The translations under genes and the position numbers were made by a program. From the NCBI GenBank assembly GCA_964537895.1, contig CAZIDK010000003.1, positions 1,171 through 65,170 on the forward strand: a DNA stretch of 64,000 bases, given 5' to 3'. The DNA comes from an uncultured Gammaproteobacteria bacterium. Its GTDB lineage: Bacteria > Patescibacteriota > Microgenomatia > Levybacterales > UBA12049. Positions within the stretch are counted from its first letter, which is position 1. The number at the start of each line of letters is the position of its first letter. A model generated the notes under the pieces. It saw nothing but the letters and a program-made list of their open reading frames with translations, had not been told where the DNA came from and did not search any database. This document shows positions 1-64,000 of the stretch, piece by piece.

Positions 1-98
1 GCTCTCCTTAGGCTACGTAGTAATCCTTTTTTTTCTGTAGGTTGAGTTGGTTCTTGAGTTATGATTTGTTCTGCTTCAATACTGGGCATATGACTCAT
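1..98 (-). CDS. N-terminal fragment of an unknown ORF running off the left edge (MSHMPSIEAEQIITQEPTQPTEKKGLLRSLRRA...)
   Basis: Open frame on the minus strand from ATG at 96-98 to position 1. Too short to classify. Confidence 0.2.
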   Translation of the reverse strand, partial: MSHMPSIEAEQIITQEPTQPTEKKGLLRSLRR

Positions 99-178
99 TT
101 TATTGTATCAAACTATAACTTATTTTATGCTATCATGAGCAAATTTATCTGTCAAGTAAACAAATAATCTAAAATAGC

Positions 179-206
179 TTGACTCAAGGCTATAAAGTTG
201 TATAAT
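179..206 (+). promoter_or_regulatory. sigma70-like promoter (TTGACT-N16-TATAAT) ending 10 nt before the ATG at 217; implies a leaderless or near-leaderless mRNA
   Basis: TTGACT at 179-184 and TATAAT at 201-206, read directly from the sequence. Confidence 0.4.
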
Positions 207-216
207 TAGCTACATT

Positions 217-513
217 ATGTCAGAAACATCAGTTATTAGGGAACCAAGGGGTAGAGTTCTAAGAGGAAACGAATTCAGTCCCGTACCTCTTAGGGTATCA
301 AGTATAAAGGGAGACTATAACGGAAATTCATTGGCGTTGACGGTTGGTAGAGCTGGAGATGTGCAAATAGAGATTGCGGATCCGGTTAAAGGCATTGTCG
401 TTATGGGCTTTATGCCAACTTCTCGTAATGGTATAAATCCCGAAGTGACCGATAGACTTGTATCGCTTACCAGAGAGTTGGCAAGTCTTATCGAGTCGGA
501 AAAATTAAGGTAA
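217..513 (+). CDS. hypothetical protein; GC-richer than its surroundings
   Basis: 98-aa ORF preceded by a near-consensus promoter. No recognisable motifs. Confidence 0.45.
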   Translation: MSETSVIREPRGRVLRGNEFSPVPLRVSSIKGDYNGNSLALTVGRAGDVQIEIADPVKGIVVMGFMPTSRNGINPEVTDRLVSLTRELASLIESEKLR

Positions 514-557
514 GTTGTTCATGCAGGATTGTATCCGCTTATTTGTTTGAATCTAAT

Positions 558-1184
558 TTATTTATTAAATTTGTGACCTGGAATATAGTTAACATTAACT
601 GCTTTTAAAGTTGCTCCGTTTGTAGTGTAAAAGATTTGTAAGAAACTGCCTTTAGGAACCTGGTTTGCAAATGCATCAAGAGTATAAGTTTGTCCATTAT
701 CTAATGTTCCTCCGTTTTTTGCGTTCGAGTTAGGATTAGCTATTAAGCTTTGTAAAATAGTGTTTGAGTCAACGGCAAAAGTCATTTTTCCTTCTGAAGT
801 TTCAGCCTCTAAATTATTTTGATTAAATCCTGTAAAAATTGCGCTTATTACTGTTTGTTTTAAGTCTGAATTATAAGTTGGTTTATCCAAATTTTTTGCA
901 TACTTGGCGTAATCTTCTAAAAATTGCTGAGGATTTTTAGTTGACATAGGAACGGTTGCGTTGGGTTTGTTAAGATTTGAGGATGTTGCTTGGTGGGGGA
1001 GGAAGCCGAGTTGGTTAGGGTAAAGCGCGGAAAGGGAGAGAATGTTGAAATAATTTAAGGTTCCGAAAATAACAACAATGAAAATAAGCACAAAGCTTAT
1101 TTCAAACAGTCCCACTTCCAGAAAAACCAATCTCCTTTTTCTGTTTTGGCTTTTTAAAATGTCCGCGGAATTAAACTCTTCCAT
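558..1184 (-). CDS. single-pass membrane protein, last gene of the pilus operon (possible pilus assembly accessory protein)
   Basis: One N-terminal TM helix (FEISFVLIFIVVIFGTL) followed by a polar extracytoplasmic domain. Sits immediately downstream of the pilin-like genes on the same strand. Confidence 0.5.
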   Translation of the reverse strand: MEEFNSADILKSQNRKRRLVFLEVGLFEISFVLIFIVVIFGTLNYFNILSLSALYPNQLGFLPHQATSSNLNKPNATVPMSTKNPQQFLEDYAKYAKNLDKPTYNSDLKQTVISAIFTGFNQNNLEAETSEGKMTFAVDSNTILQSLIANPNSNAKNGGTLDNGQTYTLDAFANQVPKGSFLQIFYTTNGATLKAVNVNYIPGHKFNK

Positions 1185-1246
1185 AGATTTATGGTAAAAG
1201 AGAAGATAAGCAATGTCAAGGCCCCCCCAGGCTAACAGAGCTTTGG

Positions 1247-1876
1247 CTAGAGATTCCTGTTTCTTATCGTAACCGAGGTCTGAAACGGGACGCTTGCCTT
1301 TTTTTCTGCAAAATTACCTGGATTATTGTCGGATAGGGTCAGATTTATTCCAATCGTAGGGGCTTGGCCAAAATTAGTCTGCGTACAGGTAAAAGAGCAC
1401 AAAACAAGCGAAACGGCTGAGGTGTCTATAAGAGATGCGCCGTTTGAGGCAATCGTTGAACCATTACAGGAAAATATTGTCTGACCGCTGTCAAATGAAG
1501 TTATTTTTATATACTGATAGGCAATTGGAGCAGGAGTAGGTGAAGGAGAGGGAGGAATTGCTTGGGTACAATTAGTTTTGTAAAAAACGCCGTCCGTACT
1601 CACACCGTTAAAGTTTTGAGCATAAATAATCATTTTTGACATTTGCGTAATTGCATCGTTGCCGTTTTGCCTAACACTATCCAAAACATTAGATTTACTT
1701 CCTCCGCGCAAGGAAGAAATAAGAATACCGGCTACGATAACACCAACAACAACCACAATTGCCATAACTGCCAAAAGTTCTACCAATGTATAACCCTTCT
1801 CGGAATTGAAAATTGAAAATTGCCCGCCCCGCTTCACTTGGCGAGGCCGGGGAAAATTGAAAATTCGTTTTTTCAT
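1247..1876 (-). CDS. prepilin-type N-terminal cleavage/methylation domain protein (pilin-like, 'pseudopilin'); the leader peptide contains an in-frame repeat-element insertion
   Basis: Has the G|YTLVELLAVMAIVVVVGVI class III signal. Unusually long leader MKKRIFNFPRPRQVKRGGQFSIFNSEKG. PSPSPTPAP linker further in. Confidence 0.75.
   Translation of the reverse strand: MKKRIFNFPRPRQVKRGGQFSIFNSEKGYTLVELLAVMAIVVVVGVIVAGILISSLRGGSKSNVLDSVRQNGNDAITQMSKMIIYAQNFNGVSTDGVFYKTNCTQAIPPSPSPTPAPIAYQYIKITSFDSGQTIFSCNGSTIASNGASLIDTSAVSLVLCSFTCTQTNFGQAPTIGINLTLSDNNPGNFAEKKASVPFQTSVTIRNRNL
1803..1867. repeat. GC-rich palindromic element (core CCCGCCCCGCTTCACTTGGCGAGGCCGGGG) flanked by GAAAATTGAAAATT repeats, inserted in frame in the pilin leader
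   Basis: Near-identical copies at 6280-6338 and 37868-37985; all are translated in the same orientation. Confidence 0.7.
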
Positions 1877-2406
1877 GGTACTACAACATTACTATTAAGA
1901 TTAGACAAACACGAATTAAGCTTAACATTATGGCAATAGACATTGCTTGGGTCTGTACACTTACCATCAGACCAGGAAACTATTACCGTAACGCCAATGC
2001 TTTCATTGGAGCAAGAAACATCAGAACCTTGAGCAATATCCACCTCGCGCACAAAAATTCCGTAGTTTTGTCCGCAAGATGTTGCAGAACTCAAACTACA
2101 GGAACCGGTTGAAGAACCAAGAATACAAGGAGCCGTATCTCCCTGGGCAAGACAATACCTGCGGGCATTATATGCAGAAAATGTTCCCCAACTGGACTGG
2201 CTTATTTGACGCATAACTTCTATTCCTTGTTGGGCGTATTGAGTCGCCTGATTCTGATTTTTTGTATATTGAGTGTTATTAAGAGCCGAAATAACAGCCA
2301 CCGCTATGGCGGATAAAACAAGAACCGCCGCTCCTAAAGCAACTAAAGTTTCGATTAATGTTTGGCCTTTTTCTGTCATAGTCATATTATTTAATATTTC
2401 CCTCAT
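1873..2406 (-). CDS. pilin-like protein with prepilin N-terminal motif (GQTLIETLVAL)
   Basis: Class III signal peptide motif, hydrophobic N-terminal helix, Cys-rich C-terminal half. Overlaps its neighbours by 4 and 20 nt. Confidence 0.75.
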   Translation of the reverse strand: MREILNNMTMTEKGQTLIETLVALGAAVLVLSAIAVAVISALNNTQYTKNQNQATQYAQQGIEVMRQISQSSWGTFSAYNARRYCLAQGDTAPCILGSSTGSCSLSSATSCGQNYGIFVREVDIAQGSDVSCSNESIGVTVIVSWSDGKCTDPSNVYCHNVKLNSCLSNLNSNVVVP

Positions 2407-2875
2407 TGTCTATTTTTATTGTTTTTGCTTGACCGTATGCTGTCAGAACTATATTTCCCCCACCTTGTACGCCGCTGGTAATAACCGGAAAGAAAATAGA
2501 CGTAGTGGTTGTTTGTCCGGAAGCAAGGTTAAATTTAATATTTCCATTATCCGGCAGTGTTATTGTTTGAATCAAATAAGTTCCCAGACAAACGGCGCTT
2601 AAGCTGTACGTTGTGTCGGAAAGAATGTCTACCCGATATCCGCTAAGCGCCTCATTTGAGCACTGGTTTGGTTTTACCTGGGAACTCGCGCTGGATTTGG
2701 CCAAATTTAAAGTTGACGCTAAACTTGCACCCGCAGTTTGAAGCGATTGAGCTCTGCTGTAATTAACAAATGATGCAATACCGATTGTCGAAAGAATTGA
2801 AATTACCGTAAAAACAATAATCAGTTCAAGAAACGTAAATCCTGAAGATAAACTTAATCTTTCTTTTATGTGCAT
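2387..2875 (-). CDS. pilin-like protein (GFTFLELIIV); close paralog of the N-terminal half of 3427..4227
   Basis: Prepilin motif. About 365 bp (2441-2805) is near-identical to 3718-4082. Confidence 0.75.
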   Translation of the reverse strand: MHIKERLSLSSGFTFLELIIVFTVISILSTIGIASFVNYSRAQSLQTAGASLASTLNLAKSSASSQVKPNQCSNEALSGYRVDILSDTTYSLSAVCLGTYLIQTITLPDNGNIKFNLASGQTTTTSIFFPVITSGVQGGGNIVLTAYGQAKTIKIDNEGNIK

Positions 2876-2959
2876 AGATTAAGTATGATAAAGATAAATA
2901 ATTATGTCAATAAAGCTAATGTAAAGAGCTTGAAAGGATTGATTTTGATATTATTTAGC

Positions 2960-3433
2960 CTACAACGTAACCCCTAAGCCTGCTGGATTAAGGGAAGTAT
3001 CACTTAGTGTATTGGCAGGACTCTCTATTACCGTTCCACAGTTTCCTGCATTCCAATACGGATTGTTTGTTCCTGAAGCATTTTTCCAGTAAACCCTGTT
3101 TCCTGTAACTGAATGTCCGGAACATGTACCGGTTGACTGATTCCAGATATACATACCAACATTAGAGTTTGTTCTTTGACCTTGGTAGATTATATTATTC
3201 TCAATCTTGCTGTTTGTTCCTCCCCCGGCTCCCGAGACCGTTACCGTTGTGCCTCCCGAATTTGCCTCATCCGTATCTTTTACTCCGTTTCTGTTTGAAT
3301 CTATTATATATACGTTGCCGTTTATTGTATAGGTTGCGGGGATTGACGTTGGGGTAGGGTAGGGCCAACAGGTGTTGCAGTTGATGCAGGCGTTGATGTA
3401 GTAATACAAACTTCGCCGCTGCACACCTAACAT
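2960..3433 (-). CDS. Cys/Pro-Thr-rich, beta-helix-like repeat domain ORF with no signal of its own; probably the frameshifted C-terminal continuation of pilin 3427..4227
   Basis: Its frame opens only 7 codons before its ATG and lies -1 relative to the upstream pilin's stop. It begins CINCNTCWPYPTPTSIP, continuing the Cys/PT-rich tail of the upstream protein. Repeats such as NNIIYQGQRTNSNVGMYIW and NRVYWKNASGTNNPYW look like parallel beta-helix turns. Confidence 0.45.
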   Translation of the reverse strand: MLGVQRRSLYYYINACINCNTCWPYPTPTSIPATYTINGNVYIIDSNRNGVKDTDEANSGGTTVTVSGAGGGTNSKIENNIIYQGQRTNSNVGMYIWNQSTGTCSGHSVTGNRVYWKNASGTNNPYWNAGNCGTVIESPANTLSDTSLNPAGLGVTL

Positions 3434-4227
3434 CCCGAGCCTGTGCAGCTTTGACTAAACGAGCTTGGGGTACAGGCTCCTCTACCTGTGTAATAATTGT
3501 AGGTGCAGGTTTGCAAGCCCGTTCCGCACTGAACACTGCAGGAACCGCAGGAAGCGCCGGTATTGCAGATTGGTGTAGGCGTTGGGGTTGGAGACGGAGT
3601 CGGTATCGTAGTTGGAGGCGGGGTTGGAGCAGGGGTAGGGGTATTTACGATATTTGTTTTCCCTAAGGTTATAATGCCTTGCGGATTAACTGTTATTGTT
3701 TTTGTTTGATCATGCCCTGTCAGGACTATATTTCCCCCACCTTGTACGCCGCTGGTAATAACCGGAAAGAAAACAAAAGTAGTGGTTGTTTGTCCGGAAG
3801 CAAGGTTAAATTTAATATTTCCATTATCCGGCAGTGTTATTGTTTGAATCAAATAAGTTCCCAGACAAACGGCGCTTAAGCTGTACGTTGTGTCGGAAAG
3901 AATGTCTACCCGATATCCGCTAAGCGCCTCATTTGAGCACTGGTTTGGTTTTACCTGGGAACTCGCGCTGGATTTGGCCAAATTTAAAGTTGACGCTAAA
4001 CTTGCGGCCGCAGTTTGAAGCGATTGAGCTCTACTGTAATTAACAAATGATACAATGCCTATGGTCGAAAGAATTGAAATAACAGAAAAAACTATTATTA
4101 ACTCTAGAAGAGTAAATCCTTCACTTTTTATTAATCTCGGAAAGTGAAGGGTAAACCCTCTATTGCTGAGCTGTTGAATTGCTGAATTGTTGAAATTAGT
4201 TTTCATAGCAATGTAATAATTTAACAA
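3427..4227 (-). CDS. pilin-like protein with a C-terminal PT-rich linker and Cys-rich module (tip-adhesin-like pilin)
   Basis: GFTLLELIIV prepilin motif, then TPTPAPTPPPTTIPTPSPTPTPTP, then CxxC-rich C-terminus. N-terminal 170 aa are a near-duplicate of 2387..2875. Confidence 0.7.
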   Translation of the reverse strand: MLNYYIAMKTNFNNSAIQQLSNRGFTLHFPRLIKSEGFTLLELIIVFSVISILSTIGIVSFVNYSRAQSLQTAAASLASTLNLAKSSASSQVKPNQCSNEALSGYRVDILSDTTYSLSAVCLGTYLIQTITLPDNGNIKFNLASGQTTTTFVFFPVITSGVQGGGNIVLTGHDQTKTITVNPQGIITLGKTNIVNTPTPAPTPPPTTIPTPSPTPTPTPICNTGASCGSCSVQCGTGLQTCTYNYYTGRGACTPSSFSQSCTGSGC

Positions 4228-4236
4228 TGTTTTCGC

Positions 4237-4701
4237 TTACGGGTTTTGTACGGTATAAGACCAATTGGCTGTACCATTACACGGTGATACGTTTGCCGCA
4301 TCTTTTTGACTATCATTTGTGTTTTCCAAACAAGCAATTATCGAATATGTGGCGCCTGTAGAAGAAAAAGTATAACTTCCTCCTAAAGCATCGCATGGAA
4401 TCTTTTGCATATACGTTGTTGTGTTATATGTAAAAGGTAACCCGCAAGTTGGTAAGGACAGCGGATAACTGCTATTGTCTGCTCTGTAAATTTCGAGGGC
4501 AGATTGTATTTGCCTTAAATCTGATTTTTTTTGCGCATCCCTTGCCCTTTGCCTTACGCCTATAAAATTGACCATAAGAAGAGTTGCCAAAACGCCAATA
4601 ATAGCAACAACTATAAGAAGCTCTATAAGCGTAAAACCTTTTTTAAAATTCTGAATTTTGTCCTGAGCTTGTCGAATGGATGAATTATAAATTATTTTCA
4701 T
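4237..4701 (-). CDS. GspG/PulG-like pilin (major pseudopilin-type)
   Basis: KKGFTLIELLIVVAIIGVLA, with the downstream motif LRQIQSALEIYRADNSSYP typical of GspG/ComGC-like pilins. Confidence 0.8.
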   Translation of the reverse strand: MKIIYNSSIRQAQDKIQNFKKGFTLIELLIVVAIIGVLATLLMVNFIGVRQRARDAQKKSDLRQIQSALEIYRADNSSYPLSLPTCGLPFTYNTTTYMQKIPCDALGGSYTFSSTGATYSIIACLENTNDSQKDAANVSPCNGTANWSYTVQNP

Positions 4702-5234
4702 GGTGTGACATTTGGAGTAGATACTCCAAAATTACAAGTTCCTCCGCAAGCGTTAAAAGAAATACCGTTTATTGTTAGACTGGAACAGGCATTTCCACTG
4801 TTACACGCCCCTGGATCGCTACTGCCTCTATCCAGAGAGGCATAAAGATAATAAGATTGTCCAGTAGAGTAGTAAACGTAATTTTTAGAAGCTGTCGGGT
4901 CTTTAGGCAAAAGATTCATGTATGGCTGCCACGATTTCCCCCAATCAATAACTGTTGAACCGGGCGGAACAGTTATTCTGTAAAGCGGTGAGCTTACAGA
5001 AGACAATGGATATTTACCATTATCTTGATAATAGGCCTCTAAGGTTTTTTGCACCTGGGATAAATCCGATTTCCTTCTTGAATCATTTGCCTTTTGAAAT
5101 TGAGCAACAGGATTAAGGGCAACTATTGAGCCCGCAGCCAAGATGGATAATATACCGACAACAACTATTAGTTCTATAAGGGTAAAACCCTTGCTCCGAT
5201 TTGAAATTCTTTTAATCATTTTTATTGTGTACAT
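4698..5234 (-). CDS. GspG-like pilin paralog
   Basis: SKGFTLIELIVVVGILSILA, then LSQVQKTLEAYYQDNGKYP. Confidence 0.8.
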   Translation of the reverse strand: MYTIKMIKRISNRSKGFTLIELIVVVGILSILAAGSIVALNPVAQFQKANDSRRKSDLSQVQKTLEAYYQDNGKYPLSSVSSPLYRITVPPGSTVIDWGKSWQPYMNLLPKDPTASKNYVYYSTGQSYYLYASLDRGSSDPGACNSGNACSSLTINGISFNACGGTCNFGVSTPNVTP

Positions 5235-6091
5235 AAGTTACCGCTGCAAGTTGTAGCTCCCGGTCCGGAATAACAAGTTAGGGTCCCTCCGTATATTGTA
5301 CACTGGTTAGATGTTACACTGTTACAGAGTCCGGCGCTGACCGCAAAGTAATTCGGACTGCAATTAAACGGCGTAGGCGTAGGCGTAGGCGTAGGCGTTG
5401 GGGTAGGAATTCCGCTTCCTGTTGGGGTAGGGATAGGGGGGGTTGGCGTTGGGGTAGGTGTTGGAACAGGCGTTGCGAATAAAGGAGCTGGCAATGAGTT
5501 TGCGGATATGTAAGCGCAATCTACTTTTCCCGATAGCACGCAATAATTATAACCTGAACTTTGATAATCTACCGGCAAACAGTTAGATAGCTCTGTTAAA
5601 GGACAGGAGGTTTGCACGTCTTGGGCTGAAGATAATTTAGCAAATAGCACGTTCCACTGCGGACATTGAGTTGTATCTGTTTGGTAAAGATATGACGGAT
5701 TAGAGCCATTTGAAAAATCCGGATCTTGAGGAACTTTTTGCATATACACTATTGAACCGCTGCTAAACGGAGCTCCCATTGTTAACGAAATAGGATAACA
5801 GTTTTTATCACTATAGTAAGCATCAAGAGAGTTTCTTATTTGGAATACATCATGCTGACGCTGTGCATCTCTTGCTTTCTGGAGCTGCCTTATCGGATTA
5901 ATAGTCACTATTAGAAAGGTGATAAGCACAGACAATATAATAATTACAACTACTAATTCTATTAGGGTAAACCCAAAAAAATTATTATTTTTGGAATTAA
6001 TAAATCTCCATAAAAGAGGGCTAAAATTGTACCTAATATTAAAAAGGGGCCAAAAGGAATTGTGTCTTTTATAGACCTTTTTTTTCGCCAT
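5222..6091 (-). CDS. pilin-like protein with a long leader, GspG-like N-domain, long PT-repeat linker and Cys-rich C-terminal module
   Basis: FGFTLIELVVVIIILSVL; (TP)n linker TPVPTPTPTPTPPIPTPTGSGIPTPTPTPTPTPTP; C-terminal CxxC-rich segment. The annotated start overlaps the peptidase gene by 130 nt, so the true start is uncertain. Confidence 0.65.
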   Translation of the reverse strand: MAKKKVYKRHNSFWPLFNIRYNFSPLLWRFINSKNNNFFGFTLIELVVVIIILSVLITFLIVTINPIRQLQKARDAQRQHDVFQIRNSLDAYYSDKNCYPISLTMGAPFSSGSIVYMQKVPQDPDFSNGSNPSYLYQTDTTQCPQWNVLFAKLSSAQDVQTSCPLTELSNCLPVDYQSSGYNYCVLSGKVDCAYISANSLPAPLFATPVPTPTPTPTPPIPTPTGSGIPTPTPTPTPTPTPFNCSPNYFAVSAGLCNSVTSNQCTIYGGTLTCYSGPGATTCSGNLCTQ

Positions 6092-6831
6092 ATAATTAGT
6101 ATGATACCTATAATTGCTCCTGTCAAGAAAGCTAAATACAAGGCTAAAATTATCTTCGGAAAACCCAGTATGAGCCCAAGCAAAAACGACAGTTTTACGT
6201 CTCCAAAACCCATACCTTTACCCTTGGTAATCAAGAATAGAATAAGAAAAAAAACGAATGCCCCAATAGCGGAAAAAACAAAATTGAAAATTGAAAATTG
6301 CCCGTCCCGAGTGAAATCGAGGGGAAAATTGAAAATTAAATAAATAGAGCTTACGATTATTGCCGGGAAGACTACTTTATCCGGAATAATTCCAAATTTT
6401 AAATCTTCAAAAAAAATAACAATAAAACTTGAGACAATAAATAAATAATAAACCAGGCTGATTAAAGATTGAAGATTAAAGATTAAAGAATTAGAAATTG
6501 ACCCGCCTGCAACGCTTTGCATAGCAATGCGGGCAGGAAATTGAAAATTAAGTCCATAAACAAACATAAATGTGGTTAAGAATAAAATTCCCGTAGAAAA
6601 CTCTATGATAGGGTAGAATATACCAATGGACTTATGACAGTATCTGCATTTTCCCTTCAGCATTAAAAACGAGAGTAGGGGAATGAGATCATACCAAGCA
6701 AGTTCTTTTTTACAAAACTCGCAATGTGATCTCCCTTTTGCAATTGTTTCCTTACGAGGCAATCTGTCGATAGCTACATTTAAAAAGGAGCCGATGAAAA
6801 CTCCTATTGCAAATATGAATAAAAACTCCAT
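5962..6831 (-). CDS. pilD: prepilin peptidase (A24 family, PilD/ComC-like) carrying two in-frame repeat-element insertions
   Basis: N-terminal CxxC..CxxC (CEFCKKELAWYDLIPLLS..GKCRYCHKSI), multiple TM helices and a GFGDVKL-type motif. Confidence 0.8.
   Translation of the reverse strand: MEFLFIFAIGVFIGSFLNVAIDRLPRKETIAKGRSHCEFCKKELAWYDLIPLLSFLMLKGKCRYCHKSIGIFYPIIEFSTGILFLTTFMFVYGLNFQFPARIAMQSVAGGSISNSLIFNLQSLISLVYYLFIVSSFIVIFFEDLKFGIIPDKVVFPAIIVSSIYLIFNFPLDFTRDGQFSIFNFVFSAIGAFVFFLILFLITKGKGMGFGDVKLSFLLGLILGFPKIILALYLAFLTGAIIGIILIIWRKKRSIKDTIPFGPFLILGTILALFYGDLLIPKIIIFLGLP
6280..6338. repeat. GAAAATTGAAAATT-flanked GC-core element (variant core CCCGTCCCGAGTGAAATCGAGGGG) in frame inside pilD
   Basis: Encodes FNFPLDFTRDGQFSIFNF. 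Same flanks and orientation as the copy at 1803-1867. Confidence 0.65.
6494..6552. repeat. second element type (core CCCGCCTGCAACGCTTTGCATAGCAATGCGGGCAGG, GAAATTGAAAATT flanks) in frame inside pilD, followed by AGATTAAAG x3
   Basis: Encodes LNFQFPARIAMQSVAGGSISNSLIFNLQSL. The same 36-nt core recurs in intergenic DNA at 43794-43829 and, as a variant, at 18113-18152. Confidence 0.65.
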
Positions 6832-6868
6832 TTTTATTAGTATAACAAATCAGAAGAAAAAATGAGGC

Positions 6869-7501
6869 TTATTTTGTGCACCAGTAGCATTGAGTTGTCC
6901 CGCCATTTCCTTCACAAGCTGTTTGAGGACTGGCAACTGGTGTTCCATCTTTATTATATATAGTAGCTAAAGATTTTCTCTGAGATGTCGATTGCGGCCT
7001 ATAACAGCCTGTAAGCGTATTGGCAGCCAGATCATAAGTAACAAATATTTCTTTCAAGATAGTTGTTGCAGTTTGAAAGCCGGATTTTAATTCTTTTTCA
7101 TTAACAAGTGCTGTCGTACAGGTATTAAGAGGGGTATCGTTTAAGGAAATATTCGGATTGGTTGCTGCGCTTGGGGCCACGCCTCCATTACATGCTGATC
7201 CGCCATTAGCAATGGTATCCCATGGAAAGGTATTACGCGTTGTGTAATATCTTACATTAGCATTAAGATACTCAACTAAAGCATTTTTTGTGTTTGCATC
7301 CTGCGCTTTTTTAAGCTGTTCAAAAGGATCAATTGTTGCAACGAGTGCTGCTGCCAAAACGCCGAGGATTCCGATAACAACCAGAAGTTCGATGAGGGTA
7401 AAGCCTGCGGTCTTTTTTGATAATCCTAATAATTTCTTTAACTTCTCTATCAATTTTTTCATGTCTATATCAAATGTAAACATTTTTAAATTCCTTGTCA
7501 A
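6869..7501 (-). CDS. type IV pilin, major-pilin-like; the likely true start is Met14 at 7462 (MKKLIEKLKKLLGLSKKTAG|FTLIELLVV)
   Basis: Canonical G|FTLIELL cleavage/methylation site and hydrophobic helix. Sits between pilC and pilD. Confidence 0.8.
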   Translation of the reverse strand: MTRNLKMFTFDIDMKKLIEKLKKLLGLSKKTAGFTLIELLVVIGILGVLAAALVATIDPFEQLKKAQDANTKNALVEYLNANVRYYTTRNTFPWDTIANGGSACNGGVAPSAATNPNISLNDTPLNTCTTALVNEKELKSGFQTATTILKEIFVTYDLAANTLTGCYRPQSTSQRKSLATIYNKDGTPVASPQTACEGNGGTTQCYWCTK

Positions 7502-7522
7502 GTACCAATCTGAAGCTAAATT

Positions 7523-8728
7523 TTACTGTATTGACGATATCAAACTGTAAATCGGCGTAATAACGGAAATTATTAAAAAAGCAACGCCAATGCCCAAAAC
7601 AACCATAATAAAAGGCTCCATTGCCGTTGTTAAGGTTTTAACTGTTTGATCAACATCTCTTTCGAAATATTCCGAGGCTTTTGCCAAAGATTCATCTACT
7701 TTTCCGGTCTGCTCTCCGATTTTTACAAGCTGGATAAGGATTGACGGAAAAAGGGGATAAACAGACATTGCGTCTCCTATCGTAACGCCTTTTTCTACCT
7801 GCTTGGAAACGTCTTTAATCGCATTTCTATAATGTATGTTTCCGGCCGTATCGGCGGTTTGCAACAGGGCATCAACAACCAGGGTTCCTGTTCCCACCAA
7901 AAGACCAAAGGTTCTTGAGAATTCGGCCAGTATTGTCTGTCTTATAAGTTTTCCAAAAACCGGAAGTTTTAAAATTAAACTATCTGTTATAAGCTGTCCC
8001 TCAATTGTTTTGTGCCAACGTCTAAATAAGACTACCCCTCCCACAAGCAGTATTAACATGATTGGCCAAAAAGTTTGAATAAAATCAGAAAATCCTATTA
8101 CTATTTGTGTTGGGAGGGGAAGGGGGACATTAAGATTTTGGTACAAAACCGTAAGCTGGGGAATAACAAAAATCATCATAATAAACATAACTACAACCAT
8201 AAGAATTATTACTATGACAGGGTACATAAGCGCGGATTTTATCGTGCCTTTTAGCTTTGCCTCTTTTTCAAGATTATCGGCAAGTCTTACGAGAACCTTA
8301 TCCAAGAGCCCTGACGCTTCTCCCGCTTTAATAAGGGAAACATAGATAGTCGAAAAAACAGCCGGATATTTTGCTATCGAAGAAGAAAAAGGCTTACCCT
8401 CTTCGACATCGTTAATAATACTGTTTACTACTTCCTGCATGGCCGCGCTTTGCACTTGATCTTTTAAAATTGCTAAGGCCCGCATTAGCGTAAGACCGGA
8501 AGAAAGCATTGAGGAAAGCTGTCTTGTAAAAATGATTAGGTCTGTCGACTTTACCTTGCTAAACATCGGCAAAATTTTAGATATGGGGTTTTCCTGTTCT
8601 TTTAGAATATGAATAGGCATCAGGTCTTTACTGCGGAGATATAAAGCCGCAGCGTTTATATCGTTAGCGTCAATTAAACCCTGTTCTATTTTACCCGTCT
8701 TTGTTGCGGCTTTATAACGAAGTTTCAT
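7523..8728 (-). CDS. pilC: type IV pilus / T2SS platform protein, GspF/PilC family
   Basis: 401 aa, two T2SSF-type repeats, three TM segments. Adjacent to pilT and pilB. Confidence 0.88.
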   Translation of the reverse strand: MKLRYKAATKTGKIEQGLIDANDINAAALYLRSKDLMPIHILKEQENPISKILPMFSKVKSTDLIIFTRQLSSMLSSGLTLMRALAILKDQVQSAAMQEVVNSIINDVEEGKPFSSSIAKYPAVFSTIYVSLIKAGEASGLLDKVLVRLADNLEKEAKLKGTIKSALMYPVIVIILMVVVMFIMMIFVIPQLTVLYQNLNVPLPLPTQIVIGFSDFIQTFWPIMLILLVGGVVLFRRWHKTIEGQLITDSLILKLPVFGKLIRQTILAEFSRTFGLLVGTGTLVVDALLQTADTAGNIHYRNAIKDVSKQVEKGVTIGDAMSVYPLFPSILIQLVKIGEQTGKVDESLAKASEYFERDVDQTVKTLTTAMEPFIMVVLGIGVAFLIISVITPIYSLISSIQ

Positions 8729-8731
8729 AAT

Positions 8732-9799
8732 TTAACCGACCAGACGCAGCAAGTCATCGGGACGCAAAGAATAGCTTTTCGCCATCTCAAGACTGACACT
8801 GCCTGATAAAACCAGCGACGCAAGTGAAGATTCCAGGGTAATCATTCCGGCGTCTTGAGAAGTTTGAATAATCGAATCTATAAGATGCGTTTTCCCTTCT
8901 CTTATGGTGCTTGCTATTGCCGTGCTTCCAAGCAAAACCTCGACAGCCGGTATCCTTCCGCCGTTTATTTGGGGCAAAAGTCTTTGTGAGATTATACCTT
9001 TAAGAGTTGAAGCAAGCTGGGTTTTTATCTGTCCCTGCTGGGTTGAAGGAAAAGAATCTATAATTCTGTCTACTGTTTGCGCGGCAGAATTAGTGTGCAA
9101 TGTTGAAAATACCAAATGCCCGGTTTCCGCAATTGTTATTGCCGAGGCAATTGTCTCGGAATCTCTCATTTCTCCAACCAAAACAACGTCCGGATCTTCT
9201 CTAAGGGCAGATTTTAAAGCCGTCGGCCACGAATGAGTATCAATGTCCATTTCTCTTTGGGAAATTATGCTTTTTCCGGCAGGATAAATATATTCAATCG
9301 GATCCTCGATGGTTAAGATATGAGCAGACCTTTTAAGATTTATTTCATTGATAATTGCGGCCAGAGTTGTTGATTTTCCGTGGCCGGTTGGTCCCGTAAG
9401 TAAAATAAATCCCTGTTTTAAATCCGCAAAAGAATGAAGTATTTTTGGTAAACCAAGTTCCTCAACTGTTCTGATGTTTGGCATCAGGAAACGCAGCGCA
9501 GCGCTTAAAAAACCTCTTTGATAATAAATATTTACCCTGAATCTGCCCAAATTTCCGTAATCGCCTCCGCCAAACCCAAAAGAAAAATCAAGTTCTTTAT
9601 TATTTAGAACAAGTTCTTTCTGCTGGGGCGTAAGCAGAGAAAAAATCATGTTTTCTACAACCTCATGAGTCAATGCGGCATAATTTGAAATATATCTCAA
9701 TGACCCGTCTATTCTAATAACAGGTGGTATTCCCGGTAAAATGTGCAAGTCAGACGCATTATTTTTTATTGTTAAATTTAACAGTTCGTTAATATCCAT
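8732..9799 (-). CDS. pilT: PilT-family pilus retraction ATPase
   Basis: 355 aa. Walker A GPTGHGKSTT. N-terminal ASDLHILPGIPPVIRIDGSL matches PilT/PilU. No N-terminal GspE_N domain. Confidence 0.85.
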   Translation of the reverse strand: MDINELLNLTIKNNASDLHILPGIPPVIRIDGSLRYISNYAALTHEVVENMIFSLLTPQQKELVLNNKELDFSFGFGGGDYGNLGRFRVNIYYQRGFLSAALRFLMPNIRTVEELGLPKILHSFADLKQGFILLTGPTGHGKSTTLAAIINEINLKRSAHILTIEDPIEYIYPAGKSIISQREMDIDTHSWPTALKSALREDPDVVLVGEMRDSETIASAITIAETGHLVFSTLHTNSAAQTVDRIIDSFPSTQQGQIKTQLASTLKGIISQRLLPQINGGRIPAVEVLLGSTAIASTIREGKTHLIDSIIQTSQDAGMITLESSLASLVLSGSVSLEMAKSYSLRPDDLLRLVG

Positions 9800-9873
9800 A
9801 CTTTAGTCATTAGTTAATTAGTTATTAGTTAGTTAGTAACTGATTTACTAACTACTAGTAACTAGCAACTGAT

Positions 9874-11601
9874 TTATTCCTGTGCTACTCTTAGAACTTC
9901 TTCTACGGTTGTTATGCCCTGAAGTACTTTAATATACCCATCCTGTTTCATTGTAATCATTCCCTCTGAAATTGCCTCTTTTTCTATTGTACTACTATCA
10001 GGATTTGATAATACAAGTGCCGAGATTTTATCACTGACGGGAAGCGTCTCGAAAATTCCTATCCTTCCTAAATAACCGGAGTTTCCGCAATCTTCACAGC
10101 CTTTTCCTTTATAAAGCTTAAGTTCACCGTTTTGAGCAGGAAAAAGATTGCCTAAAACAGATTTCATTTCGGTAACTATCTGGGGAAGGGGAGCGTAACT
10201 AACCTTGCAATGACTGCAAATTTTTCTGACAATTCGTTGTCCTAAAATGGCCGTCATTGTGGAAGCCAATAGAAATCTTTCCGCTTTTAAATCCACGAGA
10301 CGGGGCAAAGCTCCCGCAGCGTTTGAGGTATGAAGGGTTGAAAAAACCAAGTGCCCTGTAAGAGCAGCCTGAATAGCCAATTCCGTAGTTTCCTGATCGC
10401 GGATTTCTCCGACAAGAATAATATTCGGATCTTGTCTAAGAAACGACCTAAGGCCGGTTGCAAAAGTAAGGCCTACGGCAGGGTTTATCTGTACCTGATT
10501 AATTCCCGGCATTTGATACTCAACCGGATCCTCCAAAGTCATAATATTTACCCTTGTCGTATTAAGTTTGTTTAAAACAGAGTAAAGAGTTGTGGTTTTA
10601 CCACTTCCGGTAGGCCCTACAACCGTAACAATTCCGTGCGGTTTTAACATTGCGGTTTCAAGATTTTTCAGTGAAACACCGGTTAAACCTAACTCCTGAA
10701 GCGAAGGCACGCCGCCTGATTTCCGCAAAAGCCTCATAACTATTTTTTCACCAAAAACCGTGGGAAGAACCGAGATGCGAAGGTCAACCTCTTTATCTTC
10801 CACTCTAAAATTAAAACGGCCGTCTTGGGGAGTACGATGTTCGTCTATTTTCATTTCTGACAAAATTTTTATTCTGGAAAGAACTGATTCCTGAACGCTT
10901 TTAGGAAGAGAGAGTCTGTCGTATAAAATTCCGTCAATTCTGTAACGCACCCTAACCCTGTCTTCTTGGGGCTCAATGTGAACGTCGGATGCCCTGCTGG
11001 TTACCGCATATTCAAGAATTGTCGAAACAATTTTGGCAACCGGAGCCGATTTTATAATTAGCGCTATATCTTTGCTATCAACTGTTTTGATTTTATTGTA
11101 TTCCTCCGTTTCCTTTATTGCTTCTCCAACCTGTCCGACTATTTCCTGTCTGTATTGCTGATTAATTGCGCGGGCTACGTCCGTTGGGCCGGCCGCAAAA
11201 GATTTTACCGTAAGTCCTGTTTTCTGGCGGACAAAAGAAAGGGCATCCAAATCTACGGGATTACTCATTGCAATGGAAAGAACTTTTGTTTTGTCGTCGT
11301 ACATAAAAGGTACGACTAAAAATCTTTCGGCAACCGCTCTTGGAACAAGAGCTAAAGCCTGCGGAGAAAAAGACGTACTTTCCAAATCTATAAACGGAAT
11401 TCCCAAAAGTTTTGCTTTCGCTTCCGTTAAGTTTTGTTCGCTAACATAATTAGAGGAGGTTAGAATTGACTCGTCCGAAACATTTTGAGTTGCGCTTTTT
11501 ACCCTTACATCGTTATACTGCTCCTGGGTTAACAGGTGCTGTGCGAGTAAAACATCGCTTAATGTTTGATTTTTTGTCGGAGTTTGTGAATCACTGGGCA
11601 T
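9874..11601 (-). CDS. pilB: type IV pilus assembly ATPase, GspE/PilB family
   Basis: 575 aa with an N-terminal T2SSE_N-like domain. Walker A GPTGSGKTTT. Tetracysteine CSHCK..CEDCGNSGY. Confidence 0.9.
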   Translation of the reverse strand: MPSDSQTPTKNQTLSDVLLAQHLLTQEQYNDVRVKSATQNVSDESILTSSNYVSEQNLTEAKAKLLGIPFIDLESTSFSPQALALVPRAVAERFLVVPFMYDDKTKVLSIAMSNPVDLDALSFVRQKTGLTVKSFAAGPTDVARAINQQYRQEIVGQVGEAIKETEEYNKIKTVDSKDIALIIKSAPVAKIVSTILEYAVTSRASDVHIEPQEDRVRVRYRIDGILYDRLSLPKSVQESVLSRIKILSEMKIDEHRTPQDGRFNFRVEDKEVDLRISVLPTVFGEKIVMRLLRKSGGVPSLQELGLTGVSLKNLETAMLKPHGIVTVVGPTGSGKTTTLYSVLNKLNTTRVNIMTLEDPVEYQMPGINQVQINPAVGLTFATGLRSFLRQDPNIILVGEIRDQETTELAIQAALTGHLVFSTLHTSNAAGALPRLVDLKAERFLLASTMTAILGQRIVRKICSHCKVSYAPLPQIVTEMKSVLGNLFPAQNGELKLYKGKGCEDCGNSGYLGRIGIFETLPVSDKISALVLSNPDSSTIEKEAISEGMITMKQDGYIKVLQGITTVEEVLRVAQE

Positions 11602-11642
11602 TACTATTATAGTAAGATAAAATATGATATAAAGTCAATATA

Positions 11643-12296
11643 ATGCAGAGCTTTTTAATTATAGGAAAGCCAATTGACAAAGCAAAAAATTACGCTTTTG
11701 ATTTTTGTTTAAAAAACAAGATAGATACGCTTGATATAAGTCTTATTGAATCCGAAAAAGCAGTGGGAATTGCGCAAGTCAGGGACTTTCAAAAGAGAAT
11801 TTTTCTTAAGCCTTTTAAAAGCAATCAGAAAGCGGTAATTTTGGAAGCTAGTAATGGATTAACGCTTGAGTCACAAAACGCGTTATTGAAAGTTTTGGAA
11901 GAGCCGCCAAAGAATACTATTATAATACTACTTGTAGAATCAGACGAATCGGTTCTGCCGACTATCCTTTCCAGATGTAAAATTATTTCGCTTGATAAAG
12001 ATAATGTTGAGCAAAAAGATTTAGCGGAATACGAAAAAATCTTGCTGTCTTTAAAAAACGCAGGGGTGGGGGATAGATTAAGATTGGCTCAAGACAAATC
12101 GAAAGATAAAGAAACTGCTTTGCAGTTTGTCGAAGGTTTGATTTTGGCTTCCGAAGTTCTTCTTAGGAATTCGAAAGATAAAGAATTTGTGGGAGCAATA
12201 AAACTTATGCAAAAAACCTATACGGAAATAAAATCAACAAATTCTAATCTTCGTTTGGCAATGGAAAACTTGCTTTTGAACCTAAAAATGGTCTAA
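11643..12296 (+). CDS. holB: DNA polymerase III delta-prime subunit-like (short HolB)
   Basis: Sensor/box motifs LLKVLEEPPKNTIIILL and TILSRCKIIS with no Walker A. Divergent from pilB with only a 41-nt spacer. Confidence 0.65.
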   Translation: MQSFLIIGKPIDKAKNYAFDFCLKNKIDTLDISLIESEKAVGIAQVRDFQKRIFLKPFKSNQKAVILEASNGLTLESQNALLKVLEEPPKNTIIILLVESDESVLPTILSRCKIISLDKDNVEQKDLAEYEKILLSLKNAGVGDRLRLAQDKSKDKETALQFVEGLILASEVLLRNSKDKEFVGAIKLMQKTYTEIKSTNSNLRLAMENLLLNLKMV

Positions 12297-12304
12297 TTAA
12301 CTTC

Positions 12305-12601
12305 ATGAGTCAAACAGAAATAGGCGCACCAACTACGCCAACAGAAGCTAGGGAAACGCAGAGCCCCGAACGACGTCTAGTCTATGGGATCATGAGAAGA
12401 ATAGATAGGAGAGTAGAAAGAACTCTTGCCAATCCAAACTTAACACCCGATCAAATGCAAGAGCTTCTTCTACTTGCTAATCTTACGAAACTTGCCTTGG
12501 AATTAAGATGTCTAATGCCAGCAGTAAGATTTGGCGAAGAACTTGTTGAGCTATCCGATCCCTTAATGATTCCTGAAGCAACTCCCACAGAGCTAGGATA
12601 A
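12305..12601 (+). CDS. hypothetical protein; GC-rich orphan
   Basis: 98-aa ORF starting 9 nt after the holB stop. Markedly higher GC than the flanks. No motifs. Confidence 0.35.
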   Translation: MSQTEIGAPTTPTEARETQSPERRLVYGIMRRIDRRVERTLANPNLTPDQMQELLLLANLTKLALELRCLMPAVRFGEELVELSDPLMIPEATPTELG

Positions 12602-12602
12602 C

Positions 12603-12900
12603 CTCGGGGAAAATTTGAGTTTGAATAAAATGTTTCCACGTATCGATACATCACAACAAAACATTATTACTGTAAGTATACTAGTATATTAGTAATTAGT
12701 TCGACGGAAATAAATCTCAAACTCAGAAAACTAAATAACACAGGGGTCAAAAAAAATTGTGGGGAAAATTTGGGGTTGAATAAAATGTTTTCACGTATCG
12801 ATACATCACTACAAAGCTTTTAGGGGTTCAACCCCTAAAATAGATTGATAATTCAACAAGAACCGAGTAAGTGAAAAATTAAACTGGAGGGGAAAATTTG
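12603..12900. repeat. cluster of interspersed repeats: GGGGAAAATTTG(A/G)GTTGAATAAAATG units, palindromes GTATCGATAC and TATACTAGTATA, REP-like GGGGTTCAACCCC
   Basis: Units at 12605, 12763 and 12892. The block 12630-12695 is about 85% identical to the reverse complement of 54790-54870 and 55640-55720. Confidence 0.7.
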
Positions 12901-12926
12901 GGGTTGAGATTTTTACTTAAAACCGT

Positions 12927-13172
12927 TTATTTTCTGTTTCGGTCTTCAATTTGACGCAATTTACTACCAACAACAAACCCAAAACCCAAAGCAAGTCCCC
13001 ACGACCCAACAAACACAACAGCATCTTCTACGCTATGTATTCCCTTATCAGCTGCGCTTTTCCCTACAATTGCACTCGCTATAGCACTAACACCCGATAC
13101 AACTATAACAGCTTCGTCTCTTTTTATGACCTCCGTTATCCTATGTCTTAGTCCTGGGTTTCTTTCGCTCAT
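12927..13172 (-). CDS. small hydrophobic hypothetical protein
   Basis: 81-aa ORF with two hydrophobic segments, inside the repeat island. Confidence 0.3.
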   Translation of the reverse strand: MSERNPGLRHRITEVIKRDEAVIVVSGVSAIASAIVGKSAADKGIHSVEDAVVFVGSWGLALGFGFVVGSKLRQIEDRNRK

Positions 13173-13256
13173 AAACGGAATTATAGCATGAGGATTTTCT
13201 AAAGCAAATTGGGTGGAAAATTTGGATTTGCTCGCACCGACCCCTGGGGTTGAAAG

Positions 13257-13847
13257 CTAGTCTTCGAAAACTAACTCTTTTACTTGAACTGCTTCTGCTT
13301 CCGAAATGTCATATTCAGTAAATTGTTTATAATCTTTTGCCGGATTATTCGCAGCAAAATAATTAAGTATGTACGAAGAATCTACTAGGTCATCTTTCTT
13401 ACCATCAATATAAGCTGTGTAGCTTGACCAAGGATAAAGCGCAAGCTCAACCCCAGGGGTTGAAATTGGAATCGGATTTCGGTGTATATAGCGGGATACT
13501 TGTAGGAGATACTCATCTGAATCTATTAATTTTGCCTTAAAGCGGCCTTGGAAAAGACTTCCTACTTCATTATATTTAATATTAAAATATTTCGCAAAAC
13601 TGGTCGCCAATCTTAGCATAAAAAACGTGATAGGTAAGTCTGTGTCTTGCCTAAGAAGAAAATGAAAATGATTTGGCATTAAACAATATCCCAAAACGGT
13701 TACTCCAAATTTATCTTTATATTCTCTCGCTCGTTCCAAAAACCTCTTGTAATCTCTATTCTGAAGAAAAATATTTTGCTTTCTATTACCTCTGTTGTAA
13801 ACATGATAATAAGAGTCCTTTCGAAAATATCTAGGAGGAGTAGCCAT
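13257..13847 (-). CDS. HUH/Y1 tyrosine transposase, IS200/IS605-TnpA or REP-associated (RAYT)-like; the ORF is open to 14009 but Met55 at 13847 is the more likely start
   Basis: YHVYNRGNRKQNIF, then the HuH motif LMPNHFHFLL, then catalytic Tyr context SRYIHRNP. GGGGTTGA/TCAACCCC palindromes flank it at 13239-13252 and 13877-13891, and one lies inside at 13447-13461. Confidence 0.6.
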   Translation of the reverse strand: MATPPRYFRKDSYYHVYNRGNRKQNIFLQNRDYKRFLERAREYKDKFGVTVLGYCLMPNHFHFLLRQDTDLPITFFMLRLATSFAKYFNIKYNEVGSLFQGRFKAKLIDSDEYLLQVSRYIHRNPIPISTPGVELALYPWSSYTAYIDGKKDDLVDSSYILNYFAANNPAKDYKQFTEYDISEAEAVQVKELVFED

Positions 13848-14009
13848 GTTCTTAGTAAAACACGAAAGTCTTTCAGCGTCAACCCCAGGGGTTGACGCAT
13901 GGAGATAACTCTTTAAGACGTTTGACGTTTTGGAAAGTTTGGGAGAAAAAGCAGGTTGGCAGGTCGAAGATGCCCTGTGGGTAAAAATTTGGTTTTGAAA
14001 TTTTTGCAC

Positions 14010-14038
14010 TTGACAAGCGTATATACAATGTATATACT
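14010..14038 (+). promoter_or_regulatory. promoter TTGACA-N17-TATACT overlapping the palindrome GTATATACaatGTATATAC; likely autoregulatory operator for the toxin-antitoxin pair
   Basis: Read directly from the sequence, 10 nt upstream of the dinJ ATG. Confidence 0.45.
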
Positions 14039-14047
14039 TTACATATT

Positions 14048-14350
14048 ATGAATACTGCGGTAATCAATATCAAAACTCAACCTGAAACGAAAATAAAAGC
14101 TCAACTGGTCGCAAAAGAACTAGGGCTTAATTTGAGTTCTATTATTAATGCATACCTTACTCAGTTAATAAAAACTAAAACTGTTGCTTTTAGCGTAAGA
14201 GAAGAACCTACTAAATATCTTTTAGAAATGCTTAAGCAGTCACGAAAAGAGATTAAGACCGGAAAAATATCTCGAAGTTTTAGTAAGGCAAGCGATGCAA
14301 TTGGGTATTTGGACAAAATGATTAAAAATGAAAAAAATCAACAGAATTGA
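14048..14350 (+). CDS. dinJ: DinJ/RelB-family antitoxin (type II toxin-antitoxin system)
   Basis: N-terminal ribbon-helix-helix pattern INIKTQPETKIKAQLVAKELGLNLSSIINAYLTQLIKTKTVAF. Overlaps the toxin gene by 23 nt. Confidence 0.7.
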   Translation: MNTAVINIKTQPETKIKAQLVAKELGLNLSSIINAYLTQLIKTKTVAFSVREEPTKYLLEMLKQSRKEIKTGKISRSFSKASDAIGYLDKMIKNEKNQQN

Positions 14351-14609
14351 TTTTTCCGGCCCTTTTGATAAACAACTTAAAAAGGCGCCGCTTAATATAA
14401 AGATTGCTTTCAAGAATAGGCTTACAATATTTATAAAAGACCCATTTAATTCTCAACTAAGAAACCACCAGCTTACAGGAAAACTCAAAAATTACAGAAG
14501 CATAAACATAACAGGCGACTGGCGCGCTTTGTATTCAACAAATGAAATTGATAAAGAAAACGTTGTAATATTCGAAATCCTCGGAACCCACAGTCAGTTA
14601 TATAAATAA
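14328..14609 (+). CDS. yafQ: YafQ/RelE-family toxin (mRNA interferase)
   Basis: 93 aa. HQLTGKLKNYRSINITGDWRALY...VVIFEILGTHSQLY matches the RelE/YafQ fold signature. Confidence 0.7.
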   Translation: MKKINRIDFSGPFDKQLKKAPLNIKIAFKNRLTIFIKDPFNSQLRNHQLTGKLKNYRSINITGDWRALYSTNEIDKENVVIFEILGTHSQLYK

Positions 14610-14643
14610 AATAACCCCGGAAAATTTGGTTTTGAAAGTTAAT

Positions 14644-15030
14644 CTATCTCGATTTCTTTATTGGTTCACTTTTTGAAATCTCCTCGTATAATTTAAGTAG
14701 GCTTATTTTATAAAGTTCCAAAATTTTGCTATGGAGCCCTTGCCAATCTTCCCTTAGGTAAAATTCGTTAAGATTGTTCTCTTTTAAAACTTTTACCAAG
14801 GTTTTTTCGTGGTCAGGATGTCCGAATAAATTCACTATTTGATTTACGGTTCTCATTCCGAAAACATCAAATTTTATCGGCAATCCTAAAGCATAAAGAA
14901 ATATGTATAAACTATTTATAGGTTTTAAAAAATCATCCTTGTTAATTTTAGGTAATAGCTTGACCATATCTTCTTCAGAAAATCCATGTTGCTTTGTTTG
15001 CGAACTTATATCGGTAAATAAAGTTCGCAA
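14644..15030 (-). CDS. hypothetical protein; second gene of a two-gene orphan operon
   Basis: 128-aa ORF with no motifs. Confidence 0.4.
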   Translation of the reverse strand: MRTLFTDISSQTKQHGFSEEDMVKLLPKINKDDFLKPINSLYIFLYALGLPIKFDVFGMRTVNQIVNLFGHPDHEKTLVKVLKENNLNEFYLREDWQGLHSKILELYKISLLKLYEEISKSEPIKKSR

Positions 15031-15188
15031 GGTTATACATTTACTAATTAGACTATCTTTGCTGTTTACTATTTCCTGCTGTCCAATTAAAAGTTCGCTA
15101 TCGTTAAGTAATTTAAATCCGATTTTGCTATGGGAAAGAGAGATTGAATTTATATTGTTTCTTATCTTACTTATTTCCGTAATCGTTT

Positions 15189-15983
15189 TTATATTTGCGT
15201 ATTTCTCCTTCTCTTTCTCTTTCTCTTTTTCTCTTCTTTTTCCCCTCTGTTTTCTTCTGCTGATAGAATCTCTTGTGCCCTACCATTGCCATTTTCTTTT
15301 ATAATCCTAGTCAACTCTGTTATCAATTGTCCTTTCCATGTAATCAAAGTTTTTGCAAGAATAATATCTAGGTCATCCTCTTTTAATTCCGCGTAGTTAT
15401 CTATGAAATATTTTATTTCTGGAGTCGGATTGCTTCTCCATAAATACTGAAGAGATATTTTTCTTACATCAAATTCAAATTTGTTACTAATGACAATCTT
15501 TCTTAAACTTTCCGATACGTCTTTTACGCTATTAACCTTTATTAAATAGTCACATACTGTGGCTATTGAGAAATGATAGAGCTCTCCTCTGCCGGTTTCT
15601 GAATTAGCAAAATCTACTATTAAGCTTAATGCGTATTTTATAATTTCTCCATCTGAATAATTAAATTTTGTAAAAATTTCATAACACCATATTTTGTCTT
15701 TCGTGCTTACCGCCTCTTTCCAAATTTGAATACCCACCCTCAATACCTCACCAGACTGTATCCTAGAAAGCGAGGATATGAAATAATGTGAGGAAGGACT
15801 ATATTTTGAATTGTGTTTTTGCCAAGCTGAATAAATAGGATAAATAAAAACGGGGCTACCTATCTCTTCCATTTCGCGTAAAATACGCTCGTTCTCATCA
15901 TCTGAAATGTTTTCGTATAATTTCGCTATTATCTTTGAATTGTATTCATCAGCCATATGAATTATTATACTCTGTGCGATCAA
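15189..15983 (-). CDS. hypothetical protein with a strongly basic/acidic C-terminal tail (EKEEKKRKRKRRRNTQI) encoded by a CT-rich microsatellite
   Basis: 264-aa ORF. The tail is encoded by the imperfect (TCTCTT)n tract at 15196-15260. Confidence 0.45.
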   Translation of the reverse strand: MIAQSIIIHMADEYNSKIIAKLYENISDDENERILREMEEIGSPVFIYPIYSAWQKHNSKYSPSSHYFISSLSRIQSGEVLRVGIQIWKEAVSTKDKIWCYEIFTKFNYSDGEIIKYALSLIVDFANSETGRGELYHFSIATVCDYLIKVNSVKDVSESLRKIVISNKFEFDVRKISLQYLWRSNPTPEIKYFIDNYAELKEDDLDIILAKTLITWKGQLITELTRIIKENGNGRAQEILSAEENRGEKEEKKRKRKRRRNTQI

Positions 15984-16103
15984 TCATTACTATCTAACTA
16001 CCTAGCCCCTAGAAATTCTTCTCTATATTTGTTCCTTCGACTCCGCTCAGGATCTCCATCATCCTTAAATTTTCTACTAGAAATTTAAGTCTGATTCTGA
16101 TAA

Positions 16104-18086
<1,983 letters not shown>

Positions 18087-18112
18087 ATTTGACATTTTGA
18101 TGTTAGAAGTTA

Positions 18113-18152
18113 CCCGCCTGCAACGCTTGATGCGTAGCATCTGCGGGCAGGG
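18113..18152. repeat. variant of the CCCGCCTGCAACGC...GCGGGCAGG element, intergenic between gyrB and alkA
   Basis: Same ends as the copy at 6502-6537; the central segment differs. Confidence 0.5.
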
Positions 18153-18254
18153 ATTTTCTTGAACTTGAATTTTTGATTTCTAGAATTCAAGATTATCAAA
18201 TTATCGAGTTCTCAAGATCAAAAACATCAAGATAAGTCCAACGTCAAAAAATCT

Positions 18255-18839
18255 ATGTTTAAAGATCCAATCCTCAAAAAACTTTATAAAAAATATGGAC
18301 CGCATGGGTTTGAAGACAGAACTGAATTTTTGTACGAAGAACTGGTCGAGTCAATTATAGGCCAGCAGTTAAGCGGCAAAGCCGCCGATACTATATTTAA
18401 AAGATTTCTCGGTCTTTACAAAAACAGTAAGTTTCCAAGACCTGAAGAATTACTAAAAACCAATACTGAAAAATTAAGAAGCGCCGGCATGAGCTATAGC
18501 AAAGCTTCTTATATTAAGAATATCGCTCAAGCGTTTGAAAACGGAGATTTAGATATCAAAACATTAAGAAAAATGAATGATGAAGAGGTAAAAAAAGAAC
18601 TGACCAAAATAAAAGGGGTGGGTAATTGGACCGCGGAAATGATTTTAATTTTTACTTTTAAGAGAGAGGATGTTTTTTCGCTAGGCGACGCGGGTTTAAG
18701 ACGCGCTATTAAAAATTTGTACAACGTTGAGAAAGAAAAAGATATTTTAAAGTTGTCTGAAAACTGGAAACCGAACAGAAGTTTTGCTTGCTGGTACCTG
18801 TGGAGGAGTCTCGACAACGAGCCCCTTCCAAATGATTAA
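18255..18839 (+). CDS. HhH-GPD DNA glycosylase (AlkA / 3-methyladenine glycosylase II-like)
   Basis: KIKGVGNWTAEMILIF...DVFSLGDAGLRRAI, a helix-hairpin-helix with the catalytic Asp. Confidence 0.7.
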   Translation: MFKDPILKKLYKKYGPHGFEDRTEFLYEELVESIIGQQLSGKAADTIFKRFLGLYKNSKFPRPEELLKTNTEKLRSAGMSYSKASYIKNIAQAFENGDLDIKTLRKMNDEEVKKELTKIKGVGNWTAEMILIFTFKREDVFSLGDAGLRRAIKNLYNVEKEKDILKLSENWKPNRSFACWYLWRSLDNEPLPND

Positions 18840-18891
18840 TGATGAGGGATTAATGATTAATGATTTTTTATTCTTTGCTATACTCTATTAG

Positions 18892-19191
18892 GTGAAATTA
18901 AAAAACGATAAATATAGAAAAACTAGAGGCGGATATTCAAGACTTCTGGAGCTTAGATGTTCACACTGCAATGCTTTTCTGTGCTTATACCAAAAAGATG
19001 GTTCTGGAGTTTTAAAAAGGCTATACGTTGATAGGATATATAATCCAACAAAAACAGATGACAAAAAATTTATTTGTAATAACTGCAATAGGATACTTGG
19101 AACTTGGGGAATATATGAAAAAGAAAACAGGCCCGCTTATATGCTTTTACCTGGTTCTATCAGCAAAAAAATAATTAAAGCAAACAATTAA
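18892..19191 (+). CDS. small zinc-ribbon protein
   Basis: CSHCN...CNNCN, i.e. two CxxC pairs. ORF starts with TTG. Confidence 0.35.
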   Translation: MKLKNDKYRKTRGGYSRLLELRCSHCNAFLCLYQKDGSGVLKRLYVDRIYNPTKTDDKKFICNNCNRILGTWGIYEKENRPAYMLLPGSISKKIIKANN

Positions 19192-19330
19192 ATATCTTTC
19201 CAACTCCAACTTCACGATCCAACTTCTGACATCCACTGCGTTTCATCAACTCCCTCAATTTATGCCTTGAAAAGGCCGCCGGATTACCTTATAATTGATA
19301 GGCCTCCGCCAACCGGCGGGGCAAGTTGAT

Positions 19331-21367
19331 ATGAACTTATCTTTTATTTTGGACCACAAACTTATTGTTTCCGTTGCCGCGGGAATCCTCTCCATTTTAT
19401 ACGCAGTTTTCTTAAGCTACAGAGTTTTGTCACATGAACGGGGTGACAAAAAAATGAATGATATTTCCGACGCAATAGAAGAAGGCGCAGTTGCCTACAT
19501 GAAAAGACAATATACCGTAGTTGCCGCAATCGGTGCCATCGTTTTTGCAATTTTATATTTTGTTTTTAATCCAATAACTGCAATTGGATTTGCAGTCGGC
19601 GCTGTTTTTAGTACCATCGCAGGCGTTATCGGAATGTCTATTGCCGTTAGAAGTAACATAAGAACCGCACAAGCAGCTAAAAAAGGCCTTGCTGCGGCAT
19701 TTAATTTGGCTTTCCAGGGCGGAGCGGTAACAGGGCTGATGGTTGCAGGACTTGCTCTTTTAGCAGTTTCCGGATTTTATTTTGTTTTAGAAAGATATGC
19801 CCCGGGAAATCTCCAACCGTTAATTGCCTTAGGTTTCGGAGGAAGTTTGATTTCTGTTTTTGCCAGACTTGGAGGGGGAATCTTTACAAAATCTGCCGAT
19901 GTAGGAACAGATATGGTTGGAAAACTGGAGAAAGGAATTCCGGAAGACGATCCAAGAAATCCCGGAGTTATTGCGGATTTGGTAGGGGATAATGTCGGAG
20001 ATGATGCCGGAATGGCAGCGGACTTATTTGAAACTTATGTAATTACGGCAGTCGCCGCTATGATTTTAGGAAATTTAACTTTTCCGGGAAACCAAGCAGT
20101 TTTATTTTACCCGATGTTAATCGGAGCAATTTCTATTGTTGCCTCGATTATCGGAACTTGGTTTGTAAGACTGCGCGGAACAGGAATAATGAACGCTTTG
20201 TATCAAGGTCTAATTGCCTCAATACTTGTTTCCTTGGTAGGATTTTATGCAATAACCGCCGCTGTTTTTCCAAATGGAATCGGAAATATACCAACGCTAA
20301 ATCTTTTTTATGCGTCTATGATTGGCCTGATTGTTACAATCGGAATGGTTGTAATTACGGAATATTTTACTTCCAAAAAATTCTCACCCGTTAGAACAAT
20401 CGCCAACGCATCTTCCACAGGACACGGAACAAATGTAATCGCGGGTTTGGCAGTTTCCATGAAATCCACAATGGCTCCGATTCTTTTAATTGCAGGAGCA
20501 ATTTTAGTTTCGTTTAATCTGGCAGGACTTTATGGAATCGCAATTGCCGCAATGAGCATGTTATCTTTGGCAGGAATTATTGTTGCAATCGATGCTTTCG
20601 GACCAATAACCGATAACGCAGGCGGAATTGCCCAAATGGCCGGTATGGATAAAAAAGTTAGAGACATTACAGATCCTTTGGACGCAGTCGGAAATACGAC
20701 CAAGGCAATTACTAAAGCTTATGCAATCGGGTCTGCGGGACTTGCAGCATTAGTTTTATTTGCAAGCTACACACAAGAATTAAGCAGAAATGGAAGGGTA
20801 TTGGATATGGCAGCATTTTCACTTTCCGATCCAAAAGTAATTATCGGATTATTTATCGGCGGTGCATTACCATACCTTTTTGCAGCCCTTGCAATGGAAG
20901 CTGTTGGAAAAGCCAGCGTTGCAGTTGTTGATGAAGTCAGAAGACAATTCAGGGAAATCAAAGGTCTTATGGAAGGCAAAGCAAAACCCGAATATGCAAA
21001 AGCAGTTGATATTGTAACTCGCGCCGCAATCAAAGAAATGATTTTACCAACTGCAATTACGCTTTTAGCGCCAATTGTTGTTGGTTTTGGTTTAGGCCCA
21101 ACAGCCTTGGGGGGGATGTTAGTCGGAAGCATTGTCACAGGTCTATTCTTAGGAATTTCTATGACTACCGGCGGAGCAGCCTGGGATAACACCAAAAAAT
21201 ATATTGAAGAAGGAAATTTGGGCGGCAAAGGAAGCTTTGCGCACCAAGCGGCAGTTACGGGAGATACTGTTGGCGACCCTTACAAAGATACCGCTGGGCC
21301 TGCAATCAATCCAATGATTAAGGTTTTGAACATTGTAGCTCTCTTAATCGCAGGCTTCCTTGTTTAG
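19331..21367 (+). CDS. hppA: membrane-bound proton-translocating pyrophosphatase; the ORF is open from TTG at 19295 but ATG 19331 (MNLSFIL) is the more likely start
   Basis: Hallmarks [20 protein letters not shown] and [21 protein letters not shown], with about 15 TM helices. Confidence 0.93.
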
Positions 21368-21448
21368 ATACTAGTTACTAGATACTAGAAACTAGTTGAT
21401 AATTTAGGAGAACTAATAACTAATCAACTAGCAACTAATCACTAATTT

Positions 21449-23917
21449 ATGGCAGATATTGGTAAACTTTTAAAAGCAGAAATCTCTACGGAAATGAAGC
21501 GCGCGTACCTTGATTACGCAATGTCTGTTATCGTTTCGCGTGCACTTCCCGATGTAAGAGACGGTTTAAAACCTGTCCACAGACGCATTCTCTTTGCCAT
21601 GCACGAAATGAATTTAACCCACAGCGCAAAATATTCAAAAAGCGCAAAAATTGTCGGAGAGGTAATGGGAAAATACCATCCGCATGGAGACATACCAATT
21701 TATGATTCTTTAGTAAGACTGGCTCAGGATTTTTCCATGCGTTACCCGTTAATTGACGGGCAGGGAAACTTCGGCTCCATGGACGGGGATCCGCCGGCCG
21801 CAATGCGTTATACGGAAGCAAGAATGGCCACGATAACTAACGAAATGATGTTAGACATGGAAAAAGAAACCGTTGATTATCTTGATAACTTTGATGCAAC
21901 TTTAAAAGAACCTGTTTTTCTTCCGAGCCTTTTGCCAAATCTCTTGTTAATGGGAAGTGAGGGAATTGCTGTGGGAATGGCAACGAAAATTCCTCCTCAC
22001 AATTTATCCGAAGTCATTGATGCAACAATGTTTATTATTCAAAAAACAAAAGTTACGCTTGAACCTTTTTCTCTTACTTCTACGGCAACTATTGACGAAC
22101 TTTTGGAATTTATAAAAGGCCCTGATTTCCCAACGGCCGGGGCAATTTACGACATTAACGAAATAAAAAACGTTTACACAACAGGAAAGGGAAGAGTGCT
22201 TATAAGAGGGAGGGCAGAAATTGAAGATATCGGTCAGGGAAAATCGGCAATTATTATAACCGAGCTTCCATACCAAGTAAATAAAGCGCTTTTAGTGGCA
22301 AGAATTGCAGATTTAGCCAAGGAGAAAAGAATTGAAGGAATATCCGATTTAAGGGACGAGTCGGACAGGCACGGAATAAGAGTTGTTGTTGAGCTAAAAA
22401 GAGACGCCGCTCCTAAAAAAGTATTGAATAATTTATTCAAACATACCAGCCTTCAAACAACTTTCTCCGCCAATGTGGTAGCGTTAGTTGACGGCACTCC
22501 TCAAACGCTTAACCTTAAAACAATTTTGGAAGAATTTCTTAAACATAGATATTTGGTTGTTAAAAAAAGAAGTGAATTTGAATTAAGGCAAGCAAAAGCC
22601 AGACTTCATATTCTGGAAGGGTTAAAAATTGCAGTGGACAACATAGACGCTGTTATAAAAACAATCAGAGAATCTAAAGACCAGGAAGAAGCAAAGAAAA
22701 ACTTAATTGCAAAATTTAAACTTTCCGAAATCCAAGCAACGGCAATTTTAGATATGCAGCTAAGACGTTTGGCGGCTTTAGAAAGACAAAAAATAGAAGA
22801 CGAGTACCAAATGGTTAAAGAAACTATTGCCTATCTTGAAGACTTACTCGCACATCCGGCAAAAATTCTTATTGTTATAAAAGAAGAACTAACAAAACTT
22901 AAAGAAAAATACGGAGATGAGAGAAGAACAAAAGTTTACAAAAGCAAAGTCGGAGAATTTTCCGACGAAGATTTAATCCCTAATGAACCGACCGTAATAA
23001 CTCTAACCGACACGGGTTATGTTAAACGTCAAAGCTTGCTAAGCTTTAAAACGCAACAAAGAGGCGGAAAGGGAATAAGAGGAATGACAACCAAAGAAGA
23101 AGACAGCATTGCCCATATCCGCTATTCCGAAACACACGACAATCTCCTTTTCTTTACAAATAAAGGCAAGGTTTACCAACTAAAAGCTTATGAAATTTCC
23201 GAATCGCAAAGAACGAGCAAAGGTACCGCAATCGTTAACTTATTAAATATCGAAGCAGGCGAAAAAGTTGAATCGTTTATAAATTACAGAAAAGACATAA
23301 AAGGCTCTTACATTTTTTTAACAACCAGAACCGGAACCGTTAAAAAATCTAAAATTTCCGATTTTGAAAATATCAGAAGAAGCGGAATTTTGGCTATTAA
23401 GCTTGATAAAAAAGATGAACTTGTCTGGAGTAAATTAACAAGCGGGGAAGACGATATCTTAATCGTAACCAGAAACGGCAAATCAATAAGATTTTCCGAA
23501 AAAGCGGTCAGACCAACAGGCAGAAACACAATGGGAGTCAGGGGAATTAAAATTGCCCCGGATGATCAGGTTATACAAATGGACATTATTATAAAAGGGG
23601 ACAAATCCGAATTTTTAACCATAATGGAAGCTGGAGTTGGTAAAAAATCCCCGGTTAATAATTTTCCAAAACAGGGCAGGGGAGGACAGGGAGTAAAAGT
23701 TGCCCAGATTACGCAAAAAACCGGAAAAGTTGCAGCCGCCCAAATAATTCCCGCTAACAGTCATGAATTAATAATTACTTCCAAAAAAGGCCAGATTGTC
23801 CAGATTAATATTTCCTCTATTCCGAGCCTATCCAGAGCTACGCAAGGAGTAATTCTTATGCGCTTTTCCAATCCAAATGATCACGTTGCTTCGGCAACCT
23901 GCATTGAAAAAGACTAA
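21449..23917 (+). CDS. gyrA: DNA gyrase subunit A
   Basis: [26 protein letters not shown] with catalytic Tyr, HPHGD quinolone-resistance region, C-terminal beta-pinwheel repeats. Confidence 0.97.
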
Positions 23918-23998
23918 AAGATAGCGTATAGGAAATAGCGTATAGGGTATAGTTAACCAGACACTAAACGCTAGACGCTAATAACTAATCACTGATTT

Positions 23999-24832
23999 AT
24001 GATAATAGATGGCAAAAGCATTGCTTCCCAAATCCTCGAAAGTCTAAAAGCGCAAGTTGAAAAACTAAAGAGAAAAGGCATTATTCCTCACTTGCATATA
24101 ATTATTTTTTCCGAAGACTCTTCTTCCGCTTCTTACGTCAGACAAAAAATCTTAAAAGGGAGATTGATTAGCGCAAAAATAACCGTAGTTAAAAAAAATC
24201 CTAAAATTAACACTGTAGATTTGGTTAAGAAAATAGAAAAACTAAATAAAGATAACTCTATACATGGAATTATTGTTCAAAGACCAATGCCCAAACAGCT
24301 TAACGAAGAGGACATAACCCTAGCTGTTGATCCTAAAAAAGATGTTGACGGTTTTCATCCGCAATCAAGATTTGGCATTCCTGTTGTCCTGGCAGTTTTA
24401 AAAATATTGGAAACGGTTCACGAAACAGAATTTGAGACCTGGCTCAAATCACAAAAAATTGCTGTTATCGGTAAGGGATTAACTGCCGGAAAACCCATTG
24501 CAAATTTTTTACGTAAATTAGGGGTTCAACCCCTAATTATAGATAGTGAAACTAAAAATAAGAAAGAACTTTTAAAAAATTCAGATATTATAATAAGCGC
24601 GGTTGGAAAGCCAGATGTTTTTGATAGTTCTGAAATTAAAAACGGCGCAGTATTAATAGGCGTTGGTTTACATAAAGAAACCGACGGAAAGTTTCACGGA
24701 GATTACAACGAAGAAAAAATCAAAAATATTGCCGGCTTTTACACACCGACTCCCGGCGGAGTGGGGCCGGTTAACGTTACGATGTTATTAAAAAACCTGG
24801 TCGAATCTGCCGAAGATAATTTAACTACTTAG
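23999..24832 (+). CDS. folD: bifunctional methylenetetrahydrofolate dehydrogenase/cyclohydrolase
   Basis: DVDGFHP and PGGVGPVNVTMLLKN motifs. 277 aa. Confidence 0.9.
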   Translation: MIIDGKSIASQILESLKAQVEKLKRKGIIPHLHIIIFSEDSSSASYVRQKILKGRLISAKITVVKKNPKINTVDLVKKIEKLNKDNSIHGIIVQRPMPKQLNEEDITLAVDPKKDVDGFHPQSRFGIPVVLAVLKILETVHETEFETWLKSQKIAVIGKGLTAGKPIANFLRKLGVQPLIIDSETKNKKELLKNSDIIISAVGKPDVFDSSEIKNGAVLIGVGLHKETDGKFHGDYNEEKIKNIAGFYTPTPGGVGPVNVTMLLKNLVESAEDNLTT

Positions 24833-25718
24833 ACCATCTGGCAAAAATCCCGGTTGAAAGAAGTCTATCTCCATCTTTTTCCTGCAAAGCCAATTCCCCG
24901 TATTCAAAATTTCCTCCCAAATCACTTAAGTAATCTTGTAAAACATTATTAAGCATTATTGACGACGAAGAAATTGCGTAAGCGTTAACAATAACAAATA
25001 GGGAATTCTCGGATAAGATATTTTTACAAATTTCCATAAGTTTTGGGAACGACTCGTTGAAATCCCATTTTTCCCCCTCCGGTCCGTGCCCATAAATAGG
25101 AGGATCCATAATTATGGCGTCGTATTTCACATTTCTTTTTACTTCTCTTTGAGTAAATTTTATAGCATCATCTATTATCCAACGGATGGGTTTTTGTAAA
25201 AGCCCCGACGCCTCCTGATTTTCCCGCGCCCAGGAGATAGACGGTTTCGAAGCATCAACGTGTGTCACTTTTGCTCCGTTTGCTGCACAAACTAACGAAG
25301 ATATTCCGGTGTATCCAAACAAATTTAGAACACTAATTTCTCTCTTGTCCTGCCTGCCCGCCTCTGGAGGGAGCTGCCGAAGGGATATTTTTTCTTCCAT
25401 AAAATCCCAGTGCAAAGATTGTTCGGGAAAAACACCCGTGTGTTTAAAAGGGGTAAGCTTGCAAAAAAAAGATAAGTTTTTATATTTTAAAAGCCATTTC
25501 TCCGGAACCTTACCCCTGTTGTCCCAACTTCCCTTATTGCCGTTTTGAATATAGATAGCATCGGCTTTTTCCCAAACGCTATTATCTTTTTTGGGCTTCC
25601 AAGTAATTTGCGGGTCGGGTCTAACTAGCACATATTTTCCAAAGCGCTCTAATCTTTGGCCGTTACCGCTATCAATAAGTTCGTAATCCTCAAAGCCTTT
25701 CGTCGAAAGAACATTCAT
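24825..25718 (-). CDS. class I SAM-dependent methyltransferase with DPPxY motif and a PUA-like N-terminal domain (RlmI/RlmL-like rRNA methyltransferase)
   Basis: FGYTGISSLVCAANGAKVTHVDAS (motif I) and IIMDPPIYGHG (motif IV). Confidence 0.55.
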   Translation of the reverse strand: MNVLSTKGFEDYELIDSGNGQRLERFGKYVLVRPDPQITWKPKKDNSVWEKADAIYIQNGNKGSWDNRGKVPEKWLLKYKNLSFFCKLTPFKHTGVFPEQSLHWDFMEEKISLRQLPPEAGRQDKREISVLNLFGYTGISSLVCAANGAKVTHVDASKPSISWARENQEASGLLQKPIRWIIDDAIKFTQREVKRNVKYDAIIMDPPIYGHGPEGEKWDFNESFPKLMEICKNILSENSLFVIVNAYAISSSSIMLNNVLQDYLSDLGGNFEYGELALQEKDGDRLLSTGIFARWSK

Positions 25719-26674
25719 ATTAGTCTTTCTTTAAGAAACTGCTTAAAATCAGCAATACTTTTTTCGTTGTAGATAGAAATTGTCAAAACCGGCTTTTCAA
25801 ATTTTTTCAATTTGCTTATATTTTTTTCTAACGCGTTCTCATCTACAAGATCTGTTTTTGTTAAAAGTATTATTTCCGGTTTGGCAATTAAAATTTTGTC
25901 GTATTCCTTAAACTCATTTCTAACCGTTTTATATGCCTTAACAACGTCCTCTATTGTGGAATCTATGCAGTGAATAAGAAGCTCTGTTTTTTCAACGTGT
26001 TTAAGAAATTTTATCCCCAAACCCCTGCCTTTCGATGCTCCTTCCATTAAACCGGGGATATCGCCAAGAACAATTCCATCAAGAACTCCCAAGTTTGGTT
26101 CAAGCGTTGTAAACGGATAATTACCGATTTTAGGATGCGCATTGGTTAGCTCTTTAAGCAAACTGCTTTTACCTGCATTCGGAAATCCGATAAAGCCAAC
26201 TTGAGCGATAAGTCTCAATTCCAGACGGACGACTTTTTCTTCTCCGCGGGTCCCGTCCTCGGCTTGCATTGGAGCCTGATTTGTTGCGGATTTAAACTCG
26301 TTATTGCCTCTGCCGCCTTTACCTCCCAAAGCTAAAACAACTTGCGTTGTTATATCTGTAATTTCGTAAGCCTTACCTGCTGCCTCTGTAATCCTTGTTC
26401 CCAAAGGAACTTTTATAATAATATTTTCTCCGTTTCTGCCGTATAGGTTTTGTTTTTTCCCAGGAATTCCATTTTCCGCATAAATTTTCTTCTTATACCT
26501 AAATTCACCAAGATCAAAAACATCGGTTGACCCTTGGAAAAAAACACTTCCGCCATTTCCCCCATTGCCTCCATCGGGACCGCCTCTTGCCGTCCTTGCA
26601 TTTCTCATAAAAGAAACGGAACCATTGCCGCCGTCGCCGGCTTTTATCATTATGGTAATATCGTCTATTAACAT
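25715..26674 (-). CDS. obg: GTPase Obg
   Basis: Glycine-rich Obg fold GDGGNGSVSF..GGPDGGNGGNGGSVFF, then the G1 motif GFPNAGKSSLL. Confidence 0.92.
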   Translation of the reverse strand: MLIDDITIMIKAGDGGNGSVSFMRNARTARGGPDGGNGGNGGSVFFQGSTDVFDLGEFRYKKKIYAENGIPGKKQNLYGRNGENIIIKVPLGTRITEAAGKAYEITDITTQVVLALGGKGGRGNNEFKSATNQAPMQAEDGTRGEEKVVRLELRLIAQVGFIGFPNAGKSSLLKELTNAHPKIGNYPFTTLEPNLGVLDGIVLGDIPGLMEGASKGRGLGIKFLKHVEKTELLIHCIDSTIEDVVKAYKTVRNEFKEYDKILIAKPEIILLTKTDLVDENALEKNISKLKKFEKPVLTISIYNEKSIADFKQFLKERLI

Positions 26675-26699
26675 GCCTGTATTGTATCATTAATAGGGG

Positions 26700-27302
26700 G
26701 TGAAAAATCATTACAAATATAGTAAAATAGTTATCATGACAAAAAACTTTATTCTCGGCATTGTTTTTATAGCTGTAGTCCTTGGTCTTGGCGGGCTTTT
26801 TATAATGCAGCAAACGAGTCAGAAAAATCCCTTGGAAAATAATAATATTACAAGTTCGACAGCTCCTGCGCCCTCGTCAAACGCGGCTGACGCAACACAG
26901 ACTCCAACTATTCAGATTACCCAAACTCCAGAACCAATCGAACAAAATAGTTCTCAAAGTGGTAGTATGATAACTATGCCGGACGGATTAAAAATTCAAG
27001 ATCTTAAAGTAGGCGGGGGGCAAGAAGCAAAATCGGGAAGTACTGTTACGGTAAATTATCTTGGGACTTTGGAAAACGGAACAAAATTTGATAGTTCTTA
27101 CGACAGAAACCAACCCTTTACTACCCAAATTGGGGTAGGAACAGTTATTAAAGGCTGGGACGAGGGCATAGTGGGAATGAAAATCGGCGGAAAAAGAAAA
27201 TTAATAATTCCTGCTGAACTTGGCTACGGCGCGCAAGCCGCGGGAACAATTCCTCCAAACTCGGTTTTAGTCTTTGAAGTAGAATTACTGGACGTAAAAT
27301 AG
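26700..27302 (+). CDS. FKBP-type peptidyl-prolyl cis-trans isomerase, membrane-anchored
   Basis: N-terminal TM segment, then the FKBP domain TVNYLGTLENGTKFDSSYDRNQPFTTQIGVGTVIKGWDEG. Confidence 0.85.
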   Translation: MKNHYKYSKIVIMTKNFILGIVFIAVVLGLGGLFIMQQTSQKNPLENNNITSSTAPAPSSNAADATQTPTIQITQTPEPIEQNSSQSGSMITMPDGLKIQDLKVGGGQEAKSGSTVTVNYLGTLENGTKFDSSYDRNQPFTTQIGVGTVIKGWDEGIVGMKIGGKRKLIIPAELGYGAQAAGTIPPNSVLVFEVELLDVK

Positions 27303-27345
27303 ACCTAATATTGACATAAAAGGTAAAATCATTTACGATTAATTT

Positions 27346-28173
27346 ATGACCTCTTGGTTTGAAAAATATCAAAAACCGTTTGTTATTATCTTTCTTTTTT
27401 TTGCAGGCCTCTTTTTATATACCAAACTTGCGGGCCCCATTCCTTTTTACATAAATAGCGTCAACACAACCAAAACCGACCTTTTTAGCTCAAGTGGGGA
27501 AGGGCGCGCCTCCGCAGTTCCCGATACTGCTTCTGTAAGCTTAGGGATAACCCAACAAGCAGCTACGGTTTCCGAAGCGCAAAATAAAACAAATGAAACG
27601 GCAGATAAAATCATCGAGAGCATTAAAAAACTTGGGATTTCCCAAAAAGATATAAAAACTACAAATTATTCTGTTAATCCTAATTATGGTTCTAATATTA
27701 GACCTCTTCAAGAGGATGGAGTAAGTGGGGCAGAAATTCAAATGTATCCTGTTCCCCCTACCCGAGGAAGCGAACAACCAATAATAGGATATACGGTAAC
27801 ACAGAATTTAGAGATAAAAGTAAAACCTGTTGATAAAGTAAATCAGGTAATTGATGCTTCAACTAAATCGGGAGCAAATCTTGTCGGAGGAGTCAATTTT
27901 ACATTTTCAGACGACTTAAAAAAATCATTGGAAAATAAAGCAAGAAAAGAAGCGGTAGATGCCGCAAGAGCAAAAGCGCAAAGCTTAGCAAGCGCAGCCG
28001 GAGTAAGACTTGGAAAAGTAGTAAACGTTGTTGAAAATTCTAATTTCCCTTATTACCCCGTTGCTTTAAAAACAGAGGCAGGGCAAGGTGGGGACCAACC
28101 TATATCTTCTAATGTTACACCCGGAGAAAACGAAGTTTCAATTAATGTTGTTATCTACTACGAAACCTATTGA
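27346..28173 (+). CDS. SIMPL/DUF541-domain protein
   Basis: N-terminal TM segment and a pattern typical of SIMPL (ASVSLGITQQAATVSEAQNK...). Confidence 0.55.
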   Translation: MTSWFEKYQKPFVIIFLFFAGLFLYTKLAGPIPFYINSVNTTKTDLFSSSGEGRASAVPDTASVSLGITQQAATVSEAQNKTNETADKIIESIKKLGISQKDIKTTNYSVNPNYGSNIRPLQEDGVSGAEIQMYPVPPTRGSEQPIIGYTVTQNLEIKVKPVDKVNQVIDASTKSGANLVGGVNFTFSDDLKKSLENKARKEAVDAARAKAQSLASAAGVRLGKVVNVVENSNFPYYPVALKTEAGQGGDQPISSNVTPGENEVSINVVIYYETY

Positions 28174-28958
28174 ACGGCTTTCTTTGCAGCAAGATTTGAG
28201 GGTATTTTCCTATCGGGGAAAATATCGTCTGCAATAATCCACATATCAAGTCTTTTTTGAGCAAGTTTTTCACTTCCTGTAAATAAAGAGAAAGTGTTGA
28301 ATATGGCTTTTTCTTTTCCCAGCTCGCCATATAATTCCATATTCGGAGCCATTATTGCCGCTGCTCCGGCTATTTCCATAGCATCACCTTTGTGATTTGT
28401 TGGAATTTCCTCCAAATATTCAAGTCCGCTAAACGCTTTTATTACAAATTCGTCTGTCCAAATTTCCTGATTTCTCTGCATTCCACCGACATATGGATAA
28501 GTACTTCCATCAAATGCCTTACTGCCCATTGCAGAAGCTCCGCTTTCCATCATGTGAGTTATCCATAACATTTTCCAATCAATTCCAAATTTTTCAGAAG
28601 CGGAAATGTAAATAGAACCATACATTTTAAGAGCAGCTATCCACTTATCACTAAATTTACCTGATTCTTCCGCTATTTTTGCATATTGTTCTGTTTTATT
28701 TTGAAGATCTAATATTTTTTGTTCAACGGGAGAAAGGCTCGGCTCAGGAGAAGGGGACGGGGAAGGGGAAAGAGTTTCCAAATCAGGATCACCTATTTCT
28801 ACGGGCTTAAAATTAAGCCGGGAATAATCGAAAGGCTTAGAGGGTGGTATACCCGAAGTATCTCTTGTTACTAAAACATTAATAGCCCCCGCAATAGTTG
28901 CAGCTCCCGCAGCTTTTAGGAGGTCTCTTCTTGATATTGTTGGTTCTCTATCCTTCAT
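28167..28958 (-). CDS. Tat-signal secreted protein, possibly lytic transglycosylase (SLT)-like
   Basis: Twin-arginine motif SRRDLLKAAGAATIAGA. MMESGAS...GGMQ resembles the SLT catalytic region. Has a PSPSPSPEPS linker. Confidence 0.35.
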   Translation of the reverse strand: MKDREPTISRRDLLKAAGAATIAGAINVLVTRDTSGIPPSKPFDYSRLNFKPVEIGDPDLETLSPSPSPSPEPSLSPVEQKILDLQNKTEQYAKIAEESGKFSDKWIAALKMYGSIYISASEKFGIDWKMLWITHMMESGASAMGSKAFDGSTYPYVGGMQRNQEIWTDEFVIKAFSGLEYLEEIPTNHKGDAMEIAGAAAIMAPNMELYGELGKEKAIFNTFSLFTGSEKLAQKRLDMWIIADDIFPDRKIPSNLAAKKAVQ

Positions 28959-29079
28959 AAGGTTAATTTAAATACTAGATACCTATTATATGTACGCTGT
29001 AAACGCGGAAATTAAATTGAAAATATCCCTGGGGGATGAAGCTATTATAGCTTATTTTGATTCTTCCCGCAACCTTTGA

Positions 29080-30057
29080 CTACTTATTACCAGAATGAAA
29101 TGATTTGTGGACGTCGTGAAGCTGTTTATTGGTGATGTGAGTGTAAATTTGCGTTGTGGCTATATTCTTGTGCCCCAGCATTTCCTGAACACTTCTAATA
29201 TCCGCTCCGTTTGTCAGAAGGTCTGTTGCGAATGAGTGGCGGAATGTGTGAACGGTTGCGTCAACCGGAATTCTGGCACTCCTTACATATTTTTTTACCA
29301 AGCGCTCAACGCTTCGGGCTGTTAACCTCATTTTTTCCCCTCCGTTTTCTTGGATAATTGCTCCGGAATACCTGATAAAAAGAGGTTTAAAACTATCCTC
29401 GCGTTTATCAAGATAACGCTTTATCCATTCCGCAGCCCTGCCGGAAACAAAAACCAGCCTTGATTTCCCGCCTTTTCCAATAACCCCAAATTCTCGCCTT
29501 TCCAAATTTATTCTATCCCTGTTTAATCCGACAAGTTCCGAAACCCTAAGCCCGGTGGAAAAGAGAAGCTCCATTATCGCTCTGTCCCTTAAGCCTTCCT
29601 CTTTTGACGTATCTGTCGCTGTTACAAGCCTGTCAACTTGTTCTTTTTCTAAAAATTTTAGACTGCGGCTTTCGGTTCTTGGAAGATCAATTTTTGAAGG
29701 CTCCAGGGTTTCGTGGTCGTTTTTTATTAAAAATCTAAGGAATGACCGGAGGGCAATAACGTAATAATTCTGCGTAACACGCATTAAGGTTAAGCCTTTA
29801 GCATCGGCCCTATTTGCCAAAAAAACTCTATATTTTCTAACCGTGGCCAAATCTAAAGTTTCTAAAGTTTTTCCGTGTGAGGTAGTGGAGAACCATTGAT
29901 TAAAAACATCCAAATAATGTCTGTAATCCCGAATAGTAAGCTTAGAACAATTTTTTTCTATTTCAAGATATTCCAAAAATTCGTCTATGAACCCCGAAAG
30001 AGCAGTATTTTCTTCCATAAATCTAAAAATTAACCGTTTTGGTAAAGCTAGCTTCAT
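29080..30057 (-). CDS. tyrosine recombinase XerC/XerD-like
   Basis: C-terminal HTFRHSFATDLLTNGADIRSVQEMLGHKNIATTQIYTHI with the catalytic R..H..R..Y. Confidence 0.85.
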   Translation of the reverse strand: MKLALPKRLIFRFMEENTALSGFIDEFLEYLEIEKNCSKLTIRDYRHYLDVFNQWFSTTSHGKTLETLDLATVRKYRVFLANRADAKGLTLMRVTQNYYVIALRSFLRFLIKNDHETLEPSKIDLPRTESRSLKFLEKEQVDRLVTATDTSKEEGLRDRAIMELLFSTGLRVSELVGLNRDRINLERREFGVIGKGGKSRLVFVSGRAAEWIKRYLDKREDSFKPLFIRYSGAIIQENGGEKMRLTARSVERLVKKYVRSARIPVDATVHTFRHSFATDLLTNGADIRSVQEMLGHKNIATTQIYTHITNKQLHDVHKSFHSGNK

Positions 30058-30198
30058 TTTGCGACGCTTGTGTTGTAAAATGAAGCAAACATAAACACCA
30101 TCTATAATCTATTGTGCGACGCTACTTATTATCAGTATGAAGCTAGTGGGAGAATTTGTCAAATTGACAATAAATCATTGAACTGTTAATCTAATATT

Positions 30199-30729
30199 AT
30201 GGATGCAAGATACAATGAAAGACCGCCAATGGCACACCCGCAAGAACCAAGACTGGATACAGGAGGCGAAAAACCGCCGGTTAGGACTCAGGCGCATCAG
30301 CCTTTATCACGCAGAATTAGAGGCGCTTTGGGACAACTCCGTGAAACATTTGTAGCAATAGATAAAAAAATTCCGCCGGAAGATATTACTTTACAAAAAA
30401 CAGCAGACGTTATCAACGAGTATGTTTCTCATCCAAGCAACGAAAGACGGGGATTTCGTCCGGAACAAATACCTTTCGATATAACAGATATGCTTGTTCA
30501 GATGGGTTATGGAGCAACATTCTTGCAAACGGGCGACTTTATGGAAAAACACCAGCAAGCATACAGCATAGTTAGAAGAAGGCTATCGGAAGCTTCCCAA
30601 ATGGGAGGCGTTCAGATGGAAGAATTATCTGTACCATCATCCCACGGAGAAACAATTGCTTATCACGTTTCCAACCTTGAAATTCTTAGGAAAATAGCCT
30701 CGGGAGAAATTAAACCACCAAGCGCGTAA
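30199..30729 (+). CDS. hypothetical protein; GC-rich orphan
   Basis: 176-aa ORF with clearly higher GC than the genome background. No motifs. Confidence 0.4.
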   Translation: MDARYNERPPMAHPQEPRLDTGGEKPPVRTQAHQPLSRRIRGALGQLRETFVAIDKKIPPEDITLQKTADVINEYVSHPSNERRGFRPEQIPFDITDMLVQMGYGATFLQTGDFMEKHQQAYSIVRRRLSEASQMGGVQMEELSVPSSHGETIAYHVSNLEILRKIASGEIKPPSA

Positions 30730-30743
30730 ACCCTAGCTGCATA

Positions 30744-31196
30744 ATGAATAATATTTACTTCACCAACCAGGGAATCGAAAAGGTAAAAAAGGAATACGAA
30801 GAATTAATTTTAAAAAGAAAAGACGCCGTTTATACGTTAAAAAGAGCCAGGGAAATGGGGGATTTATCGGAAAATGGATTATACAAAGCGGCAAAATTTG
30901 AACTTGGCAATATAGACAGAAATATACGAAGGGTTAAATTTTTTCTTACCAAAGGAAAAGTAACGAATACGCCTCAAAAAGGAGTTATTGGGATTGGCTC
31001 AAAAATTATTATTAATGATAACACGGGAAAAAGAGAATTTAATATTGTCGGTAATTACGAATCAAATCCATCCGAAAACAAAATTTCGCACATTTCGCCT
31101 TTAGGCAAGGCTCTGCTTAATAAAAAGGTTGGGGAGACTATTGAAATTAAAACCCCTAGCGGCAAAAGAACCTACAAAATCCTCAAAGTCTCTTAA
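30744..31196 (+). CDS. greA: GreA-family transcription elongation factor
   Basis: N-terminal coiled coil, GDLSENGLYKAAKFE, FKBP-like C-domain. Confidence 0.8.
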   Translation: MNNIYFTNQGIEKVKKEYEELILKRKDAVYTLKRAREMGDLSENGLYKAAKFELGNIDRNIRRVKFFLTKGKVTNTPQKGVIGIGSKIIINDNTGKREFNIVGNYESNPSENKISHISPLGKALLNKKVGETIEIKTPSGKRTYKILKVS

Positions 31197-31261
31197 GTTA
31201 TTTTACCATTCAGATAAACCCATAGTTTGATTTTTGGGTTCAATCAGTATATAATACCACC

Positions 31262-32485
31262 GTGAGACCGGAAATTTTTAAACGCCATCATACAGAAGTT
31301 GGAAGTTCAACAGACCCTAATTTTATAAAACGAGAGCTTTTTAGAAAAGTTCCAAAAGAAGTGCTTCCCGGATTAAAAGAAGCCGTTATTTTCGCTGAAC
31401 AAGCCCACAAAGGGCAACGAAGAGAACAGGAAGACGGACCTGTTATAATCCACCCTTTAAGAGCTACTTATTCTATGGTCTTAGACGGAGTTACGGACAT
31501 TGAAGCTCTCCAAACCTGCGTCTTGCACGATGTCCTTGAAGATAACCCAACTATTGCACCCGAAGAGATAGAAGATAGATTTGGAAAAAAAGTAAGAGAC
31601 AACGTAGTCTTATTATCCAAGGAAATACAAGGAGTATTTAAAGATCTGGACGAATATAACTCCGATTTAGAGTCACATCCGGAAGTAGGAGAAATCAAGA
31701 TTTATGACAGAACTGATAATATGCAGGCTTGGGCAAGGTTTGAGGGAAAAGATACTAAAAGGGATTATAAAATACTTGAAACCCTGCATTTTATTTTTCC
31801 TCTTGCAGGATCGAATGAGGTGCTTCTTTCAAGGCTTAAAGCAGCGTTGCAAGCCGCAGACGCCAAATCAAGCAGAAAAAGAATAACCGAAGCAGATGTA
31901 GCGCTTGAGGAACCATTCTTGCGCGAAAGATTAAGGTCTCACGGAATAAATGTGGATTTATGGGGACAAGGTGCCACACGAACCGTAAGAGACTTGGCAA
32001 GAGAACTTCTAACGAAAGAAAGCACGCTTGAAGAAGGAAACGACGGAAGCCTTTTAAGAAGAACAAGCATTGTATCTGTTGATGTAATATTTGAAGATCC
32101 CAATATCGGTAAAACTTATCACTTAAAAGAAGATTATCAGAAGTTTCGGGGCGGCGCCAAAAGAAAAAGGCCCATTCCAAGGTCTTTATCAGAAAAACTT
32201 CGCTCTTATGACAGCGCTGATATCTTAAGCACAATAAGAAGAACCTGCGCAGAAGAGCTTCAGATTTTTAACATCGACGAAAGAGACGTTGCTATTGGAA
32301 ATATGGAAACAGAAACAAGAGTCTCCAAAGGATACTCCGGCCTAACTACCACTTTTAAGATATGCCCTGCAGTAGTCCGGCTAAGACCTTCGCAGTTTAA
32401 ACCGGAAGGATACTCGGAGACCCAACCAGACAAATCCACCTATTTCGCTTGGACTGAGTCCTCTCAAGACGGAGCTTCAGTTTGA
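31262..32485 (+). CDS. HD-domain protein of the RelA/SpoT (p)ppGpp-hydrolase type fused to an about 230-aa C-terminal region of unknown function
   Basis: AHKGQRREQEDGPVIIHPL...LHDVLED...IYDRTDNMQ matches the SpoT hydrolase HD signature. No clear synthetase motifs. GTG start. Confidence 0.5.
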   Translation: MRPEIFKRHHTEVGSSTDPNFIKRELFRKVPKEVLPGLKEAVIFAEQAHKGQRREQEDGPVIIHPLRATYSMVLDGVTDIEALQTCVLHDVLEDNPTIAPEEIEDRFGKKVRDNVVLLSKEIQGVFKDLDEYNSDLESHPEVGEIKIYDRTDNMQAWARFEGKDTKRDYKILETLHFIFPLAGSNEVLLSRLKAALQAADAKSSRKRITEADVALEEPFLRERLRSHGINVDLWGQGATRTVRDLARELLTKESTLEEGNDGSLLRRTSIVSVDVIFEDPNIGKTYHLKEDYQKFRGGAKRKRPIPRSLSEKLRSYDSADILSTIRRTCAEELQIFNIDERDVAIGNMETETRVSKGYSGLTTTFKICPAVVRLRPSQFKPEGYSETQPDKSTYFAWTESSQDGASV

Positions 32486-33125
32486 AACCCTCTGATATCA
32501 ATTTTCTTCGGAGAAGTGAAAAATTATTAAAATTTAGCCTCAATTAGCCTCAAAAAATTCATCTGCATTAGTCCTGTAGTAGGGAAGACTATAAAGCTGT
32601 AAAAAACGGGGACTTAATCTGAAACATAGCGTACCAAGAGTTGAAATGTTTTTAAATATATGCTGAAAAATAAGACGCCGGAAGAGGTCTTCTCCCAGGC
32701 ATTGAGCCTAGCTGGCGTCGTAAAAGTATTATTGTGCGACATAATCAATTACCCTCGCCCAGCTGCTTATAACACTAAATTTTCTCCCTAACACCCGCCG
32801 GGGTACAATATTAGTTATTAGCTACTAGATATTAGTTAGTAGTTAGTGCTCTCTTCAAATAAACCGCTAAATTATCTAACTACTGCGAGTCGTACAAGAC
32901 CCTCTCTCCACCGAGCCGGCACGTAGTTGAATTTAGCCCGTTATTATAAGCTAATCGCGTAATTTTAGCCTCAAAAATGTTGAGTATAGCAATTATACAT
33001 ACTAATCCTTAGAAAGAGAACGCGCCATAAGAGGCATTCGTATTTTTTTCATTAGAAACAGTTTACGATCCGCCTTTAGGCGGGAGTAGTTACTGTTTCT
33101 TATGTCCGCCGATGATTCGCTCTTT

Positions 33126-33176
33126 GCGCCGTATACGAATAGTACTGAAAAGGCGCAAAGTAAGATTAGGCGGACC
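33126..33176. repeat. nested-hairpin element GCGCCGTATACGAATA..AAAGGCGCAAAGTAAGATTAGGCGG inside a roughly 1-kb noncoding region
   Basis: Related to the copies at 36915-36980 and 43765-43868. Perfect 9-bp stem CTTTGCGCC/GGCGCAAAG. Confidence 0.5.
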
Positions 33177-33495
33177 AAACAGAGAGAAGACATGGGTAAG
33201 CCCGGTACGGTGTGAAAAGTCGAGTATATTTCCGTGAAAATAAAAAAGTTATCCACACCGGCCTCAAAATAAGTCCTATAATATTAAATTGGTTAGAGTA
33301 TCAAACTATATCACGTTCGTCGCTGCGCTCCTCAGTGCAAGCCCAAAGGACTCCTCCTCTCCCCTCCTTCCCTGTTTCTTTAAAAAAATTCCCGAAGCTA
33401 ATTGAAGCTAAATTAAATATAATTTAAGAAGATTTGTGCGTGCGTCAGAAACTATCAGCTATTTGCCATTAGCCAAAAACCGAAGCTGTGCTTCC

Positions 33496-34338
33496 CTAGC
33501 CCCAAGTGGTAAATAATACGAGAACGATAAATACAACTAATGCAACCCAAACGTATTCAACAATCACACTTTTGAAAAGTCTTTTTTCAAACCAGGCCTG
33601 AGACAATCCGACAATACTGTAGAAAAGTCCGGTTAGAAAAAGCGCAATAACCGTAGGACTGCTAGGCCAAAACCACAAAAGAATCACAACTTCAAAAAGG
33701 CAAAGGGCTAAGGAGAAAACCCATAAAGCGTTTGCGAATAGTTTTCTCTCAAGCGAATAAATCCAGATAGAATTTAAGACGAGAGGAAAACTGAAGCCAA
33801 AAATAAGAAGAAGCGTTAAAACAACGTTTATATGAAAAGTAAAAATTACATTAGCAAGAAAAAAGTAGGACAAAAGAGTTAATGTAAACACAACCGTTCT
33901 CGCGCTTGATAAAAGAGCTATCGTACGAACCGCGGACACGATAAAAATATTTTGGCTTAAAAAAAGTGAATAAAGACCTAACGCGTATAAGGAAGTCATA
34001 GCAATTCTTGTTAAAAGGCGCGCCGGAACAAGAAAGTAAAAAAGTCCGAAAGCAAGACTATAAAAAAACGGCAGTATAAAAATCTGCGGCCAAAAATTAT
34101 CTTTTAAATCTTCCTTCAGGGATAAAAACAAAAGAATGTCGGTTATGATAGAAAGCCCAATAATTATATAGAGCGCGGATTTGCCTAAAAAATATTCCGT
34201 AATAAAAAGTCCTAGAGAAAGAAGGATTACCGAAACTATCAGCCGCTGTCTTTTGCTTAAAATCTTAAACTTATTTAATCTGTTACGGGTAAGACGTGAA
34301 AAACCTTTATATGTAGATTTATTTCTGCCGTTAATCAT
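33496..34338 (-). CDS. polytopic membrane protein, function unknown
   Basis: About 8 hydrophobic helices. Confidence 0.55.
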   Translation of the reverse strand: MINGRNKSTYKGFSRLTRNRLNKFKILSKRQRLIVSVILLSLGLFITEYFLGKSALYIIIGLSIITDILLFLSLKEDLKDNFWPQIFILPFFYSLAFGLFYFLVPARLLTRIAMTSLYALGLYSLFLSQNIFIVSAVRTIALLSSARTVVFTLTLLSYFFLANVIFTFHINVVLTLLLIFGFSFPLVLNSIWIYSLERKLFANALWVFSLALCLFEVVILLWFWPSSPTVIALFLTGLFYSIVGLSQAWFEKRLFKSVIVEYVWVALVVFIVLVLFTTWG

Positions 34339-35063
34339 AAACTAACATTCATATTTGAGTATACTTTTTGTACATCATCCAATTCCTCCAAAGTGTTTAA
34401 AAATGCCTCTATTTTGTCAAACTTCTCCCTATCTGTAATTTCCATCAAAATCACCGGCTGTCTGACTAAACTTGCTTCAACTACTTCTAAACCCTTTGAC
34501 ATAAGAGCATTTTTTACTTTGGTAAGATCTTGTAAGTCGGTATAAATAAATAGCTCATCTCCTGCGTCTTCCAAATCCTCCGCTCCGCTTTCAACCGCAA
34601 TCGTAAAAATATCGTCGTAAGATTTATCTCCTTTTTTAACAATTATTTCTCCGACGTGTTTAAACTGATACGAAACCGACCCTGGTTGTCCAAAGCTTGC
34701 TCCCGCTTTATGAAAAATACTTTTTATTTCGGCAGTTGTTCTCATTGGATTATCTGTAAATGCTTCAACCATTACCGAAACTCCTCCCTGAGCAAAACCT
34801 TCATAGGTAACCTCGTGGAGCTCCCCTGCTTCTTTGCTGGTGGCTCTATGTATTGCTCTTTCGATGTTGTCTTTGGGCATATTCGCGGCTCTTGCGGCGT
34901 CGATAGAAAGCCTTAGTCGGAAGTTAGAACCAGGATCGGCTATTCCCCCACCCTGCTTTACGGCAATAGTTATGGCATTTGACAATTTGGTAAATGTTTT
35001 GCCGCGCTTTTGATCGTTTATACCTTTTTGTCTTTTAATTGATGACCATTTTGAGTGTCCGCT
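34335..35063 (-). CDS. yebC: YebC/PmpR-family DNA-binding regulator; true start at MSGHSKW, ORF open to 35075
   Basis: MSGHSKWSSIKRQKG signature; roughly 242-aa protein. Confidence 0.9.
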   Translation of the reverse strand, partial: SGHSKWSSIKRQKGINDQKRGKTFTKLSNAITIAVKQGGGIADPGSNFRLRLSIDAARAANMPKDNIERAIHRATSKEAGELHEVTYEGFAQGGVSVMVEAFTDNPMRTTAEIKSIFHKAGASFGQPGSVSYQFKHVGEIIVKKGDKSYDDIFTIAVESGAEDLEDAGDELFIYTDLQDLTKVKNALMSKGLEVVEASLVRQPVILMEITDREKFDKIEAFLNTLEELDDVQKVYSNMNVSL

Positions 35064-35211
35064 CATACGTAGCAACTAGCCACTAGAACTTAGCAACTAG
35101 TTGTTAACTGAATGCTAAATGCTGAAGGCTAGATGCTGATATTATACCTTTTCTACCTTGACTTTTGCAATTGATTTGTAGTAAAATTTTCCAATCGATT
35201 TTATCTCCTAA

Positions 35212-35940
35212 ATGATGTCTTTAAAATTACAAGCAATACAAACAGCATTAACCGGTGATTGGAAAAACGCTATTAGTTTAAACAAAAAACTTCTTGATGA
35301 AAATCCCCAAAATATTGATACCCTGAACCGCTTGGCTCTTGCCTACGCTATTTCCGGCAAAGCAAAAGATGCAAAAGATACCTATCAAAAAGTTTTAGAT
35401 ATCGACCCTTTAAATCCAATTGCGCTTAAAAACGCCAAAAAATTAAAAGAGAGAACGTTTTCAGCCAATAAAACCGGCAACGCAGTTTTGCAAATAAGCA
35501 ATAACTTCTTGGAAGAAACAGGAAAAACCAAGGTGATTGAGCTCGTTAATACTGCCCAGCCGAAGATTATCCAAACCCTAAGAACGGGACAATTCGTTTC
35601 TCTTTCTATAAAAAGATCAAGAATCTTTGTCCTTGATAACGAAAATCAATACATTGGGGTTTTGCCCGACGACATAGGAAAAAGACTTATTAAGTTTTTA
35701 AAAAGCGGGAATAGATACGATGCCTATATCAAATCCGCCAATCCCCACCATGTTGTTATTTTTATCAAAGAAACAAAAAGATCTTCCCGCTACAAAGACC
35801 ATCCGTCATTTTTAAACGCTAACGATGCGGTTCTTGCCTTTGACAAAAACGGCAAAATAAAAAACAGCGCCAAAAAACAAGCCGAGGCTGAAAAAGAAGA
35901 AGACGCGGAAGGTTACGAATCGGAAGAAGAAGCAGAATGA
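35212..35940 (+). CDS. TPR-repeat protein with an acidic C-terminal tail
   Basis: TPR-like helices in the N-terminal 80 aa, E-rich C-terminus. Confidence 0.4.
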   Translation: MMSLKLQAIQTALTGDWKNAISLNKKLLDENPQNIDTLNRLALAYAISGKAKDAKDTYQKVLDIDPLNPIALKNAKKLKERTFSANKTGNAVLQISNNFLEETGKTKVIELVNTAQPKIIQTLRTGQFVSLSIKRSRIFVLDNENQYIGVLPDDIGKRLIKFLKSGNRYDAYIKSANPHHVVIFIKETKRSSRYKDHPSFLNANDAVLAFDKNGKIKNSAKKQAEAEKEEDAEGYESEEEAE

Positions 35941-36078
35941 CTTTGAAAAATTACCCTGTTTTTATTAAGCTTTTTTCTTAGCTTATCAACGTCCGGTTTT
36001 GAATTTACTCCCCTTACCGACCACATGGCCAGAAGAATTGAAATTACCGCAATTATCAAAACAACTTGCAAAAACATA

Positions 36079-36915
36079 TTAAAATTTCAGATCCCTTAAA
36101 GCATCTTTACCGATAATTATTGTAACATCCGAAATGTCTCTTTGGGAAGACTTAACTGGTTTTACCCTCAAAAATGAAGCCAGTCTTTTAACCGTGTAAT
36201 TTAAGTCGCCCGAGTATAAAATCTGAGAGTTATCTTGAGGTTTATCCGAAGAAGAGACCAAAACTACATCTCCGCCTATATTGGCAATAAGAAACGCCAG
36301 TCTATTTGCCAATCCGTAAACTCTTGTAGCATTAATAATCTCTACCGTTGTTTTTTCATTTGCTATTGCCGAGTCTATAAAAAAAGATGAAACAAAAGCA
36401 TTAATAGTCAGAGTATCGCTGCTTAAAGCATCTCTTTGGTAAATAAAATCTATAGAAACATCTTTAGCAAAAAGCCAGAGTCTTAGGGCGTCAATAATTG
36501 TTAGGCTCGTATCTTGATCGCTGTATTGAAATAAAATTCTTGACATATCCAACGCAAGATTTTTCTTATCAATTATCATCTTGTTTGTCTTAAGCGTTGC
36601 ATCTATGGGAAGACCTATATATTGACTTATATTGTGATTGGAGAATTTACCTTTCAAATTAATAACCGCAATCGAGCGGGTTGCCGGTGAAAAAGAAACA
36701 ACCGAAACTTGAGTATCTTGAAATATACCTACATTAAATCTATTTTGACCGTCAAAACTGCTATTTTTTATTAAAATTAGAGTTTTTACGGCAATTGACA
36801 TTAAAATCAATAAAAATACCAAAGCACAAAAAACAATAGCAACGCTTAAGGTTTTACCTTTCTGTTTTTTCCGTTTCATAAGGATTAGTCTTTCTTTGAG
36901 CCCAACTAAAATCAC
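36079..36915 (-). CDS. membrane-anchored protein with a LytR_C-like C-terminal domain; start uncertain (GTG at 36915 or ATG at 36879)
   Basis: VEIINATRVYGLANRLAFLIANIGGDVV resembles the LytR C-terminal domain. One TM helix. Confidence 0.45.
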   Translation of the reverse strand: MILVGLKERLILMKRKKQKGKTLSVAIVFCALVFLLILMSIAVKTLILIKNSSFDGQNRFNVGIFQDTQVSVVSFSPATRSIAVINLKGKFSNHNISQYIGLPIDATLKTNKMIIDKKNLALDMSRILFQYSDQDTSLTIIDALRLWLFAKDVSIDFIYQRDALSSDTLTINAFVSSFFIDSAIANEKTTVEIINATRVYGLANRLAFLIANIGGDVVLVSSSDKPQDNSQILYSGDLNYTVKRLASFLRVKPVKSSQRDISDVTIIIGKDALRDLKF

Positions 36916-36980
36916 TCCGTGAACCGTATTCGAATAGAATAGAAAGGCGAACGGTAAGATTAGGCGGGTTTCTTTTTTGA
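36915..36980. repeat. intergenic element CTCCGTGAACCGTATTCGAATA..AAAGGCGAACGGTAAGATTAGGCGGG followed by a T-run
   Basis: Shared with 43765-43868 and partly with 33126-33176. Confidence 0.55.
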
Positions 36981-37150
36981 TACTATTTCAGGCATTTGAA
37001 ATACAGGAGAGCCTCCAGTAGCTATATTTTTTGTTGTTTTATCTTTTTTAGGTTTTTTCTTTTCTCCCTTATAAAAACCTCCGAAACTTCCCATAAAATC
37101 ACCTCCTTAATATACTAAATAACATTTTGGCCTTCCTGTCAATGTTTTTT

Positions 37151-37288
37151 GCACGTTCGATGCGACTCAGTACAAAAAATGCTGAGCGCAGTCGCACGTT
37201 CGATGCGACTCAGTACAAAAAATGCTGAGCACAGTCGCACATTCGACAATGCTCAGTGCGATACTGAGTTTATCGAACGTATCGAAGG
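37151..37288. repeat. tandem 43-bp hairpin repeat (2 full units plus an inverted partial unit)
   Basis: GCACGTTCGATGCGACTCAGTACAAAAAATGCTGAGC(G/A)CAGTC twice; the third unit ends with inverted TCGAACGT. Confidence 0.7.
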
Positions 37289-37299
37289 TATTTTTGTGC

Positions 37300-38091
37300 T
37301 TATTGGCTGATTACCTTACTCAATTCCCCAGGCAATGGAGACTCTAATAAGACTTGCTTATTGGTTATTGGGTGTATGAATGAAATTTTGTGTGCGTGCA
37401 AGAAAACGCGCTTGAGAATTTTTCTGTCCTGCCTTGAGGTTTTTCTTCCCGCATATAAAAAGTCAGCAAAAATAGGATGACTAAAATACTTTAAGTGAAC
37501 TCTTATCTGATGCGTTCTTCCTGTTTCCGGATAAAGCTCCAGGAGGCTCATCGGCTCTTCTTTTTTTCCCGATACTAAATACTTAATACTTAATACTTTA
37601 TACTTCGTAACCGCTTCCCTACCGCCTGCCAAAACCCCAAACTTTTTTCTGTTCCAAGGCAGTCTTCCGACAGGAACATTTATTTCTCCTATCTCCGGCA
37701 CAACTTTCCCGTGGCAAAGCGCAAGATAAGTTTTTTTTATAACTCTTTCTTTAAACTGTTTTTGCAGATTTTCAAAAGCCGGAAGGGTTTTGGCAACAAG
37801 TAAAATTCCCGAAGTTTCTTTATCAAGCCTATGAACTATTCCGCTTCTTTTATAAAAATCCGACTCCTCGTCAATTCTGAATTCTGCCCGCCCCGCTTCG
37901 CTTGTCGAGGCTGGAGAACTCTGCCCGCCCCGCTTCGCTTGTCGAGGCCGGGGAACTCTGAATTTACTGTCCAGCCAATCCTGTACCGTTTCCTCCCCTA
38001 TCGTAGTATCGGAACGATTAACAGTTATTCCCGCGGGCTTATCCAAAACCAAAACGTCATCGTCCTCGTAAATTATTTTAATATTACTCAT
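37300..38091 (-). CDS. RluA-family pseudouridine synthase with an in-frame tandem repeat-element insertion
   Basis: HRLDKETSGILLVAKT catalytic motif. The insert encodes RVPRPRQAKRGGQSSPASTSEAGRAEF just before the catalytic loop. Confidence 0.85.
   Translation of the reverse strand: MSNIKIIYEDDDVLVLDKPAGITVNRSDTTIGEETVQDWLDSKFRVPRPRQAKRGGQSSPASTSEAGRAEFRIDEESDFYKRSGIVHRLDKETSGILLVAKTLPAFENLQKQFKERVIKKTYLALCHGKVVPEIGEINVPVGRLPWNRKKFGVLAGGREAVTKYKVLSIKYLVSGKKEEPMSLLELYPETGRTHQIRVHLKYFSHPIFADFLYAGRKTSRQDRKILKRVFLHAHKISFIHPITNKQVLLESPLPGELSKVISQ
37868..37985. repeat. two tandem copies of the GC-core element CTGCCCGCCCCGCTTCGCTTGTCGAGGC(C/T)GG(G/A)GAACT flanked by GAATT repeats, in frame inside rluA
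   Basis: Core is near-identical to 1818-1850. The copies are 40 nt apart, so they are read in two different frames. Confidence 0.7.
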
Positions 38092-38780
38092 TTCAAAACT
38101 CTTTTCTTCCCCACTACCTCCTGTTTTAAAATAAGCGCAACCGAAACAATAAAGAGAACAAGTATGGTAAAATTTTCTAAAGATATTATGTTAAAACTTT
38201 TGAAGTTTGAAATAATTCCCGATAAAAAAGTGACTATTGAAAAATAAAGCAAAAAGATTGTTCCAAGGCTTCCGCTTTTAATTATTCCTCTAAAAGAAGC
38301 AGGCAGGGCAACCTTTATAAAAATAAGAAAAAGGATTGAATAAATTAAAAAGGAAAAAATAAAAGCCGGAAAATAACTTTTACCCGCCAAGATAAAAAAT
38401 CCTAAGAATCCTATGGGAAGACAGCTTAAAAATGCAACCGCAAAAAAATCAAATATTTTTGCAACAGGGAGCTTTTGACTTTTAGCATAAGCTGTTAAAA
38501 AAATTGAGCCTCCCAAAACTCCCCCAAGTAAGGAAAGACCGGGAAAATACGGAAAGAGAAGAAATCCTAAAGGGCTAAAAAAAACTTCTCTGGGGTAAAA
38601 AATTACGTAGAAAAATCTGGCGAAAAAAAGCGCGGCAACCGCTGTTAAAAATGCTGTATTGAAAACCCTATCCATTGGCAGATCTTTTCTGATAATTATC
38701 AAATCGTCGTTTGCCAAAAAATAAAGACTAAACAAAAATATAAAAAAACAGATAATGAGCACGAAAATTAACAAATGCAT
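38088..38780 (-). CDS. polytopic membrane protein, possibly prolipoprotein diacylglyceryl transferase (Lgt-like)
   Basis: FPGLSLLGGVLGGSIF and FFARFFYVIFYP resemble Lgt motifs. Confidence 0.4.
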   Translation of the reverse strand: MHLLIFVLIICFFIFLFSLYFLANDDLIIIRKDLPMDRVFNTAFLTAVAALFFARFFYVIFYPREVFFSPLGFLLFPYFPGLSLLGGVLGGSIFLTAYAKSQKLPVAKIFDFFAVAFLSCLPIGFLGFFILAGKSYFPAFIFSFLIYSILFLIFIKVALPASFRGIIKSGSLGTIFLLYFSIVTFLSGIISNFKSFNIISLENFTILVLFIVSVALILKQEVVGKKRVLK

Positions 38781-38783
38781 ATC

Positions 38784-40064
38784 TTACTTTCCTTTGGAAA
38801 AAACAATACGAAATCCCGCAATAACAAGAACGATTACGCCAATTCCCGTTAGTACTCCCTTAATTCCAATTAAATCGGCAAGGCTTCCAACCAAAATTAT
38901 TGGCAGAAGCGAAAATAAACCGACCAAAGTACTCAACGCTCCATAAACTTTACCTCTAAATTCATCCGAAGTTTCTTCCTGCAAAATTGTATTGGCCGGA
39001 ACAAAAACTAAAGCATTTGCAATTCCCATTACAAAAGCCAAGACAATCATAATATGAAAAGTATTTATTTTTAAAAAATAAGGAAGATATATGTTTATTG
39101 CCTGAACGATTTCCCTTGATTCAACCTTTGAACCATAAGGAAGTAAAAGAATGGATAAGCCCAATAAAACTAAACCTATTTTCGTAATCCTCTCTTTTGA
39201 AGCATTATGAAAAAAACTTCCTAATAAAATAGCTGCCAAAGCCATACCGATAATTGCAGGGGTTACAAAAAGAAACGGAAAATCTTCTACCCTTATTTTT
39301 AAAACGTGTTGTGCATAACCGGGGCCTATAACCGCCAAAACTAGAATAATTACCTGCGCCAGAGTCAAAAGAAAAAGTGCTCTATAAATTACCTTTGTTT
39401 TTGCCATTATTGAAATTGCAAGCTTTATTTCATTAGCAAGGCTTACGTTTTCAATAACATCTTTTGCCGATAGTCTCTTTTTTTCAGGTTCTTTTACTTT
39501 AATAAGAAAGGCGAAAAAAGCACCGATTAGGAAAAGGAAGGCAAAAACAAAAAAAACATTTGTTCTGCCAAAAATAAGAAGCACTGGTCCGGAAAGCGCA
39601 TAGGCAACAAATATTGAACCGTAAATACCGATACCAAAAAGCGCATTGGCGGATAAAAGCTGATCTTTTTTAACCAGGCGCGGAATTATCGGAGTTTCCG
39701 CAGGAATAAAAAACTGCGTAATAAAAGCTACAGCAAACGTAACTATATATATAACAAAAATGTTAGTGTGCAAAAATGCAAGCGGCAAAACAAAAAGAGC
39801 GCGGAGAACGTTTGTCGTAAATAGGACTTTCTTTTTGTTTTTTTTATCGACAATCACTCCTGCCATTATTCCGAATAGTAACGACGGGAGAATAAATGAG
39901 AGAACAACTCCTGAAACAGCCGCATTCGAGTTTGCCACTGTAAAAGCAACTATTACGAGAACAAAATTGAGCATGTTTATTGCCATTTGAGAAAAAATTT
40001 CCGATACCAAAAGGTAAAAAAATGGCCGCACCGCAAGAACTTGTAGGATTTTATTGTTCTTCAT
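38784..40064 (-). CDS. MFS transporter
   Basis: 426 aa, about 12 TM helices, with a D(K)KNKKK-like loop after TM2. Confidence 0.75.
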   Translation of the reverse strand: MKNNKILQVLAVRPFFYLLVSEIFSQMAINMLNFVLVIVAFTVANSNAAVSGVVLSFILPSLLFGIMAGVIVDKKNKKKVLFTTNVLRALFVLPLAFLHTNIFVIYIVTFAVAFITQFFIPAETPIIPRLVKKDQLLSANALFGIGIYGSIFVAYALSGPVLLIFGRTNVFFVFAFLFLIGAFFAFLIKVKEPEKKRLSAKDVIENVSLANEIKLAISIMAKTKVIYRALFLLTLAQVIILVLAVIGPGYAQHVLKIRVEDFPFLFVTPAIIGMALAAILLGSFFHNASKERITKIGLVLLGLSILLLPYGSKVESREIVQAINIYLPYFLKINTFHIMIVLAFVMGIANALVFVPANTILQEETSDEFRGKVYGALSTLVGLFSLLPIILVGSLADLIGIKGVLTGIGVIVLVIAGFRIVFSKGK

Positions 40065-40069
40065 AAATT

Positions 40070-40627
40070 CTAGGCTTTTTCGCTGTAGGCTCCGGTTCTC
40101 GTATCAACCCTGATTCTGTGTCCCGTGTTAACAAAAAGGGGCACCTTAATTTTTAAGCCATTTTCTAAAATTGCGTCTTTAAAAACATTTGTGGCAGAAT
40201 TTCCCTTAACTCCGAGGGCCGTTTCGGAAACTTCAAATTCCATTTTCGGAAGAAGAGTAAGCGAAAGCGGTTCGTCTCCTAAAAAGCTGATTGAAAAATT
40301 GTACCCTTCTTTCAAATAATCCTTTTCATAATTAATAAGTTTAAGCGGAACGTCTATTTGTTCAAAAGTCGAAGGATTCATAAAATACGCAGATTCTTCA
40401 TCTTTATATAAATACTGAAGATCTTTCTTAAAAACATTAACGTTATTTACTTTTGCTCCGTTTATAAAGCTTTTATCAATAGTTGTACCTGTTCTTAGGT
40501 TTTTAACTTTTACTTTAATATTGGCGCTTCCCCGCCCCATTTTAATATGCTCGTAAGACAGAACTCCTAAAAGATTTCCATTTTCCTCAAAAATTGTTCC
40601 TGCTCGAAGCTCTGTTACGGAAATCAT
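40070..40627 (-). CDS. efp: elongation factor P; ORF is open to 40735 but the real start is MISVTEL
   Basis: KMGRGSANIKVKVKNLRTGTTIDKSF is the KOW-like domain I. Stop overlaps pepA by 4 nt. Confidence 0.9.
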   Translation of the reverse strand: MISVTELRAGTIFEENGNLLGVLSYEHIKMGRGSANIKVKVKNLRTGTTIDKSFINGAKVNNVNVFKKDLQYLYKDEESAYFMNPSTFEQIDVPLKLINYEKDYLKEGYNFSISFLGDEPLSLTLLPKMEFEVSETALGVKGNSATNVFKDAILENGLKIKVPLFVNTGHRIRVDTRTGAYSEKA

Positions 40628-42144
40628 GATAATAAGTTTAGAACGGTTCTGACGCCGTGTCCGGTACCTCCTTTTGGTCCTAAATCGGTAGCCTTTGACG
40701 CAAAAGCAGGTCCTGCGATATCCATGTGCGCCCAAGGCTTTCCATCTACAAATTCTTGCAAGAAAAGCGCTGCCGTTATTGCACCCCCGTAGCGTGAGTT
40801 TGGAATATTGGCAATGTCTGCCACTTCACTTTTATTCATATCTTTGTATTCTTTTTCCAAAGGCAGTTCCCACATTTTTTCTCCGGCGGCAAAAGCGGCC
40901 TTTTTTATTCTTTCTGTTAAATCATGATTGTTTGAGAAAAAACCGGTAATATCGTTTCCCAAAGCTACATGGCAAGCACCTGTAAGCGTTGCGAAATCAA
41001 TGATTTTTGAAGCTCCTTCTTTAACGGCATAAGAAAGACTATCCGCCATTGTTACACGCCCTTCGGCATCGGTATCTAAGATTTCTATTGTTTTGCCGTT
41101 CATGGCACGAACTACATCCCCGGGAACGAGCGATGTACCCGATATCGAATTCGGCGTTGCGGCAATAAGACCCATAACCGGAAAATCAGGCTTAATTGCT
41201 GAAATTACCGAAAAGACTGCTAAAACAATTGCCGCCCCTGCCATATCCATTTTCATATCCTGCATACCGCTTCCCGTTTTAACATTGATTCCTCCACTGT
41301 CAAAAGTTATCCCTTTTCCTACAATTGCCAATTTTTCCTTGGCTTGCCCAGCGGAGCCTTGGCGAAGTTGGGGTTTGTATTCTAAATGAATAAATTTCGG
41401 AGGAGTAGCCGAAGCCCTGGCAATTCCCAAAAAAGCACCCATTCCGAGCTTTTGGGCTTTGGCTTTGTCATAAATTTTACAAGTAATGTTTTCATCTTTC
41501 TTGGCAAGGTTTAATGCCAATTCGGCAAGAAAAGTCGGTGTCGCAACGGAAGATTGTTCGTTAACTAAATCACGGGCTAAAATTGCTGCCTGGGCGTAAA
41601 GCTTTGCTTTTTCAATCCCCTCTTTTACGCCTTTAGCGTTTGCTTTTGAAATTATAACTGTTGATAATTTCCTCTCACCCTTTTCTTCTTTAGCCTGATA
41701 TTTATTAAACTCATAGCTTCCCAAAAGCAGCCCTTCCCCTATTAGCTGAATTATCATTGAAGCGGGAAAAGACATTTCATTTTCGGTTGGCAAAGATAAA
41801 GTTATTGAATCAACCTTCTTTTTCATTTTCATCGACAAAGAGCCCGTTGCCCTTCTTAAATCGTCTGCTGTAAACTCGTTTTTTCTACCAAGACCCAGAA
41901 CAATAATCCATGAGGCAAGAACGCCTGTTTGCGGAAAAATATTCAGTGTCTCGCCCCGTTTTGCGCCAAATTTTGAGGTTTGGGCAATTTTACTAAGGAC
42001 TCCCTTAAGTACTTTATCTAAGGTTGAAAAGTCAGCAAGAGGTTGATACTTTAGCGCTTTTCCTTTTTCGTTTTGAAAAGCAAACACTACGATTGCGTCG
42101 GCCGAAATTTTACTCAATGAATTATCCGAAAACTCAAATTCCAT
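40624..42144 (-). CDS. pepA: leucyl aminopeptidase (M17); the ORF extension to 42258 is spurious and would overlap the tRNA
   Basis: GKGITFDSGG and DTDAEGRV motifs. Real start MEFEFSD. Confidence 0.9.
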   Translation of the reverse strand: MEFEFSDNSLSKISADAIVVFAFQNEKGKALKYQPLADFSTLDKVLKGVLSKIAQTSKFGAKRGETLNIFPQTGVLASWIIVLGLGRKNEFTADDLRRATGSLSMKMKKKVDSITLSLPTENEMSFPASMIIQLIGEGLLLGSYEFNKYQAKEEKGERKLSTVIISKANAKGVKEGIEKAKLYAQAAILARDLVNEQSSVATPTFLAELALNLAKKDENITCKIYDKAKAQKLGMGAFLGIARASATPPKFIHLEYKPQLRQGSAGQAKEKLAIVGKGITFDSGGINVKTGSGMQDMKMDMAGAAIVLAVFSVISAIKPDFPVMGLIAATPNSISGTSLVPGDVVRAMNGKTIEILDTDAEGRVTMADSLSYAVKEGASKIIDFATLTGACHVALGNDITGFFSNNHDLTERIKKAAFAAGEKMWELPLEKEYKDMNKSEVADIANIPNSRYGGAITAALFLQEFVDGKPWAHMDIAGPAFASKATDLGPKGGTGHGVRTVLNLLS

Positions 42145-42206
42145 AGTGCATATTGTAACATTTGCACTTCGAAAAATAAAGCCTTTCTGGTATAATATGT
42201 GCGTTA

Positions 42207-42289
42207 GGGCAAGTGGCGGAATGGTATACGCGGTAGTCTCAAAAACTACTGGTCGCAAGGCCGTGAGGGTTCGACTCCCTCTTTGCCCA
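42207..42289 (+). tRNA. tRNA-Leu (anticodon CAA), class II with long variable arm
   Basis: Acceptor GGGCAAG/UUUGCCC + A73. Three-bp D stem. Anticodon stem GUAGU/ACUAC with loop CUCAAAA. Variable arm UGGUCGCAAGGCCGU. T arm GAGGG-UUCGACU-CCCUC. A TATAAT lies at 42191-42196. Confidence 0.88.
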
Positions 42290-42304
42290 CTAGGGTTCGC
42301 CGGG

Positions 42305-43237
42305 TCAAGATATCTTTGAAGTGTTAGGCTGAACTAATTTATCTTCCGATCGGCTACGTAAAGCGCTTGGATCAATTCTTTTTATCAACTTTGTTAAAAC
42401 GTCTCCGGCTCCAACCTCTATATATTCTCCTACACCGTCCTTTTGCATAAGTCTTACTGAATCTAGCCATAGAACCCTTCCTGTTAATTGATCTACTAAG
42501 CCTCGTCTAATTTGCTCTCCTGTAGACGCATAATTTCCGGTTATATTTTGAATAAAAGGTACTTTTGGATCGGCAATAGGTTCTTGTTGAAGCAACAATT
42601 CCATATTTTGTCTCGCGGGCTCCATCAAAGAACAATGCGATGCGATACTTACTCGTAAGCGTTTTACTTTTCTGTCTCCAAGTCTATCTACAACGTATGT
42701 AACCGAATCATTGCTTCCGGATATAACTATCTGCGTGTAGCTATTTATATTTGCGATTTCCGCTCCCGATTCTTCACATATTTTCTCAACCTCAGAAAGT
42801 TCTAGTCCTAAAACTGCTGCCATTCCTCCTGGATTTATTCGTCCGGCGGATTCCATAAACTTACCCCTCGCGTTTACCAAACTTACTGCCTGCGCGAAGC
42901 TTAAAGCTTCTGCAGCAACAAGCGCAGAGAATTCTCCTAAGCTATGTCCAGCAACTACATCTGGTTTTAAATCGTAATAACCAAGTGCTCTCAAGGCAGC
43001 AATACTTGTTACTAGGATTGCCGGTTGGGTAATTTCTGGCCTGTCTAATTCTTCATCTGGACCATTCAAGCACAATGAGCTTAGATTTGTTTGTAAAATA
43101 TCATCGGCTTCTTCATAAAGTCTGCAGGTCAAAGTAGATATATCCGGGTTTCTAAATAAAAACTCTGACATTCCTGTGCGTTGTGTCCCTTGTCCTGGAA
43201 AAACAAATGCTTTGCGATATTCTTTTTCTGCGTACAT
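42305..43237 (-). CDS. fabD: ACP S-malonyltransferase
   Basis: GHSLGEFSALVAAEALSF active-site Ser motif and GQGTQ near the N-terminus. Confidence 0.88.
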   Translation of the reverse strand: MYAEKEYRKAFVFPGQGTQRTGMSEFLFRNPDISTLTCRLYEEADDILQTNLSSLCLNGPDEELDRPEITQPAILVTSIAALRALGYYDLKPDVVAGHSLGEFSALVAAEALSFAQAVSLVNARGKFMESAGRINPGGMAAVLGLELSEVEKICEESGAEIANINSYTQIVISGSNDSVTYVVDRLGDRKVKRLRVSIASHCSLMEPARQNMELLLQQEPIADPKVPFIQNITGNYASTGEQIRRGLVDQLTGRVLWLDSVRLMQKDGVGEYIEVGAGDVLTKLIKRIDPSALRSRSEDKLVQPNTSKIS

Positions 43238-43345
43238 GAGGGGATTATAGCAAAAACATTTTTATTAAACTCCTTTTTCCCAAAATTAAACCAACCCCGA
43301 ACAATGTCGAAGGGTTGGTTAAATTTAAATCTTCAAAGTTGACTA

Positions 43346-43594
43346 TTAAGCCACACCTTGAGTACCACCCTGATTATCTCCTCCTGCGGGAGGGGTTGCT
43401 GGCGGGACAGGTTCCTGGCTTGGAACTACGGTTGGCTCCTGCATTGGAGGCACAACCGGCGTAACCGGAGCTTGCGGCTCGGGCGCAGCAGGAACTACCG
43501 GTTCAGCTGGCGGAGTATAAACTCCGGGCTGTACAGGTTCCGGTACTGGATTTGACTGTGGTACTCCTGGTACTTGGTTTTGCGTATCATCCAT
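43346..43594 (-). CDS. small Pro-rich, GC-rich hypothetical protein
   Basis: 82 aa, about 30% Pro. Preceded by a hairpin-rich leader and an AAGGGGGG ribosome-binding site. Confidence 0.35.
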   Translation of the reverse strand: MDDTQNQVPGVPQSNPVPEPVQPGVYTPPAEPVVPAAPEPQAPVTPVVPPMQEPTVVPSQEPVPPATPPAGGDNQGGTQGVA

Positions 43595-43764
43595 TAATTA
43601 TTCACCCCCCTTCGCCACGTCTGACGTGGCTTCGCCCCGCAAAGTTCTGCATTACAGAACGACGTGGGGTTCCCTTTATATAATATTCGTGAATTGAAAA
43701 TCATAGCTTTATTGCACAAACCATTGCTTCGGGAGAACAAGTCCCCCCTGTCCGACTTAAAACG

Positions 43765-43868
43765 CTCCGTGAGCCGTATTCGAATAAAATTGACCTGCCC
43801 GCATTGCTATGCAAAGCATTGCAGGCGGGAAAGGCGAACGGTAAGTTTAGTCGGATTCCCGTTTTTTG
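43765..43868. repeat. composite element: the CCGTATTCGAATA..AAAGGCGAACGGTAAG..T-run element with a nested CCTGCCCGCATTGCTATGCAAAGCATTGCAGGCGGG element inserted inside
   Basis: Outer part aligns with 36915-36980. Inner 36 nt (43794-43829) is the reverse complement of 6502-6537. Confidence 0.6.
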
Positions 43869-45169
43869 TCTACGTTATAAAATCTTATCCTATCTCCTCT
43901 AAAAAGTAAATCTATTTCCCCAAGCGGACCGTTTCTGTGTTTGGCGATTAACAGTTTTGTTTGCATAATGTTGGACAATTCAGCGTCGGGACGGTATAAA
44001 AACATAACGACATCGGCATCCTGCTCTATGGCACCCGACTCTCTTAAGTCCGCAAGCTGAGGTTTTTTCTCTCCCCTATGCTCCACAGCGCGGGACAGCT
44101 GAGAAACCGCAAGCACGGGGATTTTTAATTCTCTTGCCAAATTCTTAAGCCCTTGGGAAACAATGGAAACTTCCTGAACTCTGTTGTCATAGCGTCTTCC
44201 GGGATCGGCAAGCTGTAAGTAATCAACAATCAGAAGCTCTATTTTCTGCTCCAGCTGAAGCCTTCTTGCTTTTGTACGCATCTCAGAAATAGTTATTCCT
44301 GGAGTATCGTCTATAAAAAGCGGCGCATCTGCCAATTCTCCCATCGCTGTAGATAGCTTGGCAAAATCACTCTCTGCCAGTCTTCCTGTTTTTAGTTTCC
44401 AAGCGTCAACATCGGCTTGCCCTATTAAAAACCTGTCTACCAGTTCTTCCTGGCTCATTTCCAAGGAAAATATTCCAACGGGTTTTTTTTGATTAACCGC
44501 TACGTTTTGAGAAATATTTACAACCATCGCGGTTTTTCCCTGTCCGGGACGCGCCGCTAAAATTAAAAGGTTGGAAGCCTGCATTCCGGATAAAACATTA
44601 TCAAGATCGACAAAGCCTGTTTGTACCCCTCTAAAACCCGACCCCTTTTTATGAAGCTCGTCAATTCTATCAAAGCTTTCGGCCAGACCCTCTTTTATGG
44701 GTACGAAGCCTTTTATATTATGGCCTTGGGAAACGGCAAAAATCGAAGACTCCGCTTTGTCAAGAAGCTCAACAGACTCCTTTTCCTCCTGATATCCCAT
44801 TTCCGCAATTTGTGTTCCGATATGAATAAGCGCTCTTTTTGTCGAAGCTTCCTTAATCATTTCCGCATAATGCTCGACGTTTGCGGCCGTTGGAACCTCG
44901 TCAATCAAATCGGTAAGATAAGACGGTTCAATTTTATCGCTTAATTTATTTTTCTTAAGTCTGGTTGTTAAAGTTAATAAATCTATCGGTTTTCTTTCGT
45001 CGTACAAAGAAAGCATTGCTTTATAAATAATTCCGTTAATGTCGTTGTAGAAATCTTTTGGGGAAATAGTTTCCGAAACCAGGTTAATTGCATCCTTATC
45101 GATGAGGATTGCGCCTAAAACTGACCTTTCGGCTTTTTCGTTATTTGGGGGAACTTTTACGTTAACCAT
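43847..45169 (-). CDS. dnaB: replicative DNA helicase DnaB
   Basis: N-terminal DnaB domain, Walker A AARPGQGKTAMVVN, RecA-like motifs. Confidence 0.93.
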   Translation of the reverse strand: MVNVKVPPNNEKAERSVLGAILIDKDAINLVSETISPKDFYNDINGIIYKAMLSLYDERKPIDLLTLTTRLKKNKLSDKIEPSYLTDLIDEVPTAANVEHYAEMIKEASTKRALIHIGTQIAEMGYQEEKESVELLDKAESSIFAVSQGHNIKGFVPIKEGLAESFDRIDELHKKGSGFRGVQTGFVDLDNVLSGMQASNLLILAARPGQGKTAMVVNISQNVAVNQKKPVGIFSLEMSQEELVDRFLIGQADVDAWKLKTGRLAESDFAKLSTAMGELADAPLFIDDTPGITISEMRTKARRLQLEQKIELLIVDYLQLADPGRRYDNRVQEVSIVSQGLKNLARELKIPVLAVSQLSRAVEHRGEKKPQLADLRESGAIEQDADVVMFLYRPDAELSNIMQTKLLIAKHRNGPLGEIDLLFRGDRIRFYNVDKKRESD

Positions 45170-45283
45170 AACACTCCTTTTACTCGTAAATCCGAAATTC
45201 GAATATCGAAATCCGAAACTTTTTGAATTTTTGTCATTTGAATTTGTTTCGAAATTGGTGCTTCGTGCTTCGAGCTTATTGTT

Positions 45284-45805
45284 TTACTTAAGTAAAACAA
45301 CTTGCATTTCTTCCGGTAACTTACCTTCAAAAGCGCTAAATTTTTGTAAAACCTGAGCGTCTTCTTTACCCAAAGCTTTAGCCGCGTCGTTTGCTTTTTC
45401 CCCGTAAAGGATGACAACCCTTGGCTCCAGAGCTGTAACGACTGTCTGATTTATTTCCGAATCAACGTTAAAAATCACTATCTGATATTCCTTAAGTTTT
45501 TCGGAAACCTTTGTAATCGAACTTGTTTTTGCCAAAAGAACATCAATATTATCAACTGTTAAGCCGTAAACCGTTGAGCCTTCCATATCTATGGCGGACA
45601 CCTTAATCCCTCCGACTTCATACTCGCCCGCTGATTTAATAATAACTCTATAATCCGTAACTTTTGACAAATCAACACTACCCTTGGAAAGAATAAGAAC
45701 TGCGTCAGTTGGAGTTTTTGACAATTTTTCAAAAGGATCCACAACCAAATTCGTATGCTTACTTTTAATTCTTAAAGAGGTTTTATCAAGCAGTGCTACT
45801 TCCAT
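45284..45805 (-). CDS. hypothetical protein (possibly a degenerate MBL-fold-like protein)
   Basis: 173-aa ORF upstream of dnaB. No catalytic His motifs. Confidence 0.35.
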   Translation of the reverse strand: MEVALLDKTSLRIKSKHTNLVVDPFEKLSKTPTDAVLILSKGSVDLSKVTDYRVIIKSAGEYEVGGIKVSAIDMEGSTVYGLTVDNIDVLLAKTSSITKVSEKLKEYQIVIFNVDSEINQTVVTALEPRVVILYGEKANDAAKALGKEDAQVLQKFSAFEGKLPEEMQVVLLK

Positions 45806-45868
45806 TGCGTCATAGTATCACATCTTTTTTACCTTGACAAGATAATTATTTTTTCGTATCATGCCTCA

Positions 45869-46294
45869 ATGAAACAAGAAAGAGTGATACTCTCTTTTAT
45901 TATGGTTGTAATCGGTCTTCTGGTAGCCGGTGTCGCATTCTATGTTTACCAGGGAACAAAAACAATCCCCGGTTCAAAAACAACAGTTTCGGTTGCAACT
46001 CCAACACCTACTCCAATAGGCGCTTCCGTTTATCTAAGCCTTAACAGTCCTGTAAACGAAAGCGTTGTGGACAATAAAACCGTTACTGTTTCCGGAAAAA
46101 CAACACCCGACGCAACAATTGTGATTATTACAAATTCCGACCAGAAAGTGGTACAGCCCTCCGGACAGGGTGATTTCTCAACCACTGTAATAATTACAAG
46201 TGGAACAAATTTGATTCGGGTAACCGCTTTTGGCTCTGACGGTCAATCTGAAACCATGCAAAGAACAATTACCTACTCTACCGAAGATTTTTAA
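45869..46294 (+). CDS. membrane-anchored protein with a beta-rich (Ig-like) extracytoplasmic domain
   Basis: N-terminal TM helix, then a Thr/Val-rich beta pattern. Confidence 0.4.
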   Translation: MKQERVILSFIMVVIGLLVAGVAFYVYQGTKTIPGSKTTVSVATPTPTPIGASVYLSLNSPVNESVVDNKTVTVSGKTTPDATIVIITNSDQKVVQPSGQGDFSTTVIITSGTNLIRVTAFGSDGQSETMQRTITYSTEDF

Positions 46295-46297
46295 ATT

Positions 46298-47074
46298 ATG
46301 AAAAAAAGTTTTTTTACTATTGCTTTGTTTTTAATTTTAACAGCCGGCGTTTTAAAAAATGTTTATGCCGCAACGCCTACTCCCGTAACAACTCCGAGCC
46401 AAGGAGACATTCGGCAAATTGATGATTTGAAAAACCGTATTGCCTCAAGGGTTGCCCAGCTTAAACTCGTTGAAAAAAAGGGGATAATCGGAACGGTAAC
46501 GGACGCTGCTAACCTGCAGATTACCTTAACCGACGTTGGCGGAGACACAAGGTTTGTCGACGTGGATGAATTTACAAAATTTTCAAATCCTAATGCTACG
46601 GGCACATCTTTTGGCATATCGGACATAAACAAAGGCATGAAGCTGGGTGTTTTGGGACTCTATAATAAACAATCCCGAAGAATTTTGGCAAGACAAGTCG
46701 ATGTTCTAACTTTGCCTAAAATCTTAACAGGTGCAGTTTCTTCCATAGACGGCAAAAAATTTAGCTTTTACATCGTGTCCGAAGATAACAAGCAAACCCT
46801 TGTTGACGTTGAAACGGTAACAAAAACCTACTCTTACACTGCGGGAGAAACGCTCGTAAGCGCAGGATTTTCAAAAATAAAAGTTGACGAAAGTGTTATC
46901 GTAATCGGTTTTCCCGATAAACAAAACCCCGAGAATATAATCGCCTCACGAATTCTTTTGTTCCCAGATGTTCCGAAAAGTCCTAAAATAATTTATGTTC
47001 CCGCATTAAACCAGGGAACATCCATTGTTCCTTCGACCGGCTCGGGCAGAAAACTTACTCCGATAATAAGATAA
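46298..47074 (+). CDS. secreted hypothetical protein
   Basis: Signal peptide ending VYA|ATP. Begins 4 nt after the previous stop. Confidence 0.45.
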   Translation: MKKSFFTIALFLILTAGVLKNVYAATPTPVTTPSQGDIRQIDDLKNRIASRVAQLKLVEKKGIIGTVTDAANLQITLTDVGGDTRFVDVDEFTKFSNPNATGTSFGISDINKGMKLGVLGLYNKQSRRILARQVDVLTLPKILTGAVSSIDGKKFSFYIVSEDNKQTLVDVETVTKTYSYTAGETLVSAGFSKIKVDESVIVIGFPDKQNPENIIASRILLFPDVPKSPKIIYVPALNQGTSIVPSTGSGRKLTPIIR

Positions 47075-47079
47075 GCTAC

Positions 47080-48198
47080 ATGGCAAACGACCGATTAGAA
47101 AAATTAAAAAAAGAGATCCAAAAAATGGGCCTTGATGGTATTTTGGTTTCTGATCCGGCAAATATTTTCTATCTTTCAGGCATCACATTTTTTGAGCCGA
47201 CAGAACGTGAAGGATTTCTACTTATCACTACTAACAAAAATTATGTTATTACCAGCAGTCTTTACACTGAGGCAGTGCAAAAATATCTTAGGGGGTTTAC
47301 TCTTTTAGAGACAACGATCAAAAAATCGCTTGAAAAAAATCTAAGGGGGATTTTTAAAATAACCCCATTGAAAAAGATTGGGTTTGAGGAAGCAAGTTTG
47401 ACAGTTTCTGAATACAATATTTTTAAAAAAACCTTTAAACTTTCTCCTGCGGGTGGTCTCGTAGAAAAACTAAGAGCTATAAAAAACCAAGGTGAAATCG
47501 AAAAAATTAAAAAAGCCTGTCGGGTAACAGACGAAGCGTTCGATTATATTCTTTCGGAAATAAAAGAGGGGGGAACCGAAAGGGAGATTTCTGATAAGCT
47601 TGAGAGATTTTTTAGAAATAAGGACATGTCGTCCTCTTTTAGTCCCGTTATAGCCTTCGGACCCAACTCTTCCCGCCCACATCATATAAGTGGGAACACT
47701 AAGCTTAGTAGGAATCAAATAATCCTTATGGATTTCGGCGTAAGGAACGGGGGGTACTGCTCAGATTTTACAAGAACAGTTTTTTTCGGCTCCCCCACAG
47801 CGAAATTCAAAAAAATTTACCAAACTGTTCTTGATGCTCAAAACAAAGCAATTGAATTTATCAATAGTCAATTGTCAACCCCGATTCAATCGGGGTCAAT
47901 GGTAAATAATCAATTATTTGCGCATGAAGTCGATAAAATAGCAAGAAACCATATTATTGAGAGAGGCTTTCCATCCATCCCTTACAGCCTGGGACACGGA
48001 ATTGGAATAGATGTTCACGAATCTCCAAGCCTATCTCCAAAATCAAAAAGCGGATTAAAAAACGGTATGGTATTTTCAATAGAACCCGGAATTTATCTAA
48101 ACGGTTGGGGCGGAGTTAGAATTGAGGATCTTTTCCTACTGGAAGAAAACTCTTTGAAAAAAATTACCTATTCCGCTTCCGAGATTATTAGTCTATAA
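47080..48198 (+). CDS. pepP: M24-family Xaa-Pro aminopeptidase/dipeptidase
   Basis: Creatinase-like N-domain and pita-bread domain with GHGIGIDVHESP and metal ligands. Confidence 0.8.
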   Translation: MANDRLEKLKKEIQKMGLDGILVSDPANIFYLSGITFFEPTEREGFLLITTNKNYVITSSLYTEAVQKYLRGFTLLETTIKKSLEKNLRGIFKITPLKKIGFEEASLTVSEYNIFKKTFKLSPAGGLVEKLRAIKNQGEIEKIKKACRVTDEAFDYILSEIKEGGTEREISDKLERFFRNKDMSSSFSPVIAFGPNSSRPHHISGNTKLSRNQIILMDFGVRNGGYCSDFTRTVFFGSPTAKFKKIYQTVLDAQNKAIEFINSQLSTPIQSGSMVNNQLFAHEVDKIARNHIIERGFPSIPYSLGHGIGIDVHESPSLSPKSKSGLKNGMVFSIEPGIYLNGWGGVRIEDLFLLEENSLKKITYSASEIISL

Positions 48199-48205
48199 TA
48201 AAGTT

Positions 48206-49228
48206 ATGCTGGACGACTTAAAAAAAGAGCTTACCTCTTTTAGGCTGCTGGCAATTCTTTTAACCATTGCCGTTTCTCTTTATCTTTTTCAGATTGCCTG
48301 GCAGGTATTGGGCAATTTTTCCGATGTAATCGTAATTATTGTCTGCGCTTGGCTTTTAAGTTTTATTCTGGAACCCGCGGCTTTTAAAATTTCAAAAATT
48401 GCAAAACTTTCAATGGTTTGGTCGGCTTTGATAGTTTACGTTATTATTGCCGCTATATTTACGGTTGCAACTATTATATTTATACCTACTGTTATCGCAC
48501 AGCTTCAGACTTTATCTGCAGTCGCTCCAGTATATCTGTCGTATGCTCCAAAAGCTGTTCAAAGCTGGAATTATAACTTTGCATCTGCTTTTGATAACTT
48601 TATAAATTATATTCCCTCCGTTGCTCAATCTCTTGTTTCGATATTAATGATCTTAATTCTTTCTTTTTATTTTATTGTTGATAAAGCAAGAATTAACGCT
48701 GAAATTTACAACCTGGCTCCGAAAAAATGGCACGAAAATTTAAAGTTTATACAAAAAGTAATCGATGATACTTTTGCATCGTTTTTAAGAGTCCAGGTGC
48801 TATTTGGACTTTTGGCAGGTATATCAACATGGATAGTATTAACTGTTTTCGGAGTTAATTTTGCCGCCTCAACATCCTTAATTGCCGGATTATTAAATAT
48901 AGTTCCTCTTATAGGACCGCTTTTAGGCATAATTCCGGCCGTATTAGTAGTTTTGGTTTCCGATCCAACCAACCCGACAAAGGCTCTTCTTGTTTTTGTA
49001 ATCTTACTTCTTATCCAGCAAATCACCTTTAATGTTATCGGACCAAAGCTTATGGGAAAAGCCTTTAAACTTCATCCTATTATTATTCTTCTTTCGTTTG
49101 TTGTTGGAGCAAAAATTGCCGGACCTTTGGGCGCCGTATTTGCAATTCCTGTTCTTGGAATTATAGGAATAATCTTCAGAGAGCTTGGCCACTACTTCAT
49201 TAATCCCACAAAGCCTTCGGAAAAATAA
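48206..49228 (+). CDS. AI-2E family transporter (UPF0118/PerM-like)
   Basis: 340 aa, 7-8 TM helices, conserved C-terminal region. Confidence 0.7.
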   Translation: MLDDLKKELTSFRLLAILLTIAVSLYLFQIAWQVLGNFSDVIVIIVCAWLLSFILEPAAFKISKIAKLSMVWSALIVYVIIAAIFTVATIIFIPTVIAQLQTLSAVAPVYLSYAPKAVQSWNYNFASAFDNFINYIPSVAQSLVSILMILILSFYFIVDKARINAEIYNLAPKKWHENLKFIQKVIDDTFASFLRVQVLFGLLAGISTWIVLTVFGVNFAASTSLIAGLLNIVPLIGPLLGIIPAVLVVLVSDPTNPTKALLVFVILLLIQQITFNVIGPKLMGKAFKLHPIIILLSFVVGAKIAGPLGAVFAIPVLGIIGIIFRELGHYFINPTKPSEK

Positions 49229-49231
49229 ATT

Positions 49232-49260
49232 TGACAAAAATAATCAGTATGATACAATCT
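49232..49260 (+). promoter_or_regulatory. promoter TTGACA-N16-TACAAT driving a short leader or small RNA
   Basis: Read directly from the sequence. Confidence 0.4.
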
Positions 49261-49354
49261 GTTATATGAAAAGTAATTTAGTATTAAATCATCATATCCG
49301 TCTTAAAGGCGGATGTGATTTTTGTGTTTAAAAACTAAATTTATCTAAAATCGC

Positions 49355-49379
49355 AACCGCCGAAGAGGCGGTTTTTTTA
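49355..49379 (+). terminator. Rho-independent terminator (AACCGCC-GAAGA-GGCGGTT + T7), 24 nt upstream of the next gene's RBS
   Basis: Perfect 7-bp GC-rich stem followed by TTTTTTT. Confidence 0.7.
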
Positions 49380-49402
49380 TTGGAAAAGGAGGTAACGAAG
49401 AT

Positions 49403-50074
49403 ATGACAGAAGTTGGAAATTTTTATAAACCAGAAGAAATTAAGCAGCTTTATAGCGAAATCGTTCCTGTGTATCAAATGGCGTTTGCTGGAGAACCATG
49501 GTTTGAAGTTAGCAAATGCGTAGACGCTTTGAGCATTCAAAGGTGCGTAGGGGGATTATCTTCCTTACGCTTGGGCCAATTATGCAAATTGTGTGGAAAT
49601 TATCCAATTCGTACCGCTTATGAAAAAAATGAATTGATAGCCAACTTCGAGGCATTTGCAAAAACTAGACCAACAGCCTGGTATTTAGAAAGAAATGAAT
49701 TAGGAATTACTCTTGCCGCAATTGCCTGGTCTGCAAAGGCAGATACCGTAGCAGATGAAAAATATTCAGATGTTCCAGAGATTAAATCATGGATGATTTC
49801 AAAACTGGGGACACAATCAATCGCGTGGCTGGACGAGGTCTTTGCTGATCGAATTAAGAAACCCAAGAGTAATCTTAAAAATTTTGGAGATATGTGTATT
49901 GGATTGGCGGAGCAACTCCAAGTCGACACCATTGCTTTTAGAACTATTAATGAACGCATGACTGCAGCTGCGATAAGAGATTTTGGATCTGCAGCTTCAG
50001 TTTTTAATAGAACTACTGGCGTTCCTGACCGAAGAGATTTTGTAATTATTAATTTAGGAGGTAATAAAAAATGA
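49403..50074 (+). CDS. hypothetical protein; first gene of an operon with an AstE/AspA-family enzyme
   Basis: Strong RBS GGAAAAGGAGG. 223-aa ORF with moderately elevated GC and no motifs. Confidence 0.5.
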   Translation: MTEVGNFYKPEEIKQLYSEIVPVYQMAFAGEPWFEVSKCVDALSIQRCVGGLSSLRLGQLCKLCGNYPIRTAYEKNELIANFEAFAKTRPTAWYLERNELGITLAAIAWSAKADTVADEKYSDVPEIKSWMISKLGTQSIAWLDEVFADRIKKPKSNLKNFGDMCIGLAEQLQVDTIAFRTINERMTAAAIRDFGSAASVFNRTTGVPDRRDFVIINLGGNKK

Positions 50075-50781
50075 GAATTTTGATAATTGGCGGTATGCAC
50101 GGCAATGAGCCTTTGGGTATAAAGCTTGTGAAAAAGTTTATAGATAACCCTGTGGAAAATGTGAATGCGGTTTTTGCTAACGAAAAAGCAATGGAACTGA
50201 ATTGTCGATTTGCAAATCAAGATTTAAACAGATCTTTTCCAGGAAATAGAAATAGCAACAATTATGAGATAAAAAGGGCGGCATATTTGATTAATCTGTG
50301 TAAAAAATATGATATTGTATTTGATTTCCACAACACACATTGCCCAAATAATAATTGTGCTTTTGTAGGAGAATCAGCAAGAGATAGCTTGTATAACGTT
50401 TCCTCCTGGCTTGGAATTAAGAAAATTATCATTGCAGACTATGACTGTATAAACAAATATGTTAGCAATTGTGCATCTATAGAAATCAGTTTGAATAGCA
50501 AGTTGATGAATCCGGATATTTGGTATAGAAAAATATGTCAATTTTCCCAGATGGGAAGAATTCTAAAAGCGAAAGCTATTATCGAGAAATATCGTTTTGT
50601 TTATAGAATTACCCTTGAAGACAGAGATAGATTAAAATTACCGGAAAAAAATCTCAAAGCTTTTAGGAAAATTTCAAAAAAACTAGCCTGGGAGATGGGG
50701 ATTAAGGATCCAGCTTATCCAATCTTTATTGCAGACGAGTACACTCCATATAATTATGGTGGTTTATTACACAAAATTTGA
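50071..50781 (+). CDS. succinylglutamate desuccinylase/aspartoacylase (AstE/AspA) family zinc hydrolase
   Basis: IIGGMHGNEPLG, DLNRSFPG and FDFHNT zinc-ligand pattern. Start overlaps the previous stop (ATGA). Confidence 0.6.
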   Translation: MRILIIGGMHGNEPLGIKLVKKFIDNPVENVNAVFANEKAMELNCRFANQDLNRSFPGNRNSNNYEIKRAAYLINLCKKYDIVFDFHNTHCPNNNCAFVGESARDSLYNVSSWLGIKKIIIADYDCINKYVSNCASIEISLNSKLMNPDIWYRKICQFSQMGRILKAKAIIEKYRFVYRITLEDRDRLKLPEKNLKAFRKISKKLAWEMGIKDPAYPIFIADEYTPYNYGGLLHKI

Positions 50782-50793
50782 TATGATTAGTAT

Positions 50794-51975
50794 ATGAACA
50801 TACAAACTTTAAAGGGTTTTCGTGATTTTTTGCCTAAAGACGCAAAAAAACGTGAGTACGTAATAAACACTTTAAAAACAGTGTTTGAGTCCTATGGCTT
50901 TGAACCCTTAGAAACCCCAAGCCTTGAATACGAAGAAATTTTAGCGGGAAAATACGGAGAAGAAGGCGATAAATTAATGTATAAATTTGAGGACAACGGT
51001 AAAAGAAAAGTTGCGCTTCGCTATGACCAAACTGTTCCCCTGGCCCGTGTTGTTGCGCAGTATCAAAACGAACTTCCAATGCCTTTTAAAAGATACCAAA
51101 TTCAAAATGTCTGGAGAGCCGAGAACACACAAAAAGGCAGATACAGGGAATTTACGCAATGCGATATCGATACTGTCGGCTCCCCTTCTCTAATGTCGGA
51201 TGCGGAAGTAATTTCTTGTGCTTTGGAAACAGTTAAAAAATTAGGATTTAAAAATGCTAAAGTTTTAATAAACGACCGCTCTGTATTTGATAATTTAAAG
51301 CCGCAATTTATTTCTGCAATTGATAAGCTGGAAAAAATCGGAAAAGACGGAGTAACCAAAGAACTTATCAAAAAAGGAATGAGTAAGCCCAACGCTCAGA
51401 AGCTTATTAACTCGTTTGAGGGTAATAAACCGGTACCAAATATCATTAGCTTGTTTAAAAATTTGGAAAAGTTTGGACTTGAAGAAAATAAGGATTTTGT
51501 TTTTAAATCAAGCCTCGCAAGGGGGCTTGATTATTACACTTCTACAGTTTTTGAGATTGCTTCCGAAGACTACATTTATGGCTCCTTGGCCGGTGGCGGA
51601 AGATATGATAATCTAATAGGAATTTTTGCGGGAAAACAAATTCCGGCTGTTGGCTTTTCTTTTGGATTTGATAGAGTTATCGAAGCAATGAGTGAATTAA
51701 ATTTGTTTCCCGCAGGTCTTTCGGTTACAAAAGTTCTGGTAACGAATACCGATGAGAAAAAAGCTTTGGGAACTGCAAAAACCTTGAGGGAAAATGACAT
51801 CAATACGGAAATTTATCTGGATGAAAAAGATTTGGAAAAACAATTAAAATATGCCGACAAAAAAGATATTCCTTTCTCAATTATTTTTGACAAAGATAAA
51901 TTAATTCTTAAAGACATGATTCGAAGAACACAGGAAACTTTAACATTGGAAGAAATAATTAAAAAAATTAAGTAA
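50794..51975 (+). CDS. hisS: histidine--tRNA ligase
   Basis: Class II motifs (FRDFLP, ..RYDQTVPLAR.., GGGRYDNL) and a C-terminal anticodon-binding domain. Confidence 0.85.
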   Translation: MNIQTLKGFRDFLPKDAKKREYVINTLKTVFESYGFEPLETPSLEYEEILAGKYGEEGDKLMYKFEDNGKRKVALRYDQTVPLARVVAQYQNELPMPFKRYQIQNVWRAENTQKGRYREFTQCDIDTVGSPSLMSDAEVISCALETVKKLGFKNAKVLINDRSVFDNLKPQFISAIDKLEKIGKDGVTKELIKKGMSKPNAQKLINSFEGNKPVPNIISLFKNLEKFGLEENKDFVFKSSLARGLDYYTSTVFEIASEDYIYGSLAGGGRYDNLIGIFAGKQIPAVGFSFGFDRVIEAMSELNLFPAGLSVTKVLVTNTDEKKALGTAKTLRENDINTEIYLDEKDLEKQLKYADKKDIPFSIIFDKDKLILKDMIRRTQETLTLEEIIKKIK

Positions 51976-51982
51976 ATCCTAA

Positions 51983-52924
51983 ATGCCCTTTAGAAATTTT
52001 CTAATATCACAAAACAAGACAAGACTCGCAATTTTAGCGCTTATCTTTGCAAATATTATTTGGGGCGCAGGACTTCCTATTTACAAGTGGACACTTGAAG
52101 TAATTCCCCCATTTACTTTTGCTTTTATAAGATTTTTTTTGGGAGCGGTTATTCTTATTCCGTTTGTTTTTAAAAATTTTAAATTCGCAAGAGAAGACAT
52201 ACCAAAACTTTTCTTTGCGTCAATAATCTCTATAACTCTTCAAATACCCCTTCTTTTATTCGGATTAAAATTAGCACCAAGTATTAACGCTCCAATTATA
52301 ATTTCCGCAGGCCCCATAATCCTTCTAGGAGCTTCGATAATTTTTTTTAAAGAGAAAATATCAACAAAATTACTTGCAGGAACGCTTATTAGTCTTTTGG
52401 GGGTTTTAATATTAATCTTTAAACCCGCCTTAGAAGCCGGATTTTCAAGCGGAGTTTTGGGAAATTTTCTTATTTTTCTTGCAACTATCTGCGGCGTAAT
52501 TCAAGCACTTGTTGTTAAAAAAATAATGAAAAGAAATGGTCCTCTGGTAACTGTTTTTCTTACTTTTATTATCGGTTCTCTTTTTCTTTTACCCGGCGTT
52601 TTAATAGAGTATAATTCAACCGGTTTCTTCGCATTAAATATGCAGGCAATTTTAGGAATTATTTATGCAGTTATATTCGCATCGGTATTAGCGCATTATT
52701 TTTTATTTTTTGGCTTAAAAAATATAAAAGTTTCAGAAACAGGTGTTTTTACGTATGTTGACCCTATTGCAACAATTTTAGTCGCGATTCCCCTATTGCA
52801 TGAAACTATTTCCGAATCTTATGTAATTGCAGCAGTACTGGTGTTTTTAGGAATTTATGTTGCGGAAGGAAGAATTCATTACCACCCTTTCCATCTTCTA
52901 AGAAAACAGGCTTCGGAGTTTTAA
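51983..52924 (+). CDS. DMT-superfamily (EamA) transporter
   Basis: 10 TM helices, two EamA repeats. Confidence 0.75.
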   Translation: MPFRNFLISQNKTRLAILALIFANIIWGAGLPIYKWTLEVIPPFTFAFIRFFLGAVILIPFVFKNFKFAREDIPKLFFASIISITLQIPLLLFGLKLAPSINAPIIISAGPIILLGASIIFFKEKISTKLLAGTLISLLGVLILIFKPALEAGFSSGVLGNFLIFLATICGVIQALVVKKIMKRNGPLVTVFLTFIIGSLFLLPGVLIEYNSTGFFALNMQAILGIIYAVIFASVLAHYFLFFGLKNIKVSETGVFTYVDPIATILVAIPLLHETISESYVIAAVLVFLGIYVAEGRIHYHPFHLLRKQASEF

Positions 52925-52931
52925 AAAGTAA

Positions 52932-53729
52932 TTAATTGAATTCCAAAAATAAAGGCAGATGGTCGGAGACCTCATCTTGCAAAACTTTAAAATTTAAAAC
53001 TTTTACATCTTTTGACACTAATACATAGTCGGCATATTTATCTTTTCTTGTATGCAGGTTACTTCTTGTACTTTTAACATTATACTTCTTAATTAGATTA
53101 ACCATTTCCTCTTCCAGTACAAACATGCTCTTCGTGTTCGGGTTTAGATTAAAATCCCCGCAAAGAATTTTTCTATGTTTATATGAATCCAGGAATTTTG
53201 TTATTTTGTCCGATTGTTCCAATCTTTCCGGTGTATCTTCTTTTGATTCGGAAATCCAATATCCATGCAGATTAGCAATCAAAGTTTCTTTTTTATCTTT
53301 CTCTATATTAACAAAATGGATGTTCCTTGGAAAATCCATAAACTGCCCATTCCTTACGGGTTTTGTGTGCTCTTGACCATACGAGCCATAAACAAAAATA
53401 TCTCCTTCGGATAAAACCTTTATTGATTTTCTGACAAAAGTAGCCTGTCCAAAAAATAGCTCAAAATCTACCTTTTCCTTAGTATCGTGTCCTGCAAACA
53501 TCGGGACGAAATAACCATTGTAATCTTTTAAAATATTGGCAATATCGGAATAAATATTCGTCTTTATATCATTATGAAAAATATTTCTGTCGGATTTGAA
53601 TACTTCCTGAAAGCAGAAAATGTCAACCGTTTCACTTTGTTTTTTTAAAAAACTTATCAGCGGTTCGTAAACTTGCCCTCCCCAAATATTTAACGTAATT
53701 AATTTCATTTTTATTCTTTTCCTTCCCAT
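52932..53729 (-). CDS. endonuclease/exonuclease/phosphatase (EEP) family protein
   Basis: LITLNIWGG motif with Asp/His catalytic residues. Its start overlaps the upstream gene's 3-prime end by 19 nt. Confidence 0.7.
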   Translation of the reverse strand: MGRKRIKMKLITLNIWGGQVYEPLISFLKKQSETVDIFCFQEVFKSDRNIFHNDIKTNIYSDIANILKDYNGYFVPMFAGHDTKEKVDFELFFGQATFVRKSIKVLSEGDIFVYGSYGQEHTKPVRNGQFMDFPRNIHFVNIEKDKKETLIANLHGYWISESKEDTPERLEQSDKITKFLDSYKHRKILCGDFNLNPNTKSMFVLEEEMVNLIKKYNVKSTRSNLHTRKDKYADYVLVSKDVKVLNFKVLQDEVSDHLPLFLEFN

Positions 53730-54364
53730 TCTTTAAAGAATTTCTGAAGAAACTCTTCCATATATTTATGTCTTCCTAGTGCGATTTGTCTTGCGGTTTC
53801 AGTATTCATTCTGTCTTTTAAAAGCAGCAGTTTTTCATAGAAATGATTTATGGTCGGGCTCTTGCTGTTTTTATATTCTTCAAATGAATTATGCAGAATC
53901 GGTTTTAAGTTTGGGTTGTGGATTTCGTGCCCCATTTTTCCTCCATATGCGAAAGTCCTGGTAATTCCAATTGCGCCAATCGCATCCAGCTTATCCGCGT
54001 CCTGCACAACCATCCCCTCTTTTGTTTTCATTTGAGATTTTACGTTTGCTCCCCTAAAACTTATATCTTTTATAATTTGACAAACGTGCACAATATATTT
54101 TTCTTCGACATTAAGCGTTTTCAGCCACTTCCTTGCGGTTTTTGGTCCGATTTCTTCGTTCCCTCCGTGTAATTTCCAGTCGGCGATATCATGCAAGAGG
54201 GCGGCTACTTCTACTACAAACATATCAACCTTTTCTGTTTTTCCGATATGTTTTGCCATTTTCCAAACCCTATAAACATGCCACCAGTCATGTCCGCTCG
54301 CCTCCCCTTCCAGGATTTTTTTGGCATAATCCGCAGTTTTTTGAATTATTATTTTTTTATCCAT
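53711..54364 (-). CDS. HD-domain phosphohydrolase (YedJ-like)
   Basis: H..HD...LLHDIAD motifs. Confidence 0.7.
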   Translation of the reverse strand: MDKKIIIQKTADYAKKILEGEASGHDWWHVYRVWKMAKHIGKTEKVDMFVVEVAALLHDIADWKLHGGNEEIGPKTARKWLKTLNVEEKYIVHVCQIIKDISFRGANVKSQMKTKEGMVVQDADKLDAIGAIGITRTFAYGGKMGHEIHNPNLKPILHNSFEEYKNSKSPTINHFYEKLLLLKDRMNTETARQIALGRHKYMEEFLQKFFKEWEGKE

Positions 54365-54407
54365 CGATGTTGATTATATCACGCAGAAAACTTGCGGGAG
54401 GGAAAAT

Positions 54408-54752
54408 TTATATTTCCATTTTATCTTTTATTTTTTCAAGTCCGGCTTTAGTCATTTTCCCTTCTTTTATTAACTTTTTTATTCTTTCCTTATTACTCTC
54501 CGATAAATTGCTTTTTTCTTTTCTTGGGGTAAATCTGCCGGCAAATGTTTCCCTATCAATCCCCTTTTCTATGCTATCTATCCAGCCAAAACAAAGAGCT
54601 TCTTCAACCGCATCGTTATAGGAAATTGTTGGTTTTCCTGTTGTTTTCTTGTAATAGATAAGCCAAATCTCCTTTTCCTTATCGTAGTTTTTAGAAAACC
54701 ACTTTCTCCACTCTTTCCTATTTGTTACATAAAGAGTTTTTCCAATATTCAT
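54408..54752 (-). CDS. YdeI/OmpD-associated (OmdA) family protein
   Basis: W..W......EIWLIYYKK..GKPTISYNDAVEEALCFGWIDS, the family signature. Confidence 0.6.
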   Translation of the reverse strand: MNIGKTLYVTNRKEWRKWFSKNYDKEKEIWLIYYKKTTGKPTISYNDAVEEALCFGWIDSIEKGIDRETFAGRFTPRKEKSNLSESNKERIKKLIKEGKMTKAGLEKIKDKMEI

Positions 54753-54756
54753 AAAC

Positions 54757-54906
54757 CAATTATACCACGGGAAAATTTGAAACTAAAGAAAAAATAGATT
54801 ACTGCAGATATACTAGTATACTTGTAATAAAAGGATTATGTAGTGATGTATCAATACATTAAAACATAATCAACTAAATAAATATCGGGGTGAAAATAAA
54901 CGCGGG
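54757..54906. repeat. 150-bp module (copy 1) holding an extended -10 promoter TGGTATAAT (minus strand) 6 nt from the ATG plus palindromes TGTATCAATACA and TATACTAGTATA
   Basis: About 95% identical to 55598-55748. Both copies abut the start codon of a minus-strand gene. Confidence 0.75.
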
Positions 54907-54969
54907 AGAAATTGGTTTTGCTAATCATAAAGTTTTGGCATATAATAAAATTAAAGGAGGTGATTTGAA

Positions 54970-55176
54970 ATGCTAGACGAAAGAGGAGAAACTCCGCGTC
55001 CCCCGGAAGTTCCTGAAAAAGCTCCCGAGTCCGGAGCTACACCGCCAGTTCTTCCTAAACCTGAGGCTGAAACATCAGTTCCTAAACCAGATTCATTATT
55101 AGACAAGCTGCAATCAGAAGCGACTAGGACAATTGGCGCAGGAAAAAGCGGACAAAGCGGCAGCTCCCATACTTAA
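54970..55176 (+). CDS. small Pro-rich hypothetical protein
   Basis: Strong RBS AAAGGAGGTG. 68-aa GC-rich ORF. Confidence 0.35.
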   Translation: MLDERGETPRPPEVPEKAPESGATPPVLPKPEAETSVPKPDSLLDKLQSEATRTIGAGKSGQSGSSHT

Positions 55177-55240
55177 ATCTTGAGTAGATTATAACATGTG
55201 GAGAAGGTTGAGGCGGGAAAACTTGCGGGAGAGAAAATTT

Positions 55241-55594
55241 CTATGAAACCATTATCTTATCGTCTGCTACCGAAGGAAATCTGATAGTTTGAACAACGAT
55301 TTCATCGCTCAAAACTTTTTTTATGCAAACTGTGATCTTTGGCGGAATAATTAAATAATCCCCCTCATTCATTTCTACTTCCTGTCCGTCGACCTCCCAA
55401 ATTCCCTTTCCATTCCAAATAATATCAAGTTTCGTTGAGGTCTTATTAAAATGGGGCTTGGATGAAAAAGATTTATCAAGCTTTGCTATTTTTATTTCTG
55501 CCCTATCATCTTTCGCTAAACCTTCCGGCATAAAACTTCCATAAATCCACCCGTTTCTTTCTTTTTCTTCGAATGCATTTCCTTTTTTATACAT
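55241..55594 (-). CDS. cupin-like small protein
   Basis: 117 aa with a beta-rich pattern including G.W.V.G.....EGDYLIIPP. Confidence 0.4.
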   Translation of the reverse strand: MYKKGNAFEEKERNGWIYGSFMPEGLAKDDRAEIKIAKLDKSFSSKPHFNKTSTKLDIIWNGKGIWEVDGQEVEMNEGDYLIIPPKITVCIKKVLSDEIVVQTIRFPSVADDKIMVS

Positions 55595-55597
55595 AAG

Positions 55598-55748
55598 TTG
55601 ATTATACCACGGGGAAATTTGAAACTAAAGAAAAATAGATTACTGCAGATATACTAGTATACTTGTAATAAAAGGATTATGTAGTGATGTATCAATACAT
55701 TAAAACATAATCAACTAAATAAATATCTGAGTGAAAAATAACTCGGGA
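55598..55748. repeat. 150-bp promoter/operator module (copy 2)
   Basis: See copy 1 at 54757-54906. Confidence 0.75.
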
Positions 55749-55782
55749 GGAATTGGGAGAAGACGTAATACGATCGTAATCC

Positions 55783-56478
55783 CTACTCAGATTTTACATT
55801 TTCCCCTAGTTCTTTAACATCACCATGTTGTCTATGGAATAAATAATGCATGAATCCTCCCATCCTTTTTCCTTCTTTATCAATAGTTTTTTTATCTAGA
55901 GATATGAAGCTAAATGTGCCCATAATTGGTTGCAAATTCATTATCTCCTTCTCTATTACAAAACCTTGCTCCACCATATACTCGTCATTATTAAAATTAC
56001 TGAAATATACTACAGCAGTTAGTCTACTTCTCAATCCACCCCTTGAGTCTTCTTTGTATCTTATGTTTTCGAAATCTTTTTTGGGTATATGAATATGAGT
56101 TTTGGAACTAACTCCTCTTTCTATATAGTCTATCGAGTGTTCCGATACTGCTACGATTTCGCTTGTTTCCCTATCATAAAATTCTACTTGAATTTCAAAC
56201 GCTGGACCATTTCCAATATTTTTTAAGCTACATTCTACACAATACGTATCTTGCTTAAATTTTTTGTTTTCACTTCCGATGTTAAATTCCTCAGCTATAA
56301 CCAATGGGAGCATGCTGTCTTTTCTTTGTTTTGATATTTCCCTAACGGTAGCTCTAGTTTGATATGCGTAATAAATAGTTACCAAAATCAGCACAACTGT
56401 TGAGAAAGACTGTACTGCTGTTAAAGCTATAATGGGATTCATGGAGACAATATTAGAACTATTAACTATAATTGTCAA
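55783..56478 (-). CDS. membrane-anchored hypothetical protein
   Basis: N-terminal TM helix; 231 aa. Confidence 0.45.
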   Translation of the reverse strand: MTIIVNSSNIVSMNPIIALTAVQSFSTVVLILVTIYYAYQTRATVREISKQRKDSMLPLVIAEEFNIGSENKKFKQDTYCVECSLKNIGNGPAFEIQVEFYDRETSEIVAVSEHSIDYIERGVSSKTHIHIPKKDFENIRYKEDSRGGLRSRLTAVVYFSNFNNDEYMVEQGFVIEKEIMNLQPIMGTFSFISLDKKTIDKEGKRMGGFMHYLFHRQHGDVKELGENVKSE

Positions 56479-56520
56479 TAATTGTTGTGTTAAGCTCGAT
56501 TTTCCTGTATAATAAATCTA

Positions 56521-56808
56521 ATGAAACAGCAAATTCATCCGCAATATTTTGAACAGGCGCAGGTTATTTGTGCCTGCGGAAACAGATTTACAACCGGCTC
56601 AACGCAGGAAGTAATTAAAGTGGAACTCTGCAGTAAATGCCACCCCTTTTATACGGGCGAACAAAGATTTATTGATTCAGGTTCAAAGATTCAAAAATTC
56701 CAGGCTAAGCAGGAAGCCGCAAAAGAATATGTTGCCAAGAAAAAAGAAGTTAAAAAAGACGATTCCGGACCGCAGACACTCCGCGAAATGCTTGACGCAT
56801 TAAAATAG
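56521..56808 (+). CDS. rpmE: 50S ribosomal protein L31
   Basis: MKQQIHPQY...Cx[11 protein letters not shown] zinc ribbon. Confidence 0.85.
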
Positions 56809-56826
56809 CTAACGCGGATACCCCCA

Positions 56827-57732
56827 ATGGATTACAGAGAAACTCAATTAAGTGAACTTAATAAGAAAATTGAAGAAACAAAAACTCTTCTTTCCGATCC
56901 CTCTTTGATTGAGATGGCAAAAGCAGAAATTGAGGATTTAGCAAAACAAAAAGCAGAAATTGAGGCAACTTTCCAAATTAGCAAGGAAGAAGCAAACGAT
57001 TCTTTGGATACAAGGAACGTAATTATCGAAGTTTCGGGTGCGGCCGGAGGCGAAGAAGCAAAAATCTGGGGGCAGGATCTACTGCGGATGTATTCAAGAT
57101 TTGCCCAGATTAAGGGATTTAAAATTGAAACGTTGGACGAAAACGTAATTAAAGTGGAGGGAACAGGAGCTTTTGAATTATTTAAATATGAGGCCGGAGT
57201 TCACAGGGTGCAAAGAACTCCCGAGACTGAAAAACGGGGCAGAATTCACACTTCTACCGCAACCGTTTCTGTTTTGCCGGAACTTGAAGATATTGATTTA
57301 CACATCAACCCCGACGATATTACTTTTGAAGCTTTTAGAAGCGGCGGACACGGAGGGCAAAATGTCAATAAAGTTTCAACAGCCGTAAGGCTTATTCATA
57401 AACCAAGCGGCATTATTGTTACCTGTCAAACTCAAAGGTTTCAGGCGCAAAACCGGGAACTGGCAATGGAAATGTTAAGGGCAAAACTTTGGGAAGCCGA
57501 AGTAGAAAAACAGCACGGAGAAATTTCAAGCTTAAAAGCAACCCAGGTTGGCCGCGGCATGCGGGCCGAAAAAATAAGAACGTATAATTTTCCCCAAGAC
57601 AGGCTTACAGATCATAGAATTAACAAATCGTGGCATAATCTTGAGGCAATTTTAGAGGGAAACTTTAACCAAGTTATTACCGACATGAAGGTTTTAGAAA
57701 CTACTGCAGATACCTTAAGTCCTTCTCTCTAA
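56827..57732 (+). CDS. prfA: peptide chain release factor 1 (short form)
   Basis: GGQ motif [11 protein letters not shown]. The tripeptide codon-recognition region reads RTPETE, i.e. a PxT-type motif, which is RF1-like. Confidence 0.8.
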
Positions 57733-59386
57733 GTTTTTCTATATTTTCTAAAGAGTTTTCGGCAATAATTTTTGCGATTTGTCTTCCCCCTGCCAAATGA
57801 GGCAAAATAACATAATCTGCCCCAAGACTGTAAAGCTCCCTGGCATCGTGAGTATCAAATGCCATCATAATAACTTTTGCTTTTCTGTTTTCTTTTTTTA
57901 ACGAGTTCAACAAAATTGTATTATCTTCCAAATCGGGAACCGTTGAAACCACTAGCTTTGCATTATTAATTTGAGCTTTTTCCTGAATATCGACATCAGA
58001 TATGTCTCCAAAAAGATATAGAAGATCTTGATCTTTGAATTTAGAAATCATATAGGGGTCAAAATCAACTACCACAAGCTTTTCTCCCTTACTTTCCAGA
58101 GCCTCTATTATGCTTTGTCCCATCTGGTCTCCTCCAATTATTACTACATGATTATTAAGATTATCAAACTCATCGCCGGAAATAACGTGATCCCCTCTTA
58201 GCTTTTTTCTCTCAAAAATATTAAGATAAGGACTTAAGTATTTATATAAATAATTGCCGTTTAAAATCATGTATGAAGAAATAGTAAATGTTATTATTCC
58301 CACTAATGTAATTAACGACACAACTTCGTCCGATAAATGGCCAAGTTTATTTCCTAAAAATATAAGTATAAGACTAAACTCAGATATTTGAGCAACTGTT
58401 AGGCCAGCTAAAAAACCAATCCTTTTTTTGTATCCAAGCGCTCCAATTATTATCATTACTATTAAAGGATTTCCAATTAGTATAAATGCGGAAAATATAA
58501 TTGCCGGAATAAGTATTTGGGAGATGTTTGCAAGCGCAAGGCTTGTTCCTAAACTTACGAAGAAAAGTATAATAAAAAAATCTCTTAAGGACCTAACTCT
58601 AGCAACGATTTGAAAACTCTCCACCGAATTAGCAAGAGCAAGTCCTGCAAGAAATCCGCCGATCTCAATTGAAAAACCCACAAACGGTGAGCTGACCAAA
58701 AAAGATATGGCAAATGCCCATGCAAGACTAAATAGAAAAAGCGTTTCCGAGCTATGGGGAATTTTTTCAATTATCTTGGGGAGAATAGCTTTACTTAGAT
58801 ATATTACTCCGGCAAAAAGCAAAATGCCTTTTATAATAACCAAAACAAATTCTCCTGGATCTATTGAAATACTACCCGTACTAAAGCCTGAAAGAAAAAT
58901 TAAGGCCAATATTGCAACAAAGTCTTGTACCAACAAAAAGCCTACCGATATTTTTCCATAAAGACTTTTTAAATCTCTTTTATCAGACAAAAGTTTGACA
59001 ATAATAATTGTGCTTGAAAATGTTAAAGCAATACTTATATAAACGGAGGCAATAACATCAAATCCAAGCATTAAAGATATAAAAAATCCGATAATTGAGG
59101 TAAAAACAATCTGACCCATTCCTGTAATAACCGCTACCCTACCTACAGCCTTTAGCTCGGAAAATCTTAATTCCAATCCGACCATAAATAAAAGCAGCGT
59201 AATACCAATTTCCGACAACGACCTGATAACTTCAGGATTATTAATTTTTTCGCCGGCCAACGGACCCAAAATAATCCCTGTTAATATATAAGCCAAAATA
59301 GCCGGTTGTTTTAAAATTTTAAAAATTATTGAAAGAAATGCAGCAAGACCTGTAATTATTGTTATATCAAGGAAAAGATTACCCAT
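57701..59386 (-). CDS. cation:proton antiporter (CPA2/KefB-like) with a C-terminal RCK/TrkA-N domain
   Basis: About 12 TM helices, then Rossmann motif [11 protein letters not shown]. Confidence 0.8.
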
Positions 59387-59466
59387 TAGATTATTTATAC
59401 TATTAAATCCGTTTATCAGTCAATCACGAGCTTTACATAAAATTCAATACTTGTTATATTAATAAA

Positions 59467-60096
59467 ATGGAATTGACGCTCATTGAAAAAAGGCAGGAAA
59501 CCCTAGACGCTGTTTCGTTTTTTTTCAAACCATCCTTCCCTATTTTATGGACTCCCGGGCAGTTTCTAATTTACACTCTTGAGCATAAAAATCCGGATAT
59601 CAGAGGAAAAATGCGTTTTTTTACAATTTCCACGGCACCTTTTGAAAACCATATTGCAATTACTACTAAAATTGACGACAAAACTCCCAGCAGTTTTAAA
59701 AAAGCATTAAGCCAAATGCCAATTGGCGGAAAAATCGAAGGAAAAGGACCGGACGGAAATTTTGTTCTGGAAGACGTATTTGCAGAGTATGTTTTTATTG
59801 CCGGCGGAATAGGAATTACGCCGTTTAGACCGATTATTCTTGATTTGGCAAACGATAAATCTCCGATAAACGTTACGCTTTTATATGCAAATAAAACCGG
59901 AGACATTCTTTTCAAGAATGAGCTTGAAGAAATTGCAAAATCAAACCCAAACTTTAAAATTAATTATTTTATAAGCCCAAATCACATTACTGAGGATTCT
60001 ATCAAGAAACTTGTACCCGATTCAAAACAGCCTTTATATTATATTTCCGGACCAAATAATATGGTTGAAGATTTACTGGCCATATTAAAAAAATAG
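59467..60096 (+). CDS. FNR-like FAD/NAD(P)-binding oxidoreductase domain protein
   Basis: FAD-binding beta-barrel (RFFTIS) and NAD-binding FIAGGIGITPF. Confidence 0.6.
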   Translation: MELTLIEKRQETLDAVSFFFKPSFPILWTPGQFLIYTLEHKNPDIRGKMRFFTISTAPFENHIAITTKIDDKTPSSFKKALSQMPIGGKIEGKGPDGNFVLEDVFAEYVFIAGGIGITPFRPIILDLANDKSPINVTLLYANKTGDILFKNELEEIAKSNPNFKINYFISPNHITEDSIKKLVPDSKQPLYYISGPNNMVEDLLAILKK

Positions 60097-60148
60097 GAGT
60101 TGAAGACAAGAGAATAAAACTTGACTATTTCCACGGCTACGAAAAAAT

Positions 60149-60418
60149 TTAATTATTGCTTCCCGTTTTTACCTGTCCCTCGGTTAAAGCCAGTATTTTC
60201 CCAAGCTCTGCCGTAAGTTTTTTAGCCTGTTCCCTGCTCATTCCAACTCTTGCAACAACTCTAACTTGATTTGTGTTAGCCAGACGCTGAGTAATATCTA
60301 AAACAACGCCATCGGGATTTACCGTAATCATTACGTTATCCGTATATAGAATTGGAGTTGTATCCAAATTAATATTAACTGCCAATTCTTGTTTTTTCTT
60401 TTCATCCATTATTATCAC
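60149..60418 (-). CDS. small hypothetical protein (DUF3467-like)
   Basis: 89-aa ORF. Confidence 0.3.
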   Translation of the reverse strand: MIIMDEKKKQELAVNINLDTTPILYTDNVMITVNPDGVVLDITQRLANTNQVRVVARVGMSREQAKKLTAELGKILALTEGQVKTGSNN

Positions 60419-60464
60419 CCCGCAGTCCGCCGCTAAAGCGCTCCCCGATTTAATCGGGGCAAGC

Positions 60465-61421
60465 TTAGGCGGGCCCTAAATACATTATTTCTTCTTCCAA
60501 TTCAATATTGAATTTTTCTCTGACCGCATTTTTGGCAAAAATAATTAAAGTTTTTACATCGCTTGAAGTCGCATTGCCCAAATTGACAATAAAATTAGGG
60601 TGCTTATCGGAAATCATCGCCTCTCCTTCTTTTTTACCTTTAACGTTTGCAAGAAAAAGTAATTTGGCAGAAGGAATAAGAGGAAACGGGTCATTTTTTA
60701 TGTATTGAGCGAGCTCTCTTTTCCAATTTTCCGGAACGGACTCGACTTTTACATTTTTAAAAGTACTGCCGATGTTTGGATATTCCATCGGATGTTTTGT
60801 ATTTCTGTAATCTATTTTTTCTTGAATTGAGTTTTTTATCGCTTCTTTATCACCGGTTTGCAAACCAAGAGCCACCGATAAAATAATCTCATTTTTCCCC
60901 TGCTCCGATTTAAAGAAACTGTAACGATAATCAAAAAGGCATTCCAGATTTGTTCTTTTCTTTTCCTCAAAGGTGTTAAAATTTAAGCTTACTACTTCTT
61001 TTACGCTATCCCTTATTTCACCCATAAAAGCTCCGGCATTCCCCCTAACAGCACCGCCAATTGTTCCAGGTAATCCTCCTGCCCACTCTAAACCGGATAA
61101 TTGATTTTCAATGCAAAAACTTAAAATTTGCAAAACTAAAACTCCGGCTCCGACAATCAAACCTTCTTCTTTTTTTTCTATCCCCGAGATATTATTATAA
61201 ATAACTAAACCCTCAAAACCCTTTTCGCTTATTAAAATGTTCGTTCCTTTTCCTAAAACAAAAATTCTTTTTTTATTGTCCGGAAAAGCTGACGAAATCT
61301 CTTTCCATTTCCTTAGGCCTTCTAACAACTGCTCTTTTGTTGAAATTTCGAGGAAATAAGATGCGGGTCCGCCTATTTTGTAATTGCTGTAATCTTTAAG
61401 GGGAACATTTTGTCTAATCAT
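60465..61421 (-). CDS. murB: UDP-N-acetylenolpyruvoylglucosamine reductase
   Basis: FAD-binding N-domain (LGKGTNILIS) and GGLPGTIGGAVRGNAGAF. Confidence 0.85.
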   Translation of the reverse strand: MIRQNVPLKDYSNYKIGGPASYFLEISTKEQLLEGLRKWKEISSAFPDNKKRIFVLGKGTNILISEKGFEGLVIYNNISGIEKKEEGLIVGAGVLVLQILSFCIENQLSGLEWAGGLPGTIGGAVRGNAGAFMGEIRDSVKEVVSLNFNTFEEKKRTNLECLFDYRYSFFKSEQGKNEIILSVALGLQTGDKEAIKNSIQEKIDYRNTKHPMEYPNIGSTFKNVKVESVPENWKRELAQYIKNDPFPLIPSAKLLFLANVKGKKEGEAMISDKHPNFIVNLGNATSSDVKTLIIFAKNAVREKFNIELEEEIMYLGPA

Positions 61422-61571
61422 GACTTGATTTTATCACAAAAACTAATAGAAAGATTTTACATTTAACATTTGCCATTCACCATTGATTACCTCATTGTCT
61501 AATTTTTCAATGTTAAATAAATGAAAAATGGAAGATGGAAAATGATAGATAATGATTACCTGTTGGGGATT

Positions 61572-62852
61572 TTATTTTAACAATTCCTCTATGGCTCTTT
61601 CAAGCTGAGTATCGCGGCTTGGATCTTTTGGATTAAGCGCTACCAAAATATCGGGAGTCAAGCCCTTACCGTTAACCCACGTTCCTTTTGGAGTAAGCCA
61701 TTTTGCAATTGTTACATGCAGTCCGGCTCCTTGGCCTAAGTCCTCGGCCTCCTGTATAGTTCCTTTTCCAAATGAAGTTTCTCCGATTAATTTTGCCCTG
61801 TTATTGTCCTTAAGCGCTCCCGCAACTATTTCGCTTGCCGACGCACTTCCTTTATTTATTAAAACAACAATCCGAATATTCGTAAAAACTCCCCGTCTTG
61901 AAGCGTAAAGAGTCTTTTTGTCGCCCGGAATGCCGGTTTCCTGCGAAACTACAGGCAATCCCTGATTTATAAACTCGGAGGCAATAAAAGTAGCATCTGT
62001 TAAATAACCGCCGGGATTATTTCTCAAATCCAAAATCAAACCCTTTACGTTTTTGTTTTTCTTTATCTGAGAGTTTAACTTGTTAACAAGCGTTAACCAT
62101 TCCTGATTGGTGTTATCACCAAATTGCGAAAGTCTTATATAAGCAACTTCGCCGGAATTGGCCTTGGCTTTTGATAAATCAATTACCTGGCATTTATTAC
62201 TGCAATCGACAGGCTTTACCCAGCCGTCAACGCTTTTAATGGTGATCGTATCTCTTATAATTTTAATTTCTTTGGGAGAATTTTCATCTTTATGTAAAAT
62301 TGTTAAGGAAACATCCGTACCTTTAGGCCCCCTTATCTTATCAACCGCCTGCCTTAAGTCCCATCCATTCGTTGATTGACCGTCAACGCCCATTATGGAA
62401 TCTCCTGGTTTTATTCCCGCTTTTTCGGCAGGACTTCCTGTTAAGGGAGCAATAACAATAATTTGTTTATCTTTCATCCCCAGTTCCGCCCCAATTCCTG
62501 AAAATTGTCCCGCTAAACCCTGCTTAAAGTTATTATTTTGAACCGGAGGAAGATATAATGTAAATGGGTCACCCAAAGTCTGCACCATGCCTGCAATGGC
62601 GCCGTTTAGCATCTTTTGGGTATCAAGCTTAGACTTATCGTAATAGTTTGTCTGGAGCTTCTCCCAAACCGTCCACAAAGGCGTGGCATCAATTGCAATT
62701 ACGCCCGCTGGAGGCTCTTTGTTTACAATTTGAAACTTGGGTTTGTAATTTTTCCATTCATAATTTATTTTATTAATGCCAAAAAAATAACCTACTAAAA
62801 GAGAGATTAAAATTACCAAGCTAATTTGTATTTTAAAATTCCTGTTTTTCAT
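61572..62852 (-). CDS. ctpA: C-terminal processing peptidase (S41)
   Basis: PDZ domain and the S41 catalytic region GSASASEIVAGALKD..GETSFGKG. Confidence 0.88.
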   Translation of the reverse strand: MKNRNFKIQISLVILISLLVGYFFGINKINYEWKNYKPKFQIVNKEPPAGVIAIDATPLWTVWEKLQTNYYDKSKLDTQKMLNGAIAGMVQTLGDPFTLYLPPVQNNNFKQGLAGQFSGIGAELGMKDKQIIVIAPLTGSPAEKAGIKPGDSIMGVDGQSTNGWDLRQAVDKIRGPKGTDVSLTILHKDENSPKEIKIIRDTITIKSVDGWVKPVDCSNKCQVIDLSKAKANSGEVAYIRLSQFGDNTNQEWLTLVNKLNSQIKKNKNVKGLILDLRNNPGGYLTDATFIASEFINQGLPVVSQETGIPGDKKTLYASRRGVFTNIRIVVLINKGSASASEIVAGALKDNNRAKLIGETSFGKGTIQEAEDLGQGAGLHVTIAKWLTPKGTWVNGKGLTPDILVALNPKDPSRDTQLERAIEELLK

Positions 62853-63607
62853 AAAATAATTAAGGATTTGTTTTCCGGATCAAGATAAACCTGCTTTTTA
62901 CTATGCTTAACCAATTTATCAAAATCTTCTTCTTCTATTTGCACAACCGGCGATTTTATTGCTTTTTCCTCCAAGTCTTCAAAGTCGCTTTCCCTTATTT
63001 GGGCGCCAATTACCCCCAATGCCCCAAGAGCAAATACTTTAAAAATTGAACCTTTTACGAAGTTTTTACCTAAAACTATCTTTTTGGCAACTTCCGCAGT
63101 TATCTTACTAAAATCTATCTCTTCATCCCCTATTACAAACAACTCCCCCCTTACCTCTTGCCCCCCTGCTCTTTTTGCAACTATGGCCTGCTTTTCTGTT
63201 TTTATGACGATTTTATCATTATTACAAAAATCAACAATTCCATCAACGGGAGAAATGATGGTAATTAAATTTCTCTCTCCCGAATCAGTACGAATTAATA
63301 CATCTCCCTTTTCCTCATCAATTTTAATTATTGTTCCTGAAAATTCGCTGATAATTTTTTTTGTTCCAAGTCCCAAACGGCCTTTTTTTACTGCCAAAAT
63401 ATCTCCTTTGGAAACGCTGTCTCCCAAATTTTTTCTTAAAGTTTTTGCGATTTTTTTAGGAGAAATGCGCAGAATTTGAAAAACGTGGATAACCTCTTCG
63501 ATGCCCTTTTCTTTTTTTTCTGCAATAATTTGGCCTGCCGTTAACTTATCGTTAACAGAAACTTTCGGAGTAAAGCCTTCTGGAAGAAGAACCGGCAGTA
63601 AAGTCAT
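62849..63607 (-). CDS. hypothetical protein with a beta-strand repeat pattern (weakly bactofilin-like)
   Basis: Alternating G.V/I repeats. No peptidase motifs. Stop overlaps the ctpA start by 4 nt. Confidence 0.3.
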   Translation of the reverse strand: MTLLPVLLPEGFTPKVSVNDKLTAGQIIAEKKEKGIEEVIHVFQILRISPKKIAKTLRKNLGDSVSKGDILAVKKGRLGLGTKKIISEFSGTIIKIDEEKGDVLIRTDSGERNLITIISPVDGIVDFCNNDKIVIKTEKQAIVAKRAGGQEVRGELFVIGDEEIDFSKITAEVAKKIVLGKNFVKGSIFKVFALGALGVIGAQIRESDFEDLEEKAIKSPVVQIEEEDFDKLVKHSKKQVYLDPENKSLIIL

Positions 63608-63628
63608 TATTATATTATTATCCTTTTG

Positions 63629-63874
63629 CTATCTTACTATAAAAGGCAAAAGTGCTAAATGTCTTGCGCGCTTTATTTCAACAGTCAGCGCTTTTTGGTG
63701 ACTGGCGCAAAGTCCTGATCTTACTCTTGAAATAATCTTACCTCTTTCGGTAAGAAATCTTTGCAAGACGGCAATTTCGGAGAACGCAGGCTGTTTCTTC
63801 TCATCACAAAAATAACACTTTTTGGGAGCATTATTTTTTTGAATTTTTCTTCTTGGTGTTTTAGCTTTTGCCAT
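63629..63874 (-). CDS. rpsR: 30S ribosomal protein S18
   Basis: CYFC...LQRFLTERGKI..R..SGLCASHQKALTVEIKRARHLALLPF. Confidence 0.9.
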   Translation of the reverse strand: MAKAKTPRRKIQKNNAPKKCYFCDEKKQPAFSEIAVLQRFLTERGKIISRVRSGLCASHQKALTVEIKRARHLALLPFIVR

Positions 63875-63960
63875 ATATTTTTAGCCATCAGCCATTAGCG
63901 TCTAGCTTTTAGTTTAACTAATTGCTAGTTGCTAGTTGCTAGCGGCTAATTACTGGTTAG

Positions 63961-64000
63961 AACGGTATATCGTCGGGCACTATTTCTTCGGATTCGTCCT
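63961..64000 (-). CDS. ssb: 3-prime end of the single-stranded DNA-binding protein gene (partial)
   Basis: The minus-strand frame ends ...DESEEIVPDDIPF-stop, the SSB C-terminal acidic tip. Sits just upstream of rpsR as in the conserved rpsF-ssb-rpsR cluster. Confidence 0.55.

Follow-up and report, generated by a model that had tools for sequence, protein, structure and literature searches.

Short GC-rich palindromes within heptamer arrays of Patescibacteria genes are probably very small non-autonomous mobile elements

Short GC-rich cores interrupt tandem arrays of heptanucleotides inside three genes of the DNA stretch analyzed here (64,000 nucleotides, hereafter the window), and orthologous genes carry arrays without these cores. 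The cores probably represent non-autonomous GC-rich mini-palindromes of 21–39 nt, comparable to REP, RPE and SDR elements, which are dispersed in Patescibacteria, frame-neutral and translated and which favor the junctions of heptamer arrays. Three types are found in the genes of the window, with lengths of 30 nt (type A), 36 nt (type B) and 24 nt.

In the pilin gene a single type-A core is located within the leader:

1247..1876, minus strand: type IV (pseudo)pilin gene with a 28-residue leader containing the insert (ORF and translation, Pfam N_methyl, 120 orthologues)
1803..1821, plus strand: left heptamer array GAATT(GAAAATT)2; orthologue L005 has this array but no core
1822..1851, plus strand: type-A core of 30 nt, GCCCGCCCCGCTTCACTTGGCGAGGCCGGG; exactly 30 nt more than the L005 orthologue
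1852..1867, plus strand: right heptamer array (GAAAATT)2 CG (sequence reading)

Positions 1803-1867 of the window read GAATT(GAAAATT)2 GCCCGCCCCGCTTCACTTGGCGAGGCCGGG (GAAAATT)2 CG. On the coding strand the left array has the unit AATTTTC and the peptide FNFQFSI, and the core, read on the minus strand, would be translated as PRPRQVKRGG. The predicted product begins with MKKRIFNFPRPRQVKRGGQFSIFNSEKG|YTLVELL, the 30-nt core being in frame and upstream of G|YTLVELL, and Pfam N_methyl matches residues 24-48 (E = 3.2e-5). The start codon is supported by the overlap of its ATG with the stop codon of the upstream gene (ATGA). The leader-final Gly, the hydrophobic N-methylation motif, the Glu at +5 and a PilD gene at 5962..6831 together characterize a class III signal peptide. 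As the insert is situated upstream of the class III cleavage motif, it is a reasonable inference that the core peptide would be cut off with the leader by the co-encoded PilD.

Among the orthologues the leader is found in an 11-residue form (MKKRIFNSxxG|), in a form with the array only (MKKRIFNFQFSIFNSE(S)G|) and in the form of the window with 10 additional residues. At the DNA level L005 reads ATGAGAAAACG(AATTTTC)4AATTC, and in the window this array is interrupted between units 2 and 3 by exactly 30 additional nucleotides. The in-frame GC-rich imperfect palindrome upstream of G|YTLVELL, which had been recognized in an earlier note on this DNA, is real and located at 1822-1851, and the three leader forms support its reading as an insertion rather than as ancestral sequence. 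The element is smaller than the ~65 bp proposed there, for which the GAAAATT flanks had been counted as part of the unit: only the 30-nt core is added, as L005 has the array without it. The flanks were also rejected as a part of the element because the array units vary among copies in other genomes. Leaders and loops of CPR proteins are variable in general.

The rluA gene contains a tandem pair of type-A cores and a further array without a core:

37300..38091, minus strand: RluA/RluD-family pseudouridine synthase with two cores (Pfam PF00849)
37572..37605, plus strand: core-less heptamer array (ATACTTA x4.9) inside rluA (array scan, PDB alignment)
37868..37885, plus strand: heptamer units (AATTCTG type) left of the tandem cores
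37886..37915, plus strand: type-A core copy 1, read as PASTSEAGRA
37916..37922, plus strand: single heptamer unit GAACTCT between the cores, yielding a 37-nt tandem period
37923..37952, plus strand: type-A core copy 2, read as PRPRQAKRGG
37953..37985, plus strand: heptamer units right of the tandem cores, with ordinary coding sequence beyond

Comparison of the window with the alleles L193, L192 and L191 depicts a graded series. All four have four CAGAATT units, and cores are absent from L193, present after unit 1 in L192, after unit 2 in L191 and at both positions in the window, with differences of exactly 30 nt each and no target-site duplication. The RluA proteins of L191 and the window are 89% identical. 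A 7-bp target-site-duplication or footprint model, in which one heptamer per insertion would give rise to the 37-nt period, was rejected, since filled and empty alleles are equal in units. Taking the direction from the commonest state and not from a tree, these differences would represent gains rather than precise losses of cores. Alignment to a PDB homologue assigns about 31 extra residues to the core insert of RluA; residues 47-72 have pLDDT values below 50 in the AlphaFold model, the fold of which is intact, and the insert region is predicted to be disordered. The core-less array coincides with a 7-residue gap in the PDB alignment, the query having 8 extra residues there in total.

The pilD gene harbors two cores of different type:

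5962..6831, minus strand: prepilin peptidase PilD with two cores (Pfam A24_N_bact at residues 9-89 and Peptidase_A24 at 130-243; alignment)
6279..6299, plus strand: heptamer array (AAAATTG x3) left of the 24-nt core
6300..6323, plus strand: 24-nt core GCCCGTCCCGAGTGAAATCGAGGG, peptide PLDFTRDG; a separate degenerate family without a stable hairpin
6324..6338, plus strand: heptamer array right of the 24-nt core
6460..6501, plus strand: heptamer arrays (GATTAAA and GAAATTG types) left of the type-B core
6502..6537, plus strand: type-B core of 36 nt, CCCGCCTGCAACGCTTTGCATAGCAATGCGGGCAGG, peptide PARIAMQSVAGG
6538..6552, plus strand: heptamer units right of the type-B core

According to the protein alignment both cores lie outside the conserved blocks. 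The insert with the 24-nt core is present only in the PilD of the window among 25 aligned sequences, and at the DNA level two pilD orthologues have arrays without a core at this site. The type-B core is identical in L003, an 89%-identical relative; in L005 an AT-rich array without a core takes its place. Two independent Logan assemblies match positions 4462-8331, the part of the window with pilD and its two cores, base for base.

Two further cores are intergenic, both absent from the list of copies in the earlier note:

18113..18151, plus strand: type-B core, 39-nt variant, between gyrB and an HhH-GPD glycosylase gene
43794..43829, minus strand: type-B core, inverted, downstream of dnaB, splitting a ~55-nt motif

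Two uninterrupted paralogues exist of the motif split at 43794-43829, and the filled site exceeds the empty ones by 36-37 nt. A scan with the intrinsic-terminator consensus flagged neither intergenic copy, and Rfam matched neither the cores nor the split intergenic motif. In the window the 30-nt core is found three times with ≤3 mismatches (0.00 expected from shuffles) and the 36-nt core twice (0.00 expected), while the 14-nt flank alone gives 11 matches at 2 mismatches against 7.5 expected and is not above chance. The comparison with orthologous pilin, pilD and rluA genes that the earlier note had suggested yielded core-free relatives for all three. Its count of three other genes with homologous copies in the same frame has to be revised: there are only two such genes, pilD with two copies and rluA with a tandem pair; the 30-nt core recurs in the rluA copies only, 6300-6323 (24 nt) and 6502-6537 (36 nt) belonging to other families; and the frames differ, as exemplified by the rluA cores with PRPRQAKRGG and PASTSEAGRA.

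The window contains 11 heptamer arrays versus 0.45 expected and none with periods of 8-12. Across 1.29 Mb of related loci, 291 arrays have period 7, 41 period 8 and 4 period 9. Only one strand of the arrays is open in all three frames, and the cores located between arrays are 21, 24 or 30 nt long. Flanking units are locus-specific and, by a strict criterion, identical on both sides in 35/71 type-A copies.

Type-B cores have lengths of 36 nt (n=90), 39 nt (n=23) and 37 or 38 nt (n=11), so that 113/124 are multiples of three, and the cores are nearly free of stop codons. The terminal tetranucleotides are GCCC / CGGG in type A and CCCG / CAGG in type B. Type-A copies are flanked by G at -1 (94%), G at +1 (96%) and A at +2 (82%), and the flanks of type B show little sequence specificity. 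About a quarter of the type-B copies, judged by eye, are located in arrays, and in L073, L113, L154 and L163 type B is nested near its own apex. The evidence for hairpins is modest: folding of the 30-nt core as DNA yields z-scores of -0.9 and -2.0, that of the 36/39-nt cores -2.1 to -3.0 and that of the 24-nt core +0.2. RNAalifold on 16 type-B variants gives a weak result, with a double change in 3/12 pairs and an unfavorable covariation term (+0.31). As the scans used exact patterns, part of the near-invariance of the cores results from ascertainment. Many unrelated core families are found at identical sites in different lineages. An insertion of cores into tRNA genes, considered because several type-B flanks resemble D or T arms, was rejected, as ARAGORN applied after removal of the core gives no additional tRNA, only neighboring tRNA genes.

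The type-A core, searched as a 25-mer, is present at 65 loci of GTDB species-representative genomes from many CPR classes, contrary to the previous assumption that in-frame palindromes are unusual for a CPR-like genome; the type-B 36-nt core is found in at least 120 metagenome contigs. The analyzed type-A set comprises 71 copies, 68 from species representatives and 3 from the window. Of these, 64 are inside ORFs of at least 120 codons, with an orientation ratio of 53:11 and use of all three frames. Their host proteins (61) match 113 Pfam families, among them class-I aaRS, RecR, DnaK, GyrA, RpoB, SecA, GatB, PheS and PGK. Type-B frame usage amounts to 26, 17 and 2 copies. Many independent studies and assemblers have yielded genomes with identical 30-nt and 36-nt strings in unrelated genes. 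A phage vector was sought, and no match to the type-A core was found in 2.9 million viral contigs. No description of such elements in CPR bacteria was found by a full-text literature search.

In the proposed mechanism each core would be added as an exact unit without target-site duplication, type A entering at the short sequence YWG^A, in the typical case TTG^A. This site recurs at every heptamer junction, so that the arrays may serve as landing pads; a further target of cores would be the vicinity of the apex in other palindromes. Gene-internal copies in the open orientation would be tolerated by virtue of lengths that are mostly multiples of three, few stop codons and arrays that are open on one strand; such copies would be translated, probably adding 7-13 residues to loops, linkers or termini. 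Most plausibly, the underlying enzymology involves single-stranded DNA, by means of either a Y1/HUH transposase acting in trans or template switching during replication. A gene of this enzyme class is present in the window:

13257..13847, minus strand: Y1/HUH (IS200/RAYT-like) transposase gene, flanked by palindromes of its own; a candidate for the mobilizing enzyme class

As a linked enzyme this transposase was rejected. The sequence flanking the gene at 13257-13847, CAACCCCNGGGGTTG, does not resemble the cores, and the Y1_Tnp homologues found in five core-bearing loci have palindromes of their own.

Possible, if rather unlikely, is a spread of the same elements without any transposase, in which the nascent strand switches between loci with array and core via microhomology (TTG / GA), as in copy-choice gene conversion. 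Exact boundaries and the lack of target-site duplications would be accounted for, as would the strong preference of the cores for tandem arrays and palindrome apices, where polymerases are known to stall and slip. Furthermore, no cognate transposase was found among the Y1 genes of the window and other loci, and CPR genomes are small. Heptameric SSRs are over-represented in bacteria, which has been attributed to polymerase slippage (PMC4692102) and would likewise fit such a process. However, the array units vary by locus and leave only 2-4 nt of homology for switching, identical cores in distant CPR classes would still require DNA transfer between lineages, and the conserved G...GA boundary is not better explained than by a site-specific enzyme.

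That the cores are selected signals of the host, such as DNA-uptake sequences, protein-binding sites or RNA stabilizer or terminator hairpins, is very unlikely. Core sequences are very alike across distant lineages, the two intergenic copies directly follow gyrB and dnaB, and known uptake sequences occur within genes, too. These sequences are, however, far denser than the cores: no type-A-like copy within 6 mismatches exists in 728 kb of loci selected for the other core type, where the only two matches (7 mismatches) are both type-B-like variants, and type-B-like matches number only two in 478 kb of type-A-selected loci. Moreover, a host signal is at odds with unrelated core families filling identical sites, with close relatives differing in presence or absence of the core and with the terminator scan mentioned above.

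Even less probable is that the segment escapes translation, either by ribosomal bypassing between matching repeats as in T4 gene 60 and the mitochondrial 'byp' elements or by removal from the RNA through editing. The GC-rich hairpin does have identical codons on either side, but skipped elements need neither frame neutrality nor openness, whereas the cores have lengths mostly in multiples of three and leave the ORF open in 64/71 copies. No stop codon follows the would-be take-off site, and the uneven frame usage of type B given above argues for selection at the peptide level. Ancestral, lineage-specific low-complexity sequence or an assembly artefact, for which the variability of CPR leaders and loops might be invoked, can practically be dismissed in view of orthologues without the segment, identical cores in unrelated genes from independent studies and assemblers, and the two Logan assemblies.

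If the interpretation as non-autonomous mini-palindromes is correct, the least-understood major bacterial radiation has its own selfish DNA, most of it gene-internal. The series of alleles with no array, array only, one core and two cores would be suited to the study of a movement of 30 bases that is duplication-free and has no obvious enzyme, and it would link the over-representation of heptanucleotides in bacteria with the nature of very small dispersed repeats. Inserts of this kind would inflate or fragment protein families, mislead alignments, phylogenies and structure predictions and create recurring 'motifs' in CPR proteins such as SPASPSEAGRA and PRPRQAKRGG, and near-identical cores in distant CPR lineages are a potential marker of DNA exchange. 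A further-reaching idea, which at present appears doubtful, is that the cores are the smallest known mobile DNA and common to an entire phylum: frame-neutral hairpins of 21-39 nt might home, without dedicated transposase or duplication, into the single-stranded loops of slipped arrays and into other hairpins, and arrays and cores would keep adding segments of 7 and 10-13 residues to essential proteins and signal peptides. Such a phylum-wide system would account for part of the lineage-specific insertions of CPR proteins and for the hypervariability of pilin leaders.

Among known systems, the Rickettsia palindromic elements, reportedly described by Ogata et al. in 2000, are similar in that an in-frame repeat is inserted into unrelated genes with the ORF kept open (here 64/71 copies and 113 Pfam families). 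They are set apart by size, the units described here measuring 21-39 nt and RPE-1 about 100-150 bp. The analogy to RPEs drawn in the earlier note is nevertheless apt, as RPE-4 and RPE-6 have already been classed with intragenic REP-type palindromes (Di Nocera et al. 2013, PMC3733652). Some of these are located wholly within unrelated ORFs, frequently of genes for replication or repair, and lengthen the protein by some tens of residues (PMC3733652). REP-type palindromes are regarded as miniature mobile DNA, the CGTC class being without dedicated transposase, and are defined by a GTAG or CGTC tag at one end (PMC3733652). The cores share with REPs the 20-40-nt GC-rich imperfect palindrome in many dispersed copies. 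Unlike REPs, which are mainly extragenic, about 90% of type-A copies are intragenic; neither tag is found at the core ends, and copies are single or in direct tandem instead of forming inverted dimers. Unlike both REPs and RPEs, the cores mostly have lengths divisible by three, are found in association with heptamer arrays and occur as one and the same core in many lineages of class rank instead of a single species.

In contrast to REPIN-RAYT systems, neither the Y1 gene of the window nor its five homologues are flanked by cores. Y1/HUH systems (RAYT/REPIN, PATE) employ hairpin-based recognition and a short motif without target-site duplication. The insertion of type A beside the short motif YWG^A and without target-site duplication resembles IS200/IS605 elements, from which the cores differ by having one hairpin rather than two ends and by their dissimilarity to the palindromes of the Y1 genes. 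Contrary to MITEs, target-site duplications are absent at the pilin and rluA sites and at 43794-43829, the latter as compared with the paralogous empty sites.

GC-rich hairpins also invade the AT-rich compact genomes of yeast mitochondria (GC clusters) and of Magnusiomyces ('byp'), including protein-coding genes. Those elements are organellar, and the byps are bypassed and need no frame neutrality, whereas the cores are in frame and open; unlike translational bypass elements, their insertion neither breaks the frame nor introduces a stop codon after a take-off site. The SDRs of Nostoc and other cyanobacteria reportedly are mobile, measure 21-27 nt and have a hairpin in common (Elhai and co-workers, 2008); they are said to be often embedded in tandem heptameric repeats, nested in other small elements and without a known enzyme. 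Compared by description only, the embedding in arrays and the nesting are seen here as well, with cores of 21-39 nt, which occur in Patescibacteria and thus in a phylum other than that of the SDRs. We are not aware of SDRs being mainly in frame inside housekeeping genes or spread across a radiation of phylum rank; to our knowledge, they are the only known precedent for the pairing of a core with a heptamer array.

The unit inserted into the leader of pilin gene 1247..1876 (minus strand) is the GC-rich core alone, not the element of about 65 bp proposed in the earlier note. Segment 1803-1867, the 5' end of this ORF, reads GAATT (GAAAATT)2 + GCCCGCCCCGCTTCACTTGGCGAGGCCGGG + (GAAAATT)2 CG, and the gene of the orthologous pilin P0129 carries the same heptamer array without the 30 nt (ATGAGAAAACG(AATTTTC)4AATTC); the window gene equals P0129's array plus exactly 30 nt, placed between units 2 and 3. 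Among 120 orthologues, the leader up to the predicted prepilin peptidase (PilD) site is found in a form of 11 residues (MKKRIFNSxxG, e.g. P0149, P0142, P0152), an intermediate form (MKKRIFNFQFSIFNSE(S)G, in P0129 and P0130) and the form of the window, with PRPRQVKRGG added. The window product starts with MKKRIFNFPRPRQVKRGGQFSIFNSEKG, followed after the cleavage site by YTLVELLAVMAIVVVVG, and its residues 24-48 match the N-terminal methylation motif (Pfam). Overlap of its ATG with the stop of the preceding gene (ATGA) supports this start codon and hence the long leader. The insert is confined entirely to the leader and, as follows from the known behaviour of class-III signal peptides, is predicted to be removed by PilD.

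Around the gene lies a type IV pilus cluster, which also encodes PilB, PilT, PilC and PilD and contains some nine pilin-like genes. A second pilin (4237..4701) harbors another core type in its leader (4657-4680, peptide SIRQAQDK); copies related to this core, CCCTTCGACAAGCTCAGGGCAAG, occur in six other CPR loci, and orthologues of the first pilin include leaders with the SIRQAQDK-type core and with other cores (PCLAGGRA, PAGRQGQ). Segments 2416-2715 and 3693-3992, within the pilin-like genes 2387..2875 and 3427..4227, are 97% identical over 300 nt, which points to recent duplication or gene conversion in the cluster.

Further cores in the window, which holds three core families, are:
37886-37915, type-A core (30-nt family) in the RluA-family gene, in tandem with the next copy
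37923-37952, type-A core in the RluA-family gene, in tandem with the preceding copy
6300-6323, 24-nt core in pilD
6502-6537, type-B core of 36 nt in pilD
18113-18151, type-B core, 39-nt variant, intergenic
43794-43829, type-B core, inverted, intergenic

Three type-A matches are seen in the window against 0.00 expected. The other host genes thus number two (pilD and rluA) instead of the three previously counted, and the copies described as homologous at both pilD sites are cores differing from that of the pilin, of 24 and 36 nt. Nor is the frame shared, as had been supposed: the rluA cores are translated as PRPRQAKRGG and PASTSEAGRA. The palindromes formed by the cores are imperfect: folded as DNA, type A scores z = -0.9 and -2.0, type B -2.1 to -3.0 and the 24-nt core +0.2, and type-B variants show weak covariation. 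The Logan assemblies SRR13723393 and SRR13723394 are base-for-base identical to the window over the part covered, 4462-8331, where pilD lies with both of its cores. At the protein level the best hits are Patescibacteria, those named including Levybacteria and Microgenomates.

The comparison with orthologues called for by the earlier note yielded forms without the cores for pilin, pilD and rluA alike. In RluA, the segment flanked by TVQDW and the GIVHRLD block comprises 29 residues in 42 of the 107 orthologues in which it could be delimited, and in the examples read it is encoded by a heptamer array, e.g. KFRIQNSEFRID. Four CAGAATT units are present in the window and in its relatives L191, L192 and L193; L193 contains no core, L192 one after unit 1, L191 one after unit 2 (its RluA is 89% identical to that of the window), and the window both. 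These alleles differ by exactly 30 nt per core, with no unit duplicated. In an alignment of 25 PilD sequences, no protein but that of the window has the insert of the 24-nt core, and six have other inserts at this site; at the DNA level, two orthologues show core-less arrays of other units there, (AATACTN)4 and (ATTCATA)5. A relative with 89% identity also has the pilD type-B core, whereas a second one has an AT-rich array with no core in its place. Finally, the inverted copy 43794-43829 interrupts an intergenic motif of about 55 nt whose paralogues at 33120-33175 and 36918-36967 are uninterrupted, the filled site being longer by 36-37 nt. This conserved motif (..CCGTATTCGAATAG..AAAGGCGAACGGTAAGATTAGGCGG; third copy 43763-43855), one copy of which lies immediately upstream of a LytR_C gene, has no match in Rfam and could represent a leader or RNA motif not described before.

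Aligned with the solved pseudouridine synthase 11wx_A, the window RluA is longer by some 31 residues where the cores lie; a 7-residue gap, with 8 extra query residues in total, coincides with the core-less array 37572-37605. AlphaFold (42 sequences) predicts a well-folded enzyme (mean pLDDT 78.9) in which the insert, residues 47-72, is unstructured (pLDDT < 50). Of the PilD inserts, one separates the two Pfam domains and the other falls within a variable loop of Peptidase_A24.

Period-7 arrays of at least three units number 11 in the window against 0.45 expected, and none occurs at periods 8-12; 1.29 Mb of related loci contain 291, 41 and 4 arrays of periods 7, 8 and 9. The majority of heptamer arrays are core-less. 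Unit sequences at the rluA and pilD sites differ among lineages and the 21-nt (7-residue) period is kept, which implies that array contents turn over rapidly. Heptameric SSRs are over-represented in bacterial genomes, polymerase slippage being the proposed cause (PMC4692102). Arrays of different kinds also stand side by side in intergenic pairs (21365-21446, 23921-23980, which looks partly inverted, 35070-35139 and 45188-45277), either immediately before a start codon or between genes. Just downstream of rluA, a 43-nt tandem repeat (37151-37257, 2.2 copies, 96% identical, GCACGTTCGATGCGACTCAGTACAAAAAATGCTGAGC..) contains an inverted repeat within each unit.

The type-A 25-mer (23 bases specified) occurs in 65 loci from GTDB species-representative genomes, and type B in at least 120 metagenome contigs, neither scan being unbiased as a measure of sequence conservation; type-A positions left free are largely conserved too. 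The type-A loci bear the labels Levy-, Kuenen-, Gottesman-, Falkow-, Portnoy- and Curtissbacteria, Parcubacteria and Microgenomates, with a few MAGs under other, possibly unreliable labels; none of 2.9 million viral contigs matches type A. The two types seldom share a neighbourhood. ORFs of 120 codons or more contain 64 of the 71 type-A copies; the orientation CCCCGGCC...GGGCGGG is the one read in 53 and the opposite one in 11, with all three frames represented. Because the flanking arrays, read on the core's own strand, hold TGA every seven bases, the orientation bias is attributed to selection. The core itself is free of stop codons in all six frames in type A and has a stop in one frame in type B. 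The host proteins (n=61) match 113 Pfam families, including class-I aminoacyl-tRNA synthetases, RecR, DnaK, GyrA, RpoB, SecA, GatB, PheS, PGK and EF-Tu-like GTPases. Very probably the cores are repeat families of a mobile, selfish type that have inserted in frame, and with only slightly lower probability they are simply translated.

Heptamer arrays with identical units on both sides flank 35 of the 71 type-A copies, the units being locus-specific (GAAAATT, GGAAATT, GATTTTT, GAGTTTT, GACTTTT, GATTCTT, GACATTT, GTAGGTT and others); some 20 copies instead occupy the middle of a larger GC palindrome (..CCGCCAG-core-GAGGCGG..). The neighbouring bases (-1 G 94%, +1 G 96%, +2 A 82%) therefore define a site YWG^A, the junction of GANNNTT units. 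Type-B flanks are AT-rich and of weak specificity. Type-B cores are also found near the apex of others (metagenome loci L073, L113, L154, L163), three deep in L113 and in an inverted copy in L163, always split at GCTTTG^CGTAGC or equivalent. Array-delimited cores measure 21, 24 or 30 nt; among the type-B matches listed, 36 nt (90 copies) and 39 nt (23) compare with 37/38 nt (11). Within tRNA gene clusters, several type-B copies adjoin sequences resembling fragments of D or T arms (L085, L088, L108, L143, L144, L151, L167, L172); insertion into tRNA genes is unsupported, ARAGORN detecting only intact neighbouring tRNAs.

Cores are thus inserted as exact units without duplication, type A at a short preferred site; arrays and palindrome apices are preferred, the same array is hit recurrently and independently, and many core families use the same landing pads. 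Handling of the cores as single-stranded hairpins would be compatible with these traits, and copy-choice template switching at slippage-prone sites would fit them as well; a Y1-type enzyme acting in trans and template switching are judged about equally probable. A Y1/HUH transposase of 196 residues is encoded at 13257-13847 (minus strand; Pfam Y1_Tnp, E = 6e-14; motifs YHVYNRG, HFH, YIHRNP), its best NCBIfam model, 'REP-associated tyrosine transposase', scoring 49 bits, below the cut-off of 80. Homologues are present in five core-bearing loci, and every one of these genes has a flanking palindrome of its own, which in the window is CAACCCCNGGGGTTG. These palindromes are all unlike the cores, and therefore no Y1-core link is established.

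The Y1 gene forms an IS200-like unit (13230-13900) between CAACCCCNGGGGTTG copies at 13238-13252 and 13880-13894, with an internal copy at 13448-13462 and none elsewhere in the window. It is adjoined by four GGGGAAAATTTGGGGTTGA-like repeats at about 150-nt spacing (12598-13231) and by a RelB/YafQ toxin-antitoxin pair (14048-14609); a XerC/D-type tyrosine recombinase is encoded at 29080-30057. Repeats of about 170 nt (54746-54915 and 55588-55756, 88-95% identical), in part resembling 12655-12696, are found upstream of the small genes 54408..54752 and 55241..55594, the second of which is cupin-like.

Searches of full-text literature turned up no account of such elements from CPR. Among described systems, one of the two closest is that of intragenic palindromes of REP type, to which RPE-4 and RPE-6 belong (PMC3733652). 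In contrast to REP, the cores lack GTAG/CGTC tags, do not share the extragenic habit and fail the cognate-RAYT test; the lack of a TSD sets them apart from MITEs. The other closest described system is that of the Nostoc SDR elements, reportedly units of 21-27 nt embedded in tandem heptameric repeats (Elhai et al. 2008).

Follow-up and report, generated by a model that had tools for sequence, protein, structure and literature searches.

The 64,000-nt stretch of DNA analysed here (the window) contains, among the minor-pilin genes of a type IV pilus cluster from a Patescibacteria (CPR) genome, that of an uncultured ultrasmall bacterium, two long-established tandem pilin paralogues, putatively FimU/GspH-like, one plain (gene A) and one modular (gene B). 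Some 200 nt of gene A were overwritten by gene B through gene conversion, recently and in the window's lineage only. A 157-codon open frame between the two (ORF157) is the decayed distal end of a once longer gene B, which carried a linker, one or more SdrD_B repeats and a β-helix. Taken as a whole, with the proposal that A and B share one adaptor slot, this explanation is likely to be correct.

The window comes from a metagenome-assembled genome in which prepilin peptidase and the assembly machinery (T2SSF and two T2SSE ATPases) are encoded beside pilins A and B (Table 1). The 3′ end of gene A overlaps by 20 nt the next, PilV-like gene, which matches the PilV profile TIGR02523 weakly (E 1.8e-4, under the cut-off). 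The minor-pilin gene order downstream of A is conserved in five relatives (L001, L003, L005, L009 and L010), and in L001, L005, L009 and L010 PilM comes after these genes, in the same order as in the window. The three downstream minor-pilin-like genes, together with A or B, would form a priming/tip set. In three further assemblies the sequence breaks off 95-150 nt upstream of gene A.

Table 1. Positions of the pilin genes, relics and neighbouring pilus genes in the window.
Feature	Positions	Strand	Remarks
Minor-pilin-like genes downstream of A	558-2406 (1873-2406, PilV-like; 1247-1876; 558-1184)	minus	N_methyl matches
Gene A, plain minor pilin, putatively FimU/GspH-like, 162 aa	2387-2875	minus	P0002; leader MHIKERLSLSSG
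Copy-A repeat arm, conversion recipient	2441-2805	minus	converted tract ~2555-2755, by comparison with L013
AT-rich spacer (22.6% GC) with promoter-like site of gene A	2876-2959	minus	promoter scan
Native stop of β-helix relic	2960-2962	minus	
ORF157, 157 codons, fortuitous open frame across relics	2960-3433	minus	not considered a gene
Relic 2, last 87 aa of ~270-aa right-handed β-helix domain	2963-3223	minus	ORF157 residues 71-157
Relic 1, PT linker end and first ~45 aa of SdrD_B-type (Cna-B-like) repeat	3224-3358	minus	ORF157 residues 26-70
Linker remnant with inherited 1-nt frameshift	3351-3376	minus	TPVGPTLP in B frame, TCWPYPTPT in ORF157 frame
In-frame continuation of B past TAG	3377-3426	minus	VCSGEVCITTSTPASTA; part of the swapped-in Cys-module segment
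Gene B, modular minor pilin, putatively FimU/GspH-like, 259 aa from ATG	3427-4206	minus	exact match to public protein P0001
Gene B stop TAG	3427-3429	minus	
Gene B Cys module, 47 aa, 8 Cys	3430-3570	minus	
Gene B PT linker, 24 aa	3571-3642	minus	TPTPAPTPPPTTIPTPSPTPTPTP
Gene B pilin module	3643-4116	minus	
Copy-B repeat arm, probable conversion donor	3718-4082	minus	core B-type by comparison with L006
13-codon in-frame insertion making second G-F-T-L motif	4108-4146	minus	HFPRLIKSEGFTL; absent from L001 and L006 orthologues
Gene B leader	4117-4206	minus	
Two GspG-like pilins	4237-4701, 4698-5234	minus	Pfam T2SSG/N_methyl among cluster profiles
PT/Cys-module pilin	5222-6091	minus	type IV pilus cluster member
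Prepilin peptidase	5962-6831	minus	Pfam Peptidase_A24
Pilin	6869-7501	minus	Pfam profiles of cluster
PilC	7523-8728	minus	Pfam T2SSF
PilT-like	8732-9799	minus	Pfam T2SSE
PilB-like	9874-11601	minus	Pfam T2SSE (cluster profiles include MshEN)
Rest of type IV pilus cluster, whole span	4237-11601	minus	

An earlier reading of the letters, made with no database searches (the sequence-only reading), had recognised two tandem pilin genes at this locus, one of them extended by a linker and a further module, and both observations hold. The pilin module of B is followed by 71 residues, a PT linker and then an eight-cysteine unit, which is the architecture of a modular pilin, and plain paralogues and orthologues stop where this linker begins. 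The product had been given as 266 aa from a TTG at 4227; P0001 and the orthologues begin MKT..., i.e. at 4206. B matches N_methyl at 22.4 bits (cut-off 21.2) and TIGR02532 at 19.2 (cut-off 16.3), and A scores 19.9 bits, just under the cut-off, with the former and 18.4, above the cut-off, with the latter. The processing regions of B (...SEG/FTLLELIIVFSVISILSTIGIV) and A (...SSG/FTFLELIIVFTVISILSTIGIA) both follow the class III signal peptide pattern, in which a leader ending in Gly is followed by F/M at +1, Glu at +5 and ~20 hydrophobic residues.

The doubled cleavage motif that had been remarked on in the B leader is indeed present (G17-FTL ... G30-FTLLE); the 13-codon insertion that creates the second motif might conceivably derive from the gene A leader, which it resembles only in CAC, AGATTAA and GFT codons. 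Only the second motif has Glu at +5 and a hydrophobic helix after it, G30, F31, T32, L33 and E35 are conserved at 90% or more in 60 homologues of B, and from the class III signal-peptide rules cleavage is predicted after G30 (4117-4119) rather than G17. An AlphaFold model of B from a 60-sequence alignment has a helix at residues 33-83 followed by seven strands, a pilin fold by the order of its secondary-structure elements, with block-mean pLDDT of 89-98 over residues 31-180; pLDDT exceeds 90 at residues ~35-185 and stays under 55 in the C-terminal module. A Foldseek comparison of the full-length model with the PDB gave no significant match.

The family of the pilin module is suggested by GspH PF12019, which B matches below threshold (18.2 bits, cut-off 21; E 3.5e-3) over profile positions 1-108 of 108, and which matches 9 of the 60 homologues at E up to 0.01 (best 2.6e-5), with no match to any other pilin globular-domain family. 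A PDB profile match to FimU (E 0.02) spans helix residues only; the structural references for the GspH/FimU family are FimU (4IPU/4IPV) and GspH/EpsH. The operon order of the FimU family, with A followed by three pilin-like genes, is also found. These sub-threshold scores and the gene order hint that A and B may both be FimU/GspH-like. The Cys module has no Pfam match at E up to 10 and no match to PDB sequences, and a word-indexed homologue search with the module and its read-through found nothing. A thrombospondin type-1 repeat, a likeness suggested by CSVQCGTGLQTC..., was set aside, as neither Pfam (E up to 10) nor PDB sequences back it. The extra module of a modular pilin is expected to be a recognised non-pilus domain; this holds for the orthologue of B in the relative L006 (Laminin_G_3, 3.3e-23) and for further members of the family, and not for B itself.

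The near-identical repeat reported between the two genes at a constant offset of 1277 is confirmed: its arms differ at 12 of 365 nt (96.7% identity) and share a mismatch-free stretch of 227 nt (2502-2728 = 3779-4005). Outside the identical core, A and B are 36-56% identical in the leader and 3′ end and 79% in the transmembrane helix. The interpretation of this repeat as a recent duplication is not supported by comparison with L006 and L013, each from another sample and another assembler. L006 already has the A/B pair with orthologous 5′ and 3′ ends: the leader and 3′ ends of window A pair with those of L006 A at 95-96% identity, the 3′ end of window B is 96% identical to that of L006 B, and the core shared by A and B (100%) is 89% identical to L006 gene B as against 76% to L006 gene A. 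L013 is a closer relative, with 97.4% identity in the relic and 98.0% in the PilV-like gene; window A is 94-100% identical to L013 A in its flanks, only 75.7% at 2553-2662 and 87.5% at 2663-2766. Because L013 is 96-98% identical in the flanks yet 76-88% in the core of A, the near-identity is a tract of B-to-A gene conversion that postdates the split from L013, and it is this late replacement of the middle of one copy by the other that makes the pair seem freshly duplicated.

A recent simple tandem duplication, or an assembly artefact joining two strain alleles, with the linker and module gained afterwards by one copy, would account for the 97% identity across the 365 nt of the repeat and for its 227 identical nt, and both the metagenome-assembled source and the assembly breaks upstream of gene A speak for it. 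It is nevertheless extremely unlikely: L006 and L013 share the pair, spacer and promoter; at their 5′ and 3′ ends A and B reach 36-79% identity with one another, against 84-96% with their orthologues; and the sole part of A that departs from L013 is the core. Campbell-type integration of a 1277-nt circle and a fresh unequal crossover were likewise considered as origins of the pair and rejected, L006 already having the pair with orthologous ends and the promoter.

Gene A has orthologues that share its leader and C-terminus (P0004, P0007, P0008, P0010 and P0012) and its own promoter-like site, TTGACA (2905-2910) and CATACT (2882-2887) separated by 17 nt in a promoter scan. Identity to L006 is 95% over the 44 nt up to the gene A ATG, and identity to L013 is 96.4% over the whole spacer, although the modules upstream differ in both cases. 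In L006 this same promoter lies between a 731-aa modular pilin, encoded as pilin, PT linker, LamG, PT linker and a further ~270 aa, and a 161-aa plain pilin (MHIKERL...KIDNEGNIK). The 731-aa gene agrees with B in its leader type and in its '...TITVNPQGIITLGKTNIV'-PT junction.

ORF157 begins, as had been described, in the −1 frame relative to B, with an ATG that overlaps the B stop (GGATGTTAG). Its proposed β-helix-like character is borne out for residues 71-157, which are 62% identical to residues 510-595 of the 595 of P0064, the C-terminal end of a Beta_helix protein, and not elsewhere. Many matches of this second relic end at their own C-terminus, and its homologues carry Pfam Beta_helix/NosD; ORF157 itself has no Pfam Beta_helix match and retains only the last 86-87 residues of a complete β-helix (PF13229, ~270 aa, as in P0077 and P0080). 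The first relic is 56% identical to a repeat of P0062 that matches Pfam SdrD_B at 1.6e-14 (profile length 112); ORF157 itself does not match the profile, and only ~45 aa of a complete SdrD_B/Cna-B repeat (PF17210, ~95-112 aa) align. A genome-contig scan with ORF157 returned only L002, an unrelated Bacteroidota-type β-helix protein that helped to name the domain, and metagenome-contig scans with ORF157 peptides and with a 24-nt core DNA pattern found nothing.

That ORF157 formerly belonged to the same gene as B, as the sequence-only reading suspected, is supported by its end at the native β-helix C-terminus, where L006 gene B ends, just upstream of the conserved promoter of gene A. Among the causes that had been offered for the break, a pseudogenising lesion agrees with the truncated domains, with lesions inherited in common with L013 and with further lesions specific to L013. 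The SdrD_B/β-helix chimera junction and the frame offset are shared with L013, in which unrelated sequence, with stops in this frame, takes the place of the first 19 codons of ORF157, ATG included, and an extra, truncating 1-nt insertion shifts the frame of the 3′ end. The relic in the window differs from that in L013 by 11 substitutions, ~6 non-synonymous and 4-5 synonymous in a by-eye count, too few to show neutrality. Given the 157 open codons, the 97% conservation in L013 and these sparse substitutions, some residual function of ORF157 is possible.

ORF157 could alternatively be an independent, translationally coupled small protein assembled from domain fragments, for instance a cytoplasmic or chaperone-like partner of B: the frame is open, its identity to L013 is 97.4%, non-synonymous changes show no clear excess, and an ATG overlapping the upstream stop is seen for several genes of the cluster. 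This is quite unlikely, considering the replaced start region, in-frame stops and frameshifted 3′ end in L013. Inspection by eye also reveals neither a signal peptide nor a prepilin motif, and ORF157 is absent from the called proteins of the public record and has no word-sharing or full-length relatives. An AlphaFold single-sequence model is unstructured (mean pLDDT 30), although this is a weak test. The reading of ORF157 as a decayed end of gene B is preferred.

The break between the frames had been attributed to a single frameshift at 3425-3455. A codon-usage scan favours the pilin frame across 3430-3370, homology to L013 starts at 3377, which marks a breakpoint, and L013 has a long PT linker in the TPVGPTLP frame with the SdrD_B fragment in the −1 frame, an offset that the window shares. 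As the historical frame runs on past the TAG and shifts later, two lesions are the more likely reading, namely the TAG nonsense codon and a 1-nt frameshift near 3351-3377, possibly at the CCCC run at 3351-3354. Together, a plausible in-frame continuation and the 60-nt codon-usage signal make the TAG more likely a nonsense mutation than the natural stop of the module. Reassignment of TAG, or another genetic code, was dismissed: of the 56 listed ORFs, 28 end in TAA, 15 in TAG and 13 in TGA, and table 11 leaves the long genes intact.

It had alternatively been supposed that B and ORF157 are one working modular tip-adhesin gene, joined by programmed −1 frameshifting or split merely by a sequencing error. 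The ATG overlapping the B stop, the 157 open codons, the long single ORFs with distal domains of orthologous B genes in relatives and the end at the native C-terminus of the domain family would all suit a single gene, which is nonetheless very unlikely. The 25-nt interval able to join the frames (3430-3454) contains no X XXY YYZ slippery heptamer, the zero frame at 3454-3427 reading AGT CAA AGC TGC ACA GGC TCG GGA TGT TAG, and two lesions would have to be overcome. The offset is not a sequencing error, because the independently assembled L013 has the same chimera and frame offset. The two-frame arrangement is not intact in relatives either: L013 keeps the offset, lacks the start region and start codon of ORF157 and has a further frameshift, and L006 has its uninterrupted 731-aa ORF with unrelated modules. 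The 266+157 aa product, once envisaged as a foldable tip adhesin, would end in only 45 of ~110 aa of SdrD_B and 87 of ~270 aa of β-helix, and none of the 150 best relatives of ORF157 is a pilin or has a prepilin motif. Decay of a longer gene B by two lesions is the reading retained.

The locus is thus a modular minor pilin with module turnover, an already known kind. Upstream of 3377, L013 has the end of a LamG domain, not the Cys module; in the pilin family the C-terminal modules after the PT linker include DUF1554, DUF1349, LamG, DUF4082, Gly-rich and Cys-rich types, and in L005, L008 and L009 the module-bearing pilin is a single copy at the same syntenic slot. The distal end of B was first shortened by an internal deletion, in which the start of an SdrD_B repeat (45 aa) became fused to the C-terminal 87 aa of the β-helix, and a 1-nt linker frameshift put this end out of frame; both are common to the window and L013. 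Later, in the window's lineage, the Cys-rich proximal module, now ending at the TAG, was recombined in with a breakpoint near 3377.

Functionally, A and B may compete for one adaptor position between a PilV/W/X-like tip complex and the pilus shaft, so that pili could be built either bare or with a flexible PT stalk near the tip that displays a disulphide-rich module, probably for attaching to a substrate or to a host cell. Gene conversion would keep the assembly interface of A and B alike while the C-terminal modules turn over by recombination. A further, speculative and rather doubtful possibility is that the plain/modular FimU-like pair constitutes a built-in module-exchange cassette, with the pilin core and PT linker as one homology arm and the gene A promoter and B-identical core as the other. 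DNA taken up from relatives would replace the displayed module between the arms, conversion would maintain the arms, and relics like ORF157 would be by-products or raw material. A cassette of this type would be in keeping with the presence of a Cys-rich module in one genome and LamG in another when their flanks are 97-98% identical, and would allow fast change of attachment specificity.

Judging from cultivated Patescibacteria, these bacteria are presumably host-dependent. Type IV pili are leading candidates for finding and holding the host, which makes the module of an adaptor-type minor pilin a plausible determinant of specificity; in Saccharibacteria, host binding is mediated by type IV pili (PMC11623550). 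The near-identical genomes compared here show modules swapped or abandoned quickly on a pilin scaffold kept uniform by gene conversion. For annotation, the lesson is that what looks like a recent duplication in a metagenome-assembled genome can turn out to be a conversion tract between old paralogues, and that an open frame, like ORF157, can be a fossil; repeats like that of A and B are also spots where assemblies tend to break.

Modular pilins are widespread, CPR included (PMC8179133). Like Streptococcus sanguinis PilB/PilC and the large minor pilins of the CofB/TcpB type, B joins an N-terminal class III pilin module to a linker and a grafted C-terminal module, which in such pilins is presumed to be exposed at the tip of the pilus or close to it, and its family likewise shows many architectures on one scaffold (PMC8179133). 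It differs from them in that its module is a 47-aa, 8-Cys unit without a recognised domain, its linker takes the form of a long PT stalk, not of a short loop, and its putatively GspH/FimU-like scaffold has a plain paralogue alongside and a decayed distal part trailing.

FimU/GspH proteins are adaptors that link tip subunits to the filament, in a family that has diversified in ligand binding (PMC8897410). As with FimT/FimU of Pseudomonas, Acinetobacter and Legionella, the window would have two adaptor-type minor pilin paralogues, one a plain assembly subunit heading the minor-pilin operon and the other C-terminally specialised for ligand binding; unlike B, FimT binds DNA by a short tail, without a grafted module (PMC8897410).

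The PT linker style and the SdrD_B and β-helix building blocks recall large CPR surface proteins (e.g. P0062, 2288 aa), of which the window, in contrast, keeps fragments only. Antigenic variation at Neisseria pilE/pilS proceeds by gene conversion between pilin paralogues, and the window resembles it in the non-reciprocal transfer of tracts between nearby pilin sequences, giving mosaic genes. Unlike pilE/pilS, the locus has no evident silent cassettes, guanine-quadruplex or dedicated machinery, and the transfer does not diversify a surface-exposed region but makes the conserved core of two presumably expressed paralogues more alike.

Gene A, a plain minor pilin, gene B, a modular pilin upstream of it, and ORF157, a 157-codon frame between the two, sit inside a type IV pilus cluster, and close homologues are found in Patescibacteria metagenome-assembled genomes. 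The class III signal peptides of A and B are canonical, and GspH/FimT (PF12019) is the only globular-domain match of either; on B it scores 18.2 bits, below the cut-off of 21, with the full profile covered, and it is found at E up to 0.01 in 9 of 60 homologues. In the AlphaFold model of B (60 homologues) confidence is high for the pilin module, with block-mean pLDDT of 89-98 over residues 31-180 and a helix at 33-83, and low for the Cys module; a Foldseek search of this model against the PDB returned no informative match. On sub-threshold sequence evidence together with gene order, A and B are classed as FimU/GspH-like.

Features of the pilus cluster around genes A and B
Feature	Position	Strand	Remarks
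PilB-like ATPase	9874-11601	minus	
PilT-like ATPase	8732-9799	minus	
PilC	7523-8728	minus	
Pilin	6869-7501	minus	
Prepilin peptidase	5962-6831	minus	
Pilin	5222-6091	minus	PT linker and Cys-rich end
Two GspG-like pilins	4698-5234, 4237-4701	minus	
Gene B	3427-4206	minus	259 aa from ATG
B PT linker	3571-3642	minus	24 residues, after pilin module
B Cys-rich unit	3430-3570	minus	47 residues, eight cysteines
ORF157	2960-3433	minus	
Gene A	2387-2875	minus	162 aa
Three more pilin-like genes beyond A		minus	first one weakly PilV-like

The sequence-only reading had described a repeat shared by A and B, a linker/Cys extension of B, an ORF in the −1 frame and a doubled leader motif, all of which are confirmed on window coordinates. 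The repeat (2441-2805 and 3718-4082, constant offset 1277) is mismatched at 12 of 365 positions and contains a perfect match over 227 nt (2502-2728). The G-F-T-L motif occurs twice in the B leader, at G17 and G30, and since Glu+5 and the hydrophobic helix follow the second motif only, cleavage would be expected after G30. The length of 266 aa proposed for B counted from an upstream TTG start; the public protein of B (P0001) and its orthologues begin MKT..., giving 259 aa.

In some relatives the slot holds just one gene. L001 and L003 have a plain version; modular forms occur in L005 (Gly-rich domain, 445 aa), L008 (DUF1349, 406 aa) and L009 (Cys-rich, 294 aa). The related genome L006 (GCA_964364925.1) has the same plain/modular pair as the window. 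Its modular member, 6B, is a 731-aa pilin that has B's leader type and shares its '...TITVNPQGIITLGKTNIV'-PT junction exactly, extended by a LamG domain and then ~270 aa more; a short spacer with the same promoter-like site (TTGACA-17-CATACT) separates it from 6A, a pilin of 161 aa that shares both the leader (MHIKERL...) and the C-terminus (...KIDNEGNIK) of A. Over promoter and leader, identity is 36-39% between window A and B and 95-96% between A and 6A; at the 3' end it is 56% for A-B and 96% for both A-6A and B-6B; and in the core (2552-2662) it is 100% for A-B, 76% for A-6A and 89% for both B-6B and A-6B. By their ends, A and B thus match their respective orthologues in L006, and the common core is B-type.

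The sister contig L013, from ENA ERZ27245806, matches the window at 97.4% over the relic (the decayed tail sequence underlying ORF157; 3377-2960), 96.4% over the spacer (2959-2876), 100% at the 3' end of A and 98.0% in the PilV-like gene, but at only 75.7% (2553-2662) and 87.5% (2663-2766) in the core of A, so that ~200 nt of A were replaced by B sequence after the split from L013. The near-identity of A and B had been taken for a recent tandem duplication; the pair is already present in L006 and is old, with the shared core a B-to-A conversion tract that postdates the L013 split. In L006 the two genes are locally similar (91%) elsewhere in the core, which suggests that such conversion recurs. 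Three independent metagenome contigs with an A-type gene (L010, L011 and L012) break off 95-150 nt upstream of that gene, just past the conserved promoter, which fits assembly breaks from the repeated pilin core or population-level variation of the module region.

The leader peptides of B-type pilins also differ by insertions (L006:1752-1880, window 4117-4206 and L001): L006 has a 42-nt GC-rich insert (RQPARFDARRARQA) between CAATTCAG repeats, the window a 13-codon insert that duplicates GFTL, and L001 CAATACAA repeats. The DNA that encodes the leader seems to be a hotspot of insertion or slippage.

The ATG of ORF157 overlaps the TAG of B (GGATGTTAG), in the −1 frame, and its first ~25 codons look like an out-of-frame reading. 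The B frame stays open beyond the TAG (VCSGEVCITTSTPASTATPVGPTLPQ..., with a further two cysteines plus an ST/P linker), and a codon-usage scan prefers it down to ~3370 and the ORF157 frame only thereafter. In L013 the long PT linker lies in the ...TPVGPTLP frame and the PTSIPATYTING... fragment in the −1 frame, an arrangement that confirms the out-of-frame reading of ORF157's start. A sequencing error, one cause earlier suggested for the split, is contradicted by L013, whose DNA is that of the window at linker and fragment (CCCC run at 3351-3354 included) with the same frame offset; the frameshift and internal deletion are therefore inherited. Programmed frameshifting, another suggestion, is opposed by the absence of a slippery heptamer from the 25-nt stretch in which the frames of B and ORF157 could be connected by a −1 shift. 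All three stop codons are used normally. We infer that the TAG of B arose by nonsense mutation and is not a natural end.

L013 is homologous to the window from 3377 onwards, upstream of which lie the end of a LamG module in L013 and the Cys-rich module in the window, so the proximal module was swapped by recombination inside the linker. In L013 (1-230) the LamG frame closes at a TAA right after ...HYNKGVAP and the PT linker expected next is read on in the +1 frame (C-run GCCCCCTAA); the TAA is either a natural stop or marks another frameshift in that B gene. The window's PT linker and Cys module (3430-3642) have 56.5% GC, against 38% for the window, and by window codon usage their real frame scores worse than a third frame (a listed 89-aa ORF, 3267-3536), either an effect of amino-acid composition or a sign of recently imported DNA.

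An exhaustive HMMER search with ORF157 found 350 relatives in two classes, with no pilin among the best 150. Residues 71-157 align to the last 86-87 residues of Pfam Beta_helix/NosD proteins (best match P0064, 510-595 of 595, 62% identity), and many of these hits run to the protein's own C-terminus, ...VTL. Residues 26-70 align to the first ~45 residues of SdrD_B-type repeats from giant PT-linked surface proteins (best match P0062, 56% identity). A complete beta-helix domain spans ~270 aa and a full SdrD_B repeat ~95-112 aa; in ORF157 both are incomplete, and the fragments join between ...TVTVSGAG and GGTNSKIENN. The beta-helix character earlier ascribed to ORF157 thus holds for residues 71-157, as beta-helix C-termini, and not for a complete domain. 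In L013 the relic is without any start codon, and an extra A near window position 3005 ends its frame 14 codons early; the 11 relic substitutions are too few to test neutrality. ORF157 is best interpreted as a fossil.

The 5222-6091 pilin, whose gene directly follows that of the prepilin peptidase, occupies a second variable 'module slot'. In the window this slot holds a PT linker with a Cys-rich end, in others LamG in L006 (1-600), NHL beta-propeller repeats in L008 (1577-2848) and, compared by size alone, similar-sized genes in L001 and L005 (283 and 286 aa). A ~60-nt element (AATTTTCAATTTTCCC, a GC-rich centre, then CGGGxCGGGCAATTTTCAATTTTCAATT) lies in frame in two different genes on the minus strand, at 1790-1850 in the leader of pilin 1247-1876 (…IFNFPRPRQVKRGGQFSIFNS…) and at 6270-6330 in a prepilin peptidase loop (…IFNFPLDFTRDGQFSIFNF…). 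There are exactly two occurrences of its 22-nt core, where chance would give 0.01; the element may be a small insertion that coding sequence tolerates. The sole RNA gene found in the window, tRNA-Leu(CAA) (42207-42290, plus strand), is overlapped by a mechanically listed ORF (40624-42258, minus, TTG start), whose true start is therefore probably further downstream.

In the most likely history, a plain A stood downstream of a modular ancestor of B, which was made up of pilin, PT, module(s), linker, SdrD_B and beta-helix. Deletion and frameshift had disabled the distal part of B by the time the window and L013 split; the window lineage then gained by recombination a Cys-rich module that now ends at the TAG, and the core of B afterwards converted that of A. 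FimU/GspH proteins are proposed adaptors of tip subunits to the filament (PMC8897410), and with the modular-pilin concept (PMC8179133) this role suggests that A and B would fill the same priming-complex position as alternatives, B presenting a disulphide-rich knob close to the pilus tip on a stalk of PT linker. Cultivated Saccharibacteria bind their hosts through type IV pili (PMC11623550), a likely use of the pili here. Since A has its own conserved promoter, the A:B ratio could be regulated. It seems unlikely that the arrangement serves as a recombination cassette through which the displayed module could be changed rapidly.

Gene conversion among pilin genes is classic. Modular pilins are widespread and architecturally diverse, CPR included (PMC8179133), and FimT/FimU are minor-pilin paralogues of the GspH family that have diverged in the ligands they bind (PMC8897410), which the window's A and B resemble in being paralogous and, on sub-threshold evidence, FimU/GspH-like. 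To these the locus adds a well-resolved Patescibacteria example of a plain/modular pair of putative adaptor pilins whose core evolves in concert, and in which modules have been exchanged and have decayed between genomes with flanks of 97-98% identity.

Follow-up and report, generated by a model that had tools for sequence, protein, structure and literature searches.

The prepilin peptidase gene and its repeats

The window analysed here, a 64-kb stretch of DNA taken as a whole that stems from an ultra-small bacterium of the Patescibacteria, carries an intact gene for the prepilin peptidase PilD, identified by Pfam, alignment and AlphaFold modelling. Its 289-residue product has both A24 domains (Pfam A24_N_bact at residues 9–89, Peptidase_A24 at residues 130–243) together with the two catalytic aspartates, the second in a GxGD motif, and is thus a member of the A24 family; D143, D151 and D211 (GFGD) are invariant in 37 aligned sequences, and 4428 homologs were found. 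The two in-frame repeat insertions that had been proposed for pilD are indeed present and contain hairpin cores at 6502–6537 and 6301–6324. These and the related features are as follows:

1804–1822 and 1853–1865, GAAAATT arrays beside the pilin-leader hairpin
1823–1852, plus strand, 30-nt type-1 hairpin within the leader-peptide part of the pilin ORF 1247–1876 (minus strand), FPRPRQVKRGGQFSIFN
5962–6831, minus strand, pilD, the host gene
6280–6300, heptamer array AAAATTG x3 on one side of the pilD type-1 core (TRF)
6301–6324, plus strand, degenerate type-1 hairpin core in pilD, 24 nt, CCCGTCCCGAGTGAAATCGAGGGG, encoding PLDFTRDG (residues 170–177)
6325–6337, AAAATTG AAAATT on the opposite side of this core, with the array phase kept across the hairpin
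6460–6501, array GATTAAA x4.3 (6460–6489; TRF period 7), then degenerate units up to the type-2 hairpin
6502–6537, plus strand, type-2 hairpin core in pilD, 36 nt, CCCGCCTGCAACGCTTTGCATAGCAATGCGGGCAGG, an exact CCCGCC...GGCAGG on the plus strand
6538–6549, heptamer units AAATTG AAAATT at the opposite edge of the type-2 core, encoding NFQF
13257–13847, minus strand, RAYT-like Y1 (HUH) transposase gene (Pfam Y1_Tnp, 6e-14)
18113–18151, plus strand, type-2 variant of 39 nt, intergenic, 27 nt past the gyrB stop codon
37887–37916, plus strand, type-1 copy inside the pseudouridine synthase ORF 37300–38091 (minus strand)
37924–37953, plus strand, second type-1 copy, in tandem, in the same ORF
43794–43829, minus strand, intergenic type-2 copy, the reverse complement of the pilD core with one mismatch

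Seven hairpins are thus found in 64 kb, five of them within three ORFs (pilD, the pilin leader and the pseudouridine synthase), and stable folds were computed, that of the degenerate type-1 core of pilD being weak (z −0.8). The type-2 element proposed for 6494–6552 contains its 36-nt core exactly and is coding on the minus strand; the pilD mRNA carries the complement, which is read as PARIAMQSVAGG (residues 99–110, P99 to G110) in the loop joining helices 72–94 and 120–146 and folds as RNA with −20.1 kcal/mol (z −3.9). The type-1 segment at 6280–6338 does share its flanks with the pilin-leader copy, as had been stated, but only 24 nt of it constitute the actual core, the rest being AAAATTG units. 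This core lies in the loop joining helices 151–168 and 181–201, and its weak fold agrees with an old, decaying copy. In the AlphaFold model of PilD (mean pLDDT 84.9), both inserts form low-confidence loops between helices (pLDDT 55–61 for residues 91–120 around the type-2 peptide and 63 for residues 171–180 around the type-1 peptide), away from D143 and D211 and with all three aspartates outside either of them, and the alignment of homologs shows loop lengths that differ by more than 30 residues. Two independent Logan assemblies give the same PilD protein, so the inserts are not an assembly artefact.

Next to the type-2 element, the original prediction had described a threefold 9-mer (AGATTAAAG), which turned out to be the period-7 array GATTAAA x4.3 (6460–6489) just outside 6494–6552. 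Together with its degenerate units this array encodes SISNSLIFNLQSLI, and in the unit that would otherwise bring a TAA into frame, the triplet has changed to CAA; a flanking (AATTTTC)x3 array is read as NFQFSIF. With up to one mismatch, GAAAATTGAAAATT occurs six times (0.37 expected), exclusively at the pilin-leader copy and in pilD. Period 7 is the commonest tandem repeat of the window, accounting for 18 of 68 TRF rows. In silico removal of the elements leaves a continuous period-7 phase at the junction for 6 of 66 low-GC copies, as compared to none of 1980 control positions. The heptamer arrays are host context and not part of the element; neither this nor the span of the family across phyla was seen when the window was first read.

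The two tandem copies in the pseudouridine synthase ORF (TRF period 37, 2.2 copies), overlooked at first reading, are separated by the heptamer AACTCTG and translated in different frames into VPRPRQAKRGGQ and SSPASTSEAGRAE; solved homologs lack the insert, and PDB chain 11wx_A, which matches best among them, is about 31 residues shorter there. As for the intergenic copies, the reverse complement claimed for 43794–43829 exists, although with one mismatch rather than in identical form; it was matched in none of 100 shuffles and sits in the loop of a motif of about 60 nt. The variant noted at 18113–18152 was recovered as the 39-nt copy listed above, an identical version of which occurs at locus L009. 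Searches of the whole window against Rfam 15 at gathering thresholds returned a tRNA-Leu only, and the region 6470–6570 around the type-2 element gave no meaningful match at E ≤ 10. An apparent resemblance to helix 5 of the E. coli 4.5S/SRP RNA (GCAACGCUA...GUAGC..GGCAGG) was treated as coincidence.

Filled and empty sites and the wider family

Comparison with orthologs reveals considerable variation at the two pilD loops. The closest ortholog (P0002, 81 % amino acid identity) has a DNA-identical 36-nt core in loop 1 and no hairpin in loop 2, in P0013 a type-2 core, here degenerate, is found in loop 2 and not in loop 1, and P0007 and P0049 contain a third hairpin type. In P0007, a 24-nt hairpin splits a (CATTTAC)n array between TAC and CAT, and P0013 has this array unbroken. 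Plain heptamer arrays free of hairpins were read at these loops in the DNA of P0013, P0010, and L133, and the protein sequences of P0012, P0016, and P0020 suggest the same. Likewise, the leader of the L126 pilin ortholog (79 % amino acid identity) has heptamer arrays and no hairpin. These differences (another loop, a third type, uninterrupted arrays) provide both filled and empty sites without target duplication. The motif of about 60 nt is filled at 43794 and empty at the insertion point in paralogs at about 36915–36970 and 33115–33175, while Roizmanbacteria L078 has the same motif bearing the same insertion. No consistent target-site duplication (TSD) was found at the element copies, although a 7-nt TSD would escape notice within heptamer arrays. 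No transposition event was seen, and two independent assemblies of the genome are identical.

The wider nucleotide search that had been suggested for the core, carried out as a genome scan with the 36-nt family pattern, yielded at least 118 loci outside the window, which belong to Patescibacteria as well as Verrucomicrobia, Kiritimatiellia, and Lentisphaerae and include identical copies. More than 100 other genomes contain the core, within unrelated genes as well as between genes, and both the 32- and the 36-nt variant are found as identical sequences in CPR and PVC genomes. All three hairpin types begin with CCCGCC and the elements end with GGCAGG or CCGGGG, GTA(G) being confined to the apical loop of type 2; the ends of the type-2 family are sharp, with T/C at the +1 base as the sole bias. 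Copies nest within the family, in a few loci (L016, L021, L044) in inverted orientation. At the inner stem pair 16–26 of type 2, AU (11), UA (11), and GC (5) alternate, and the covariation score of the inner stem, to which the test was limited with the outer stem fixed by the search pattern, amounts to 0.086, a value reached in 0 of 500 shuffles, as compared to 0.041 after shuffling. A rival extended-stem model of type 2 gave no covariation and was rejected on that ground. In a palindrome, hairpin-templated repair may produce covariation as well, with no need for selection.

In low-GC genomes, 26 of the 69 type-2 copies listed are intragenic, and their lengths are divisible by three in 25 of 26 cases, as opposed to 28 of the 43 intergenic copies; the 32-nt variant is practically confined to intergenic DNA. 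Orientation is strongly biased within genes (24:2), whereas intergenic copies lean the opposite way (20:12). Regular expressions for types 1 and 3 found no copies in the sampled type-2-bearing genomes, and these types therefore appear to be lineage-restricted. Viruses and plasmids are not obvious carriers, as the 36-mer had no blastn match among INPHARED phages and PLSDB plasmids and only six loci in IMG/VR. Between paired copies (L025, L084, L044, L127, L040), inspection of the ORF starts by eye made no transposase evident as part of an autonomous parent; one ORF presumably resembles PdxJ. In the literature, the core string, searched on both strands, gave only two unrelated matches (hepatitis E virus, emu wing development), and no work combining REP with CPR terms was found.

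Origin and maintenance of the hairpins

As DNA, the hairpins form discrete, sharply bounded units that turn up in coding and non-coding surroundings of unrelated kinds. Comparison of orthologs and paralogs shows them to be present or lacking at exact positions, without target-site duplication; they also nest in each other and keep their stems by compensatory changes. With a probability of roughly 0.7, we consider the pilD segments to represent two families of miniature (24–39 nt) GC-rich imperfect-hairpin repeats of the REP/SDR kind that are selectively filtered in genes, the two hypervariable PilD loops being built of A+T-rich heptanucleotide tandem arrays with the hairpins within. They would spread as selfish elements at the DNA level, probably via precise insertion of a single-stranded hairpin, upon which selection would purge all genic copies that cause a frameshift or a stop codon or fall within a structured protein region. 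What survives would be in-frame copies in tolerant loops and cleaved leader peptides, presumably translated as short flexible peptides such as PAR.A..SVAGG. Because the repeats also occur in other genes and between genes, one of them in near-identical form across two superphyla, the inserts are best regarded as selfish DNA tolerated in loops and not as protein motifs. This agrees with the original prediction of a mobile DNA element, as the inserted peptides are not conserved across pilD orthologs and the core recurs in unrelated genes and intergenic DNA; orthologs in which the segments are conserved as protein without nucleotide similarity to the intergenic copies were not found.

A functional role of the peptides within the peptidase is hardly credible: P0002 does have PARIAMQSVAGG at the same site, but the segment is identical at the DNA level and the same DNA is non-coding elsewhere, while other orthologs lack the peptide or have it in another loop and the pseudouridine synthase reads the same element in two frames. 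Nearly as improbable is a contingency locus, in which slippage of the heptamer arrays, with or without hairpins, would switch pilus genes on and off. Period-7 arrays are the prevalent repeat and occur in both the pilin leader and pilD, where one unit gained or lost would shift the frame; however, they are short (2–5 units) and degenerate, are also present in a housekeeping pseudouridine synthase, and are identical in two assemblies, and mutation has removed the units that would create stops, a sign of long-term translation. Selection for a cis-acting RNA or DNA structure, for example, an mRNA stabiliser, terminator, translational pause, or protein binding site with the peptide as by-product, deserves more consideration but seems unlikely. 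It would account for the identical sequence in CPR and PVC genomes, the inner-stem covariation, the opposite orientation biases of intragenic and intergenic copies, the position of the 18113 copy shortly beyond gyrB, and the shared motif and insertion in L078, yet the pilD position varies among close relatives, many orthologs are hairpin-free, the pilD type-1 copy has decayed and barely folds, and the host contexts are mutually unrelated. Moreover, selfish spread and function are compatible with each other, and the cross-superphylum identity of the 36-nt sequence together with the 24:2 orientation bias might mean a selected function instead of pure selfishness.

Concerning the mode of spread, a small hairpin RNA could be reverse-transcribed or otherwise copied into nicks, a route that has reportedly been proposed for the SDR elements of Nostoc. 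The architecture matches the one that Elhai et al. reportedly described for SDRs in 2008 (hairpins in heptamer arrays, nested self-insertions), and strand-specific G–U pairs let the CCUGCC... strand fold slightly better. We nevertheless regard this route as quite improbable: neither poly-A nor other retro-insertion scars are present, no reverse transcriptase was noticed in the window or in linked loci in the course of an unsystematic inspection, and the RNA route is not known to have been tested even for SDRs. Somewhat less remote, though still unlikely, is a REP/RAYT system, in which the single-copy RAYT-like Y1 HUH transposase, the sole candidate mobilising enzyme in the window (7 kb off the pilD hairpins), would excise the hairpins as REPs in single-stranded form and paste them elsewhere. 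Its gene is intact and encodes both an HUH motif (NHFHF) and the catalytic tyrosine (RYIHRNP). It is also syntenic, with holB and gyrB as its neighbours on either side in the window and in L133 and with the holB–pilB cluster next to it in L126. Y1 chemistry is consistent with TSD-less insertion and with imperfect hairpins that have conserved mismatches, and RAYTs can act in trans on REPs (PMC3116915). On the other hand, the gene is flanked by a palindrome of its own (CAACCCCAGGGGTTG; CAACCCCWGGGGTTG in the window, L126, and L133), which differs from the hairpins, and the protein scores 49 bits against NCBIfam REP_Tyr_transpos, below the cutoff of 80. The hairpins themselves lack a terminal GTAG or CGTC tag. 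Among 76 metagenomic relatives, 68 have flanks that share 11-mers, which differ per locus and in no case carry the CCCGCC tag; 415 kb around 80 RAYT-like genes contain no strict type-1, -2, or -3 copy, and a Y1 gene lies within 8 kb, non-adjacent, at only one of the about 118 type-2 loci listed. An HUH/Y1 motif scan of all fetched loci returned four already known RAYT-like genes and no more, and the flank and co-occurrence tests tied no mobilising protein to type-1, -2, or -3 hairpins.

Known systems and biological significance

Returning to the reading as miniature mobile hairpins, a close match in architecture is offered by the SDRs of Nostocaceae, which, from an account by Elhai et al. in Genome Research in 2008, are said to be very small hairpins (21–27 nt), often in tandem heptamers, with nested self-insertions and compensatory changes, and reportedly mobilised by an unknown mechanism. 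Compared by description only, the elements share the tiny hairpin in heptamer arrays, the nesting, and the compensatory changes, but they are longer (24–39 nt), are hosted by CPR and PVC bacteria instead of cyanobacteria, and are frequently translated. The Rickettsia palindromic elements, reportedly described by Ogata et al. in 2000, are said to be selfish palindromic DNA inserted in frame into genes of a reduced genome at surface loops. RPE-1 is reportedly about 100–150 bp long and genus-restricted. In-frame insertion into ORFs and tolerance in loops are common to both, whereas the elements here are cross-phylum and, in a comparison by size, smaller (24–39 nt). From MITEs they differ in that a single hairpin is the whole element, without a consistent TSD or a transposase evident between paired copies.

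In the broad sense, the hairpins qualify as REPs, being short palindromes of 24–39 nt with seven copies in 64 kb and at least 118 loci elsewhere. Like REPs, they are 20–40-nt GC-rich imperfect hairpins dispersed in many copies, most of which separate or follow genes and some of which lie in ORFs. Intragenic REPs have been reported in Opitutus terrae, Rickettsia conorii, and Stenotrophomonas, where hosts include uvrA and pseudouridine synthase genes and 7–30 extra residues are added in loops (Di Nocera et al. 2013, PMC3733652, which also mentions the Rickettsia palindromic elements); the hosts here likewise comprise a pseudouridine synthase (in the window) and a UvrA-like ORF (L088, judged by flanking sequence only). 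However, no match was found between the O. terrae REP peptides of Additional file 3 (PMC3733652) and the present elements, which begin with CCCGCC and lack the terminal tetranucleotide of the GTAG/CGTC super-families, are mostly singlets or direct tandems instead of inverted dimers, have a much higher intragenic share in low-GC genomes (26 of 69 listed), sit in heptamer arrays, and have the same sequence in two superphyla. The single-copy syntenic Y1 gene with its own short palindromes resembles a REPtron-like locus of the REPIN/RAYT system (Bertels and Rainey 2011, PMC3116915), but these palindromes differ from the dispersed hairpins and do not co-occur with them, and the latter form singlets or a direct tandem pair in the window and no inverted doublets. 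Among HIP1-rich cyanobacteria, none but the Nostocaceae yielded SDR-like repeats (PMC5861425).

If the hairpins are indeed mobile, coding sequence is open to selfish DNA even in minimal genomes, and some 'CPR-specific insertions' in proteins may originate at the DNA level. Patescibacteria have genomes of about 1 Mb that are thought to be streamlined. The window nevertheless holds about one hairpin repeat per 9 kb, most of them translated within essential or surface-related genes, and recurrent peptides such as PAR.A..SVAGG, PRPRQ.KRGGQ, GLAQGGQ, and 7-residue periods (for example, NFQFSIF) should be masked in annotation and alignment pipelines. More tentatively, and in our view doubtful in its full extent, the CCCGCC-tagged hairpins could be among the smallest autonomous-looking mobile units (24–39 nt), moving without TSDs and independently of a cognate RAYT and exchanged between Patescibacteria and PVC bacteria, possibly via episymbiont–host contacts; together with the heptamer arrays they would then generally supply proteins encoded by ultra-small genomes with new loop sequence. 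The identical 32–36-nt sequence in CPR and Verrucomicrobia, Kiritimatiellia, and Lentisphaerae represents a rare nucleotide-level marker of exchange or shared machinery, and the many natural filled and empty sites offer a system for studying the movement of very small hairpin elements, a question that has stood since REPs and SDRs.

Heptamer arrays and hairpin repeats in pilD

Judged from its sequence, the gene hosting both inserts encodes a genuine type IV prepilin peptidase with thousands of homologs, the nearest named ones stemming from Patescibacteria (Levybacteria, Microgenomates). It belongs to a pilB-pilT-pilC-pilin-pilD-pilins cluster, and two independent Logan assemblies encode the identical protein. 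It carries members of two families of GC-rich miniature hairpin repeats (type-2 in loop 1, type-1 in loop 2). These, their relatives elsewhere in the window, and two of the heptamer arrays are located as follows:

5962-6831, minus strand: pilD, 289 aa, Pfam A24_N_bact (residues 9-89) and Peptidase_A24 (130-243)
6502-6537: type-2 core, 36 nt, in pilD; the mRNA strand reads P99-G110, PARIAMQSVAGG
43794-43829: type-2 copy, reverse complement, intergenic, one mismatch
18113-18151: type-2 variant, 39 nt
6301-6324: type-1 degenerate core, 24 nt, in pilD, encodes PLDFTRDG (residues 170-177)
1823-1852: type-1 hairpin, 30 nt, in the pilin leader
37887-37916 and 37924-37953: type-1, two tandem 30-nt copies in a pseudouridine synthase ORF
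6460-6489: heptanucleotide array GATTAAA x4.3 (TRF), in pilD
37572-37605: heptamer array ATACTTA x4.9 in the pseudouridine synthase ORF, encodes KYKVLSIKYLVS

The 36-nt core originally quoted was recovered exactly. Its intergenic copy, a match of a kind that 100 shuffles failed to produce even once, and the variant near 18113 were found as well. The pilD type-1 segment is indeed kin of the pilin-leader hairpin, and also of the tandem pair at 37887-37953, but the flanks said to be shared turned out to be (GAAAATT)n heptamer arrays around a core of only 24 nt. Likewise, the presumed "AGATTAAAG x3" microsatellite is really the GATTAAA array.

Seven is the most frequent tandem period of the window (18 of 68 TRF rows), with seven strict tandem runs as compared to 0-2 for each other period from 4 to 12. 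As 7 mod 3 equals 1, three heptamer units encode one 7-aa period, for example, NFQFSIF (AATTTTC x3), SLIFNLQ (TCTTTAA x3), or PFTIYHL (CCATTTA x3). Where an array is coding, mutation has altered the unit that would otherwise give an in-frame TAA (TCTTTAA TCTTTAA TCTTCAA), as one expects of a DNA repeat "cleaned" by selection. Next to the KYKVLSIKYLVS array (stretch GKKEEPM), PDB chain 11wx_A, the best solved homolog, is shorter by seven residues. Heptamer arrays (units such as TTAGTTA, TACTAGA, AATGATT) also occur at many gene boundaries of the window:

9803-9837, 18831-18865, 21365-21446, 23921-23980, 32809-32845, 35070-35139, 45188-45277, 61519-61544, 63918-63942: gene-boundary heptamer arrays

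An alignment of 37 homologs, a check proposed with the original prediction, places the inserts in length-variable loops away from the invariant D143, D151, and D211 (GFGD). These regions are hypervariable, with differences up to more than 30 residues, and made of 7-aa periods, which may or may not be joined by hairpin peptides. In the AlphaFold model (mean pLDDT 84.9), residues 95-119 and 169-180 lie between helices with pLDDT 55-63 as compared to ~90 elsewhere; PilD is thus predicted to tolerate both inserts in loops.

Within the same cluster, the pilD 3' end and the next pilin-like gene, if taken as its longest ORF (5222-6091), have 130 nt in common (5962-6091). Gene callers on the Logan contigs chose a later start (235 aa), so that translation of the long N-terminal extension is unlikely. 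A doubled 300-nt segment (2416-2715 and 3693-3992, 97 % identical) in two pilin-like genes suggests recent gene conversion or duplication.

Filled and empty sites

Among the pilD orthologs, presence, loop, and type of hairpin all differ. In the closest one (P0002, from Hainich groundwater), the type-2 core together with the heptamer units around it is almost 100 % identical at the DNA level, while loop 2 holds an unrelated (AATACTT)n array without hairpin; in P0013, a decayed type-2 core sits in loop 2 and not in loop 1. In P0007, a (CATTTAC)n array that is unbroken in P0013 is split precisely at the TAC/CAT boundary by a 24-nt hairpin of a third family, type-3 (CCCTTCGGCCTCGCTCAGGGCGGG). P0049 has one type-3 copy in loop 1 and a tandem pair, read in two frames, in loop 2. 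The tandem type-1 copies of the pseudouridine synthase ORF (Pfam PseudoU_synth_2) likewise differ in reading frame (VPRPRQAKRGGQ and SSPASTSEAGRAE) and form a ~31-residue insertion relative to the best solved homolog. The window pilin with type-1 in its leader has a 79 % identical ortholog in L126, the leader of which consists of heptamers and lacks the hairpin.

The intergenic type-2 copy at 43794 occupies the loop of a ~60-nt motif, both window paralogs of which are empty there, and a Roizmanbacteria locus (L078, about 6826-6920) has the motif with the same insertion:

36915-36970, 43755-43855, 33115-33175: ~60-nt motif CTCCGTGARCCGTATTCGAATAGAAT..AGAAAGGCGAACGGTAAGATTAGGCGG, non-coding, three copies

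The comparison argues that the pilD segments are DNA-level insertions rather than protein motifs. This agrees with the mobile element favored in the original prediction; conservation of the peptides at the protein level, the opposite reading, is at odds with P0002 loop 2 and P0013.

The ~60-nt motif itself has no Rfam match; it may represent either a further repeat family or a cis-regulatory RNA not yet described. One copy is overlapped by an 84-aa ORF (33002-33256) within 1 kb devoid of a convincing ORF (32486-33495); this region, without Rfam match, may contain an unrecognised RNA gene. Upstream of the pseudouridine synthase operon, a 384-nt gap contains a 43-nt tandem repeat (37151-37257, 2.2 copies, 96 % identical) with an internal hairpin, ACTCAGTAC..GCTGAG.

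Spread, fold, and genic copies of type-2

A wider search for the core, likewise proposed originally, was conducted as a pattern scan (CCCGCCTGCAAYGC-N6-20-GCGGGCAGG) of one genome per GTDB species and yielded at least 118 matching DNA stretches elsewhere. Hosts among the matches listed encompass many Patescibacteria classes as well as Verrucomicrobia, Kiritimatiellia, and Lentisphaerae (locus GC 0.31-0.64). Some records bear clearly unreliable titles, for example, CAYIOB01 is called "Gammaproteobacteria" yet contains the CPR pilD P0002, and "uncultured Gammaproteobacteria" or "Pseudomonadales" head low-GC contigs with CPR-type genes (L029/L003 of GCA_964364925.1, other "binchicken"/ERP MAGs); such labels are thus unfit for inferring host range. 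In the 36-nt core region and the whole window, no Rfam family matched the hairpins, and the 36-mer had no carriers in INPHARED or PLSDB and six loci in IMG/VR.

Among the matches listed, one 32-mer and two 36-mers are commonest, and the 36-mer ...TATGCGTAGCATT... occurs nine times each in loci of GC<0.42 and GC>=0.50. Conservation ends abruptly on both sides, the sole bias beyond them being at the +1 base (99 of 122 copies have T or C). Most copies lack a target-site duplication, and tandem-array contexts account for the excess of direct repeats of at least 5 nt (10.6 % vs 1.2 %). In 6 of 66 low-GC copies, but in 0 of 1980 controls, the period-7 phase runs through the junction once the element is removed in silico; apart from one period-9 case, this is particular to period 7. 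Nested copies occur in four loci (L016, L021, L044, L083).

Type-2 folds stably on both strands (-18.7 and -20.1 kcal/mol, z -3.1 and -3.9). The model, tested on 38 distinct 36-mers, comprises an outer 10-bp stem, set by the search pattern itself, a 5-nt bulge, and an inner 4-bp stem closed by a GTA triloop. The inner pairs vary in concert (16-26: AU 11, UA 11, GC 5; 17-25: UA 22, CG 3), and the covariation score of 0.086 (0.041 for shuffles) was reached by 0 of 500 shuffles, although palindromes may also covary via templated repair. A continuous extended stem showed no covariation. All three types start with CCCGCC, which may be a common recognition tag.

Further GC-rich hairpins, many beginning CCCGCC or CCCCGCC, are dispersed in low-GC CPR loci (L003 4852-4895; L029 3207-3238; also L024, L026, L086, L091, L092, L103, L109). 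One with heptamer-like flanks lies at the start of a pilin-like gene in the P0002 genome. The hairpin "zoo" exceeds the three types.

By a crude ORF caller (loci of GC<0.47, ORFs of at least 100 aa), 26 of 69 type-2 copies among the matches listed are intragenic; the hosts include ORFs whose residues flanking the insert resemble, by eye, UvrA (L088), Mur ligase (L098), or glycosyltransferase (L029). The length of the intragenic copies is divisible by three in 25 of 26 cases (30, 33, 36, 39, or 42 nt) as compared to 28 of 43 intergenic copies, in line with a selection filter in genes. In 24 of the 26, the mRNA reads CCUGCC..., giving PAR(N/S/I)A..SVAGG or LPA..LQAG. Between co-directional genes, intergenic copies favor the opposite orientation (20:12), so the replication strand does not account for the bias, which stems from selection acting on either the peptide or the mRNA.

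Candidate mover and known kinds of repeat

The window holds one candidate for moving the hairpins, located between holB and gyrB (likewise in L133; beside a holB-pilB cluster in L126):

13257-13847, minus strand: RAYT-like Y1 HUH transposase, intact; Pfam Y1_Tnp 6e-14; NCBIfam REP_Tyr_transpos 49 bits, under the cutoff of 80
13238-13253 and 13880-13894: bracketing palindrome CAACCCCWGGGGTTG / CAACCCCAGGGGTTG
13448-13462: third palindrome copy inside the gene, in frame, encodes STPGVE, variable loop

L126 and L133 show the same palindrome-flanked arrangement. For 68 of the 76 relatives from metagenomes, the upstream and downstream flanks have 11-mers in common (~0.04 expected by chance), of different sequence per locus and never with the CCCGCC tag. 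Strict type-1, -2, or -3 copies were absent from 415 kb around these metagenomic genes. Of the about 118 type-2 loci listed, a single one comes with a Y1 gene inside 8 kb (not adjacent), and among the ORF starts between paired copies (L025, L084, L044, L127, L040) no transposase stood out. Given its own flank palindromes and this lack of co-occurrence, a role of the RAYT-like gene in moving the hairpins is not supported, while action in trans is still conceivable. A separate repeat family, which may be a shared promoter or operator, is found near this gene and also precedes two small ORFs that are paralogs (54408-54752, 55241-55594):

12598-12907, 13205-13231, 54746-54915, 55588-55756: repeat family GGGGAAAATTTGGGGTTGA ... 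ATGTTTTCACGTATCGATACATCAC ... TATACTAGTATA

Nostoc SDRs (Elhai 2008) are reportedly very small hairpins that lie in heptamer arrays and include nested copies, and our elements resemble them in setting and nesting. They differ from MITEs in lacking TSD and TIR, from REPIN/RAYT systems in flanks and doublets, and from GTAG/CGTC REPs in lacking the defining tag. REPs are nevertheless alike in behavior, including intragenic copies: those of O. terrae, Rickettsia, and others have uvrA and pseudouridine synthase genes among their hosts (PMC3733652), as do our elements with the pseudouridine synthase of the window and the UvrA-like ORF of L088. Some REP families also have no dedicated transposase, and REPtrons occur in species without REP families (Di Nocera et al., PMC3733652). 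The mechanism by which the hairpin elements move is one that we infer.

The searchable literature yielded no description of the family or its sequences. What is known is the kind (REP, SDR, RPE); what appears new is the family, its host range, the high intragenic load, and the absent cognate RAYT. The pilD inserts are one visible instance of an apparently undescribed, cross-phylum miniature hairpin repeat family that, in Patescibacteria, colonises heptamer arrays and protein loops.
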